Assembly (NCBI GenBank): GCA_037447605.1
Contig: CM074822.1
Coordinates: 1,883,492-1,947,491 of the forward strand
DNA: 64,000 nt
Origin: Zygnema circumcarinatum SAG 698-1b
Taxonomy: Eukaryota > Plantae > Zygnematophyceae
Reading direction: 5' to 3'
Part shown: in pieces, positions 1-64,000 of the stretch
Layout of the letters: the number at the start of each line of letters is the position of its first letter
Numbering within the stretch: position 1 is the first letter of the stretch
Notes under the pieces: model-generated
The model's database searches: none
Told to the model about the DNA's origin: nothing
The model's input: only the letters and a program-made list of their open reading frames with translations
Position numbers and translations under genes: made by a program

Positions 1-3000
1 TTCGACGGCTTTTGCTCGCCATTTGTCAAGCATAGGGCCCTCCAGAATCTGGAAGTCAAACAAGCCTCTGCTGCTGTCAAGTGCTGCTATTTTCCGTTTG
101 CTTCTCTTGGTGGTCGCCCACGCGCCACTAAGAATATGACATGACCGTCCTCACAAAAACTTCGATTACCCTCACAATAATCTTCTGGGTTTCTGCCTGA
201 TGGTTCCTATCCAAACCTGCTTCCAAACTTTCAATTACCTACGGGCAAAAATTTCTGAAGAAAACCGCAGTTCAACTTTAGATTACATCCAAGCAGCAGT
301 GTAGCAATAGCATGCTGTGCTGCAACTGTCGTTCAATTTCTTCCAGCTTTAGATTGATCAATTTTTGCCTGAGTCATAGTGCCTTTAAAACTGACCTCTT
401 CGAGTCTCCCAATATCATGCTTCGTGCCAAGGGCTGCCGCTTTCACCTCCTGCCAGTTCGTCAGCACGTTCTGCGCTATCTTCTGTTGTCTTGCCTTTAC
501 TATCCGAATTTCTGCTGCCTCTTTCCCCCTTCCTGTATGGCCCAAACATTTAATGCCACAGAACTTGAGTCGTACGGCAGCCTGACAAGATTACATGCTG
601 AGACTACGGCGGTGCTTCAAAAGCAATTACGACTATATATAGATGGAGTGACATCAAGACGAGACCGAACTATGATCAGTCAAAACTCATGTACTCAGAG
701 GTTTCAAGAGCAGAGATGGTCCTGTGGTCTTTGAGTTTAAGTCATATGTTTGTGTACCGATTGAAGAAAACCAAAGAGAAGAAAGAAGGAATGAAGGAGA
801 ACTTCCACAAGCCATTCTCTCACCTAATGACTCTGAGATTTCAGATACTGCAGCTGGAAATTGTCCAATTGCGAACCTCCCACCAATGTGCTTTCTGCCC
901 ACATAACCTGCCACAATTGCGCTCCCAAGAGCAAAACAGAGAAGCACCATCTTTCCTCCATTCCACCATGAGCTCTTCTCCTTCTGCTCCCTGGCAGCAG
1001 ACAGCTCTCCTTCCTCGTCCGCCATGTCCAAAAGTCCGTTGCCCCCTCGACCAAAACCAAACTCTGTGCTTCCATGAGCTGCCTCTCGATCCATTTCAGA
1101 AAGCATAGCCACATCGCCAGACCCTCCAAAGACTTCTCTATCTCTCAACCAGAACTCCCGTTGACTCCGATTCCGTGCCACAATAGCTGTCTCTACTGTC
1201 CCTTCAGACTTTGCAACATATTGACTTTGATTGTTTCCGTTTCTCTGCTGCCAGGCTCCATTCTGTATCACTGCATTCCCCTTCCCTTCGTCAGTTTCGA
1301 ACTTTCCATTCGCAAGAACACCTCGCAACGCCCTCAAGGCGGCCAAGGCCTGTCTTGCCGCCCCTCCTGCTTGCGCACCTGCATCTTTGATACTATTCAG
1401 ACAAAGTGCAGAACCCCTCTCTAAGCCGTCCAATTCGTTTATAACCACAGGAGCATCGAAGTAATCCCTCAGGCTGACTTGCTTTCCCTCCAGATCCCTA
1501 AACCGTTGGATGAGAATCTCTTCCAGCCACCAATGCAGTGCTACACAGAGGCCGGAAAGAAGCTCCGCTTTCAGGGGCTTCTGATCCATCTCACTTCTTC
1601 CCGTCGCTTGTCCATTGGTGACTTTAGCACCCCCCTCTGCGACTTCATCCCAATCTCTGCCTACCTCAACATCCACTCCTAATCCTGTCCCAGTCATTTG
1701 ATTCCACCACAGGCCTGAAGCCTCTGGAGAATTCTCATACACAAATCTTGCCATTGTGAGGTCGCCTGTGGGCGGATCTTCATCCAATCCCAGCCGCATG
1801 AGGCAGTCTCCCACCTGCCCCAAGAGTAGAGCACACATAGCTCGCTCTACCGACAGTTCGTTTGGAAGAAACCCTTCACTTTCCTTGCTCGCCCTCTGCA
1901 GGACATCTGACCGCTCCTCCAGCTCAGCAAGACGAGCATCTGCTTCTTTAATGTCACTCGGACGATTGTTGAAGAATCCCCTCGCAACAAGTGCGAGAGC
2001 GATGGAATATGCCTCGGCTGCTTCAGCATCGAGTGTCTCAGGGCTGTCCTGGTCAAACTCAATCTGGGACAACACAGAACGCGAAGAAGGAAACAGTTCA
2101 TTACAGTGGAAACAGGCTCAGGCTTCCAGAAACAGCACACTGAGCTGTAGCTTAACCTTGTCACTCTCTATGTTGCGTTTCACCAGAGACTGTTCTCCAT
2201 GAGCAACAGATTGCAAGGCTTGTGATTCACATCCACTGGTAATGCCACGATAGGTAAGAAAAACGTCAGTCTCTCTGACTAAGAGACCTCTCTCAGCCAA
2301 GGGTATCTTCAACTTTTGACGGCACAGGCTGTACGCACCTGCTCTATTGTCGTCATCTGACGGAATGCCTGGTGAATGAACTCAACTCGCTTCATACCAC
2401 CTGGGATTTCGACGGGCTCACCGCTCTCATCCACATTCCAGAGGAGTGTTCGCACACCCTGCCAACCCTCCAGCTCGTTTCTGAGCTTGTTGCAAGAGCA
2501 TACTCCAGTGCAGACTACAAATTCAAACTCAAACATATCTAGTTGACAAGAAGTCAAATCACAAGCGGAGAAATGGGAGACAAGAGGGCTATGGGGGCTA
2601 AATGGAGAAGAAGTGGGCCCATCGAATAGGGCAAAAAACAAGGTCAAGTGATGTCCGAGACAGAGAGAAGAACACATAAAGAGGGGGGCAGCATGAATTG
2701 AACAAATGATGCGGTTTAGAGAGGGACAAGCACAAAAGTAGTCATGAATAAGCTCTCACCTCAAGGCCCTCCTTGCGACCGCTACTATGCACGGAATCCA
2801 AAGGCAGAGCCAGTAAGTCTAAAATGCATTGTGGTGTCAGCAGTCGCAGAACTTCATCAATCTCCTCTTGCAGCTTCGGTGCTAGGCTTGGGCCACCGAC
2901 ATTCTGCAGAGAGCACCTCCATTCATCAGCATGCCTGCAAACCTTGGCTTTGTCTGGTGTCACCTCCCAAACGTACAAGCCACAAATCTCACTGTGTAAG

Positions 3001-4546
3001 CCGACATTTTTTCCGCTGATTGTACTTTGGATTATCATTTAACTTTGTCAACGCTCCCTACTGTCAGCGTTTAAACACCCTCTACAAGTGGCGACCTCGT
3101 TGAACAACATGACTCTATCACTTCCAAAGGAATCTTAACCATGTACTTTGACGATTACCGAAGTTCTGTTCAGCAAACTACAAGTAGCATTTTGTACCTG
3201 CAACACTTTCATTGCCGTCTCCAAGTACTCGAAACCCTTGCCCAGTGTTCCAGGAGGAGGAGGAATGCGAGCATCTGCAGAATTAGCACCCTCCAAAATC
3301 GCCATAGTTTCGCGATACAAGTCGACATATGCCAGAGCTGTCGCCAGTGCCACATCCTGCTCAAAGTTACCATTTCGAACGACTCCCCCACGCCGGAATG
3401 ATTTCTCCTCTAACAAACGCTCTCCAATTTCCACTACCAGCTTCGCCTCTCCAGCCTCTTGAAGCACACAAAGTGCACCAGGCACCTGCGAGCACATGGA
3501 TGAGTCGGGATCAGGAAAAACTAGTATTGTAGAATTTTACTTCCAAGTCTGGAGAAAAAGACTGAGGTACAGCACTGAAAGTCCAAGTCCAATGGCGCAC
3601 TTCCGCCTGCTTGCGGCTCGAGTTTCAGCAGCTGCATTCCCAAAAAATGACCCTTACCTTCTCTAAGGGAACATCCACAGCGCAAGCTTCTCTTTCTTTG
3701 GATGCCGCCCTGGCTAGAGTCATTTCTTCATTGTAATCCTTTCGAGCTATAGGATCAGACAGTAGGTCTCGAGCTCCTCGCAGAATTTCGAGACGTGCTG
3801 CCCGAGCTTGTAAACTGTAGCCTTCCTCCGGAATTGTGTCGATTCGAAATCTATAGCCCTGCTCGATCGCCTCTTGTTTATAGTAGAGCTCTGTGCCAAG
3901 AATCTGCATGTTTTCAAAAGAGAAATGGGTTAACCATTACCCTGAGCGATAATTGTATCTCTGATGCGGAGTATCGGGGGGCAAAGACGTCACAGGTCAG
4001 CAAACTCAGCCAAAACACATGATGAAGGGAATTTGCTGACAATACTGGTTAATATTAATTGCTCGATTCATTCTGCAACAAGTAAGCAAAAAATTCTTCA
4101 TCAGGCATGAAGACATAATGGACGTAAAGACATAGTTCAAATAGCTGAGCAATGCAAACCTTATAGTAGTCCAATGGCAGCGCGACACACGGGCCGACGG
4201 CTGGGGAAGTGGCAACTGCAACTGAAATCGTCACGTTTCTCCGCCGCGGAGCCGTCTGGCTTACTGCCGGCTGTTGAAGCCGCCGGCCTTTGAAACTCTC
4301 ATCGTCTCGACCGTGCCAAATGCAGCGACCAGAAAAGCAGGGCTTCTGCACCACCCGCCCTTCGAGGGAGGGTGCCGCGTGCAGCGAACGCGACGAAGAA
4401 CACTCGACTGCGAACGAAAGCGGCGTTTTGCACAGAGAGAGACCGACAGCCTGGTCGAAGGTCGAGTCCCCCTTGGCCAGGCAAGAGGCCCTGTGGGAAA
4501 GGCACATAGCCTGCGCATTGCAAGCTGCCAGATGAGGCCCTGCCAT
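1..4546 (-). CDS. ARC6: ARC6/Ftn2 chloroplast division protein (J-like domain, single TM, intermembrane-space domain); 3' end continues beyond the window start
   Basis: Exons (approx.) 4546-4160, 3903-3658, ~3485-3195, ~2906-2760, ~2480-2338, ~2063-824, 532-396, 48-1; the boundaries checked (exons 1, 2, end of 6, 7, 8) are GT-AG in matching phase. Motifs: transit-like N-terminus then LPLDYYK|ILG; ALALVARGF..RPSDIKEAD; ERAMCALLLGQVGDC..LGL; LSGLC...W......RFRD.......DYFDAP; TM VLLCFALGSAIVAGY; IAQNVLTNWQEVKAAALG..HDIGRLEE|ILEGPMLDKW. All match ARC6. Confidence 0.92.
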
Positions 4547-4960
4547 GACTGCCGCCACAGCGAGCTCCTCCAACTCTCTCCCTCCCTCTACCTCTCCTTC
4601 CCCCTCTCTCTCCCTCTCCCTCTCCCAATCTCCCTCCCTCCCTCCCTCTCTGCGTCTCTCCCTCCCTCTCTGCGCCTCTCCCTTTCCCCCCTCCCTCCCC
4701 CGGCTCCAACGGGCAGGGCAGCGCGCGGTCCGTTGGCGATTCAAACAAGGCCGCCCGGCGCGCCTCCGCTCGTGCGGCCCCGCCCATCGCCCGCCGTCGT
4801 TGCTGCCCCCGTCCGCCACGCGCTCCGTGCACGCCGTTGGCCGTTGCGTGGACTCCCTGCCACTCACAGTCCCGTGAAGCGGCGACGCGTGTCGCGACAT
4901 GGAACGGGGGACAGGACTCCACGATGGCAACCATGGCGGCCTCGTCCAATGGGCATCTAT

Positions 4961-4984
4961 CACGTGTACAAAAGTGTACACGTG
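4961..4984. promoter_or_regulatory. Inverted pair of G-boxes in the ARC6/GWT1 bidirectional promoter
   Basis: CACGTGTACA-AAAG-TGTACACGTG: perfect 10-bp arms, each containing CACGTG; the right box extends to CACGTGGC. A CCAAT lies at 4946-4950. It sits in the 534 bp between the two ATGs. Confidence 0.5.
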
Positions 4985-5080
4985 GCGAGTCGCCATTGAA
5001 GGTCGCTGTGAAGCGGACACTGGCGGAAGGAGCCGGGGAGGGCCGCGAGGGGCTAGCAGGCAGGCGGGCTCGCGCCTGCC

Positions 5081-8000
5081 ATGGCGCCTCCTGCTCCTGC
5101 TCCTGCGCCTGCCCATGGGGCCGCGTCAGACGCTCTGCTTCTCAAAGGCGTCAAGCAGCTGAAGGAAGAGTGAGCATGCCGCGTCCACCTCCTCGTCTGC
5201 TCCTTCATATTCTAGCTGCCCGCTATCTGTCCTCGTGTGCCTTGGGCGACTGCTTGTGCCGACGTGGCGGTCAGCAGAGCTTGGTTAAATCCTCTGGCAG
5301 AGCACTTGCGCCTTCTGTGCTCTGTCGTGTCACTTGAGGATTTCGGTATAGCTTCCGTTATTCGTGCCTTATGCGCACCGTACACCTTGCTATATCGCGC
5401 TTAACTGCGACATTCCCAGAATTCTATGGCATTATAGGACACATTGTCCGGCCCTGCCAATGACATGTTGATGCGACTGTACTTCCAGTAAATGATCTAC
5501 ACAGCACTACATTCGCAAAAGGGTCCAATGCTCAAATATAGGAAAAACTTTGAATCATCTCGATGTCACTGTGCTAATGCGAAACTTTTTTAATGCCGGA
5601 CATCATATGCATTGTCACGACATTGCACACTTCTTGCCTGTAACGATTCAAGGCTTCGCAATTGTCATAAATATGCGTGTCCCTGTAACACTCGTGCTGT
5701 AAGGTTCTATGTTGAACCGTGTGTCGATTATGACCCTTTGCCTCTTTTGCTGTCGGGTTGTGCAGTTTTGTCACGGGTCTGAAAGGGACGACTATGCTTG
5801 AGATTTCCACAATGGCTATGCTTGTTTGTGTAAGGCTACACATCGCTTTCTTTTTAGAAACAAACTGGACGGAGTGGGAATTCCTGGCATGGACAACAGA
5901 AAGAAAATGCCTTAACCTGACACGAACAAGAACTTATTCTCGTCACTGACTTGAGCCACCGAAAAGAAATGCTTACTACTGAGTGTACACTTTTAAAGAA
6001 GCGGTGGAAAATCTGCTTGATGTTTGACGGCCCGTCAATGAACATATGAGGCCTAATTGTGCTTCTCATGAGCAAGCCCTCTGGCCAGGATAAATGGACG
6101 TCGGTAGTAGTGCGAAGTTTTCGACAATCAGACACCTGCTAATTCCCTGCGCTGCTTGCCTTGGGCAGGCCTTCGTTGTGCTTCGCCAGTTAACCACTTC
6201 CCTTCAGTGTATGTCCGTTAACCTTGTGATGTCCGGCCTTGAACCCGTGAAATCTATGTATGGGTAAATCCTTATCGCTACTGTAAAGATGGTTGTCTTT
6301 TTGGAAACGAAGGCAGTTCTATGTTGTATGCTCTGCAGCTGAGCGCAAATTGCGCACGTTTTTTATCGAGCGTTCGTGTTTCTGCGGATGTGTAGGGACT
6401 TGTTGGGATGAGAAGTCCCCCACAGGCATTAGCAGTGGAAGGACAAGGAAAGCGATGTGGGCCCCCTATGGGTCATGGCTCATGGACTTCGTAGTCATCG
6501 TGTTGCCCACTGTAGCCTGCATGACGGTTGGCCTTTCTATCCTTTTCCCGTTCCGTCTTCAGTTGAGCTTTGAGTTGTAGAGCATAGTGAAAAATTCAAT
6601 GATTAGGACCTTTTATACAAGCCAACTCCAGTCCTAGAACCATCTACACTCTCATCCCCGTACGTTTTTGAAAGATGTGGATGGTTTGTTCTGAAGTCGA
6701 GACATCGAAAAATTCAAGTACTCAAAGTGACTCCTTGTGAGATTGTCTCCTGTTAAGGATAATTTTCTCATCTTTATTTGGCTATCTTTTCCTTACTTTG
6801 CCAGGTGCTAGCAGACCATTTGTACATGGTTTTTTCTGTCCTCCTTACTCTGTTTGCAACAGCTCTCCTCGCCCCAAAGTAAGGGTCTCAGGGTTCACGG
6901 AGTTCTGAATGCGCAACACCCGCTGCTGAATGATGAACTTTGCCACAACTTTGAAGCAATTGTGACCAGAAGCGCGTTTGTGTGAAAGAATTAAACTTTT
7001 ATCCGAGCTGTCATTCCGCATTGAGCAGGTTGTTCGGGCTTCCTTTGCTGCCAGTCGACTCGACAATCCAATCGGAGAAAGAAGAGCCACTTGTGGGTTC
7101 TAGGAAGGAATTTTTTGCTATGTACAGGTTTACAATGGTATGGCTGATATCCAGACAACCCTCTCGCAGAGTTGGCATGTCATCCCCTCCTTATTGATCC
7201 GGAAAAGCGGATAGAAACAGAAGGCTTCTCTAAGGATGGAGCCTTACGTTCATTCAAGATTCTCAACTTGCTTTTTCCCCTCCTGGTTTGGCTCCTGAAT
7301 TGGGGTCCCCAATTGAAGCATGCAGATGATGACTACGTGCATTGCAATTCTGGCAGTGGACTTTCACGCTTTTCCAAGACGCTATGCGAAGACTGAAACT
7401 TATGGAACAGGGCTTGTACGTTCTCCACTCTGTTTTTTGACTTCTTTACTTCGGGGCTCTTGGCGTTTTGCTTCCTTCGTTCCCACATTTCTTGCGTTCG
7501 GGTTTAGGCCACCCTTCCATTTAAACATCTCTAACCTCCACAACGATGCAAACTTCAAACGTGGTCGAGGAAAGCGCAAACACGTTGAGGAGGGATGTTT
7601 TCCTTGAGAGTGGAAGTTGGTCATCTTCGTTATGTGACTATGTTTGAGTCTGAGTTTAAGTTCCGTGCAAAATGAACAAAGAAATGAGCAGAGGGTACTC
7701 CCCTCTGTGTTCCCTCACTGCGAATGCCCGTACAGGGCTTGACGCATAGGACCTTATGAGCGGGGCTTGCAGATGGACATTGGCGTGGGCAGCTTCGTAT
7801 GCGCAAACGCTTTCGTTTCCAAACACGCTCGCCACACATCCAGTTCTAAGTACTTTGTGACTCTTCACTTTGTGCTTTTCCTCCCATAGATCGCCAGCAT
7901 CCCACTGCATCCCCTTCTGAAGCAGCTAACTCCAGAGATCAGAGATAAGAAAGAGAAAGAGAAGAGAAGAGAAGAGAAGAGAGATAAGATAAGAGAGAGA

Positions 8001-10806
8001 TTTCTCTACCTATCGCCTGAGGGAGGCTGTCCATGGCTGCCAATGGGCGCAGGGGGGAGAAGAGCATCCTCCGCCGAGTGAGCCCCCTCCTGCTGTTGGG
8101 CTTCGCTCGTCTCGCGCTCGTCAAAGGAGCGGACTACCAGGTAGAGGCTGGGGTATTAGCAGGTGTTCTAGCGGATATTAATAGGGTATAATTAGCCTAA
8201 GATAAGCACTTAGATTTGGGTTTGATGGAATATTATGGACCCCCGGAAGGCCATCCGGCGAACTACGGAGGCTTACTTGTCAGACGTTCGAAGGTAGGCC
8301 TACCCGTGATATGTTCACGTGTTGTTAGTCAGTTTCAGTGATGAATGTGTGTGTGTGTATGTGTGTGTGTGTGTCTTCTGGCAGCAACCAAATAGTCGTT
8401 ATTCGTGAGTTCCCTTTCATCATCACATCTCCTTTGGGAGGTTTTGGCGCAGGAGCATGTGGGGGAATATGGCGTCCATTGGAACTTCTTCTTCACGCTG
8501 GCGACTGTTGCTCTGCTTGCCTCCGCCGCTCCCTTCTCCTCCCCAACCTGCGGCCTTCTCGGCCTCACCCTTCTCTCCGGTGCATTGCCATTGCCATCTC
8601 CCTCTCAAATGTGCAAATGACCTTCAGTTGGGTCCGTCCTAATTTGAATTCAGCTGCCTCACCCTCCTCCTCGGAGGGTCCCCAGGATATCAGGGTGCGC
8701 TATCATGGGGGGGATGGAGTGACTACCTCATGGCCGATGAAAGGAGAGACGACCTCCTCTCTCTCAACAAGGAGGGCATCGCCAGTTCCGTCGGTGAGAG
8801 CCCTAAAAGTGCATTGAGGGGGCGAAGGGTGCATGGGGGCTCACTCTGCAAATCTCAAACGGTCGTGACTCGAGCATTGCCTGCAATGGGACTCGCCTCT
8901 CATGGTTTGCATATGGCTATGGATGCTCTCTGCTCACAGGCTTTCTGGCCCTATATCTTCTCAGCGTCGAACTTGGGAAATTTCTCTGGTGGGACCCTCC
9001 GGGTCAGTAGAGTCTATTTTCTAACTCCTTCCTCTCTTGCTCTTTCTCGCAACTAGAAGAAGAGCGTGTTTCCCAGTTCCATGCAACGCAGATCAGCGTA
9101 CTAACGAATCCCTTTCTGTCACATTTTCACAAAGTTTTTGTTTGCGCAATGTTTCCCTGCTCTTAGGACAGAGCACGGCAGTTGGTGGATTTCCCGACAG
9201 TGGCAGCAAGCGGTCGGCGTGTGCCTGCTTGACGCGGGGCTGTGGTGAGAGCGCGGCAGAGAGTGAGGGAGTGAGTGAGTGAGGGAGTGAGGGAGTGAGT
9301 GAGTGAGTGAGTGAGTGAGTGAGGGAGTGAGTGAGTGAGTGAGTGAGTGAGGGAGTGAGGGAGTGAGGGAGTGAGTGAGTGAGTGAGTGAGTGAGTGAGT
9401 GAGTGAGTGAGTGAGTGAGGGAGTGAGGGAGTGAGGGAGTGAGGGAGTGAGGGAGTGAGTGAGTGAGTGAGTGAGTGAGTGAGTGAGGGAGTGAGTGAGG
9501 GAGTGAGTGAGTGAGGGAGTGAGGGAGTGAGGGAGTGAGTGAGTGAGTGAGTGAGTGAGTGAGTGAGTGAGTGAGTGAGGGAGTGAGTGAGTGAGTGAGT
9601 GAGTGAGTGAGTGAGTGAGTGAGTGAGTGAGGGAGTGAGTGAGTGAGTGAGTGAGGTGAGTGAGGGAGTGAGTGAGTGATTGAGTGAGTGAGTGAGTGAG
9701 GGAGTGAGTGAGTGAGTGAGTGAGTGAGTGAGTGAGGGAGTGAGTGAGGGAGTGAGTGAGTGAGGGAGTGAGGGAGTGAGGGAGTGAGTGAGTGATTGAG
9801 TGAGTGAGTGAGTGAGGGAGTGAGTGAGTGAGGGAGTGAGTGAGTGAGTGAGGGAGTGAGTGGCCCTCCCTCTCAAGCTGAGCGCGCTTCAGTGAGTCCC
9901 TCCGTTGGCAGGGTGGCGGCAGTCATGGCGGACGCATTCATAGAACGCGTGTCGCGGCGAACGGTAAGTAGCTTCCTCCTGCTGCTGCTGCAGTTGCACT
10001 TGCGGTTCGCCCAGGAGTGTGTGTCATGTGATGCATGCAATGGCTGCAGTCGGCTGCTGCCTCATAGTGAGAGGTTCTTTTGTTTCTCTCCCGACCGGGG
10101 GGCTGTGACTGTGAGCGCGCCTTACTGTTTGCCGTTGTGCACATTCTCGTTGCATCAGTTAACTACGAGTTAAACAGGTGTAATGGTTTTTTCTTTATTG
10201 GAGGATGTTTGTGTTATTTCTCTCCCTTCCTTTTGACACATGCTATTGGGGGGGCTTTCAACAGTGCAACATGGCGTATGTCATGTGGATGCTGGCACAG
10301 AACGTGCAGGTGAGTCACCCTTCCTTCTGAAGCATTCTGAACGCAAGTCAGGGGACCGTTCTTCTTCTCACGATGTAGGAAACACCATGATCGCGTGTGG
10401 GCAGTTCCTTCTTCTTCCTCCGCAAAGCGGCCCTCACCGCTCGCCTCTCGTGCGTGGCAGGTGGTAGCCGCATTTCTCCTGGCCGGCCTCACGCTTCCAC
10501 GTGGCAGAATCCCTCTCGTGGCTGCCTTTGAGCGGAATCCTCTCTTCCTTTTCTTAGCGGTAAAACCTCCTTCCCCCTCCTCCTCACCTCTGTCCTTTCC
10601 CCCATGTGTTGCTGCGTGCGGCTGAATTACCCAAGCCCCCCCCCCGCCCCCTGTGCTTGCAGGCGAACCTCCTGACGGGCGGGGCCAACCTCGCCCTGGA
10701 CACCATGGCCGCGTCACGTCACGGCGCGGCGGCCCTCCTCACCGCGTACATGGCCGCTCTGTGCGCGCTGGCGGCCGCCATGCCGCGCCCCCTCAAGTTC
10801 TGGTGA
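5081..10806 (+). CDS. GWT1: GPI inositol acyltransferase GWT1/PIG-W
   Basis: Exons approx. 5081-5169, 5766-5830, ~6380-6527, ~7050-7137, 7326-7415, 7773-7848, 8053-8140, 8453-8579, 8686-8794, 8940-8988, ~9911-9963, 10265-10309, 10461-10559, 10663-10806. Spliced motifs: [17 protein letters not shown]; DFVVIVLP; YRFTM|[30 protein letters not shown]|MDIGVGSF; KGADYQ|[16 protein letters not shown]; LNKEGI; ERVSRRT|CNMAYVMW; [11 protein letters not shown]|ANLLTG; C-terminal LKFW. Confidence 0.93.
9261..9861. repeat. ~600-bp compound (GAGT)n/(GAGG) microsatellite inside a GWT1 intron
   Basis: Direct reading of the sequence; it produces the spurious THSL-repeat ORF 9163..9876. Confidence 0.97.
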
Positions 10807-12423
10807 CGTCACGTGACGTGACGCCAAGGAGGTCTGTGCGTGCGGGAGCAGCGTCGACGTAGTTCCAACACATGGCGCTTGGACCTCGCGCAACCCTCGC
10901 TCGCTGCAGGAGTGTGGCCGAACACTTCATTGTCTGGGCGTTGCGTGCATGGAAATGTTGATGTGCAACTTGTCGGTATTGAAATGCGAGTGGTCTGCTT
11001 CAGCGTTGCGTCTGTAGCCATCCGCCGTTCCTCCCTTGATGTGTTCCGCGCCTGAAGAGCGCACAGAGCGAAGGCGAATGGCCCGGTTTGTGAATCAAAG
11101 ATCACGACACTTGCCGCTGCTCCGCTCGGCGCCCGCACTCCAATTAACAATACAGCACTGGTACGGCAGAGTACCGCGCACTCCAAATAGCACAGCACTA
11201 TATCTCACCCTGAGAACTGACAACATTGTCCTGCCGTGCGAGACTGCCGCGCCGGGTGCTGCACAGGTCGACCATTGGATCAACCTTTCGGCGGGTACCT
11301 AACCTACCATTACCATAATATTCCATTACCATCATTGACTGGCCAACCATTGTTTATCCACCATCGAATGAATCCAATGGTTGCAATTGCTGGCAATGAT
11401 TCGCCAACCATTCCAATGGTTGGTCCAATGCTTGATCCAAACGGTCTGACCTGTGACAACACCTGCAGGTACTACTCCATAGGGGACTCTGCACCTCCTT
11501 GCAGCGTAGTTGCCAGTTCCGTGTCACGTGGCAGCATTAAATTCGCCACGACTACATCGAGTTCGTTCTGGCGTCGAACTGACCTGCAAACTGCGCAGCG
11601 TGTCTTGCCACTCGTTCCACGTCACATGAAGTTCCGTACGGACGGTGGCCGCCGTTGCGACGTGGTGCAGGTATCGCCTCGCCGTCCGTATGTGACCGTA
11701 CAGACCCCGTCAGTGCGGTCTCTTGTCCGTATTCGCGCCCGTCAGATCTTGGACCCGCCGCCGAATCATGTTCCCGATCGGCTCTCGCGGAAGGTGCCGC
11801 GCAAAAACGACAAAACGTATAAACGACCGTGGCCATGGCGCGTGCTCGCGGCGCGTCCACGTGGCACGGCTTGAGGGCGCTTTTCGGCGAGCAGGGCCGG
11901 CGGCTGACGCGGCCGCTCGGCCCTGCGCACCACGTCGCTGGATCTGATCTGATCCGATCCGATCAGCACCGCCCACGCGCACCGAATCGCGATCGGACGC
12001 GATGCGGCCGCGGCACGTGCCCGCGCGCCTCTGGCCACATCGCCAAGGACAAATCTCGTACGAGAAGCATTAAACGCGCGGGCGAGAATTCACGCGCGAC
12101 GACTTCGCCAGGCGGGAGTCAACGCCAAGCGGGGACGGACCGCGCGCCGCGTCGTCTGCCGCGCGGTTGGCGGCCTCCCGCAAATAGCGGCCCGCCAACT
12201 GCGCGGGAGGCACGGGCGGGCGATCAGCGGGCGACCGTAGGGCCGTACGGCGGGGCGTCGTTACGCGGCCGTCGGCACGGGCGGCAGTTATGACTCGCGC
12301 GCGGATCGCTGTCGGCGGCGCTTGTCGTGTAGGGGCCTGTCGCAATCCGCGCGGCGGCGGGATCGGATCTTGAATATTCGCCCACCGGAAATTGCGCAGT
12401 CCCTTTGAGAAGCGCCTGTGGGG

Positions 12424-12793
12424 GCGGGCAGCGGGCAGTGGGCAGCGGGCAGCGGGGCAGCGGGCAGCGGGCAGCGGGCAGCGGGCAGCGGGCAGCGGGC
12501 AGCGGGCAGCGGGCAGCGGGCAGTAGGGCAGTAGGGCAGCGGGCAGGGGACAGCGGGCAGCGGGCAGCGGGCAGTCGATCGGGCAGCTGGCAGTGGGCAG
12601 CGGGCAGTCGAGCAGGCAGCGGGCAGCGGGTAGCGGGCAGTGGGCAGAGTGCAGCAGTGAGCAGCGGGCAGTCGAGCGGGCAGCGGGCAGTAAGCAGCGG
12701 GCAGTCGAGCGGGCAGCGGGCAGCGGGCAATCGATCGGGCAGCTGGCAGTAAGCAGCGGGCAGTCGAGCGGGCAGCGGGCAGTCGAGCGGGCA
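12424..12793. repeat. Degenerate heptamer tandem repeat (GCGGGCA)n
   Basis: Roughly 50 units of gcgggca with variants gtgggca, gtagggca and gtcgagcgggca. Confidence 0.95.
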
Positions 12794-12827
12794 ACGGAGC
12801 CGGCGGGTTGCCGCCGCCGATGCCCTT

Positions 12828-12835
12828 TTTCCCGC
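12828..12835 (+). promoter_or_regulatory. E2F-consensus site TTTCCCGC upstream of the EAR-motif orphan gene
   Basis: Exact match to TTTSSCGC about 240 bp before ATG 13075; a single short motif, so chance occurrence is possible. Confidence 0.25.
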
Positions 12836-13074
12836 GCCCAGCCCGCGCTGCCCGTTCTCTTGCCCGTGCCCCAAAACGTTTCCCGGGCAGGCTGCCCGCG
12901 GCCGCATTGAGTGCCCGGTCCCGGGCGCGGTGCCGCCCGCCAGCTGGCGCCGTCGCGTCCACATGGCGGCGCGGCGCGCACAAGGCAGGCAGCGCCCCGC
13001 GGCCGCCACCGGACGCCCTCCTCCCTCCCTCCCTCCCTCCCTCCCTCCCTCCCTCCNNNNNNNNNNCCCCCGCC

Positions 13075-14163
13075 ATGGCGGCCGCGCCCTCCGCGCCGCA
13101 CCTCGCGCGCTTCTTCCTCGGCAGGCCGCCCTTCTCCTCGGAGGACGCGCCGCGCGGGCCAGGGTTTGGGGCCGAGCGGCGGAGCTCTCCTCCGCCTCCG
13201 CCGGCGCTGCCCCTCTCGCGCATGCCCTCGCACGTGAGCAGCATCACCACTGACAGCAGCGCGGCCATCGCCGCCGGGGAGGGCGGCTGCAAGGCGGCGT
13301 CTCTCTGTTCGACGGAATTTAGCGACCAGAGCAGCTCCTCGCGCCCCTCCTTACCCTTCTCAGAGATGGAGGAGCAGTTCGGCCGCGGCCATGGCCATGA
13401 CCGGCACGACAGGCTGCGGCGAGAGGTTCAGAACGCGGCGGCCATGGCTGCAGAGAAGGGCGGGGCCTGGGCGCAGACTGAGCTGCATCTACGAGGTTCA
13501 CAAGCTGCCGCGTGGCACGCTGCTCGCTTTGCAGCGCAGCCAGGCGAATGCGCATCCGGAGGCTCGCCTTGCTCAACCACGTCATCGCTGACCGAGGGAT
13601 CCGAGCGGAGCAGCCATGGCGGCGTGAGGACGGAGGGTCTGCTCGGGGACAGGTCAAAGCAGGTAGCGGAGACAGGGAGCACCGCTGCAGGGGCCATGGC
13701 GGCTGCTGTGGCTTCGAGGAAGGCGCAGCGCGTGGGGGCGTACGGCCTCTCTTTGGAGAACATGGCGGGACTCCCCCCCGCTTGCTGCACGCGCATGTGC
13801 ACGTTCTTCTCCATGCCCTGCTCCAAGCGCCGCCGCAGGATGCCGCCCGGGGACGCGCCCCCTCCGCTCTCGCCGCCGCGCGACCGCCATGGCGACCACG
13901 GGGCGGCGGAGCGGGGGCAGTCGCCCGAAGAGGAGCGATGGGTCCTCGGCGGGAAGGAGGCGGAGGGAGGAGGGAGCCTGCTTCCGCTTGCAGCAGCAAG
14001 CCATGGCTCCCGCAGCAGCCATGGCGGCCACGGGGCGCTGGAAAGCCGGCCGGTCCCTCTGAAGAGGGTCGCAGATGCCGCGGACGGGTGGCGGCGCTGC
14101 CCGAGGGAGGACGCGGCGGCTGCAGCAGAAGGAGGAGACCTCGACCTCGACCTTAGGCTATGA
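13075..14163 (+). CDS. Intronless ~362-aa low-complexity protein with C-terminal EAR motif (DLDLDLRL); putative transcriptional repressor/TOPLESS adaptor
   Basis: Open frame from gccATGGCG (good Kozak context, preceded by the (TCCC)n tract seen before other genes here) to TGA 14163. It ends exactly in DLDLDLRL, and has internal TELHLRG and GLSL motifs, a Cys cluster CCTRMCTFFSMPC and basic KRRRR. No DNA-binding domain recognised. An N gap lies directly upstream. Confidence 0.7.
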   Translation: MAAAPSAPHLARFFLGRPPFSSEDAPRGPGFGAERRSSPPPPPALPLSRMPSHVSSITTDSSAAIAAGEGGCKAASLCSTEFSDQSSSSRPSLPFSEMEEQFGRGHGHDRHDRLRREVQNAAAMAAEKGGAWAQTELHLRGSQAAAWHAARFAAQPGECASGGSPCSTTSSLTEGSERSSHGGVRTEGLLGDRSKQVAETGSTAAGAMAAAVASRKAQRVGAYGLSLENMAGLPPACCTRMCTFFSMPCSKRRRRMPPGDAPPPLSPPRDRHGDHGAAERGQSPEEERWVLGGKEAEGGGSLLPLAAASHGSRSSHGGHGALESRPVPLKRVADAADGWRRCPREDAAAAAEGGDLDLDLRL

Positions 14164-14875
14164 CGGATGACGGATGGACGGACGCGCCACAAGAACATTT
14201 GTCACCATTCCATTAATTTTTTACATAGTAGTTCGAAGTTAGATTGATGTCGAATACAGCCCAGTTTGCTGCACCTGATGTCCACCATGCCGTCTCTTAT
14301 TTTTGCATTCGAATAACTCGACCTCCGTAGGAGCTACTCATAACCCTACGAATAAGCGAACCTTGCACAGGGCAGGGGAGAGAAGTGTTCAGATCGACCG
14401 TCGTTAGAAGCCCTGACTTTGGATTTCGTTACTGAAATTTTGATAGTGCAGTGTCTTATCTACAATACTACTCTTATGTTATTTGCAACCTTTTTCTTTT
14501 ATCAAAATGTGATGCTTTACTGCATGCCTCAGGCAGAGAGCTGGCAGAGGGCTCCGGATTATAAGCAGGAAAATAATTGACGCGTCTTCTCGTTCACACT
14601 TTTGAGCCTGAGCGGTACCTCTGTCATTCACTGCACCGCTGCAAACTGCGAAGAGCAAGCAACGCTGAGTGCACGCCAGACCACGCAACAATTGGAAGGC
14701 TTGGATTGCCAGCGAAACTTGAAAGCACACACATTACATCCTAACGCCATCCGGTCCCCTTTCCTGTACAAATGAGGCTGAACAAAGGCTATGCGCCAAT
14801 TCGCAAGCCCGCCCGCCCTCCCTGCTCTGCACTGCCCCCTACCTCCCTCCCTCCCTCCCTCCCTCCCTCCCTCCC

Positions 14876-17800
14876 TCAGCGCAGCCGTCGCCGCTTTTCC
14901 TTCAAGTCCGCGAAGAAGCCGCGTACTGCCTCTCCGGTGACGGTCTCGCCCCTCTGCCCGCACTGCGCCTGCCACACTCCTCCAACCCCCGCGGACGGAC
15001 AGTTCAGGGACTCGGACTGACTGCTTACAAACTACCATGAGAAAAGAGGAAGGAGGCGGCGGTCTCCCTGAAGGCCAACTCTCCTCTCGTCCGGCAGGGT
15101 TGGACATTCTTCTGGCAGATAGTTCATGCAGTTCGGTGTGGAATTTGAAAGACATGCCAAAACGAGACTACTTCAACATCTGGTGGAGACGTCGCACAGA
15201 ATGAAAGAGAGAGAATGATAAGCGCTTACCAGAAAATCCTTCAGCTTTGACGTCATATCATTAAATCCATGCATGATTTCAATTTTCTGGACATGGCTTA
15301 TTTCTGGACTCTTCATGAAAGCAGAGGTGGCACGCTCCATGAAAGATGGTTGGCCCTGCCGTCTCTGCTTCACGCCTTCCTCATATGCTCGGATGGTGTC
15401 CTCCACGTTCAGCAGAAACAAAACTTTGCCATGTTCGTACAGTCTGTATGCGCACACGCCCCGGACCGTTCATGAGAACTTTGGACGGCTCCAAAGCCCA
15501 CAGCAGCACCAGACAACGCGTCTCCAGGCATAGAAAGTCGCAATTTTTTTCATCATACATAGAACGAACGGTCTGAATGCATTCCGTTTGAATAGTTAAG
15601 TAGCACTGAACAGTCAGAACGGTCCAAACGCTGACACATTCAATAGAAATATCGAGGTGGACCATTTCTGCATCCATATCAGATCACACCAAAATTGCAC
15701 ACACCCATGTTTTTTTACCACCCCTTGCAGACCCACCGAGGCATGAATGCGTACTCACTTGGAACATTCCGGGCAGGTGCAAAGATTGGAACGCCAATTC
15801 TTTGGCAGAAATAGGGGTCCAGTTAACGAGGGCAGCGCTGACCCTTCCCGGGAGGACACCCGGCAACATCCTCTCTCGTCGCTTCCATGTCGAGTTTCAA
15901 TTCCTCCACCATTTGAATTCATCTCAACCCCATGGTTTATAATCGCCACAGATGAGCCTGTCGGCCCTGTAGGGACAGAATCTGAATAGGATCCAATGGA
16001 TGGTCCTTCACCAACGATTGTATCGCCTGATGGCGCTTCACAACTTTCCGCACTTGTCTCCCTCTTTCCAGCAACGTGAGAAGAAGGTGACACATCCGTA
16101 TGTGCCGTCACTTGCCCTCCTTCTGACTCACCTTCTGATGCTGACTGCAGCTGCACCGTTTCCTGCTTCCTAGCGGCACTCTCAATGTTGCAGTCAAAAG
16201 TTGCTTCCGTCGCCTCTTTAGAAATCACCACATCTGCTCCTGCTTCGCCGTCTCCAACGATGCTTGGGCTAATCAGCAAATCAGGGTAGAAGGCCAAGAA
16301 ACTACAGCGCTTTGTCGCACACTCTTTACAAATCAACTCCTCAAACAGCATTTCACCTTCATCGTCAGCGGGTGCCTGCAGTAAAACGCAATTTCAGATC
16401 ATACACTTGAATTTGAATCGGTCTCTACTTAACAGTTTGCAACAAAAACAACTGATACGACTTGGATGTCGTGACTCTGACGGGCTTCACCACAATGAAC
16501 CGTTTAGGCAACAAACAATTCAGGGGCGAATGAGCTTCTTCGTTAAGTCAAGTTAAGGCGAGCAACAAAGTATGCTAAGCTTTGTGCGCAACAATTAAAC
16601 CCCCCATTCTTGTGGGAATGAGAGGGGTTGGCCACAACTGGATGGTGATCAAACCGAAAGTCCACGACTGCCTTCAGTTGCATGTGAACCTGTGACTCCT
16701 CTTGTTTCCTTAAGGCATCAAAATAAAGGTGTTCCTTCAAAGGTTCTAACTCTGTGACCTGATAATATGTACGGAAACACTCATTCACGCTTGAATATGG
16801 CTATTGACACAAATCTACAACTGCCAACACAGGCCACCCCTTCAGTCTGAAGACCAAATTTTGGAGCAGCGAGAATTCAAACAGAAAAGGAGTTTCTCAA
16901 AATAGGTTTCAAAGTTAGAGATAAGTGAGCCTTACACTCAGATTGGAGCTGAGCCCAAGATGGTCATAATGGAACCAATCTTCACAAACACAGCATTGGA
17001 TCATGTCCTCTGAAAGCTCCGCATCAGCCCTCTCCTGATCTGGATACGGGCGGCCGCACGTGCAGTATTCACCCTTGAAGTTCTGATTATAGACATTATC
17101 AGCATTGACAGCATCTTTTGAAGGTTGCAACCGACACATGAATGCCCCAAATTTGGAATTTCCACAATCACATCGAAAATTGCGTCTAGTCCAGAGCTCC
17201 ACAACCTGCATTAGAGATCAAGCATCGTCAACAGGGTCTTAACTGAAAGAATTTATTAGGTCACGCACAGATGCATGGTTTCGTGCTGACAATGAAGGAA
17301 CAAGAACTTTTTTCGTGGATGCTGTATGATGAATGTTTCCGTAAGGTGAGAAAACGTTCCCGGGATTTTTTTTTGTCTAACGCCTTGTCTACGGTTAACA
17401 GCATCAAAATTAGCCATTGCAAAAAAGGGACAAGAAAACCATTTTCCAAACCATCACTGAATCATCCTTCCCAGTTTCAGAAAATCCATACTCCCACCTG
17501 CATTGAAGGTTCCTCCTTAATCTCATTGACTTGCTCAGTTTCACGACAATGACACACAAGTCAGCCATTGCAAATACTCTTCGCCTCCGTAGCAGAACAC
17601 AGGAAAAGCACTGTTGACAAACTTTATTTCATAACTCCAGCGAACAGCTCTGCCATGCAGACCCACATTGTGGTCGTCATGACACGCGAGAGCACACGCC
17701 GTGCAGAAGCCCGCCGCGCCCTCGGGAGTGCAGGTCAGGCACGAGAAGACAGCCTGGCGAGCCACGTAGCCCTGCTCGTACGTGCAGCGGTCGCCATCGT

Positions 17801-18658
17801 CCCCGCCCAACACCATGTCTGCTTCCTGCACGAGGCGGAGGGGGGCGAAGGGGGAAGTGAGGGAGGTGGGAGGGGGTGAGGGAGATAGAGAGGCGGAATG
17901 GGTCGGAGATTGAATGGGGAAGGGAGGAGAGGGGCGACAGAGAGTGGGCGAAGGGGGGCAGGACGAGGAGGGCGCGAGGGAAGCAAGAGAGAAAAGAGGG
18001 AGCAAGACGAAAGTGGGAGAGAAAGAAAGAAGAGGAAGGGCGAGGTAAAGTAGAGCAAAGAGAAAGACGTAAAGAAACAACGAAGGGCTATTCTGCATTG
18101 TTGCTTGCAAAGCAAGCGAAGCTTGGAATTCAGAACTGACAAACAGGTTGAATACGACCTTAGCTGAATTTCGGATGAAAATCATCCAGTTACAAATTGA
18201 TGAGTTATTCATGCAATTTGCAGAAAACCTGTTGCGGAATGCCAATGAAAGGGCTATTCAACTTCTGTGCCAGAATCTGGTAATTGGACTATGTCTCTTT
18301 CGCTTTAGAAGCGAAAGTAAAAAAGCTGATGGTTTGGAATATAAGTGGTCGAGGAAAGTAAGCTTATTCTACTCTAACCGCACATAAACGAAAAGATAAT
18401 GCAAGGAGCACACGACAGGGCTCCAGGAGAAGAAAACTGAGAAGAAAGGAAACCACATGGAAACCGAGCGAGTGGGAGAAGTGAAAGGAGAGCGGGAAGG
18501 AAGACGAGGAGAAAGAGCAGAGGCGAAGGAACAAAAAAGATAGCCGCACTCCTGCCGGCCGGCCCCTCGCACCCCTGACTGACCTGCTCGATGTCCTCCA
18601 GCTTCTGCAGGTACTCGCCCGCAGTGACCACCTCGTCGGCAGCAAGAACCCCGTCCAT
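14876..18658 (-). CDS. UBR7: UBR7-type E3 ligase (UBR-box zinc finger + PHD)
   Basis: Exons 18658-18584, ~17827-17667, ~17205-16937, ~16376-15759, 15441-15230, 14968-14876. Motifs: EADMVLGGDDGDRCTYEQGYVARQAVFSCLTC; ELWTRRNFRCDCGNSKF; NVYNQNFKGEYCTCGRPYPD; MIQCCVCEDWFH; FLPKNWRSNLCTC; FLLNVEDTIRAYE; last exon VTGEAVRGFFADLKEKRRR*. Confidence 0.93.
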
Positions 18659-18892
18659 GGCGCCTGCCTCCCTCCCTCCCTCCCTCACGGCCCTTCAAAC
18701 GCTCTGCATCCTCTCCTTTACCTGCCCGTAGAAACCCGGGCAGGTCGCACCTCTCTCCTGAGAGGCCCTCGGCCCTGCCCTAGTGGAAACATTTCCGACG
18801 GGCAGGGCCGTACCGTACGGAGAGCGCGCGCCTTTGGTTCGCGTTCGCGCCAAAACTCAAAAAGTTGGCCACGCGCAAAATGGCTCAGGACG

Positions 18893-18964
18893 AGGTCCTA
18901 CCGGGATTCGAACCCAGGTCGCTGGATTCAAAGTCCAGAGTGCTAACCACTACACCATAGAACC
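18893..18964 (-). tRNA. trnQ-UUG: tRNA-Gln (anticodon TTG), nuclear type, intronless
   Basis: Reverse complement GGTTCTATGGTGTAGTGGTTAGCACTCTGGACTTTGAATCCAGCGACCTGGGTTCGAATCCCGGTAGGACCT: acceptor stem GGTTCTA/TAGGACC, anticodon loop CTTTGAA, T-loop GGTTCGAATCC, T4/T5 runs downstream. Confidence 0.97.
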
Positions 18965-19082
18965 ACATGAAAACTTGAGTGTTACTTACATCTTTATCAA
19001 AAATTCCGTGCTAGCTCTGAAACAATTAAAAAAGGGAAGAAAGAGGACTTCTTTTGTATGTAGAAAAGAAGGAGAAAGAAAT

Positions 19083-19173
19083 GTGTTTCGGTCCTTTGTG
19101 ACCAGTCCTTCGTGGTTCCACATTTTGCCTTTGTCCATGTACATTTGATGGCCTCGCCATCGCGAGTTCAATG
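19083..19173 (-). repeat. Dispersed repeat family C, copy 1
   Basis: Reverse complement is nearly identical to 48501-48592 (cattgaactc.cgatg.cgaggccatcaaatgtacatggacaaa.gcaaaatgtggaaccacga.ggactggtc.caaaggaccgaaacac); diverged copies at 26302-26520 and 62005-62197. Confidence 0.85.
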
Positions 19174-19971
19174 AAAGTTTTCCCTTAGAAAGAAATTAAT
19201 TGAAATTTTGTAAAAGCCGAATTAAAAAATTATCAAAATCTTCTTCGCCAGGGAGAAAAACAGGAACATTTTTTTTTTTGCTAAATACGCTAATTATCTT
19301 TTTGTTCCTTTTGCCTAAGGAGAAAAGGCTTTTTTGCTACTGACTTTTTTTTTAAACTTAAAGGATTATTTTACATTGTCACTACTAACAACGGGAGGCT
19401 GCTAGTGTCCCTCGTCGCGGAGCTCTTCGCAGTTTTACTTTGTGATTGGCCGAAGCTAAATTTATCGGTCGGTCGGTCGGTCTGTCGGTCGGTCAGTCGG
19501 GCGGGGGCACATCCTGTCGGCCCATGGCAATAGCGCTCTTGAACGAGACCGAGAGCGCACAGGCATGGAGGCATGCAGGCATGCAGACATGCATGACCCG
19601 AGCGAGCTAGTACGGCCATGGCGGGCGGCAAGGCGAGAGAGTGATGAGCGGTGGGAGCATAACGAGATTCCATTCACGGCGCTCTGCGACGCACACGGGC
19701 TGAGCTCGCAGTCACAGGAATGAATGAATGCCGCTGATTATTACTGACCTGCATGGAAATAGAAGCCTCTACTCTCCGTACTTCGCCCACGACCCGCACT
19801 AGAGGGACCTAAAAAATGCCAAGCCACTGCACTGTACTCAACAAAGCCAAAAATCAAAACGCCCGTTCTGAGCTGCCCGAAAAAGAACTCTTCTCCTCTT
19901 AGTCAACAGTACAACGAGCGAGAAGAAGAATCCGCCGTCGCGCTCGCTCGGGGCAGACGGTCTGCCGCTGC

Positions 19972-22900
19972 TCACGCCACCTTCTTTGTCCTTTTGCTCC
20001 GCTTGACTCTCTTCGCCGCGACCTTTGGTGTTGCCCCGTTTTCCACGCCAACCTGCACATTGCAGACAATCGGCTCAAACGACTGATACGTAGAACTGCG
20101 TGCACCCTCAAATAGCAAAACAAAGCGTAGATCCCCAAAGACATCGCGCCTCACCAATCTTCTCCTAAACAAGACCTGTTGCAGCAGCATACACTCTGTT
20201 CCCGCTGACTCCATAACTATGGCGTGAGTCAAGGAGTGAAGTCGTTGGCCCATCCTTGTCGTACCCGTGATGTGAGGACAACATCATATGGTACACACAA
20301 TTCTTCTCTCAAAGGAAGTCTCTCGGACACTACTTCGATGGACCAGCCATGAGTGGATTAAGCTTTGGACGAGCCTACACTCGTCCATCTGAAAGGTGAA
20401 CTGGGTTCTACAGATCTCAACAGTCCAAGTTCAGTCCAAACAAAGCGGGAAGACGGCCGCACCTTAGAGGGAGCAGACGATGGAACTTCGAGATCGTCAT
20501 CATCATCTTCGTCGTCGTCGTGGTTTCCCTCCTCCCCTGAGTGCTCCGCCTCCCCCTGCTGCAGCGCGAGCCTCCCTCTGTCCTCTTCTGCCTTCGCTGC
20601 GCCGACTTTAGCGGCCTCTTCTGCCGCTTGCCTTGCTGACGCTTTCTTTGCAGCTTCTGCCGCTTTCAGAGCTCTAAATCTGATGGGATCACAATAAAAA
20701 CCAATGCATTCCCATGAGCAGGAGAAAACCGGAAGTTGGCTACTATTCATAATCCTGAACCTGTTCAAAACAACGACCGGTACATTTCATGTACTCTTCC
20801 GGTGATGCCACACACCGAAAAATAAAGCCAAAGCCCTTTTCCACTACGAATATCTTTTAAGTTCCATGTTTGCCCCCTTTCAAGTATACGAATGGGCAGG
20901 GGTATTCCTCCGTCTTACAGAAAGAACGAATTATCTTTTTTTCTTTTTTTTTTTTGCGAGTTCTCGCAGGTCCTCCTTGCTCCTACCGCAGACGTTCCTC
21001 ACTCCGACGAAGTTAGCTCACCAAGACACTAATAAACGACATCAGACTCGCCGCTTCGCCACATTAGACGGCGCGTGAAACACAAGAAACACGTCGATCC
21101 CCCTAAAGCAGCTGAACGAGCTCTTGCATGAAAGGTAAATTTCGATTTCCCACCTTTCCCCTCTCGTCCGCTCCACTTCCTTCTCTTCGACTGTGGCAAT
21201 TGTCGCTGCGCCGGAACGCTTGGCCTGCCCTGCATCGATGATGCCGCTCCCATCTTTCCCGACGACCGGAGTGGCCCCGCCGTACTGCTTCAAATAGAGC
21301 TGCTGAGCTGTACTCAGCACATTGTTTGTCAACCTGCAGACACCCCCTCGCCACGTTGGAGTTAACAGGGTCTGCGACGAAATAGTGCTCCCAACATATG
21401 AGAACCCCCATTCTATGCTGCTTTGTTGTCTGCAAAGTCACTGAAGGACATGTAATGTGGGTGGTGGCCCCAAGGCAGTACACGAAACCTACATCTCCAC
21501 AGCCAAGCCAACCACTTCAAAGAAAAATAGCTATTCTAACTCGAGCAACAAGAATTCCACACTCTGGTTAGGCGGAAAGTGCAAACCACAGAAAGTTTAA
21601 CTTCTCTGAGATGCCTGATTAGAACAGAACAAAACAGATCAGCTTCGGCCCCATACCAGTAAAGTGACAAGCCCGATGGCACCGAAAGGGAGAAATAACC
21701 AATCATAAACGGAAGGAATTTCAATATAGCCTGTGTCTGTTTCTGTGCAGGGTCCTGCGTAGGTACATCCAACCATCCAAGAGAAGGTGTAATGTTTCAG
21801 CATATTGATAAGCATTCAAAAATGTAACGACTGACCTTTCGGAATCGAAGATATGGTAGAAAATAGAAGGACATGGATCTCAGATTTTCATGATTGAACC
21901 CATGCAATAATGCACATATCTCAGGATTGCCTGCGCTTGCATAGCGCCGCCAGAAGCCATTTCTGGTTTTATGATTAGATTTCCGCATCGAGAGCCCACA
22001 AGCGAATTACTACATGCTCAACATCCGGTACCGTTTGGTCCGTATCCTAGGGTTTGTTAACTGCATAAACCTGCAAAAGAGGCAGCTAGTCATGGGGCTT
22101 GCAATGTGTTTTCTTCACCAGAGAGAGCCCGCACTCACAGTGGTGGCCGGCTGCATGAGCTGCATTGAGAAAAACTGCGACGCCACGAGCATGACCGGCA
22201 GGACGAGGTATGCCGCCGTGGGTAGCCACCCGAGAGGAGGGGCACCGTCCTGCCATCCGCAGCATGCGGACCACCACCGACACATCAATGGCGAAGAGTG
22301 CTTCAAAGTAGCACATAAATATGTACATCACCTTCTGGGCAAGACGTATGACAGCCTGTTCCAACGCAAAATCTGAATGTCAAAACATCCGCTATTCCCC
22401 CAGCTCAAAGTTTCAACACAACCCCTGAATGGGGAATTATAATATCGGCGCAACACGGACCTGGACAGGTAGCAAAGCTTGGGCAATTCAAAATTGCTCT
22501 GGAGGAACGATAACATGCAATTGACCAAAACAGTTGCACCGTGCCAAAAGGTTCTTGAACAAGGGAGGTGCCACGTCCTGGCGAGTGTCTCTTAGCAGTG
22601 TGACAACAGAGGTTCCAACTTCGGCATAAAAATGGTTTCTGACTGTCTGGTCAGCGCAGAAGACCAAAACCTATCTTGTGTTCCTCCTTCAGCAGTGTCT
22701 GCTTTCAGCCCTTTACAACTTGGCTAGTTTCTTTCTGGCAAGAAGTTCAGATATTTTACCACAAATGGAAACAGCCATGTAAGGCCTGTCTGGCCGTTGG
22801 AAGGACCCGCCAATGAAGGAATCCAAAAAAACCCCTCCGTCAAGACACCCTGCAAGTAAAACGATTGTGTAGAGTACTTCATAATCTTGTATCAGACAAA

Positions 22901-25843
22901 TTTAATGCGACAAAGTAAGTAGTCAAGCGTAATCGACCACTAGTAGGCCAAGAAAAGCAAAGCGTAAAATCACTGCTTTCTTTTCGATGAAATCTCAGAA
23001 TGCGCTGCCCGGAATTCATGAACGGACCTCATTCGCAACATTGCTTAATGCGCGATACAGGCCAATCCAAACCGGAATGGTTGCCAAGGTAGGAAGGCAG
23101 CCTGAAAAAAAAATAAGTGAACATAAAATGTGCTTGAAAAAGGTGCAAAAAAAGGAAATCAGCAGCGTAAATCACTACGAAAGTTTCCTATCGGAAGCGT
23201 CTACCAAATAAGGGTGGCAATAGTGGCTGCGTCATGTTGCCGTGAGGAGCTGGGTCATGCATGCCACATGTGCTTCACCTGCAAAGTTCCATATGTCCCC
23301 AACTCAAGGCCGAAAATGACGTTTCTCACCTGCTAGAGGATTGACACCAGCTTGCTGATACAGTCTTGCAGTTTCCAGTTGTATCCGTTCCTGAGACCCC
23401 ACCGCAAAATTTGAACTTCAGCCAATACAAATGCTAACTTCACCTTGAAACCCCCTGACAGCTCCTTCCCCTCCACTTCTCACCGACCTAAAAAAATTCA
23501 AAAAAACCTTCATTCTATTCCCATTTCCATACCGTCACAGCCCAAAAAATGCAATTTCTCCAAACCAAGCTCCTACCTCCACACTTCCCCTACTGTCTCT
23601 TTGGTGCTCCTTCCCCATTTCTTCCCAATTCCTCCTCTCTCTCTCATCAATTTTCTCCCTTCTTACCTCCTCCCCTTTCAAACTACATTCATCATGACAA
23701 TTTCATCCTACCTAAGAATGCTTAAAATGCTATCACACTTATAAGTGCACTGGTCAACTACCTCTACCTTTATCAAGTTTATTGTCATGCGGTTCTGAGG
23801 ATTGAGAATATGCTCAATATTTCAGCAACCCCTACTCCCCTTCCCCCACCTCCCTTCTCACACTACCTCCAACCCATACCACCCCCCCCCCCCCCCGCCC
23901 ACAAGCTTCCTTCTGCATGTGCAGTCTGTTTCGCTTCCTGTTCTTCACTAGTTCTTTTCTTTCTCACGTTTAGATTCCACTGCCTACACCTTCCCTCCCG
24001 TCTACCCCACTATCTCCGTCCCCTTCTCTTTCTCCTCCTCAAGCACCTGTCTCCTTCACTTGTCCCTCACCTTTCTTCTTTCTCCTCCCTTCCTTCTTAC
24101 TTTCTCACTTTTTCCTTTCTCCATTTCCTTACTCCTTTTTCCGGCCCATGCCCTACCTTCAATTCTTCTCTCCAAACTTTACAATATTTCCTTCATCTTT
24201 TCCATTATCTCATTTTCCAATCCTTCTAGTCCCGTTCATAGTGTCTTTATGTACCAGGTGTTATTCTTCTTTTTTCCATGCTTCCTTCCTCCAATAGCTT
24301 CCAAGTTTATCTGGTTGCGAAGCCCATCCCAGTAGAAAATAAAATCCACACCTGGTCGCCCTGGTACTTTGTTTGAATAGCTTTGATTTTCGGTTGAAGG
24401 TTCTGCATAGCCATCGTAGATTCCACCTGGAACAGACGCCCTAGATTTACAGGTCAGCCCGGCGATGCCCCCAGCTTCAACTAGCAATCAGTTTGTTCCT
24501 TTCAACTTAACTCTGCGGTGTAACAAATGCTCCCGTAAAATATTTTTCTGAGAGTCCGAAAAAAATGGTTTTTATGAATTTTAAAGAGCGGATTATGCCA
24601 GTCTTATTAATTTTCAAACAATGAAATCTAGCGGCTCGCCATTATGCTGGCAGAGAAGGAGTAAAACTAGCGCCTTGAATAAGGAGAACGCCCTGAAACT
24701 AGCTACATCAGTTGAAGTTGGAAACACCTTCTGCTCCAGACTCGAGACGGATGGTCAGGCAGGGCAAACGAAGGGGGGAACCTAAACCTGCTGCTTCGTC
24801 AGCGGATATGTGGCGGCTTTGACGAGGAGCGTGAGGAGGATGATGGAGAAGCCGTAGGCGTAGGGCACGTGCACGTTAGCCAAGCCGTTCTCCAAAAGCT
24901 GAAGCCAAGCCGCCCGTCTCCCTCGTCAATCACACTTTGTGGAATCCAACAAGAAGCAGGGCAAGAACAAGAAGCAGTTGTGGTTGAGCAACAACACCTG
25001 TCAAGAAACACACTGACGTAAAGGACTCCGAGACCAAGACAAATTAACTAACTAGCGCGGTGCATTAGTTGCGAGCAAGATAATGCAATTGCGCATAAAT
25101 TTCTTCGCGGTTGCACTGTATGGCAGAGGAGAGGCACACAAGGAAGGGCCAGCTCCTCTTCAAAACAACAACCTGAAGGCACTGCGTAAGACGGAGTGGA
25201 ATGCGCTCAATACATGGAGCCCGTCCTATGCCTGCTTGCGACGCGGAGGGACTCGAGAAGTGAAGCGGACAAAGCTGGGCAAAGGCTTACATCCTCCGTG
25301 CGGGACGACCGCACGGGAACAAAAGGACAGGACACAACGGCATTCATGGCGTGCAAGCGTCGTAAAACCTACAACGTTCTCGCAAGCTGTTGACCACAGG
25401 GAGACTCTTGCCTTTAAGATAGATTCAAGCACGTCTGCAAGGCCTGTGAGCCAATCCTGCTGCTTGACAAAGGTGGAGGCAGTCTCGGCAGCCGTCGATG
25501 CTGCGTCCACTGCTGACGATGCAGCGTCGGCAGCGCTGGACGTGACAGCTTGAATCGCGACATCATTTGCCGCATCAGCGATGCTGTAGACGGCATTTTG
25601 GCCGAACGCGACGGCCTCCTTGGCAGTCTCAACAAGGGAAAACGCATCCAAGGAAGCCTTTGCGGCGAAGGCCTGTACTCGGCGCTCATGAATTTGCCAG
25701 CTGTGCGCTCCGCCTAGTGTTCTACCGCCAAGAGAGCTCCTGAGCCGTTCCTTCGCAGGTGGCGAGGCCCGGCCGTACGGCGCGGAGGGCGGGCAGAGCG
25801 CGCAGCAGGGCCGCGCGGCGGTGAGCAGCAGAGCGCCCTCCAT
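19972..25843 (-). CDS. ALB3: ALB3/YidC/Oxa1 thylakoid membrane insertase
   Basis: Exons approx. 25843-25412, 24898-24788, 24426-24352, 23391-23331, 23102-23027, 22852-22760, 22258-22138, 21769-21656, 21335-21151, 20682-20463, 20052-19972. Motifs: transit peptide; DWLTGLADVLESILK|LLENGLANVHVPYAYGFSIILLTLLVKAATYPLTKQQ|VESTMAMQNLQPKIKAIQ; ETARLYQQAGVNPLAG|CLPTLATIPVWIGLYRAL; EGFFWIPSLAGP; FLPFMIGYFSLSVPSGLSLYW; basic C-terminus KRSKRTKK. Confidence 0.95.
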
Positions 25844-26301
25844 GGCGCCCGCGGGGGAGGGAGGGAGGGAGGGAGGGAGGCAGGGAGGGAGGGGGGGGGG
25901 GGGNNNNNNNNNNGGGGGGGGGGGGAGGGCAGCGGAGGGCGGGCGGGCGGGGAGGGAGAGAGAGAGAAAGGGGGGAAGGGAGGGAGGGAGGGGAGGGCTC
26001 AGCCTCAGCGCCGCGCGCCGACGTGGCGCCCTCCCAGGCCGCCCCCGCATGGGCGGGCACTTTTCGCCCTCCTAGCACGCCACGATACAGCACGATAGGG
26101 TACGATATTTTATGATACACGATACGAAACAACCCATGAAGATATTCAGCGATACGAAATGACACGATGCGGTCGGTGTTCAGTGCGACACAAGACGACG
26201 CGGTGCTTTATGAAGAGTACGATACGATACGGGCCGCCTCATGGCACAACTAAAAGCATACCTCGATACCTTAATACCAAGTAATTTCAGAAGGGATGTG
26301 G

Positions 26302-26520
26302 CATTGATCTCGCGCATGGCGATGATGCCATCACATGGACATGGACAAAATCAGCACGGGGAACCACGAGAAACTGGTCGGCAAAGACCTACGGACAACA
26401 GAAACAAGCTAAGGAGCGCAAAGCTACGCCTAGGCTCAACACCGCCTCAAGCCCTCCCTCCCTCGAAGCCGCCGCGAAGGTCGCCGATCGATCGATGTGC
26501 GGCACATCGCAGTGATTTAT
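26302..26520 (+). repeat. Dispersed repeat family C, copy 2
   Basis: Closely matches the reverse complement of 62005-62197 (gaaccacgagaaactggtcggcaaagacctacggacaacagaaacaagcta...cgatcgatgtgcgg); preceded by CGATA-rich repeats at ~26080-26230. Confidence 0.8.
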
Positions 26521-27062
26521 CGTATTACAAATTCTAAGTATCGCACACCAACCCCTGCCTTCTGTCTTCCCACACTGCCCCCCCCGGCTACCCTTGATGG
26601 CCCTCACGACGAGCCCTCACACGATCAGACGGCTGCAATGGCCGTAGCTGCACTTTTTGTAACAGTGATCGCCAACGTTTTGTACGAGCATATCATGCCT
26701 GATAGTCCCCAATTCTCCCTTACATACATATTCAAGGGACGGCCAAGCATATACTTATATGATCTAAGGAACTTCGTACACGGAAATTTGTAAATGCGAT
26801 GGGCTATATATGTCGCATGTCTCTGGATTTAAGGGAATCCATAGACGGGTCCTTTATGTCCCACAAAAATTATTGACCGTCTGCGCCTGCGCCTTGGTTG
26901 GCTTTAGTCACCGCCTCGTGCAATGGTTAGCCACGAAGCTTCGTAGTCGAGGCAAATACCCTGAAAACCCTGCGGGAGGTTGACGGGGCGTTCTACAGCG
27001 TAGAGCGGCATGGGGCCGTACAAGCGGCATGATGGCAAGGGTTGTGTGGGTGTTGCGGCGTT

Positions 27063-27157
27063 GGGCCTGCAGGGTTTTCGGGACGGGCAGCCCCGGGCCT
27101 GCAGGGTTTTCGGGACGGGCAGCCCCGGGCCTGCAGGGTTTTCGGGACGGGCAGCCC
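27063..27157. repeat. 3 x 32-bp tandem minisatellite
   Basis: Unit gggcctgcagggttttcgggacgggcagcccc starts at 27063, 27095 and 27127. Confidence 0.95.
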
Positions 27158-27379
27158 TCGCCCAGCGCGCGGGGAGAAGGGGAGGGAGGGAGGGAGGGAG
27201 GGAGGGAGGGAGGGAGGGAGGGAGGGACGGAGGGAAGGAGGGAAGGAGGGAAGGAGGGGGCCCGCGAGCTGCAGGGCGCTGCGCTTGAGAGGGGGGATAG
27301 GCCGACTGTGGGGGAGGGAGGGAGGGAGGGAGGGAGGGAGGGACGACGGGAGGGCGGGCAGGTGCAAGCTGTGCTTTAA

Positions 27380-30300
27380 ATGAAGGGGGCGCCTGGCGGG
27401 TCGTGGCGAGACTTCGGGCAGATTGCGGGCGGCAGTGCTCTGCGCTCGGCAGCGTGGGCTCGTCTCGTGGAGGCGCCGCTTACAGGCGCGCCCCTGGGAG
27501 TGTGCAGGGCGGCTGGTATCGCCTCCTCCGTCGATATGTTTCTTAACGCGCTCGCAGCCAAATCCTCTGCCAACTGCGGCGCCTCTCTCGACGGCCCCTT
27601 TGGACAGCGGAAAATTCTTGACGGCGGGAATGCTGCCGCCTCCAGCTATGGAGGAGCCGACTGCTATCGGAGGGCTGCCCTAGACTTCGTCACGGAACTA
27701 GCAGGCCCGCGCGCGGTGCCTCCCTCGACGGAAAAAGTGCACTGCCCGGACTCGTTCGTTTGCGCTGAGGAGCTGCCCGTCCCAATGTTCGCTGTGGACA
27801 GGCGCGCCTCTTCACCCCTCTTCTCTCTATTGTGCCGCTCCAGGCTCATCCTAACGATAGCTTACTGTCTGTCTTTGAGGGTGGTGAAATTGGGGCACGT
27901 TTCCGTCGCTCGCGCGTGCGTTTCTTCATTTGTACAGAGTTGGAAAATGCTTTGTGTGTAAACTGGTTCTCTATTCTTTGGAACGGAACTATGTCGCCGC
28001 AAATAAATGCAACAGCGGCCAAGGGTCTTGCCGTCGAACTGTGGTTACCGTGTCTGAATTGGTCTACATGCTGCTTGAATGTGCCAATGACCTTCCGTGC
28101 TTTCAAGAATTAACTTTCTGCAATGCGGCCTTCTCCAGAGATATGCACTGCACGGTGTGGAATCGGCGGCTATCGGAGCTCAGCGGGTGGACTGAAGGGG
28201 AAGTGATGGTCACTCAAAAATTCGTCGCGTGCACTTTTTCTCCTGACAGCGGCAGCCGCTCGCAGAAGTAAGTGCCCTTCTGTGTTACGCCATGCATGCG
28301 TGCACTCGTTCTCTGCCCGGCAGACCTTGCCGCCCTGCTGTGGCGGCCCACTCACAGTTGCCTGCTTCGAAAACAAAAGTGGCATTCTGTAGGGTTCACA
28401 GTATCACGACTGCCGTTTAACTTAACTTCCGCCAAGATATCAACGAGTCTTGATGGCTTCATTTTGAAGCCGCTCATGGCATACTCCCATGGTGCTCTGA
28501 GGAAACTTCCATTCTCTCAAATCTCCCCAAGACACGTTCGCATGTGAGAGCAATCGAGATGAGTAGCTTCGCGTGACTGGCTGAGTGACTGCTTGATTGC
28601 ATTTGACTGCACGTATGCAGGTCTTGTGAGGACGAGCTGCGTGCCGCCATGTTCGGGCGGGCGGTCGCGGGGGGCGAGTTTGTGCTGCGGACGAAGGGCG
28701 GCCGCGCAGTGCGCGTGCTGCTCTGCGCGAGCCGCCGTACGGACGCACTCGGAGCTGTTAGTGGAGTGCTGTGCGCCGTGCTCAAGCAGAGTGACATCTT
28801 TGGAGGCTCAGAATCGGCCACGGTTTTGCCAAGGGAACAACAGGAGATGTCAGAAGGTGTGTTGACACATCCTAGTTGTATCTTTCGAGTCAGGGAGAAT
28901 AGGCGGACAAAGAGCGCATGAGAGTTTGACCACTTTTGGTTCTGTCTGTGGTTATTTCGTGTACTGTTGTTGAATGAACAACTAGTGAACGGTCGGGACT
29001 GACTACGGCTGCGTCCATGCATTCGTTGCAAGTCGTTGGTGTAGTGCGTAGGCTCTGTTGAGCGAGTATGCAACCATGGACGATGTGTTGCGGCAGCCGG
29101 TGGTTGATTCTCAGTGGCTGGAAGAGGTAGAGCTGGAGTGTTTGTTGGTCTGCTCGTGATGCACATTGAAGGTGCTCTGCCCTGACCACTTGAGGAAACC
29201 ACGTTTGATTTTGAATGCCTTCTTTATGGTCGTTGGATAAGACTGGACGCGTCTACTCGTTGACATACTATTCTCTAGCAATGGCAGAAGCTTCACGCTG
29301 TGGTTCTTCCCTAGTTATACAAAGGAGTTCGAGGGGCTGTTTCGACGGTAATGGCAGGGTGGTGTTCTGAATTGTAGTCAAGTGCAGACGGTTTCACTCT
29401 CTGACTGACTGACTGACTGACTGACTGACTGAGTGGGGCGTGGCGGACTTGGCTAACAGAGGCGAGCAACACTGGCGACGTGGCAGCAGCTGAGTTCCGC
29501 ACTCCCAGCCCCCCTTCGCCGGTCCTGCTGCCGTCGCAGGTCCTGACCGGCTTCTCCCTCGAGGACCCATCGCCATTCGGTCAGTGCCCTCTTCACATGT
29601 CACGTACTGTGCTGTGCTGCTTCGCTCAGGGGAGGACAGGCGGCGCATGGTCCCCTCCCTCTTCTGGGAGAGACACTTGTTGCCCCTGCTGCTTGGTCGC
29701 GGCTTCTTCTTCTTCTTCTTCTTCTTCTTCTTCTTCTTCTTCTTCTTCTTCTTCTTCTTNNNNNNNNNNNNNNNNNNNNNNNNNNNNNNNNNNNNNNNNN
29801 NNNNNNNNNNNNNNNNNNNNNNNNNNNNNNNNNNNNNNNNNNNNNNNNNNNNNNNNNNNGGGCCACAAAGAGGCCACAAAGAGGCCACAAGAGGCCTGAG
29901 GCCACAAAGAGGCCACAAAGGAGCCACAAGAGCCTGGGCCTGAGGCCTGAAGGCCACAAGAGGCCTGAGAGGCCACCAAGAGGCCTGAGGCCGCAAAGAG
30001 GTCACAAGAGGCCACAAGGGCCATAAGGCCATAAGAGGCCACCAAGGCCACAAGGGCCATAAAGGGCCATAAAGGGGCCACAAGAGGCCTGAGGCCTAAA
30101 AAGGCCCATAAGGCCTGAGGCTCTGAAGACCTAGAGGCCTGGGCCACAAAGACCCTGGGAGCCCTGAGGCCACAAGAGGCCCTGAGGGTTGTGTGAGCAA
30201 GTTGACTGTGAAACCAACGCCTCGTGCCTGCGTGTCACCGTGCCTGCGTGCCTGCGTGGCTGGTGGCTGGTGGCTCGTGCCTCGTCGTTGGTGCCTTGTG

Positions 30301-32014
30301 GTTGGTGGCTCATGCCTCGTGCTTCGTGGATATGGCTCGTGCCTCGTGCCTCATGCCTTGTGCCTCGTGCCTCGTGCCTCGTGGCTCGTGGCTATGGCTC
30401 ATGGCTCATGGCTCGTGGCTCGTGGCTCGTGCCTTGTGCCTCGTGTCTTGTGCCTCGTGCCTCGTGGCTGGTGGCTGGTGGCTGGTGGCTCATGCCTCGT
30501 GTCTCGTGGCTATGGCTCGTGCCTATGGCTCTTGGCTCGTGCCTCGTGTCTCGTGCCTCGTGCCTCGTGGCTGGTGGCTGGTGGCTGGTGGCTCGTGCCT
30601 CGTCGTTGGTGCCTTGTGGTTGGTGGCTCGTGCCTCGTGCCTCGTGGATATGGCTCGTGCTTATGTCTCGTGGCTCGTGCCTCGTGCCTCGTGCCTCGTT
30701 CCTCGTGCCTCGTGCCTCGTGCCTTGTGCTGTGCCTGCACCGTGCCTGCGTGGCTCGTGGCTATAGCTCATGGCTCATAGCTCATGGCTGCGTGGCTTCC
30801 GTGGCCCCGCCAGCTGCGTGGCTTTCGTGCCTGCGTGCCTCATGCCTGTGGCTCGTGAAAACAGTGGCTGCGTGGCTGCGTGGCTCGTGGCTCGTGGCTC
30901 GTGGCTCGTGGCTCGTGGCTCGTGGCTCGTGGCTCGTGGCTCGTGGCTCGTGCCTCGTGGCTCATGGCTCATGGCTCGTGGCTCGTGGCTCGTGCCTCGT
31001 GCCTCGTGCCTCGTGCCTCGTTCCTCATGCCTCGTGCCTCGTGCCTTGTGCCTCGTGCCTCGTGCCTCGTGGCTCGTGGCTATGGCTCATGGCTCATGGC
31101 TGCGTGGCCTGCGTGGCTGCGTGGCCTGGCTGCGTGGCTCGTGCCTGCGTGCCTCATTAATAAATGGCGCTCGTGGCGTGGCTGCGTGGCTGCGTGGCCT
31201 GTGCGTGGCTCGTGGCTCGTGGCTCGTGGCTCATGGCTCATGGCTCATGGCTCGTTATTAATGACGAAGTAGACGTGTATTTAGCAATTCTGTTGTGGGT
31301 GTCACAACTAAAAACGGTCCAAAACTGCATTGGAAGATCGGGACTGAAAAGTAAAACTAGTTTTGAGCTGGGCACATATAGTAGCGTGTTTCAGGAAAAT
31401 GTCGGTCGAAAAAAAATAAAAGACAAGATAGTTAGAAATAACGAAGTAGACATGTATTTAGTAATCCTTTTGTGGTTGTCTCAACTATAAACGGCCCAAA
31501 CCTGCATTGGATGATCGGGACTGAAAAATAAAACTAGTTTTAAATAGGGCACATAACGTAGCGTATTTCAGGAAAATATCGCTCGAAAAAGAAAATGACA
31601 AAAACGGAATAAATGACAAAGTAAGCGTGTATTTAGCAGTCCTGTTAGTCTTGTTGTCCTGGTTGCGCAGGAGTAATTCCCTCACAACTGGTGTGTGAGG
31701 TGGTTCAACCGGTCGACAGTCGATACCGTTGAGTGTGCTCGATTTCACAGGCTGTATCGAATAGGCCGCTTGTTGGACAAGGCTTCGCCCGCACATCACC
31801 GCCAGCAGATCACTCACTCCATACATTATTATGTGCATCGCAGCCCCTCGACATTAACCCGCGTATGTATGCTGATGGCCTCCAGCTCGCCGCGGTTTCT
31901 AGTGTTCAGACCAGTGCAGTTTACCGCTATAATCAGGGAGCATGCAATGCAGAGGCCACAGCCGGTGAACACTCTCCATGCACACAAGCGACAAAAGCAC
32001 CAGCCACAAACTGA
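27380..32014 (+). CDS. Spliced stand-alone PAS-domain protein (phytochrome/PAS-repeat-type fold); 3' exons tentative
   Basis: Exons 27380-27801 (GC donor), 28139-28267 and 28621-28856 join in phase to give EELPVPMFAVDR|DMHCTVWNRRLSELSGWTEGEVMVTQKFVACTFSPDSGSRSQK|SCEDELRAAMFGRAVAGGEFVLRTKGGRAVRVLLCASRRTDALGAVSGVLCAV, a complete PAS+PAC pattern. Further phase-compatible exons 29460-29579, 31671-31690 and 31751-32014 give 1191 nt (396 aa). Alternatively exon 3 reads to the stop at 28921 (283 aa). A (GGGA)n tract precedes the ATG as in other genes here. Confidence 0.68.
29703..30185. repeat. (TTC)n microsatellite, 100-N gap, then GGCCACAA(A)GA/GGCCTGA degenerate tandem repeat
   Basis: Direct reading; (TTC)n at 29703-29759, gap 29760-29859. 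Confidence 0.93.
30220..31255. repeat. ~1-kb degenerate heptamer array (GTGGCTC/GTGCCTC)n
   Basis: Direct reading; contains internally duplicated blocks (for example ~30270-30345 recurring at ~30580-30660). Confidence 0.95.
31260..31650. repeat. Diverged AT-rich tandem repeat, ~176-bp period, ~2.2 copies
   Basis: Units start at 31260 (aatgacgaagtagacgtgtatttagc), 31437 (aataacgaagtagacatgtatttagt) and 31612 (aatgacaaagtaagcgtgtatttagc); units 1 and 2 share ctgcattgga.gatcgggactgaaaa.taaaactagtttt. Confidence 0.88.
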
Positions 32015-32418
32015 TACTAAAAAGAAGCACTGTTCTGACCAGTACGAAAAGGCGCAAGCCATAAAAGATGCTTAGAAGATAACGAAACACACGTTTATCC
32101 TTGCTTCATATCATCATCCTACCGCCGTACGAAGTTAAAAAGCAAGCTCTGTCGAAGCCGACGGTCGAAGGCCACAACATGCAGGCACGACACAGGCCGA
32201 CTGTCCTTACCAATTCCTGTTTGAAGTTCACAGTATGCGCTGTGGCGAGTTGTGAATGACGGGGTGGTTCTAGTCCATGTCACAGATAGCAGTGCCCGTA
32301 TGCCACACGCTATACCTACAGGGGGACATATAGATTCAATCTTGTGCTCACACTCCCAAGGCTACATCTCAAACGCAGTTCAGTCCCCCACACGACCCTT
32401 CGCTGGGAGATTCCCCGT

Positions 32419-35400
32419 CTATGAGATGCCGGCAGGTGCCTCGATGGCTGTTGATGTGTTCGTCCCTGTTTTGCCGTTCAAAACAGTCACATTTCCCTCT
32501 GAATCGACATCGATGATGGCTGAATCGCCCTCCTTGATCTCCCCCGAGAGCATGCGCTCAGCCATGCTGCAGCCGGCCGTGCCCACAGAACAGTCAGTAA
32601 TCGCGGCCAACAGAGCATGTACCATCATCCCGGAGCAGCAGCCGCACAACATTACACCATAAAAACAAAGTCCAAAACCAGACGTGCCCGAATCATAGCT
32701 GAAAAACTGCAACACCCTCGTTCAAACTTAATCTCTACAAAATTGCTCTCTTGTGGGTGAGGGCTTTCGGAGGACAGCCAGCCACCTGTCCTCGAGGAGT
32801 CGCATGATGGCCCGTCGGAGGGGCCGCGCTCCATAGCTCGGACTGTAGCCCTCATCCACCACGCGCTCCCTGAAGCGCTCCGTCACCTGCAGAACGATAG
32901 CCGAGGACACCTCCGAACATCAGCCGGAGACTAAAGTGACCCAGTGGCTTGTGGATCAGCCTTTCAAAATACGTTATGCTCAGAGTTTGATAAGCAATGA
33001 CGGCATCCCAAAACGGCTGAGTCTAGTTTGAATGGAGGCAGGACTCACCTGCAAATCAATATCTTTCTTCGCCAACCTCTCAAAGATTTCCTTCAACATG
33101 ATATCCGCAATCTCCTTCACTTCTGACTTTGTCAACTGCCTGAACACGATGATCTCATCTAGCCTGTTCAAGAACTCGGGTCTGAAGTACTGCTTCAACT
33201 CCTCATTCACCAACGTCTTGATACGGTTGTAGCTGCTGTCCTTCTCGCCATAATCAAGCTGCAAAATGGACCACGAATCCCATCACGCAGAGCAAGGTCT
33301 ACAATGCAACCATTGAGCAGGCCTTCACCATTCACAATATTCATTATGTCTCTCAAGCACATCCATCCCTGCGCCCCTACACGCACTCAGGACTTGAGGG
33401 GACACTTCAGCAATACATATGCTTCCACTCACCTGGAATCCGATGCCACCTCCGCCCTTTTCAATGACCGATGAGCCGACGTTGGAAGTCATGATGAGGA
33501 GAGTGTTCTTAAAGTCGACAGTGCGCCCTTTGCTGTCAGTCAATCGCCCATCTTCCAAGATCTGTTGCCACCAGCATGTCCATCGGGACCACCATCAATG
33601 GTCATGGCCTGATACCCGCATACTGTTATTGGAATTGCATTGCCGATTCCAGAGTCGTCAAAGTCTAAAGTGGTTGAAATAACCAACTATAACTGGAGCC
33701 ACGCTGAATGGGAAACCCTATAGAACTTCCAAACATATAAAATGATTCCCAAAAAAAAACAAGCTGAAAACTCTCATACAAGTCTCTCACTGGCCGCTTT
33801 TCCGTAACAAAGTGCACACACAGAAAGGTAAGGACCATGGCCACCCCTCTTTTTTCCTGATCGAGGTAAGAAACTTTCCCAAGGATTGAATTAAAGACAC
33901 AGAAATACTGGACTGCAATAAAAACAACACTCCACTACAAAAACCCACTTGCAAGAGCGCCATAGCCCTGCTTTTCAGTATGTTATGAGAACACAGAGCT
34001 AACATCTGCTTATCAGAACTAAACCGCTGAACTCCTTTACCCGAGAATAGCAGGACTAGCCAGCCACACGTGAAGTCTCACCTGAAGCATCATGTTGAAA
34101 ACATCGGGATGCGCCTTCTCAATCTCGTCAAACAAAACAACGGTGTAGGGCCTCCTGCGGACCGCCTCCGTCAGCTGCCCGCCCTCGCTGTAGCCGACAT
34201 AGCCTGGAGGTGAACCAATCAGCTTCGACACTGTGTGTCGTTCCATGAACTCGCTCATATCCAATCGCACCATAGCCTGCTCGAAAAAAGAGTCACCTTT
34301 GAGCATAAATACAAAGCAATCCACTGTGCTTAATTAAGCAGTATAGATGCAGGGTTGATGGCATCGTTTAGGTTTAGAAGATGGATAAGAGTAATGATAC
34401 AACCAAAACAGATACAATGCATGAACAGCCCACGCTTACCTCCTCTGAACCAAAGTAGTATGATGCCAAAGCTTTGGCCAACTCTGACTTGCCCACGCCC
34501 GTGGGTCCGGAGAAAATAAAGCTTGCAATTGGTCTGTTCGGGTTCTTCAGTCCAACTCGAGCACGTCGAATGGCACGGCTGCGAGTAAAGACAAACAAAT
34601 AATACCCACCAAGCTCTCTAGATCAGAGCTGACCAACAAAAGAAGCATTCAAGGGCCACTTCACCACTTGGCTAAAACAAGGTGTTGAGCCCTCCACCCT
34701 AGTATTTCGGAGTGGACGACCATGCCGTTGCAGATTGAATAGCCGTTGGCATAGGATTCAATTGTACCTGATAGCCTTGACTGCCTCGTCCTGTCCAATG
34801 ACGCGCTGGTGAAGGGTCTCCTCCATCTTAAGCAGGCGGTCGCTCTCATCCGTGGACACCTTCTCCACGGGAATGCCGGTCCACGCGGACACGATCTGCT
34901 GAATGTCCGCCTCCGTCACCATGGGGCCCTCCTCGCGAGCCTCGTTCTCCGCCTTGGACTTCTCCTTGCCCTTCTCCGTCACCGACGCGATCTGAGCCTT
35001 CAGCTCCATCTCACGGTCGCGGAGCTCTCCAGCCTGCAACGATTCATTCCAAAAGCGTATCAAAGTCCTGCAATTCTTTGTTCCATTTGAGTGGGGAAGG
35101 CTGCCTTTTCATGCACCGTCGTTTATGGCAGAATGCTCAAAATATGCAACAAAAGTACAACACCAAGTAGTCCGCGGATGACGAGCTCATTTAGCTCACA
35201 GAAACTGTCACACTGAAGCTGTGACATTGAAGGAAAGTCGGGCTAAAAAATCCCATCCGCGATTATCAAGTGCGAAGTAGCAAAATGCGAAGAAGTCCCT
35301 CACACACACCTTCTCAAAGTCCTGACTGCGAACTGCTTCGTTCTTTTCCTTAGTGATAGCACGCAGCTGCTTATCGAGCTCCCGAGCCTCCTCCGGCACC

Positions 35401-38400
35401 TGAAATTGGATCATTGTGGTTAATTCATTGTTCCTGTCAAAAGAGCTGCAGACCGAAAAACTGCTGGATACTATACATTGCATATTCAGCTTATATATAT
35501 GAGTTTATTTGGACAATCTCAGACATGCACTATCCCTGTATCCCTGTTTGGCTTATGGCCCCCCTCCAATTCATTCCCTTTCCAGACAAAGGCCCATCCA
35601 TATAATTGATGTGGCGGGAGTTGTATCGCACTCTGGCATCGGCCAGAAAAAGTGTTCAGCACTACACATAGATAGCTGGAAAACACGCATCACCTACCCT
35701 ACAATCGACGGTTCAAATTCAACTGAAGCAGTAACGAAATGAATTTCGTGTCAGAAAAAAAAGCAGCCGGCACCACGATCTTCATTCCTCTCGCGCTCAG
35801 ACCATCCTGAACGAGACGAGACACGTGGCAAGCCCGCCTCACCTGCGCGTGACGAAGGCGAACGCGAGAACCGGCCTCGTCGATGAGATCAATAGCTTTG
35901 TCGGGTAAAAAGCGGTCACTGCATGAACACAGATTAAGCGTAGCCTTAGTCTGTGTGAAAATGAAAGAGACGAGAGGTGAATTCAGATCGACAAGCCAGA
36001 TGGAATAGCACAAGCTAACAGTCCAGAAAAGTTCACAAGCCCCCACCTGATGTATTGGTAGGAGAGCTGGGAAGCAGCCACCAGTGACTCATCGGTATAA
36101 CGCAGCTTGTGGTGAATCTCATAGCGCTCACGCAGCCCCTTGAGGATGAGAATGGTCTCCTCAACCGTCGGCTCCGGCACCTGCCGCAATGAACAGCAGC
36201 TTACACATAAGGATGTTTCTTGGCATCATAACCTGCATCCAGCAATCAGCACTTCTTGCAGGCCCTGTTCATTCCCACTTGCTGGACAACATCCAGGCAT
36301 GTCCAACCTAAAGACTTTGCACTCAAATTGACAAATACGACAATCCAGTAAAAGCTTCAGCAAAAGAACTAGACATCCTTGTAAGCAAATCTGCCAGAAT
36401 CGAGCTCCATTGTTCGAGCCTCACAACAAGCAGACGTTTATCTAACTAAACATCAGCAGAAGGTCACAACTAACTAAACACTTGTCAGACAGCTGACCAA
36501 GAGAAGTTCTCGACTTCCGCGACCACAATAAAAGAAACTTTCAGGCAGATACCTGCACAGGCTGGAAGCGGCGCTCAAGAGCAGGGTCTTTCTCGATATG
36601 CTTGCGATACTCGTCCAGCGTTGTAGCACCGATGCACTGCGTAATCAATTGCCATCCCAGTGTCCGTTAGAAGAAATTCAAACAAGCAGTCTTATAGACG
36701 GACATCAACTTCACAGAATATCAACAACGTAAGAACGAACTTCCTTAAAAAGAAAACGAATGCCAAAAAAGTACCCAGAGTGCATATACTACATGAGGAC
36801 ATCCATAACATCAACATTCTAGACGAACCACAATCCTGAAATCCTTAAAAACCCACATACAGCATGTCCTTGCATAGCTCTCCACATACAGAGAACAACA
36901 ACTGCATACAGAGCATGTGGCCCCGCATGTATAAAGCGTATGCGTAGTGGGTTAACAGTACTTTTCTAAACACTACTTCGAATAATCATCCATCATGCCG
37001 TCCCCATCCGGTCAGACGTCAACTGCAAAGACCACGCAATTCAACCCGACAGCCTAAGCTACGATTGCGGAGTAAGTGATGAAGTTCAATACATACCTGC
37101 AGTTCTCCACGAGCCAAAGCTGGCTTAAGAATATTCGCAGCATCAATAGCGCCCTCGGCAGCTCCCGCCCCGATAAGAGTATGGACCTCATCAATGACAA
37201 GGATGATGTCATCAGCCTGCTTAATCTCCTCCATCAACTTCTTCAATCTCTCTTCAAATTCTCCTCGGTACTTAGTACCGGCGACAAGCAACCCCATGTC
37301 TAGCGTAATAACCTGCGCCATCGTAAGCAGTGATATGAGCGTGCTGCCCTCAAAACTCACATCAGAAACACGCAATCGAAATCAAACGAGTTGAGAACTG
37401 GAAAGCATACAAAAAGCAGACACCTCACCTTCTTGCCTTCGATCGTCTCCGGGACATCGCCGCTGGCAATGCGCTGAGCCAGCCCCTCGGCAATTGCCGT
37501 TTTGCCCACTCCGGGCTCACCGATGAGGCAAGGGTTGTTCTTCGTGCGGCGACCAAGAATCTGAGTCACGCGCTCAATTTGAGCTTGCCTGCCAACAACG
37601 GGATCCAACTTTCCCTGCAAACAAAACCCACCATGAGTGCAACAGGTAAAATCTAGCAATTCGCTATTTTAGTGAAAATTTAGGCACATCGCAAAATCTC
37701 CAAAGAGAATACGTTTATGTGATTAGAAAGACGAAGGCAGCACAATAATAGTGTCTGTGTAAAGCAAGATAAGCAGTGCCTCTCTGAAAGCGGATATTTC
37801 TGTTCATCCGCAATCTATCCATACACTAAGAACCTACCCTTAACAAAAACAGATCAAAGCCAGTTCACCCCTATCGATAAAAGTAAAGTTGGTATGCTTA
37901 TGAGAACATTTCACGTATCCCATTACAATAGGGTTCAGAAGTGTCATGCTCACATCTTCTGCAAGCTTTGTGAGATTAGTTCCATATTCCTCCAAAGTTG
38001 GCATTTTATTGCTGCTGCTCCCTCCACCGACACCAGCACCAACAGCCTCCGTGCTCTCCCCAACCATTCGGATAACCTGAACATTATAAAGACCCAATTA
38101 AAAAGCAACCAATGAGACCTAAAATCTCTGAGGACACGACACGGAGGTGGGGATATACGGCCTCCGTAAACCTATATCATTCTACTTTCTAAAATGACAT
38201 CCGCTAACGGTAACGGCGTTTCGTGATACCATGTCGTCGGGCTCCATTTTCTAAATGACAAAAACAATCCTGCTTCAGAGAATAACTAACCAATGCAGAC
38301 ATGACTGATTATGAGTCCTTCCACACCTGAGTACGAATATTCGTCGGATCAGCACCAAGGTTTTCCAGAACCCTTGCCGCAACCCCCTCTCCCTCGCGCA

Positions 38401-39731
38401 ACAAACCCAGCAAGAGGTGTTCGGTACCAATGTAGTTATGACCTACAGGACAATACGAAAACGCAAAAGAAGGCTTTATTAGAATACACTCCATCCCAGC
38501 CAGTCAGTCTGCTCCTCAACGCAGGCTGTGTCACTGTTGACCCACAGAGACTATTTTCTTTTCATTAGTAAGTGAAAGCCAGCAGTGGTGTACCGAGCTG
38601 ACGAGCTTCCTCCAAAGATAACTCCAACACGCGCTTTGCCCTAGGAGTGAATGGGATCTCCACCGCCACAAACCCTGAACCCCGTCCAATGATCTTCTCT
38701 ACTTCCACACGAGCTTCCTTCAAATTCACTCCCATGGATTTGAGAACTTTGGCCGCAATTCCAGTGCCTTCCCCAATGAGTCCCAGAAGGATCTGCTCCG
38801 TCCCTACAAAGTTGTGACCAAGTCGGCGAGCTTCTTCTTGGGCAAGCATAATCACTTTGATGGCCTGCATACCGTGTACTTCCAGAAGAGTGTAAGTAGG
38901 AGAACAACCAGCAGATGGAACAGCTTGACAATTATAAAAAAAAGCCGGAATCTCGCGCTGTCAGTAAAACCAACATTCACTTGTGATACAAAATTGCAAC
39001 CCGAGAGACATGCCAACTTAGCAAGACGAAAAGGAAAGATTAACATCATCGTCTAATGATATTTTCAATTGAAGGTGAGGATAAATTGCTCAAACTAAAC
39101 AGCCCAGTGAATGTACAATTCCAAATTAACGGCAACAAGTGACTGCAGATCGAGTACAGCGGATGCAACTGCGAACCACGTACATACATTCGGCAATGTC
39201 AAAATTGGAAAACTACCTCACGGATCCATACTGACCGAGAGAATATCTACAATTGCCCTTCGCAAATAGATTCAGAAGGAAAGCGTTCAGCAGCAGAGAT
39301 CATGGATTCCTCATGCGGCATTACCTTTACCTGACTAATCACTTCAAGACTGCAGAAATAGGGTAAACGACCCATCATCGTCAGTGAATTGGGTGTTCAT
39401 TTCCTGTTCAGCAGTAGTGGCACGAGAGCAGTACCTTTTCTGTGAAGCGCTCGAACATCGCAGTGGTGACCCCTCTCCTCTGGCCATGGCTGCGAGGGAC
39501 GGCGCTCACAGCGGCTGCGACAGTCGACTGGAGACTCCTCGCAGGGCGGGACCCGGCCGCGTCAACTGCAGCGGTGCGGCGCAGGCCCGAGAACCCCGCA
39601 CTGCAGCTCGGGAAGGAGCTTCTCGCAGCAGCGGCCCTGCGAGCCTTGCGGCAGCCGCGCGGCTGAACGCTGTTCACAAGGCCAACTGTGATTCCCTGGA
39701 GAGCAACCGACTGGGCCAGAATTCCCGCCAT
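32419..39731 (-). CDS. clpC: Chloroplast Clp protease ATP-binding chaperone ClpC (Hsp93/Hsp100)
   Basis: About 17 exons. Transit peptide then [10 protein letters not shown]|[29 protein letters not shown]; [15 protein letters not shown]; [36 protein letters not shown]; [33 protein letters not shown]; [21 protein letters not shown]; [15 protein letters not shown]; [26 protein letters not shown]; [12 protein letters not shown]; [11 protein letters not shown] probable 5'-UTR intron lies at ~39768-40203. Confidence 0.97.
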
Positions 39732-41669
39732 ATTCTCTTGTCCGGACTTGGACTTATCTTCTACGACCTAGCCAACTGTCACCGTTCTCCAATCACACTC
39801 TCAAATTCGACGCACGCCTGCAACAACAAGAAAATGACAATTGCATCAACAAAAAGAGGACATGGACTGCGAACGCAGGAATACATTGACATGCATTGAC
39901 CTGCCAGCTCCCTCGACGCAAAATCCCTCGACTGAATTCAATTTGCGGTCTCGATTGGTCGTTTAAGTCACCCAAAGCGTCCAAGATAGCTCTGCATATC
40001 CTCCTGAATTCCCCACTCCTCTCCCCAGACCTCCGTGCTCAGACTACAAAACGAGACTCAAAATCTTAGAGACATTCTCCTGAATCAGAGTGCCTTTCAG
40101 AGTTTCCCCAGACGTAGCTCAAGGGCCTTGCTCCTGCATGAGATGGCATCCTTGAGAAACAGCAGCTAGGCCGCCGAAAAGAAGAAGGGCCTAGGGCGCG
40201 GACCTGCGGCAGCGCACCGGTGCAGCAGAGCGGCCCTCCCTCCCTGCGGACAGAGCAGAGCTCTCTCGGGCGGGCGGGTTCTCTTGCCTTCCCTTCCCTT
40301 CCTACAGGATCCTCCCTGCCTCCGTCCCTCAAGCTCGGCCGGAGCGCAGCTGAGAGGAATCTGCCTCGTGGAGAAGGGACCAGATGAGATGGCGTCCGCT
40401 GCGCGCCTCTGCGCCGTCCGATGGCGCCCTCCCTCCGCCCATCGACGGCCGCGCGGCGGCCACGCGGGGGGCCACTGCACACGCGCGGGCAGCGATCCGA
40501 CGGCCGCGCGCGCAGTTCCTTCCGCCCGCACGCAAGGCGACGTGGCGCACGGGGGAGGGCGACGTGGCCGTCTGCCCGCCGTCGGATGGATGGCACGAGG
40601 GATGGGATGGGACGGGATGCCGACCGGCGCTGCCGGCCGCCCGCCCGCCACGGAGCCCGGCCGGCCAGCAACGGCCGGTACGGTCCTGTCCCGGCCCGCC
40701 TCGACTGGGGCCGACTGATGACGAGAGTGCGAGTGGTTCCTTTAAGAGGAGGGACGGGAGTGCGCAGACAGGCAGGCAGACAGGCAGACAGGTCTATGTT
40801 GCCGCGTTTATTTCAAAAGAGGACAGCGCAACTTCTCACGAGAGCGAGGGAGTGCCTTGATGCACGTTCGTTGTGTCTCTAGGGCCTCTACTTCCTCTAC
40901 TTCCATCTGCAAATTTAAACGAATACCCTAAAAAGCAATCCTCCCTGCGCCCTGCTACATACTCCATGCACTATGTACAACTGCAAGCTTTTGTTCAAAG
41001 CAACGGTGGAAGCGACCCACTTCCACAAAATAACTTTGGCAAACGATCGCCACTCGGCCACTTCGCCCCGCCCTCATAAAAAGCGTTTCCTCCGGAAGGC
41101 AAAATAGGTTGCGCAAAAGAATGGCACGGATGCATTGTCGCCGCGGAAGGCAACCCTCCAAACAGCACAGCCGCTTGAGCAGATAGACAGCGCGCTCTGC
41201 AGCCGCTAGGAGGGGCAGGAAAGGATGGCAGACAGGGGAAGCTCGAATTCGAGTTCTCCCAGAGCTTACGATGCCATATGTGCATTTGAAGGTTGGTACA
41301 GAGTACGCCATTATGCAAAAGCATACTCAAAATGAGAGATCAAGTATGAAAACCCACGAGCAGGCTCCATGTGAACGGTACTCCGGGCCTGCTCGCCACT
41401 CTCTTCTCCAGAAGCTTCATAGCCTCCTGCCACCGCTTCGCTCTGACTGCCGCCACACAGAGGAGCTCCTCAAAAATGTCCAACTGCTCGTCGGAGCCGC
41501 CAACAGGCTGCGGCCCTATGCACGCCACTGTCCACCTTTAGCTGCCACCACGGATGGGGCACAACAGGCATGCAAGGGATACAGAGTGGAAGCGGGGAAA
41601 CGACAGAAGCAAGAAAGAGATGAGGCAGAGAGAGGGGGGGAGGGAGAGGGAGAGAGAGAGAGAGCGAGC

Positions 41670-41700
<31 letters not shown>

Positions 41701-42861
41701 AGAGAGACCGGGAGAGGGGGAACGAGTGGAAAGGACTAGGAGCAGGTCCAAGTTGAGTCAAAGCACCTTGGATGCAATTCCAACTGCTAAAATGACATTT
41801 GAGTACATACAGCTGATACTGGATACTAACTTCTGAATGACAAGGTGAGCGTAGTGGTTCGACAAGAAAGGAACACTGCGAGAGTTGTTACCTTGAGCTG
41901 TTTCGCAGAAAGGCTGAATGGATGACAGTCTGTAAAGCCCCTCGTAATCCCCCCCACCGAATGCAGCCATGGCCCTCGCCCCGCTTCGCCGGCCTCCCTC
42001 TGCATATGAGCAGAGAGACCGGCATTGCAGCAGGGCTGCTGCTGCCGACCGGCCTCGCTGCAGAGGGAGGAGACGGAACTCACTCAGTTGCTTCACGCAA
42101 TGTCTCCTCACAAAGCCATGTGGCGATGAATGTGATCTCTTCTTATCTTTGGAATGCACATCAGAAATGCATCACATGAAATCATGTAAGTCGAGAGGAA
42201 GCTCATTGCAAAAAATCGATGCTAGACTCCGGCACTAGCCTCAATTGCGCAATGTAGGTTCCGCGTGCTATTAAATATGCAAGAGATCTACTTGAAGACG
42301 ATTATCAGCTGACTAAAACACAGGAGCCACACTGTAGAAGTTTGTGACAGTGGGAGGAAGGTCAGCACATGATAAATGTGACAAAACTGTAGGCCAGAGG
42401 ATAATAAATAGATATACGATGGCAACAGAATGCTAGTCTATGAATTACTGTTAATATGTAGTGTATTGAAAGCACATATTGTTCAATATGATAAGCGTTC
42501 AATCTAGTATATTGTCAAGCATAGCATGTGGATAATCTTTTTTTTAACAAAATCACACATGAAAAGTATCATTGAAGAAAGAAATACATCCTTAAATGGT
42601 TTATCATGTTACAATGCTACAAGGTGAAATCAAATTCTTCTTAAAAATAATATATTATGAAAGTTCTTTCAAATTGTCTTTTTGATTTTATGTTTTGGTA
42701 CACTAAGGACTTAAATATAATCAAATCAATTTACAATTTATTTCTTCGGTAATCAAATCAATTGTTATTCATTCTGCTAAGAATACGAAGTGTGTTTTCA
42801 TGTTACAAAAGCATTCTACTCAAGGAATGAATTGAATATGCTTGACAGTAAAATAATAACA

Positions 42862-42910
42862 TTGACTCTAGATAGCAATTGTCCACTGGACACTTGCTAT
42901 CTAGAGTCAA
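42862..42910 (-). terminator. Plastid rbcL 3' stem-loop, copy 1
   Basis: ttgactctagatagcaa-ttgtccactggacac-ttgctatctagagtcaa: 17-bp perfect arms plus an inner tgtcc/ggaca stem, 45 nt past the rbcL stop. Confidence 0.85.
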
Positions 42911-42954
42911 CTTGTGCTGTGTGTCTAGAAGTTCGTTAATGAATTTGAAATAAC

Positions 42955-43114
42955 TTACAAAGTGTCAATGGTATCAAATTCGAATTTAATTTCTTTCCAA
43001 ACTTCACATGCTGCTGCTAGTTCAGGACTCCATTTGCAAGCCTGACGAAGTACATCGTTACCTTCGCGAGCAAGATCACGACCTTCATTACGAGCTTGAA
43101 CACATGCTTCTAAT
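42955..43114 (-). pseudogene. rbcL: rbcL 3' fragment, copy 1
   Basis: Translates ..[52 protein letters not shown]; truncated by an N gap. Confidence 0.95.
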
Positions 43115-43178
43115 NNNNNNNNNNTCACAGAATGAATTTTTTAATTATTATGCTATACAAAATGTTTATTCTACTATA

Positions 43179-43481
43179 TTACCAGCTAGCTTTTGTTACC
43201 CCGGGCAATAGACAAGCATGTGCCATTTCTCTTAATACGTGTCTTGATAATTCAAAATCTCTGTAGATAGCTCTAGGTCTGCCAGTGACAAAACAGCGTC
43301 GACGAACACGATTATTTGCGCTATTACGAGGTAAACTTTGTAGTTTTCTTTGAATGTTCCATTTTTCTTGAAATGAGGATGCCTCCTTAATCATTTCTTT
43401 AAGTGAATTACGAACAGAAGAATACTTTTCTGTAAGTGCTCTTCTTTTTTTATCTCGCTCAATACTACTTTTTTTTGCCAT
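43179..43481 (-). CDS. rps14: Plastid ribosomal protein S14 (plastid-derived copy 1)
   Basis: 100-aa [12 protein letters not shown]...LQSLPRNS...[38 protein letters not shown], streptophyte-plastid type; no transit peptide, so unlikely to function from the nucleus. Confidence 0.93.
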
Positions 43482-44193
43482 ATTAGTTTTTTCACATCCA
43501 GAATTATGAAAATTATGTGTACATGCGATCAATGCTTTCATTTTTGACTTATTATCCCTTTGAATTCTATACCTATTATTGAGTCAAAATTTATTGGCTG
43601 TTTCAACACCAAATTCAAGCATAAGGCAAGGACTTATGTGTGATGCTTGAGTTAATACATAACACATTTGTATAAGTGATACTATAAATTTTACTACATT
43701 GAGAAAAGATTTATTTTCTATGTTGATCCACACAACATAAATGTAAGCGCTATATCTTAAAATGCTAGTCTATTAATTACTATTAATATTTAGTGTATTG
43801 AAAGCACATATTGTTCAATATGATAAGCGTTCAATCTAGTATATTGTCAAGCATAGCATGTGGATAATCTTTTTTTTAACAAAATCACACATGAAAAGTA
43901 TCATTGAAGAAAGAAATACATCCTTAAATGGTTTATCATGTTACAATGCTACAAGGTGAAATCAAATTCTTCTTAAAAATAATATATTATGAAAGTTCTT
44001 TCAAATTGTCTTTTTGATTTTATGTTTTGGTACACTAAGGACTTAAATATAATCAAATCAATTTACAATTTATTTCTTCGGTAATCAAATCAATTGTTAT
44101 TCATTCTGCTAAGAATACGAAGTGTGTTTTCATGTTACAAAAGCATTCTACTCAAGGAATGAATTGAATATGCTTGACAGTAAAATAATAACA

Positions 44194-44242
44194 TTGACTC
44201 TAGATAGCAATTGTCCACTGGACACTTGCTATCTAGAGTCAA
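44194..44242 (-). terminator. Plastid rbcL 3' stem-loop, copy 2
   Basis: Same sequence as 42862-42910. Confidence 0.85.
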
Positions 44243-44286
44243 CTTGTGCTGTGTGTCTAGAAGTTCGTTAATGAATTTGAAATAAC

Positions 44287-44461
44287 TTACAAAGTGTCAA
44301 TGGTATCAAATTCGAATTTAATTTCTTTCCAAACTTCACATGCTGCTGCTAGTTCAGGACTCCATTTGCAAGCCTGACGAAGTACATCGTTACCTTCGCG
44401 AGCAAGATCACGACCTTCATTACGAGCTTGAACACATGCTTCTAATGCAACACGGTTTGCT
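44287..44461 (-). pseudogene. rbcL: rbcL 3' fragment, copy 2
   Basis: [23 protein letters not shown]...EFDTIDTL*; truncated by an N gap. Confidence 0.95.
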
Positions 44462-44495
44462 NNNNNNNNNNATACAAAATGTTTATTCTACTATA

Positions 44496-44798
44496 TTACC
44501 AGCTAGCTTTTGTTACCCCGGGCAATAGACAAGCATGTGCCATTTCTCTTAATACGTGTCTTGATAATTCAAAATCTCTGTAGATAGCTCTAGGTCTGCC
44601 AGTGACAAAACAGCGTCGACGAACACGATTATTTGCGCTATTACGAGGTAAACTTTGTAGTTTTCTTTGAATGTTCCATTTTTCTTGAAATGAGGATGCC
44701 TCCTTAATCATTTCTTTAAGTGAATTACGAACAGAAGAATACTTTTCTGTAAGTGCTCTTCTTTTTTTATCTCGCTCAATACTACTTTTTTTTGCCAT
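44496..44798 (-). CDS. rps14: Plastid ribosomal protein S14 (plastid-derived copy 2)
   Basis: Same protein sequence as copy 1. Confidence 0.93.
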
Positions 44799-47712
44799 AT
44801 TAGTTTTTTCACATCCAGAATTATGAAAATTATGTGTACATGCGATCAATGCTTTCATTTTTGACTTATTATCCCTTTGAATTCTATACCTATTATTGAG
44901 TCAAAATTTATTGGCTGTTTCAACACCAAATTCAAGCATAAGGCAAGGACTTATGTGTGATGCTTGAGTTAATACATAACACATTTGTATAAGTGATACT
45001 ATAAATTTTACTACATTGAGAAAAGATTTATTTTCTATGTTGATCCACACAACATAAATGTAAGCGCTATATCTTAAAATGCTAGTCTATTAATTACTAT
45101 TAATATTTAGTGTATTGAAAGCACATATTGTTCAATATGATAAGCGTTCAATCTAGTATATTGTCAAGCATACCATGTGGATAATCTTTTTCTTAACAAA
45201 ATCCCGCCCGCGCGCGCTCCAAGTGGCAGAGCGCCACGTGGCACCAGATGTGGGTGTACCTGCGTCAGGCAGGGAGGGCCTGCTAAGGTGGGGACGAGTC
45301 GGATGGTTGGCCTGCTCATGGCATCTACAAGCAAGACAGTTCAGTTCAAATTTCAACGCAAGGATTTCTATCTCAGTGATTCAGCGAGCTCGTGGATAAA
45401 TGTATTCTTCATTTAACGTATGACCAGTATGAGCGCGCTTACGCACAATCAGAAAGTCAAGTCCAACAAGTTAAGTTGTCAATCGTAAGAAATGGGAAGA
45501 CAAACGCAGACATGCACTCAGTTAGGAAAAAGCGTATGACGAACTCACAAGAAAGAGCCACAACGATTCCAAGGAGGAGCCCACTGCGAGGAAAAGCGTA
45601 AAGCCTCAGTGAAGCTGCACTTCTCGTGCAGTACATGTAGAAGCTGCCTCCGCACCCGCCGACCAACTTCCAGCCATCAGACTCTTCCTCTGGGAGAGCA
45701 GTATAAGCACGCACTTCAGAATGGGAGCAGAGGAAGCAGGCGAGTTTCCGCATTTCATGCAGATTTGCGAGAAGAGCTAGAAAGTAACATCTTTTCCTCC
45801 CCATCCCGACACATTGACACTTCTCTCTGATTGCATTGCAGAACTTGAAAAGCTCAGAGTTTAGTTTTCGATTGTAAAGAATGACATGCCCTGTAGTCAA
45901 CATACTTTCTGCAGTACGGCTGTAATTATTCAAGGCTTTCTAAGCACGGACAAACATCCAAAGAATCATCCAGCTGAGTGAGCATCAGCAGTACACAGAT
46001 GCAGGCGCACTTGCAGCGTGAGGTCGAGCATCTCGCGGCTGCGGCCCAAGTAGAAGCACAGCGTTTGCCCACGCTTCACTGAGAGCAGATCGCGAGGAAA
46101 ACGTCCTGCCAACCGCAGTGCACAACCCAGATCCAAACAAACGGCAGCGCGATTTGAGGAGGTCACGCATCGTTTTGCAACCAGCCCGCAGGAAGGTCGT
46201 GCTCAGACTCACAGCGGACATGAACCTTACGCCAATGGGCCTTCACAAAACAGACGCATGTGAAGCAGAGAGACAGACCACTTTCCTACGGCGACTCACC
46301 ACGAGCTGCTCATACTCCGTCCCCTTCGCCTGTCACAAGAAACATCTATTTAATCCCTGCCTGTATCAACCAAGTTCATGTTCGTGTCTTCTCCTGACCA
46401 CAACCTAAATGGCTTTCGTCAAACCATGATCGAGTTTCCAGTATACGATGCACTTGACATCATTTATGGACTGTACGAACTTTGAGTGCCCTCCGTGCCA
46501 TTTCGTAATATGGAGTGTGGATATATGAAGAAGGCAAAATTTCTATAGTTCGTGCACTGCCGTTATGCAAAGTGCTTGTAACAATTTCGGCATACAGAAA
46601 ACCATAAAAATAAAACACACAACTTATCACACGATTGACTTGTGCTCTGAATGGTTTGAAGTAGGGTCAATAGTGATCGATATAAATGTAAGCATAACAT
46701 AAGCTAATAATAATATATAAGCTTTGAGTTCCGTAGGCTTGGGATGCTTGCACTGAAAGCTAAGAAGGTAAGCGTACGAGGTGCTCTGCCGCCGCGTCAA
46801 GGTCCGGGCCCGCCTGGAGGCGGCACGCGAGCTGCCGCCTCCAACGCCGCGCCCGCGCCCGCGCCGTAGCTCAGCACCTGCGCGAGGCCCGACCGTTAGC
46901 GGTTAGCGGCTCATTCACATTTCATATAATGCAGAATGTAGAATGAGGATTCTACATATGGATGGGAAAAAAGGCCGGCTATACCTTGGTTGCTCCACTG
47001 ACAAAGCTTACAACAGGCAGACAACAAGTTGGGAAACAAAAAAACATTTTGAACTTCCCTTCCTTCTCCTCCATCTCTCTTGTCTCTGTCCCGCTATTTT
47101 CCTAGGTTGCTCAGATTTCTTGCATTGCCTTTTTTTCCTTCTAAACTAGTTTTGCTGTCCACTTGTTTTCACTTCTCTATACTCAAAGGAGGAAGAAAGG
47201 GACGCAAGCTGAAAAGATGAACCCTGCTTCTCTGGCCTTGCAGATAATTCGGGCAATGGAAAATTCGACAAATGGAAAACGTGCCACTGAAGATCTTCCA
47301 TGTTTTTCGTGCATCAATAATCTAAGGGAAATAGCATGGTTAACACACAAAGAAGCGTGCTGGGGCAGAGGGAATGAAGGCAAGACGAAGGAGAGAAGGG
47401 CGAAGAAGTGACCTCCAGGGCGAAGGCCTCAATGTTGGTCAGGCAGGACACAGACGAGGAGCGCACACACGCCATGGCTCGCGCGTCCAGCACCGTCTCC
47501 TGCTCGTGCTCGCCCATGGCCGGCGCTGCGCTGCAGCAGGCACGGTCCGCTCCCGCCTGCCTGCCTGCCTGCCCCATCGCTGCCGGTCAGTCGCTGCCCC
47601 GCCCCGCGCTGGCTGCTGCATCGACCGGACCGGACCGGACCGGACGACCGCCACCGACCACCGTACTGTACCATACTGTACGGTGCCGTACTAGAATGCG
47701 AGGCTGCGAGTA

Positions 47713-47853
47713 CAGGGGGTCCTCGTCATATTTTCCACCTTCAACAGTGCGTCACCAATAAATTCGCACCGATTTTGCCGAAACCACCTTTTTGTACGGT
47801 AACTTAGAGTTAGCCGTACTATTCGTACTATCCGTACCCTAAAACCCTGAAAC
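47713..47853 (+). mobile_element. MITE family M, copy M1 (left end only; interrupted by LTR)
   Basis: TA|cagggggtcctcgtcatattttccacc terminus followed by the family body aattcgcaccgattttgccgaaaccacctttttgtacggtaact, shared with M2-M4. Confidence 0.75.
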
Positions 47854-48026
47854 TGTAGCGTAACGGAGCTGCGTTCGACGGATCCGCGCCCGTTCAGTTG
47901 TACTTGACATGTTCATATTCAGTGTCACGGACCGGCCTGATCCAGGAATTGCCGACGGAAAATGCGAGACGGCGGCGCCATTTGTTGGCGGCCCACGGGA
48001 CAGCACACCATCCAGCTAGGCGCACT
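47854..48026 (+). mobile_element. 5' part of an LTR (same family as 59929-60908), runs into an N gap
   Basis: Starts TGTAGCGTAACGGAGCTGC; aligns to the first ~170 bp of the solo LTR at 59929. Confidence 0.75.
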
Positions 48027-48036
48027 NNNNNNNNNN

Positions 48037-48191
48037 GTGTGCTGTTCCGTGGGCCGCCAACGCATGGCGCCGCCTTCTCTCAATCTCCGTTGGCAGCTCC
48101 TGGATTCCGTTGATCCGTGACACGGAAGAGGCATATGTCAAGTACAATTGAACTGACGCAAATCCGTCGAAGGCAGCTCCGTTACGCTACA
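48037..48191 (-). mobile_element. Second LTR 5' part in opposite orientation, runs into the same N gap
   Basis: Reverse complement starts TGTAGCGTAACGGAGCTGCC; it is a diverged, non-identical match to both other LTR copies. Confidence 0.72.
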
Positions 48192-48500
48192 TCCGTCTGG
48201 TCCACTCTGTCTGCTCGTTCATCCGTACATTCGTACCGCATAATACCGTACAGTCATATGACCGTACGACCGTCCGACCGTACATGTTGTAAAGGCGTTG
48301 TAAAGTATTATATAACAGCCGTTATCTAGTCGTCACAGTTATATAATATAATATATATTATATAGTCGTAATTAAGCCATCCCTAGTAGGGATGGCCGTA
48401 AAATCATTATTATTTTTTGAAAGGTAGTGCTAAATTCACACCTTTTTTGTCTGGACAGTATAGCTCGGTACTATACACCTTGAAAAAAAGGAAAAAAAAT

Positions 48501-48690
48501 CATTGAACTCACGATGCCGAGGCCATCAAATGTACATGGACAAAAGCAAAATGTGGAACCACGAGGGACTGGTCGCAAAGGACCGAAACACAATAAAACG
48601 AAGCTAAGCGCGGAAAACTACGCCTACGCACAACAACGCAGCCCCTAGAAGCAGTCGCGAAGGTCCTCGATGTGAGGCACATCGCGAGGA
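48501..48690 (+). repeat. Dispersed repeat family C, copy 3
   Basis: Matches the reverse complement of 19083-19173; its 3' part resembles 26400-26500. Confidence 0.8.
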
Positions 48691-49186
48691 GGGAGCGGCG
48701 GAAGTCCACCAACGCGATCACCAACAACCACAGCACCCCGAAGAAGCGTAGAAGCAAGGCAACGCTGAAGGGCGACGGAAATGCGCTGTCGATAAAAGGT
48801 AGCCAGGTTCGATACAATGTATTGATCCGTACAGCCAGACATAGAACCATACGGAAATGATGTACGGGACTATACGGACCAAGTCACACGTGTTGAGGTG
48901 CTAGGCTAGCACCTCACCATTGTAGCAGCACTACCAGTCTACCACATGTCCCATCATCACCGTCACTCTTGAAACTGCTCTTGTGGACCTAATTTTCAAT
49001 ACAACTATTTTGAAACTAGTACAAGGTGTCCTAGAGCTGCCTTACGACTTGAAGCTTCAATTATTATAATCAATCTCCGTTTAATTAGCAAGAAAACGAA
49101 AGAAACGACGTTAAATACATATAAAGTACACTGTATTTTAAAATGTCGTATAATACGCATGTATTAGGGGGAGTCAGACCTTGACC

Positions 49187-50503
49187 ATCGCCAAATCAAT
49201 TTCGTAAGCCTGTCGGGCGAATTCAGCATTGGCTAAGTACGCATTTCAGTACTGCTGTGTACGGCGGGGAGTCAGACCTTGACCATCGCTTACGAAATTC
49301 CTGAATTCCTTATACTAAAGGAAAATGATACAGCGGCCCCACTTTTTGGAAATCGGCGCCCCCTTTTGGGAAAAAATTGTACTTTTTTTTTGGCTAATCA
49401 CTCCCCCCCTTGGATCTTTCGGGAGGAGAGATCTTGTAGACAATCGGACCCCGCTCCTCGCGCGCAGGATCCGACCGTGCACCGACGTACGGCGCCGCGC
49501 ATCGCGGCGTGGCCCGCGAGATGCGGCGAGCCTACGGAAACGTTGTCCTCACCTGACCCTTTTGGGTAAGAGGTTGCCACGTGGCAGTCTGCCATTGGAC
49601 AACCCTGCTGCCGGTCGCCCATGCCGATACAGTGGACCCCCATAATATTTTCGCCATGGTTTCGGCAAATACTGGGCGAGAATATTGTAATTTGCAAATA
49701 TAAGGTCCGTGTTACCAATAGGCGAGCGGTATTATGTTAGAGTTCATGTATGTTCGTACGTATCGTATCGTATCGTATCGTATCATATCGTACCGTGATT
49801 TAGATACACGAGCTCCTATTGGTGCCGTACGTATACCGTACGACTTAGAGATTTTGTTCGTACTTACCGTACAGCGTAAAAGCGTGACCCATGTTTGAAA
49901 TCCGTTTCGATAAACAGATTTTGTATTGGATAATAGGTCAGGTTAGGTTAACACCCCTAGTACGTTAACATTGAGTTACCGTACAAAAAGGTGGTTTCGG
50001 CAAAATCGGGGCGAATTTCTTGGGGACGCACTGTATAAGGTGGAAAATATTATGGGGGTCCACTGTATCGGCATGGGGGACCGGCAGCAGGACTGTCCAA
50101 TGGCAGACTGCCACGTGGCAACCTTGACCCAAACGGGTCAGGTGAGGACAACTTTTCCGTAGGCTCGCCGCATCTCGTGGGCCACGCCGCGATGCGCGGC
50201 GCCGTACGTCGGTGCACAGTCGGATCCTGCGCGCGAGGCGCGGGGTCCGATTGTCTACAAGATCTCTCCTCCCGAAAGATCCAAGGGGGGGTGATTAGCC
50301 AAAAAAAAAGTACAATTTTTCCCAAAAGGGGGCGCCGATATCCAAAAAGTGGGGCCGCTGTATCATTTTCCATACTAAAAGTCACTTCTTTCGTGTACGA
50401 ATTCCGGATCGGGATCCGCGGCTCCGCCGAGCTCAGCCGTACCGAAATGTGTACCTAGCCAATGCTTAATTCGCCCGACAGGCTTACGAAATTGACTTGA
50501 CGA
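49187..50503. repeat. Long inverted repeat (foldback) with MITE M2 at its exact centre
   Basis: 49319-49629 is the near-identical reverse complement of 50066-50371; the outer blocks 49187-49252 and 50438-50503 also pair. Confidence 0.9.
49630..50065 (-). mobile_element. MITE family M, copy M2 (436 bp), pogo/Tc1-mariner-like
   Basis: Perfect 23-bp TIR CAGTGGACCCCCATAATATTTTC at both ends, TA on both flanks, no ORF; the body is inverted relative to M4. Confidence 0.88.
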
Positions 50504-51022
50504 CGACGACGAAGACGACGTATTATACACGCGTTCGATACATATGGACCTATACTAGACACAGACCTTTTTTCGCCGGCAGATTTTAAAATATACAAAA
50601 AAGGATTAAAAACAGAAAATGCTCTTTTCACACCTTTTTGGAATCGATACACACCTTGTTCCGTCGGGCAGATTTTATTTTACAATCCGCTCGGAGCGGA
50701 AGATCCGTCCGCCACGAGATCGTTCGCGGGTGGCCGTCCTTCACACGTGCAATCTCAGCCGTCGATTCTCGCGCAGATCGTACCATGGCAGATCACCGAC
50801 CGATCTACAGTTTTTTTTTCGTCCCATTCGCTGAAGGTCCGGACCCGGCCTCAGCGAATGGGACGCGCCCACGTATCCCACCCAAGCCGGCGCAAAGGTC
50901 CGTACAAAAATCGTACGGTCGCATCTTCGAGGAAAGGCGAAATGCCGTACATTGGGAGCCTGGACCAAACCATTTGTCACGTGTCCTGCCACATCATTCA
51001 AACCAACACGTTGCAGCTAATA

Positions 51023-51127
51023 CTGTACCCCCGCCTAAAGTTAACACAACTTCTACTTTCCAATCCCAAGATTTTCGTCCAATAATATCGGCCGAAACCA
51101 TGGTGAAAATATTAGGGGGAGGTACTG
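51023..51127. mobile_element. Possible tiny degenerate MITE related to family M
   Basis: Right end ggtgaaaatattagggggaggtactg|TA resembles the family TIR; left end TA|ctgtacccccgcctaa matches it at about 15 of 20 positions. Confidence 0.35.
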
Positions 51128-51614
51128 TACTGTGTGTGTATGTACGGTATGGCCTTGCCATCGTGAGTTCAATCAAACATCATTTTCCTCGTATGTATGA
51201 AATGTATGTATGTATGTATGTATGCACGCCTGGTCCAAAAGTAATATCTGAGAGCGGCTCTCATTGGCTGCTCTCCGAGATATCTGGCGGAGCGGTGGGG
51301 GCCGTCCGATGAGCCATCGTACGGTCGGGGCGCGGAGTACGCGGGCGGACGGGGCGCGGGCCGGCCCAGATCGATCGATCCACGCGGCGGGCGGGCGAGC
51401 TATCCACCCATCCATCCGGTGCGGCGGGCGGGCGGGCGGGCGGGCGGGCGGGGGTCCACGTCGAGCGACTGCCCGAAAAGGTCCCCCTCGCGGGACGCCG
51501 CGCGCCGCTTTTTGCACTTTTCCAGCGCACCGCAGCGTGGCCGCACGAGGGAGGCCGGGCGGCCTGGGTACGGGCCCTGGGTAGCCGTCTGTAGGGTTCC
51601 CTTTCGACCTCTCG

Positions 51615-51657
<43 letters not shown>

Positions 51658-51816
51658 CCTCGCCTTCGCACGCGCCCGCCGGCAGCGGCAGCAGCAGCAG
51701 CGACGCGGCTCCCTCGTCTCCTCTCCTCTCCTCTGTCCCGCCGCCCGAGAGAGAGAGAGAGAGAGAGTGAGAGAGAGAGTGCCAGCCGCGCGGCGCATGC
51801 TCCGAGGCGCCGAGCC

Positions 51817-54800
51817 ATGAGCTCTGCGCGGCGCGCGTCGCGAGGCGGCGCCGAGAGGAGCGGTGGAAGTCGGCGTGGGGGCGCCGCTGGGGCCGATGCG
51901 CCAGCTCTCTTCCCGCCCATGCATGTCGCCCACGCCGCAGGACCGGGCTCGGGGCCCCGCGCTCCTCCCAGGAATAAAATGGCGCTCTACGAGCATGTTA
52001 CCACGCCGTCCAAACGCGCTCGGCCTTATTGGGGGCCAACTTCAACGATGCAGGCCGACAGTGCAGGACTTCAGACTCTGGACCTCCATGGGATACGCAC
52101 AGACGCTGTTCTCTCGGTAAGCTCTCTCTCACGGCGGACGGAGCCGCACAGGCTTGTGCTGGTTGAACCGAGATGTGGTTCGGCCAGACTAGGAGTCTGT
52201 TCGCTGTTCTTTGGAACGATGGGCAACCAGAGGAAGGTGGCGTGGGTAGAAAGCGAGGAACGTTGTCGCATAACCGCCATTGGCTGTCTTTTCTAAACGT
52301 CCTTGCCGGACTGCGTCAACTTCAGGCATGTCGTTGGAACTCGCTCTGATAATACAGAGTTCACAATCTCTTTCTATTTACAACGAGTTTATCGATGCTC
52401 TTTTGTTGAGAATACTTAGGACGGAAAAATGATTGGGAGATACGTTCCACTAAGTTATGAGGTTGTATAACCGGATGTCGAGGGCTCATGAAGCCCACAA
52501 TATGCTCTGCACCAATCGTGAAAGCCCTGCCGAGCCATATGGCGGCAGAGCTTGCTTTGGGTCTGCTCGACTTCAGTCAAGTTCCACTTGCTTTCGGTCT
52601 TTGATGTCCTGAATATCAGTTCCTGTTGTATGCGATTGCAAGATCTTATGCAGGCCCCACTTGGATCTGTTTGACTTGTTGCTTTCCTGCACGCATGGCT
52701 GCCTCTGCACAGATGCAACAGTTTCGAACTTATGAGAGCCGATTCTCATATCCTTCATACTTTGGGCAGTCTGCCCCGAACAGCGGTGCCGTTGTAGGAT
52801 CAGCTCCAGCTTTTCCCGGGATTTGGCACAGGCAGGCCTCTGGAGGCAGCAACGCTAGCTGTCTGCAGGACTCGTTAGACAGAGAAGTACCCTGCATGCC
52901 TTACAGGCTTCCTGGCCAACATTTTGCTCGGCAAGAAGTCGCACAGCCGTTGAGGAGCACCATCGGCGAAAAGCACAAAATGTCTGTGAACGCCTTAAGT
53001 GTAAGAACGGGCGATTCCATTGTGGTGGACGCATCGGACGGCAGAATCAGAGCAGATGGCCGAGGCATGCGTGCTCTTACAGACGAAAGGCTTGTGCGGG
53101 ATACTAGCGGTGAAGGCAGTGGGCCAGCGTCTTCGCCTGCAACTTCAGAGAAATGGGCTTTTATGGCATGGCAACAGCGACAGTGTATGAAACCCCAAGT
53201 AGAGAAGGCTTCATCATCATATGTGCCAGTTGGTGAGCTAGCACTTTCAGGTGCTACTCCAGGTTCCGGAAAGTCCGTGAAGGGGCACGCAGAAGGATTT
53301 CCTGGCTTGAAGTCAGCCGCAATAAAGCCAGCAGTTAGGAACCTTCCAGGTGGAGGGTTTCCTTCCGGTTTTGATTCTGAAGGACCCTCTGAGATTGTAG
53401 AGGTGCGCTCAGTTTGCGCATCCGTCCAGGGTGAGACTGGGTCTGTTCACGGAGGTCTTGACTCTCGAGTAGGAGTACTTCGAAAGCAGTCGCAGTTCGT
53501 GCAGCCTCTGGAGAATTCTTTCTGTTCTGCTGGTGCTCCCACGGCTAGTGACATCACAGGGGCTGCATTACCGTCAGCAGATGTTCAATGGAAATTTTAC
53601 ACTGCGGAGCGAGGAAATGCAAACAAGGTGGCCTCTCATTCGGGTGCTTGCATGAAAGAAGGGGAAGTGGGTGAAGGGGGTCATGTTCGTCCGAGAGTGC
53701 CTCGAGCTAGTGACGAAGAGCATGACTGCATTAGCCGGAAGCACCCAAGAGGACAATGCGGGGGGCAGTACGACGTTGAGGAGAGGAGGGAGCAGGGCCC
53801 TGATGGTTCGAAGAATGCGGACGAGGATCAGAGAGCGCGAGAGCAATCTGGTGCAGTGAGAAGTGACGCGGAAGCCGCCAGGCAAGCAGAGAAGTGCCCC
53901 ATGGCAAGAAGTCCGGACGTTTCCGAAGAGACTAGCGGGGAGAGTGGTGGTGGTTTGTCAGAACAGTCACCTCCTGCAGGAGGGGATGCAGCGGACGGAG
54001 ACAATGAGGATGTGGAGAGGAGACGAATGGTCATGCCCATGGATGTAGTGACAGCCATAGGACAGCAGGAATTTTGGAAAGCGAGAAAGACCATTCTCAG
54101 GTACATCCTGCTGCTGGCTTTGAATTGATTTGTGCGTGTCCTTCGATACGTTAGCACGGCCGTTTGTCTAGTTTTCATGTTCGCAGTCCCCTTGAGTTTA
54201 CGCCGCCATCACTTTCCTGGCAGCAAAAAGTTTCAAATAACTTCCTTCTACTTCGGACCTTCACTGAAAATGTTTTCTTTTAGATATCTTTTCCGTGGCC
54301 TTGTGTTGTGGTACCTTCCCTTCTCCTAGGTCGAGTTATAGGGAGGCTCACCCTGAAGCCTCTTGTTAGAGAATACTTCGTTCGAACCTTTTGCAGGGTA
54401 CTACAAGCTATGGTAGGGGAATTGCTCATTATCTGTTTAGTGTCATTACTATGGCGGGTTGGCCTGCAGACAACAGAGAATTTTCACAGCGCAGGTGTTT
54501 GAACTACATCGTATCATCAAGGTATTGCACCCTTTTTGTACATTTTCCTGCATTTGCTGGCATGCAATTACCTTCATGTTTGCTTTATTGGCCCTTGCAG
54601 GCACACTTTTTGGTTGTGTTGTTGACCAGTGAAGTCATTGCTTTGGCCCGTGTGCAGGTTCAAGCGGAATTAGCTCTCAAGGAAATTCCAGCTTGGATGG
54701 ACACAGCGGATGGATTAGGACCATCCATTCGACCAATGGGAGTCACCGAGGCAGCTCTGGCAGTTAATGGTCTGACCTCGTCCGAGGCCTTGACTCTTGC

Positions 54801-56214
54801 AGCCCAACGTGTCGGTGAAGAAGCATCAAAACTTATGGCACAGAGAAGACAGCAACGGCAAGCCAGCCCTGATGACTCTCCTCTTTCTAGCTCCGATGGA
54901 GCTGCTAAGGAGCTCTGCAGTGTGCCATCAGCCGCAATGCCCCGCCCTGGGACAGGCCCTGGCCCGCCTACCTCCACAGCAGTACCTTCTGCGCCCCAAT
55001 TCTGGTCCTATCCTCCGTACTCAGCCATGCTTCAGCTTCCACAGCAGGCTGCGGCGGTGGCTGTGGCGGCCATTGCGCCATGGCTGCCGCCGATGCCGCC
55101 TCGGATGCCGCCAAGTGCGGCGGCAGCAGCTGCGGCGGCAGCGGCAGCGGCGGCATTTGCGTACGGCCCGTACGGCCAGATGTACGGCGCAGGTGTCCAG
55201 GGGGGGGGCTACTCCACCATGTACACGTCTGCAGGAGCGCAGCCAGGGATAGTTGTCCAGCCACAGTTAATGGATGTGGGGGTTCCGCAGATTGGAGGGA
55301 TGAATGGGAATTATTTAGATAGCCGGCAGGAGCTTTATCCTGGAGTTGGTAAAGCAGAATGGCAAGGAAAGACCGGCGGCGGTGGGTTCAACTCTGATCC
55401 TATGGCTGCTTGGTACGCCCTCCCTAGCTCACATGCTCAGCTAGCGAGTCACGGTGGAGTCGGATGCTTTGACGGTCTGGCAACAGCTGCTGGTGGACTC
55501 CCTCTCCCTCTCGTCCCTTTTCAACGTGTGAACGCAAGTGCTGTACCTAACAACTTAGAGAGCATGCCTTTGTCAGCTTCAAAAGGCATGGCTCAGCCGC
55601 TGCATCTTGCGTTTGACGAGGACATGTCCCATGGGCCTGTGGCTGAGTCTGCCAGCAGAAAGTTTCCAGCCGGGCAGGCAGATAGGAATCGATTGCCTGT
55701 GGAGGAATCGGAGGGGAGTCCGTGTGATAGCCCGTCCTCAGGCGGTCAGCCACAGGGAGCTGTGCACGATTGGGCGCATGGGTGGGGCCCAAGCTTGCGT
55801 CGCCAGCAAATGTCGACCTCGGAGTTAAGAGACCGGCAGAGGGAAGCAGCGGATATTGCAGATGAGGAATTCGGAAGAGGGACAGATGTGCACGGGAGTG
55901 AAGGAGGTGGAGGGTTTCATGGGGCCGGCGGGCAGGAGCCTGGACGTAAAGGTCGCTTGGCAGGAAAAGGGCACCAACAGATGGCGGCAGGTGAAGGCAG
56001 TAAAGTGGGGAAGCGAGCATCGTCTGCCGAGCTGCAGCTCTTTCCTCTGCAGCCTCTGCGCTCGTCTTTGGGCGGCGGAAATGCAGACGAGCGCTCAACA
56101 GCCGCCGGGCGGGCTACCTCCTCTGTTATCAAAGTCGTGCCCCGTGCTGCCGCAGCAACACCTGAGAGTACTGCCGGCATCTTGCTGTCCATACAGAAGC
56201 AGCGGCAAAGGTAG
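51817..56214 (+). CDS. ELF3: EARLY FLOWERING 3 (evening-complex scaffold), ~1098 aa
   Basis: Exons 51817-52116, 52713-54100, 54470-54521, 54658-56214 with compatible phases (3297 nt). All four ELF3 blocks are present: LFPPMHV..GPRAPPRNKMALYE; DVVTAIGQQEFWKARKTILR|QQRIFTAQVFELHRIIK|VQ; a Pro-rich Q(F)W region; VIKVVPR....ESTAGILLSIQKQR*. Confidence 0.95.
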
Positions 56215-57480
56215 TGCAGCGCTTTGCGGGTGTTATGATGAATCATATCTAAGTAGTATATAGGATGCATGTTAAAGTCTGGATAATTCTTGACGAGAAT
56301 CTCCAACTCTTTTCCGTGCTATAAAAGGCGGGTTATTTTGGGCATTATTTATGTTCATGCCCTAGAAGATATTGCTATTCTGTAACTCGTGGTCGGTCAA
56401 TGTAGCCGATCAAATTGGAGGAGGCAGCACGCATTTGTGCTACGGGAGTAAAAGGACGGTTGGAGCTTAAGAGCGGAGGTGATTTAGTGGACGATTTTGC
56501 AGACTATTGCAAATACTAAAATTCTTTATCGCATTTACAACTCGTTCTTAAATGTTGTCTGACGTTCGAATGAATGTAGTAGCATTGTGGCTGATGCAGT
56601 CCAGAGAAAGCTCATATTTATTCGTGTGCTGTAGCGACGTAAACTAGCTGCCCTACGGCACAAGTAAGACACCCGCATAGCAGAGAGAGCAGCTGCGGCA
56701 TCTGCCGTGACAACATATGGCTTGCATATGAGCTCCAAAAGCGAGCTTGGCATATGCCAGCACCTCTCGTCCCCCTTCCTCGCCCTTACTCAGTCATTGA
56801 GGGACCATCCCGATGAAACAAAACATTGAGGCTGTGCTCCCCGTGACTGCAGCATCCGCCAATCAATGCACGACACGCGCAATGCATCATATCATGAGGG
56901 GCGGCCTTTGCAGCAGTTCTCAGTGCTAACCTGCATCGAAGCGAACTAGTTTCTGCAAAGCTTTTAACCACCAATCCATGTCTATCAATAACCCGAACTC
57001 ACACAAAAGCCGTTGAGGTAGAGCTTTCACACAGAACATTTCAGAATTAAGCCGTCACCATAGAAGAAACTCTTTTTTCAATCTTTTACTAACCTTGAAG
57101 AAACACTGACCTTTTCCGATTAACAATGCCCCCTAAATACGCTCTCCAGTGTCAAAAGAAACTACCTGCGAAGGTAAAGACTTGGCTAACTTTTTTTCCA
57201 AAAATAGCAACGATTGACTAACATTTTGCTTACTCTGCAGCCAATGCGTGCTAACATGCGCATACCCGTCACTGGCTGTTGTCGCGCATACACATCCATC
57301 CCCAACCCCCCTCCCCCCCCAGAAAAAGAAACCATTTTATCCTGCCTAGAATCCCATTCTACCACCTGATAACGTACTAGCTGCAACTACGTCCTTCTAA
57401 GGATATTTCCACCATTGGTATAGTACGATGCGCTGAGTTATCTTAGGCCATATTCTATTCGCTGTTCATTGCAAACGGCA

Positions 57481-59262
57481 TCATTCTGCCTTCTTCTTCG
57501 TCTGTTTCTCTGAGGCCAAGCCATATGCTGCAACCTTTACAAGAATACGCAGTAGGGTGTACAACACAAGCACCATTGCTGCATAGACTGAATACACATC
57601 TACATTGTAGCGCTCCACAAAAGACATATAATTGTCCGGCATAATCCAGTGGCTGCTGCTGCCCGTCTCTAGCAGATATGCGACCACTTCCGCCCCTCGC
57701 CGGACACCACCTTGGAGTCGCATCAACTTTCCGAGCTGCTTGGCTCTCAGGACATAACTGCTTTCTGTCTCACCGCCGGATTTGGAGCCTCCATTGACAT
57801 CTCCCTTATCTCCAGCGAGCTTGTTCAGCGCCTCTGTGACAATCTCAGGCGTCAAACTGTCCACATCAAGGCTGACTCCTGCCCCCGAGTCACGCAGCCT
57901 TGCAGCAAGCTCGGGCTGGTCAGCCATGACTGGAATGCAGACCATCGGCTTGCCAAAGTAGATGGCCTCATGAGTGCCACCAAAGCCGCAGTGCCCGACA
58001 AACACCTGCACAGCACGGTGATCCAAAACCGCCCTCTGGGGCAGCCATAGCTCCAGCCTCAGTCGCTTGTGTGGCTTGTCTGCAAAGCCTTCCGGCAAAA
58101 ACTCGCGGTTATCAGCGCGAAGCGACCACAGCACCGGCCTTCCCGACGATTCCAGACCGTTGAACAGAGCGGTGCCCTGCTTGACGGACAGCCTGGCATG
58201 GCTTCCCATGCTGACAACTGTGACAGTCTGATTTGGCCACTGATCGAGCCACGCATGGAGTTCCGGATTTTTCTCCAGGGGGGAGGGCCCAGCGACCTCC
58301 CTACCAGGAGGAGGGTAGATGAGTGGCCCCGTGTAAACAACCATGGGAGGGGTGGGAATGGCGTAGTCAAAGCCCACCACTGTGTTCACCAGCTTAGGCC
58401 GCAGCACGCCTGGCTCGGGGTACTCCGTCACCGTCATGTTGCATTTGCACTTCTTCTGCAGCTTGGTGGTCGCGAGTCTGTACGCGAAGTGATGCGCCCA
58501 GTAGTGGCCATCAAGCTTGTACCACAACACGCTGAAGAGTCGATCCCGGAAGGTCATTTCCTTAAGACCTCTAGGTGCCGAATGAATGGGGTAGTGGAAG
58601 GGGGGGGGAGGCATGGGGTCCCAGACAAGCTGCGGGGAGTTGTACAGCAGTGGAATGTCATACTTCTGCGCAATGTACTCCCCTGTCTGCACAGACGTGA
58701 AGTGGTTGGCTAAGACGATATCCGGCTTCATAGAGAAGGGCTGTCCGGCATGATCCTTTCCCACGAGGCCGTGCTCTTGGATCATACCCTCCTGCAGCAT
58801 GGACCATAGCATGAGCGCGTCGTTGCTGTAGAATTCCGAGCGCGCACGCACCATCATAGTGAACGTGCTCACAGTACGCGTGCTCCACCGCGCCGTGTTG
58901 CGCTTGCTCACCTCCGACTCGCTCTCGGGAGCCCCCCCCGTCGGCAAATACACGAGGCCCGTACCGTCGATGATGCGGCCGGGCATTTTGGGGCTCACGT
59001 ACGGCGCGGCGAGGTAAACGCTGAAGCCTCTGTCGAGCAGCTCCTGCCCGAGGGAGATGGTAGGGAAGAGGTGGCCGGAGAGGGACGCGCAGAGGAGGAG
59101 GACATTGGCGCCGCTGCTCTTGGAGGAGAGATCGTGCGCGCCATTGACGCTGGCGCCATCAACGTCTCCATTCACCGCGGAAGAGAGAGCGATAGGGAGC
59201 AGCTGGCAGAAGAGAATCGCAGCGCAAAAAGCTCCGTAGCTCCACATGATCGCAGGCCCCAT
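57481..59262 (-). CDS. Intronless GT1 UDP-glycosyltransferase with signal peptide, C-terminal TM helix and KKxx tail (animal UGT-like topology)
   Basis: 593-aa single ORF. Hydrophobic N-terminus AFCAAILFCQLLPIALS; SGHLFP; EMTFRDRL; DYAIPTPPMVVYTGP; VVSMGS; UGT signature WLPQRAVLDHRAVQVFVGHCGFGGTHEAIYFGKPMVCIPVMADQ; FVERYNVDV followed by TM YSVYAAMVLVLYTLLRILV; ends KKKAE. Confidence 0.92.
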   Translation of the reverse strand: MGPAIMWSYGAFCAAILFCQLLPIALSSAVNGDVDGASVNGAHDLSSKSSGANVLLLCASLSGHLFPTISLGQELLDRGFSVYLAAPYVSPKMPGRIIDGTGLVYLPTGGAPESESEVSKRNTARWSTRTVSTFTMMVRARSEFYSNDALMLWSMLQEGMIQEHGLVGKDHAGQPFSMKPDIVLANHFTSVQTGEYIAQKYDIPLLYNSPQLVWDPMPPPPFHYPIHSAPRGLKEMTFRDRLFSVLWYKLDGHYWAHHFAYRLATTKLQKKCKCNMTVTEYPEPGVLRPKLVNTVVGFDYAIPTPPMVVYTGPLIYPPPGREVAGPSPLEKNPELHAWLDQWPNQTVTVVSMGSHARLSVKQGTALFNGLESSGRPVLWSLRADNREFLPEGFADKPHKRLRLELWLPQRAVLDHRAVQVFVGHCGFGGTHEAIYFGKPMVCIPVMADQPELAARLRDSGAGVSLDVDSLTPEIVTEALNKLAGDKGDVNGGSKSGGETESSYVLRAKQLGKLMRLQGGVRRGAEVVAYLLETGSSSHWIMPDNYMSFVERYNVDVYSVYAAMVLVLYTLLRILVKVAAYGLASEKQTKKKAE

Positions 59263-59736
59263 GGCGGCGCCCCACTTCCCTCAGTCAGCGGCCGGCGGGC
59301 AGCGAGGCTCTCCTCTCTTCTCCTCTCCTCTCCCAAGAAGGAAGGCGCTCGCCTCGCCTCGCCTCGCCTCGCCTCGCCTGGCCTGCTCGCGGCCATGGCC
59401 GCCGCGCCGCGCCCTAATGCCCGGAGGCGCGCGCAGCGACGTGGCGGCGTCGCGCCACGTGGCGCCAGTCGTGGAGGCGCCGACGGGCCGCAGGAGCGGG
59501 GGCTGTCCGTACGGACGGCCAGTTTCGGTCTGCAGGCCCAGGCCACGGCGGAGAGCGTATCTAAGTATCGTATTGACTATGTTAAATAACATCGTATTGA
59601 GAATCGAGCAGAACATTCGTATCGAGAATCGTACAAAATTATCGTTTTGTATCGTATTCGAATTTTGGAAATATTCCCCAGTCCCAGCCATAGGACTCGG
59701 CCTCGTAGCGTCCGTACCGTCCGCGCGGTGGCGTTA

Positions 59737-61331
59737 CAGTAGGACCCCATCATATTTTCCACATCAACATTTGCGTCACCGATAAATTCGCACCAATTTT
59801 GCCGAAACCATTTTTTGTACGGTAACTTCGTGTTAGCCGTACAACTCGTACAATTCGTACAATTCGTACTAACCGTACTAGCCGTACTAGCTGTACTAGC
59901 CGTCACGGGCTGACGCAAAACTCACCGATGTAGCGTAGTGGAGCTGCGCTCGACGGATCCGCGTCAGTTCAGTTGTACTTGATATATGCCTCTTCAGAAT
60001 CACGGATCAGCAGAATCCAGGAGCTGCCAACGGAGGATGCAAGAAGGCAGTACCATGTGTTGGCGGCCCACGGAACAGCACATCATCCAGCAAGGCGCAC
60101 TCGGAGCGCCGCAATTTGCCGCCGATAGTTGTTAGTTGACCTATCATAAGGCTCCACATCGTCAGCCAGGCCACTCAGTGGTCAGTTGGCCAATCAGAGA
60201 CTGTCACTACTAAGACTCAGGATTTACTGTCAGAGATAGATAGATGGGATGTCAGTGATGCTAGTTTGTCTTTTAGTGCTGGGCTTAGTATTTGTATTTG
60301 CTGTGTGGTTTGTTGTCCTGTTCTTCTTTTCTTCCTCTCAAGCTCCAGCAACAGATGCTAGTACGAGAGAGAAAGAGTTCCACTGCAGAGAGAGAGAGAG
60401 AGAGAGTCTTCTTGCTGATAGCATTTAGACATCCAATTCAGCCCAGCCAGACAAGCATTTCAGTGAGAAGACACTTATATTGTAATGAGAATCCCCAGCC
60501 AACCGCTGGCTGGGGTAAGTTTCCAAGACACACCCTTTTTCTAAGCTGACCTTTGCTGTCTCTATGCCAAGCTCCAAAGTTGCTTTATCCTGCCTTCCAT
60601 TCCTCCCAATGACCGATGATAACTAGGAGCCTAGCAAAGAGAATAGCTGAAGAGAGAACAGAAGAAGAGAACCCCCAGGGAAGGGCTCTTTGCGTATCGA
60701 GTCCGGCCGCCGGCGGGAACATCTTCAGGATCCCTACGTCTTCCGCTGCGCGTACCTCTGAATCCCCCGGTTCGTGGCTCTATACTGCAGGCAGACCCAC
60801 AGCCCCAATCCAACCCTTCATTAGTTTTAGTATAGATGCACTAGTTGCCGTACAGCACCTTCAGCTAGATCAGCAGTCTCCTCTTAACTCCACTTATCTT
60901 GTGCTACACCAATTCTCCCCGCACGTGCCGCCGTCAGAGGCGCTCGCTCTTCTCCCCTTCTTCTTGGCTTCGATACGATACGGTACGGTACGATACGATA
61001 CGATATGATACAATACGAAACTCCCCAATACGGTACTATCCGTACTAGCCATACGAGCTGTAGTAGCCGTTACGGGCTCGAATTTAAACTCTTCGATTTT
61101 TCCCGCCCTTGTCGCCGCAAGAGGCCACCATAGTGTCAGTTGCCACGATACGATACGGTACGGCGCGATACGATATATCACCAAGCGATACGATACAATA
61201 CGTACGGACGTACATAAACTCTAACGTAATACCGTCCGTCTATTGGTAACACAGACCTGATATTTGCCAAAAACAATATTTTCGCCGGATTTTCGCGAAA
61301 CCCAGGTGGAAAATATGATGGGGTCCTACTG
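59737..61331 (+). mobile_element. MITE family M, copy M3 (1595 bp), carrying a solo LTR and an internal duplication
   Basis: Matching TIRs CAGTAGGACCCCATCATATTTTCCAC at 59737 and (reverse) ending 61331; TA flanks at 59735-36 and 61332-33. Confidence 0.87.
59929..60908 (+). mobile_element. Solo LTR (980 bp)
   Basis: Termini TGTAGC...GCTACA (TG..CA with a 6-bp inverted repeat); flanks ccga/ccaa form a 4-bp TSD with one mismatch; the homologous site in M4 (aaccgaatcttcccgcacgtg) is empty. Confidence 0.82.
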
Positions 61332-61333
61332 TA

Positions 61334-61794
61334 CAGTGGGGGGTCCTCGTATTTTCCACCCTGTACAGTGCGCTCCCAAGAAATTCGCCCCGATTTTGCC
61401 GAAACCACCTTTTTGTACGGTAACTCAGTGTTACCCGTACTACTTGTACTATTCGTACTATTCGTACCGACCGTACTATCCGTACTTGTTGTACTAGCCG
61501 TTACGGGCTTAAGCAAAACAAACCGAATCTTCCCGCACGTGCCGCCGTAAGTGGCGCTCGCTCCTCTCCCCTTCATCTTGGCTTCGATACGACACAATAC
61601 GATACGACACTACACGATACGTTACGATACGTAACGATATGATACGGTATTAGACGATACGATATGTACGGACAAACATGAACTCTAACATAACACCGCC
61701 CGCCTATTGATAATACGAACCTTATATTTGCAAAATCAATATTTTCGCCCCTTTTTGGCCAATACCATGGCGAAAATATGAGGATCCCCCACTG
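61334..61794 (+). mobile_element. MITE family M, copy M4 (461 bp)
   Basis: TIRs cagtggggggtcctcgtattttcc / cagtgggggatcctcatattttcg; TA at 61332-33 (shared with M3) and 61795-96. Confidence 0.88.
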
Positions 61795-62004
61795 TAGTGC
61801 GTTACGGCGTGGCCCAGAGGGACGTGCGGACGGCGGCTCCCAGCCGGGGGGGCTCGCGTCATCGCAGGAGATGAATAATCGCACACCACCAGCACCACCA
61901 CCAGCAGCAGCAGCAGGACACGCGGACCAACGGTTGGTTCAGGCTCCCTCCGCGCGATGTGATGTGATGTGATGTGATGTGATGTGCTGCTACCGCACAT
62001 CGAT

Positions 62005-62197
62005 CGATCGGTGACCTTCGCGGCTGCTTCGAGCAAAGGAGGGAGGGCTTGAAGCGGTGTTGAGCCTGGGCGTAGCTTCGCGCTCCCTAGCTTGTTTCTG
62101 TTGTCCGTAGGTCTTTGGCGGCCAGTTCCTCGTGGTTTCCCATGATGGTTTTGCCCATGTACATTTGATGGCTTCATCGCCATGCGCGAGGTCAATG
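62005..62197 (-). repeat. Dispersed repeat family C, copy 4
   Basis: Reverse complement aligns with 26302-26520; preceded by (GATGT)n at ~61955-61985. Confidence 0.8.
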
Positions 62198-62899
62198 CCA
62201 TTTTCCCAGTATTCTGTCGAAGCTGATTTGCAGGCGCACGGTGCTTGTCGTGCGGCGATTCTCCTCCGTCACCTGCTCCCTTTCGCTCTCTCTTCCGAGA
62301 AAAAAATAATATGCGTTGAAATTTTGTTGGTTATTTCTGCTCCCTAAAAGTGATTTGGATCACACAAGATCACGCCATCTAAAGGCACAAGGACAAAGAC
62401 AATACGTAGAATCAATGTGAACCAGTCACAGATGATTTTTTATGCTATATTTCGTAGCATATTTGGACATGCCGGCGTATCAAGGAAGTCGAGCCAAAGT
62501 ACAAATTCAGCGCATTTTCAAAGACACCAAACTCCGTATTCGAGAACACTGGTTCAACCAGGAGACCTGGCTGGATATGACCCTCCTTCGTAGGAGTTTC
62601 AAATGTCAATGTAGCGCATTCACAAGTGTGGGTTCCACGATATTGGGAATCATTCAGACGATGGAGCCGTCTGACCTAGATTTTAGCCGTACAAGATTTC
62701 AATTGGTGACGAGATAGATATTCAAGTGAAGAAGGAATGGATATTTGCTGTTCAAGGTGGTTGAATGGTTGAATTCGACTTGGTGATGAGATGCTGACTG
62801 CGGAATTATTGAGACGTTGAGACGTTCAACTTTTCTAAAGGTCAGTTTAGAATTGGTAAAAGGTAATGGCAATCACCAATTAAAATGGCAACCCATTCC

Positions 62900-63450
62900 A
62901 AACCTTTGAACTGGATTGTATTTGTAGAAAAAAAAAATAGCCAGCATGTACAAATGCTCAAACTGGTTAGCTCTCCTGTGCATACTTCCGTTCCGTTAAG
63001 TAAACGGTACCGCATGGCCGTTGCACGGCAGAGAGCAAAGTAAGACCTGCAGCACATGGCAGACGAACTCCGCACTCCTACAGTAGAGTACACAGGCCGG
63101 CTCAGAGACCAATGCTGGCCGATCATATCACAGAAGAACTGCGACTTGGCTGTTCCGAGCCGCGACAGGGTCCACGACCACCAGAGTTCCCCAAAAGCTT
63201 CTCATCCATTCATGCACTCAGCTCGCGAGGGTTTGAGACATTTTCAAAGCCACAGTACACGTGCCATGGTTTGCATCGCAGAGGTCCCTTGCATACGCCA
63301 CACTGGTACACAGGTGACAGCCCCTTTTCGCAGAGAACAGCGGGCGTTGGCACACCACGCAGAATGCATCTCATCAGGCGGACAGCCAATGCCCGGACAG
63401 TAGATAAGCAAAGCCGCAACATAGCAAGACAAGGCTTTTACAATCATTTC
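62900..63450 (-). mobile_element. Possible degraded non-LTR (L1-like) retrotransposon 3' fragment
   Basis: Frame 63210..63422 reads RCILRGVPTPAVLCEKGLSPVYQCGVCK, loosely like the zf-RVT region after RT (W.lh.glPT...L...G......C..C); no RT motifs seen; stops nearby. Confidence 0.25.
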
Positions 63451-64000
63451 ATTTATGGGAGTCGCCCGCATTACAATTTTCCCGATGTCCGCACTGGGTT
63501 TGCTAAAGCCTCTTCCCCCCCCCCCCCCCCCCCCCCCCNNNNNNNNNNCTTCCCCCCCCCCCCCCCGACCTTGACCTTGAAGGAGACCTTGCTGCCCCTC
63601 ACTAGAACAAACACAGCCGCCAGTTGTTGTGGCCTTGCCATTCCGCAGGTGCCAGGACGCCAGCGGCAATGTGATTTGACAGCATGCCCTCGGAATATCA
63701 GCAGAAAGCGAGTGAGAGTTCAACGGCTGCAAACGGCTCGTTAATTCCTGAATCCTTATGAACTTCACATGCTTGTCAGCTGCAGCTCAAACCACGAAAA
63801 TCCTAGAGCGAATGGCAATTGACATGACAACGAACTTATTCCTTCACAATATAAAATCATGTGAACACGGGAATGTATAAAATACAAACATGCAGAATGA
63901 AAACGTGAGACACCGAATCAGGCAGACCTACCCCTATCAGTGACAAGCGCGATGAAGCAAGCTGACAAAGCTGATCGCTAAATCAACAGGCATGACTCTT

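Follow-up and report, generated by a model that had tools for sequence, protein, structure and literature searches.

Structure of the locus

The DNA analysed here (the window) is a 64-kb stretch of the Zygnema circumcarinatum SAG 698-1b assembly that carries, on its forward strand, four exons and three introns of an expressed gene, the first three exons of which belong to a family of PAS domain-containing proteins from streptophyte algae. The gene is enclosed by two neighbours on the opposite strand, one ALB3-like, with its end near 26050, and the other ClpC-like, with its end near 32419. The reading frame begins with an ATG at 27380 that is immediately preceded by an in-frame TAA (27377-27379), and the 5′ untranslated leader occupies at least 27316-27379, based on transcript contigs from runs X3 (486 nt) and X4 (445 nt) that pass 27370, the former by about 54 nt; a contig from run X1 starts at 27379. 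Exon 1 (27380-27801, ending in phase 2) encodes a variable N-terminus, the family motif RRAALDFVTELAGP and the first strand of a PAS domain (ELPVPMFAVD). Intron 1 (27802-28138; 337 nt, GC..AG) separates it from exon 2 (28139-28267), which encodes the N-terminal part of the domain (DMHCTVWNRRLSELSGWTEGEV...), and intron 2 (28268-28620; 353 nt, GT..AG) precedes exon 3 (28621-28856), which encodes the C-terminal half of the domain (EFVLRTKGGRAVRVLLCASRRTDALGAVSGVLCAV) and the start of a linker. Transcript contigs define these exons, and all three are matched by the family profile. Intron 3 (28857-29459; 603 nt, GT..AG) leads to exon 4 (29460-29579), which is defined by transcripts, ends in phase 1 and encodes a Ser/Pro-rich linker (…EFRTPSPPSPVLLPSQVLTGFSLEDPSPF) that aligns with the TP-rich linker of relatives. 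Intron 4 starts with a GT donor at 29580 and runs into a (CTT)19 microsatellite before the sequence (29580-29759) is interrupted by an assembly gap of 100 N (29760-29859).

Each of the four runs (X1 to X4, from three studies; presumed to be RNA) contains transcript contigs with the joints 27801^28139 (GC..AG) and 28267^28621 (GT..AG). The joint of intron 1 reads 27798^28136 in the contigs and slides by 3 bases to give the GC..AG boundaries, and that of intron 3, likewise present in every run, reads 28854^29458 and is cut 2 bases further on. An earlier note made from the sequence alone had proposed a hidden spliced gene with a GC donor, encoding a PAS domain, whose pieces are joined in exact phase at the first two of these junctions. 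The transcripts and the family profile bear this out: the junctions are real, the exon phases are compatible, the translations of the pieces agree, and the frame is open through four exons. The same note placed the end of the gene too early, because intron 3, exon 4 and the donor at 29580, which it did not see, all exist, and its description of the introns as filled with repeats does not hold. No tandem repeats were found in introns 1 and 2, and intron 3 contains a short (CTGA)8 run at 29401-29432; the other repeats at the locus lie upstream of the ATG and around the gap, which is flanked by the (CTT)19 tract on the left and by 11-mer and 7-mer satellites over 1.4 kb on the right. The segment from 29860 to 32014 consists of satellite DNA and unique sequence, with no match to the family.

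The spliced form is represented by high-depth contigs in all four runs. Low-depth intron-bearing contigs accompany it in X2 to X4, a mixture that RNA with some pre-mRNA would give, and the even representation of the three introns among these pieces suggests pre-mRNA. Contigs that retain intron 3 are among the low-depth contigs of X2 to X4; in this form the frame meets a stop at 28919-28921, after ...EMSEGVLTHPSCIFRVRENRRTKSA.

A family of PAS and receiver-like proteins in streptophyte algae

Relatives of the gene were collected by a phmmer search with exon 3, which gave 63 matches (P0035, P0024 and P0021 among them), and by a word search that brought in P0064 to P0069, among them two models from Spirogloea and a Klebsormidium protein that bears a name. 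A word search for the open frame of exon 1 (193 aa; region 1-140) among proteins of 106-338 aa found no match; the relatives are 425-542 aa long. Members of the family include P0065 of Klebsormidium nitens, which is annotated as a ‘CheY-homologous receiver domain and PAS domain-containing protein’, P0035 of Coleochaete scutata, and P0067 and P0068 of Spirogloea muscicola; further relatives are the Logan/JGI transcripts P0064, P0066 and P0069 and the Closterium proteins P0024 and P0021, which are partial or mis-modelled and match the front half only. Seven full-length relatives have one common plan, consisting of the motif RAALDFVxELAGP, one PAS domain, a disordered linker, a divergent receiver and the tail SLPRALSGxFHNPLNLSR.

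The family profile matches exons 1, 2 and 3 of the window gene in order, at E-values of 2.9e-22, 1.1e-16 and 1.9e-20 and at profile positions 3-89, 65-130 and 131-188, respectively, which as a sequence match is far beyond chance. The closest relative is P0064, whose N-terminus aligns from residue 1 (the first Met), although identity to it is only about 42-59% per exon. The RAALDFVxELAGP motif is present in the window gene as RRAALDFVTELAGP, followed by a single PAS domain in which the invariant residues (E-P-F, WN, GW, G, A and G..C) are present, and all 11 columns that are invariant in the PAS region of the family are kept. With the Klebsormidium protein P0065 the window gene has in common the N-terminal motif, a single PAS domain with every invariant residue and the TP-rich linker, a comparison that covers the front half, the receiver and tail of the window gene being outside the assembly. 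Intron positions give no added support to the relationship because the first intron in a genomic contig of a relative (L006) lies elsewhere than in the window gene.

The window gene is thus a new member of a family that is annotated but unstudied and that ranges from Klebsormidium to the Zygnematophyceae. Further members, also in land plants, were sought by a word search with a profile; among at most 8,000 candidates, which did not include all known members, it added only bacterial hybrid kinases. No functional study of the family was found, and the literature found on this kind of architecture concerns PAS histidine kinases only.

The PAS domain

Taken one at a time, the exons of the window gene have no match in Pfam even at an E-value of 10. 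These are pieces of 42-140 aa, and the 113-position PAS model is split by the introns; the pieces are too short for this null result to be evidence against a PAS domain. In the relatives, where the domain is uninterrupted, PF00989 scores 26.8 (P0064), 34.5 (P0035), 36.4 (P0066) and 42.0 (P0069) bits against a cutoff of 22.6, and the PAS portion of the family profile is matched successively by exons 1 to 3 of the window gene. The C-terminal PAS domains of phytochromes and those of multi-PAS histidine kinases are likewise of the PF00989 type. The PAS domain of P0064 matches phyB residues 800-909 (E 1.6e-6), while exon 3 of the window gene alone matches phyA 838-872 (E 0.003) and exon 2 has a weak match to phyB 810-829.

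An AlphaFold model of P0064, built from 7 sequences, has a disordered N-terminus and two confident domains (residues 150-262 and 365-510); its mean pLDDT is 54, and it is uninformative on contacts between the domains. Residues 150-262 are modelled at pLDDT 71-87, and Foldseek ranks PAS domains of phyB (7rzw) and phyA (8isk) as their best matches. The model of P0064 has the five-stranded antiparallel sheet with flanking helices expected of a PAS domain, a predicted fold that would extend to the window gene by homology.

The earlier note had called the domain phytochrome-type. This stands insofar as phyB and phyA are its nearest, and almost its only, relatives among solved structures. By sequence the domain is slightly nearer to single repeats of multi-PAS hybrid histidine kinases, which score 24-34 bits against 18 bits for the best single PAS domain of phyB. 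The pattern FAVD...WN...L(T/S)GW...G.C is common to the family and to PAS-A and PAS-B in the C-termini of phytochromes A and B. Phytochromes differ from the family in having a PAS-A/PAS-B pair with a histidine-kinase-related domain, whereas the family has a single PAS domain without HisKA or HATPase, at an identity of about 20-23%, and in having a PAS-GAF-PHY module with a bilin cysteine, neither of which occurs in the family. The exons of the window have no GAF or PHY match, and neither the translations of exons 2 and 3 nor the family consensus contain the LOV cysteine motif GxNCRFLQ. The absence of a GAF domain, a LOV motif and a kinase was correctly read from the sequence before, and applies to the family members as well: no remnant of GAF, PHY, HisKA, HATPase or protein kinase was found in the window or in any relative.

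The receiver-like domain and the C-terminal tail of relatives

A profile built from the C-terminal halves of the family members matches the receivers of AHK4 (E 1.8e-10) and CKI1 (E 1e-9), and residues 365-510 of the P0064 model have Foldseek matches to the receivers of ETR1, Sln1 and CKI1. Since the Pfam Response_reg model scores below its cutoff in every relative (14.7-26.5 against 30.2 bits), it is this profile search and the structural model on which assignment as a receiver is based. A family Glu aligns onto the phospho-accepting Asp of AHK4; the Asp is replaced by Glu in six of the seven relatives and by Ser in P0069. Of the acidic pair expected after strand 1 only the first residue is invariant, the Thr after strand 4 is kept in six of seven, and the conserved Lys after strand 5 is changed to R, Q or C. 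By alignment and model, the domain of the relatives is predicted to have a receiver fold, yet it lacks the canonical CheY-like phosphorylation residues. The tail SLPRALSGxFHNPLNLSR is found in six of the seven relatives and is divergent in P0069, and no relative has a match to a CCT domain.

The missing 3′ half and the assembly gap

In all four runs the transcripts exit the assembly at 29579, where a GT donor precedes the gap by 180 bases, and continue with an identical 30-nt sequence. The RNA beyond exon 4 amounts to about 420 to 1,290 bases with no counterpart in the assembly, and reaches about 1,270-1,290 nt in the X3 (1678 nt) and X4 (1623 nt) contigs. Neither the 30-nt continuation nor two sub-patterns of it were found in the 64-kb window with up to 3 mismatches, and the DNA on either side of 29760-29859 is therefore discontinuous with respect to the gene. 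A receiver profile run against six-frame pieces of 26000-32500 on both strands gave a best E-value of 0.4; nine relatives compared by tblastn with the whole window matched exons 1 to 3 alone, with no receiver at E 1e-3; and no entry for the protein of the Zygnema gene itself was found in the two protein collections searched.

The 30-nt loose end translates in phase as E-SKEVFARSL, corresponding to ESKDVFQRSV at residues 338-347 of P0064, in the linker between the PAS domain and the receiver. Four codons of the two sequences differ solely at synonymous sites, and 195 residues of P0064 remain downstream. The approximately 1,290 nt of additional RNA is compatible with 590 nt of coding sequence and a 3′ UTR like that of P0064 (1,144 nt). 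We infer that exons for a receiver and tail exist at this locus and sit in unassembled DNA at the 100-N gap, which would contain what remains of the linker, together with the receiver-like domain, the conserved tail and the 3′ UTR, amounting to no less than about 1.29 kb of mature RNA.

Interpretation of the locus

The interpretation that we favour, with a probability of about 0.8, is that 27380-29579 on the forward strand is the 5′ half of an expressed gene of the streptophyte-algal PAS and pseudo-receiver family, cut short by the assembly. The earlier note had proposed a stand-alone PAS protein with no effector domain, and a PAS-only product in this species would result if the missing exons held nothing beyond a 3′ UTR and a short tail, or from the form that retains intron 3. 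The assembled DNA contains no receiver sequence, low-depth contigs retaining intron 3 do occur in X2 to X4, and the next exon is known for 10 codons only. These codons, however, keep the frame open and match the P0064 linker upstream of its receiver, the high-depth contigs of all runs are spliced with the intron-bearing pieces resembling pre-mRNA, and the length of the extra RNA suits a coding segment and 3′ UTR of the P0064 kind. Moreover, the seven full-length relatives, which represent three algal classes, all keep the receiver and tail, with 38 invariant columns. A PAS-only protein is accordingly improbable, and the exons instead belong to a longer transcript that leaves the assembly near the gap, the outcome that the earlier note had itself named as contrary to its reading. 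The proposal of a stand-alone PAS sensor, surprising as such a protein would be, is thus not supported.

The position of the missing exons is a separate matter. With a scaffold misjoin at the gap, or a very long intron 4, the remainder of the gene would lie on another scaffold or outside the window, and the conventional length of the gap, the simple repeats on both of its flanks and the absence of the next exon from 64 kb all agree with this. On the other hand, the known introns of the gene are 337-603 nt long, and in the genomic contig of a relative, sequence with a weak match to the receiver is found no more than about 1.5 kb beyond PAS exon 3. Such an arrangement is unlikely, and would alter the location of the exons only and not the identity of the gene. 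A decaying fragment of a phytochrome or PAS kinase gene, with the PAS-like pieces as relics, would account for the similarity to phytochrome PAS domains and for the failure of any single exon to pass Pfam. It is hard to reconcile with splicing and expression in three studies, a frame open across four exons, retention of all 11 family-invariant PAS positions and an N-terminus conserved with P0064 from Met1, or with the lack of GAF, PHY and kinase remnants, and both the phytochrome-fragment and pseudogene readings were rejected as having very little probability.

As a member of this family, the gene is an expressed signalling gene split by an assembly gap, for which annotation from the assembly would yield either no gene at all or a spurious PAS-only protein. 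The family itself, which combines a phytochrome-like PAS domain, a receiver that cannot be phosphorylated and a C-terminal peptide that hardly varies, is a modest but concrete candidate for light or PAS sensing wired to two-component signalling in the close algal relatives of land plants.

Possible function and origin of the family

The plan of the family comprises a disordered N-terminus, a short helix (RAALDFVxELAGP) and one PF00989-type PAS domain. About 100 residues of disordered Ser/Thr-Pro-rich linker then lead to an atypical receiver of the hybrid-histidine-kinase type and the almost invariant C-terminal peptide. Because there is no catalytic domain and the receiver is unable to take phosphate on Asp, the protein most likely acts by binding, which would make it an adaptor or decoy in His-Asp signalling. 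The PAS domain may form dimers with a partner that itself carries PAS domains, for instance a phytochrome or PAS histidine kinase, or may sense on behalf of that partner, while the Glu-type pseudo-receiver and the tail could dock on a phosphorelay or other partner. A more specific proposal, which we regard as doubtful, is that the adaptor is confined to streptophyte algae and was lost in land plants, that its PAS domain pairs with the C-termini of phytochromes or PAS histidine kinases and its pseudo-receiver and tail engage a phosphorelay or the clock, and that it arose independently, in a PRR-like manner, from a hybrid kinase without its kinase core.

Receivers of the clock proteins PRR/TOC1 have Glu at the position of the phospho-accepting Asp and act without phosphotransfer. 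The logic of an adaptor or decoy would be comparable, as a Glu-type receiver is likewise present in the family, the PRR side of this comparison being taken from established knowledge. PRR/TOC1 proteins have a CCT domain, whereas the family has none and carries instead a different conserved C-terminal peptide, with its PAS domain on the N-terminal side.

Multi-PAS hybrid histidine kinases, which combine 5-10 PAS domains with HisKA, HATPase, a receiver and sometimes HPt, are exemplified by P0003-P0017 from oomycetes and environmental samples; the PAS histidine kinases PHK1 and PHK2 of mosses and Klebsormidium (PMC6137987) are a further example. Outside the family, the sequences closest to its PAS domain are the PAS repeats of such kinases, and the family receiver is of the hybrid-kinase type, but the family has neither HisKA nor HATPase and has lost the phospho-accepting Asp of the receiver. 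The likeness of both PAS domain and receiver fits descent of the family from a hybrid kinase through loss of the kinase core, and in a search without PRR sequences the family receiver was nearest to hybrid-kinase receivers.

Gene structure and transcripts

The PAS gene of the window (27380-29579, forward strand, exons 1 to 4) adds a member to a protein family that is annotated but unstudied, and it is truncated by an assembly gap. The earlier note had proposed a hidden gene in which three short pieces splice into a PAS fold. The translations of these pieces agree with those given there, the phases of exons 1 to 3 are compatible across both proposed junctions, and the junctions themselves (27801^28139 and 28267^28621) are real, being joined in the contigs of all four public runs compared (three studies). 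Runs were sought for 27380-29390, and the contigs of the four were compared with 27370-29700. By splice-site reading, intron 1 has a GC donor at 27802 and an AG ending at 28138, and intron 2 begins with GT at 28268 and has its AG ending at 28620. In the contigs of every run the first joint is printed as 27798^28136, with three ambiguous bases that allow it to be read as 27801^28139 (GC..AG), and the 28267^28621 joint is GT..AG. The same contigs reveal a third intron that had been missed (28857-29459, GT..AG), followed by exon 4 at 29460-29579. Spliced contigs at high depth occur alongside intron-keeping contigs at low depth, which is the picture of RNA plus some pre-mRNA, though the run records only guess that the material is RNA. 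At the 5′-end, an in-frame TAA lies immediately upstream of the ATG at 27380. The closest relative, the transcript-derived protein P0064, aligns from its own first Met with the window, which reads MKGAPGGSWRDFG..., and this alignment fixes the ATG.

The assembly gap and the missing 3′ half

All four runs depart from the window DNA at the GT donor at 29580, which is 180 bases before the 100-N run at 29760-29859. The 30 nt that continue past exon 4 are identical in the four runs, and the extra sequence amounts to ~1,270-1,290 bases in the contigs of runs X3 (1,678 nt) and X4 (1,623 nt) and to 421 in the 1,329-nt contig of X1. The 30-nt continuation is absent from the 64-kb window, with mismatches allowed, so the flanks of the gap are discontinuous for the PAS gene, and DNA coding for at least 1.3 kb of mature RNA is missing from the assembly. 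Repeats on both sides, (CTT)19 to the left and 11-mer plus 7-mer satellite over 1.4 kb to the right, explain why the assembly is broken at this point. Satellite DNA extends for ~1.8 kb directly to the right of the gap (29861-31646): degenerate GGCCACAAAGA units give way to ~142 copies of the 7-mer CGTGGCT (30255-31255), which are followed by 2.2 copies of a 177-bp unit. Beyond the satellites the DNA is unique (~31650-32000). Upstream of the gene, GGGA microsatellites and a 32-bp x3 repeat occupy 27063-27358.

The gene is bounded on the left by a minus-strand ALB3/YidC-type membrane insertase gene of several exons (~20300-26050; reading …LKFLPFMIGYFSLSVPSGLSLYW…), whose first exon lies near 25226-26050 and includes a 10-N gap at 25904-25913. 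The right-hand boundary is a multi-exon ClpC/ClpB-type chaperone gene, also on the minus strand (32419-39731), with ORF pieces that resemble chloroplast ClpC, the N-terminal sequence MFERFTEKV... and AAA+ motifs. Between these neighbours the missing exons could lie only in the gap, barring a misjoined scaffold.

According to the earlier note, the protein stands alone and has no effector domain. Between the insertase and chaperone genes the assembled DNA indeed shows no receiver-like sequence (best match E 0.4), and none is found elsewhere in the 64-kb window. Three lines of sequence evidence nevertheless point to a receiver in the window gene, leaving the stand-alone reading unsupported. The transcripts run up to ~1,290 nt past exon 4. 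The 30-nt continuation, read in the phase of exon 4, gives E-SKEVFARSL, which corresponds to ESKDVFQRSV at residues 338-347 of P0064, with four codons differing at synonymous sites only; beyond the same point P0064 continues for 195 residues and a 3′ UTR of 1,144 nt, and the extra RNA length fits the remaining P0064 coding sequence and 3′ UTR. Finally, alignment shows the receiver and tail retained by every full-length relative, in three algal classes.

A streptophyte-algal family with an atypical receiver

The window gene was searched one exon at a time, and relatives were used in place of the joined protein. No single exon matched Pfam, and a word search restricted by length likewise found no match for exon 1. 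A phmmer search with exon 3 (78 aa) returned 63 matches, mostly proteins with many PAS repeats that Pfam identifies as multi-PAS hybrid histidine kinases, together with three single-match proteins of ~490-530 aa that appeared orthologous. One of these three, P0035 of Coleochaete scutata, opened the way to a seven-member family of full-length proteins. Its other members include a Klebsormidium nitens protein, three transcript-derived proteins and two models from Spirogloea muscicola. The seven-protein profile matches the frames with exons 1, 2 and 3 in order (E 2.9e-22, 1.1e-16 and 1.9e-20), and 11 of 11 invariant positions of the family PAS region are preserved in the window. Collectively, these matches, the kept positions and expression make the PAS gene a conserved, expressed family member; a reading of it as a relic is ruled out by conservation and expression.

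The Klebsormidium member carries the automatic name 'CheY-homologous receiver domain and PAS domain-containing protein'. No paper on the PAS plus receiver architecture was found in the literature searched, and what was found concerns PAS histidine kinases (PMC6137987, PMC13730384). No land-plant member was present among the matches listed.

In the alignments, family members begin with a variable N-terminus and the RAALDFVxELAGP motif, followed by a single PAS domain, a Ser/Thr-Pro-rich linker, a well-conserved C-terminal half of ~180 residues with 38 invariant columns, and the closing peptide SLPRALSGxFHNPLNLSR. The Pfam PAS model scores above cutoff in four members, and the receiver model reaches 14.7-26.5 bits, below its cutoff of 30.2. 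A profile of the C-terminal half matches the receivers of plant and fungal hybrid kinases, including AHK4 (E 1.8e-10), CKI1 (1e-9), ETR1 and Sln1. Opposite the phospho-accepting Asp of AHK4 stands Glu in six of the seven members and Ser in the other, and the strand-5 Lys is replaced by R, Q or C. Of the other key positions, the first acidic residue does not vary among the members, and 6/7 retain the strand-4 Thr. The structure of P0064 predicted by AlphaFold (7-sequence alignment, mean pLDDT 54) has two confident domains, at residues 150-262 and 365-510, the rest being disordered. Foldseek matches for these domains are, on the PAS side, phyB (7rzw) and phyA (8isk) and, on the receiver side, ETR1, Sln1 and CKI1.

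In two Closterium models, P0024 (NIES-65) and P0021 (NIES-53), the family match stops at the end of the PAS domain, and the models are partial or mis-modelled. Their C-terminal halves are Gly/Ala-rich and do not align to the receiver, as would result from a frame or splice error in these models, or from real loss. A genomic copy of a divergent member lies at 4698-7743 of L006, a 147-kb eukaryotic contig (JGI metagenome 3300047994). Its second PAS exon is present twice in tandem (5183-5278, 5494-5604), and weak receiver-like matches only are found downstream of the PAS exons (7595-7743). P0053, P0056 and P0062 (134-216 aa, prokaryote-style gene calls) are fragments of this member.

Affinities, and proposed mode of action and descent

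The PAS identity of the window gene is supported by the family profile and the invariant PAS positions. The description of it as phytochrome-type is apt in part, since the resemblance is real but is no closer than that to kinase PAS repeats. Plant phytochromes are the only solved structures matched confidently by sequence: the P0064 PAS matches phyB 800-909 (E 1.6e-6), window exon 3 alone matches phyA 838-872 (E 0.003), and exon 2 alone gives a weak match to phyB 810-829, consistent in order with the exon 3 match. Scored against the family PAS, individual repeats of multi-PAS hybrid kinases reach 24-34 bits, whereas the best single PAS domain of phyB reaches 18 bits on the same scale. The reported absence of GAF, LOV motif and kinase holds across the family, which also lacks PHY.

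Because there is no catalytic domain and the receiver is not phosphorylatable on Asp, the protein would, judging from sequence, most likely act through binding. The PAS could serve as a dimerisation or small-ligand module, and the pseudo-receiver and invariant tail as the docking side. In the family the stretch after strand 4, NRWDLAGMD, is strongly conserved, and it lies on the face that receivers usually use for output. By this inference the protein would serve His-Asp or light signalling as an adaptor or a decoy. The domain plan and the losses of the phospho-Asp and the Lys are established in the relatives. A PAS hybrid kinase that lost its kinase core is a possible ancestor, as suggested by the combination of a kinase-type PAS and a hybrid-kinase-type receiver.

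Other features of the window

ORF pieces of a UBR7-like PHD/zinc-finger protein lie on the minus strand at 15755-18245 and read …CDCGNSKF…YNQNFKGEYCTCGRPYPD…. The stretch at 12001-14000 is G+C-rich (72% vs ~50% elsewhere). It includes a 10-N gap (13057-13066), and both of its strands carry long ORFs that overlap.
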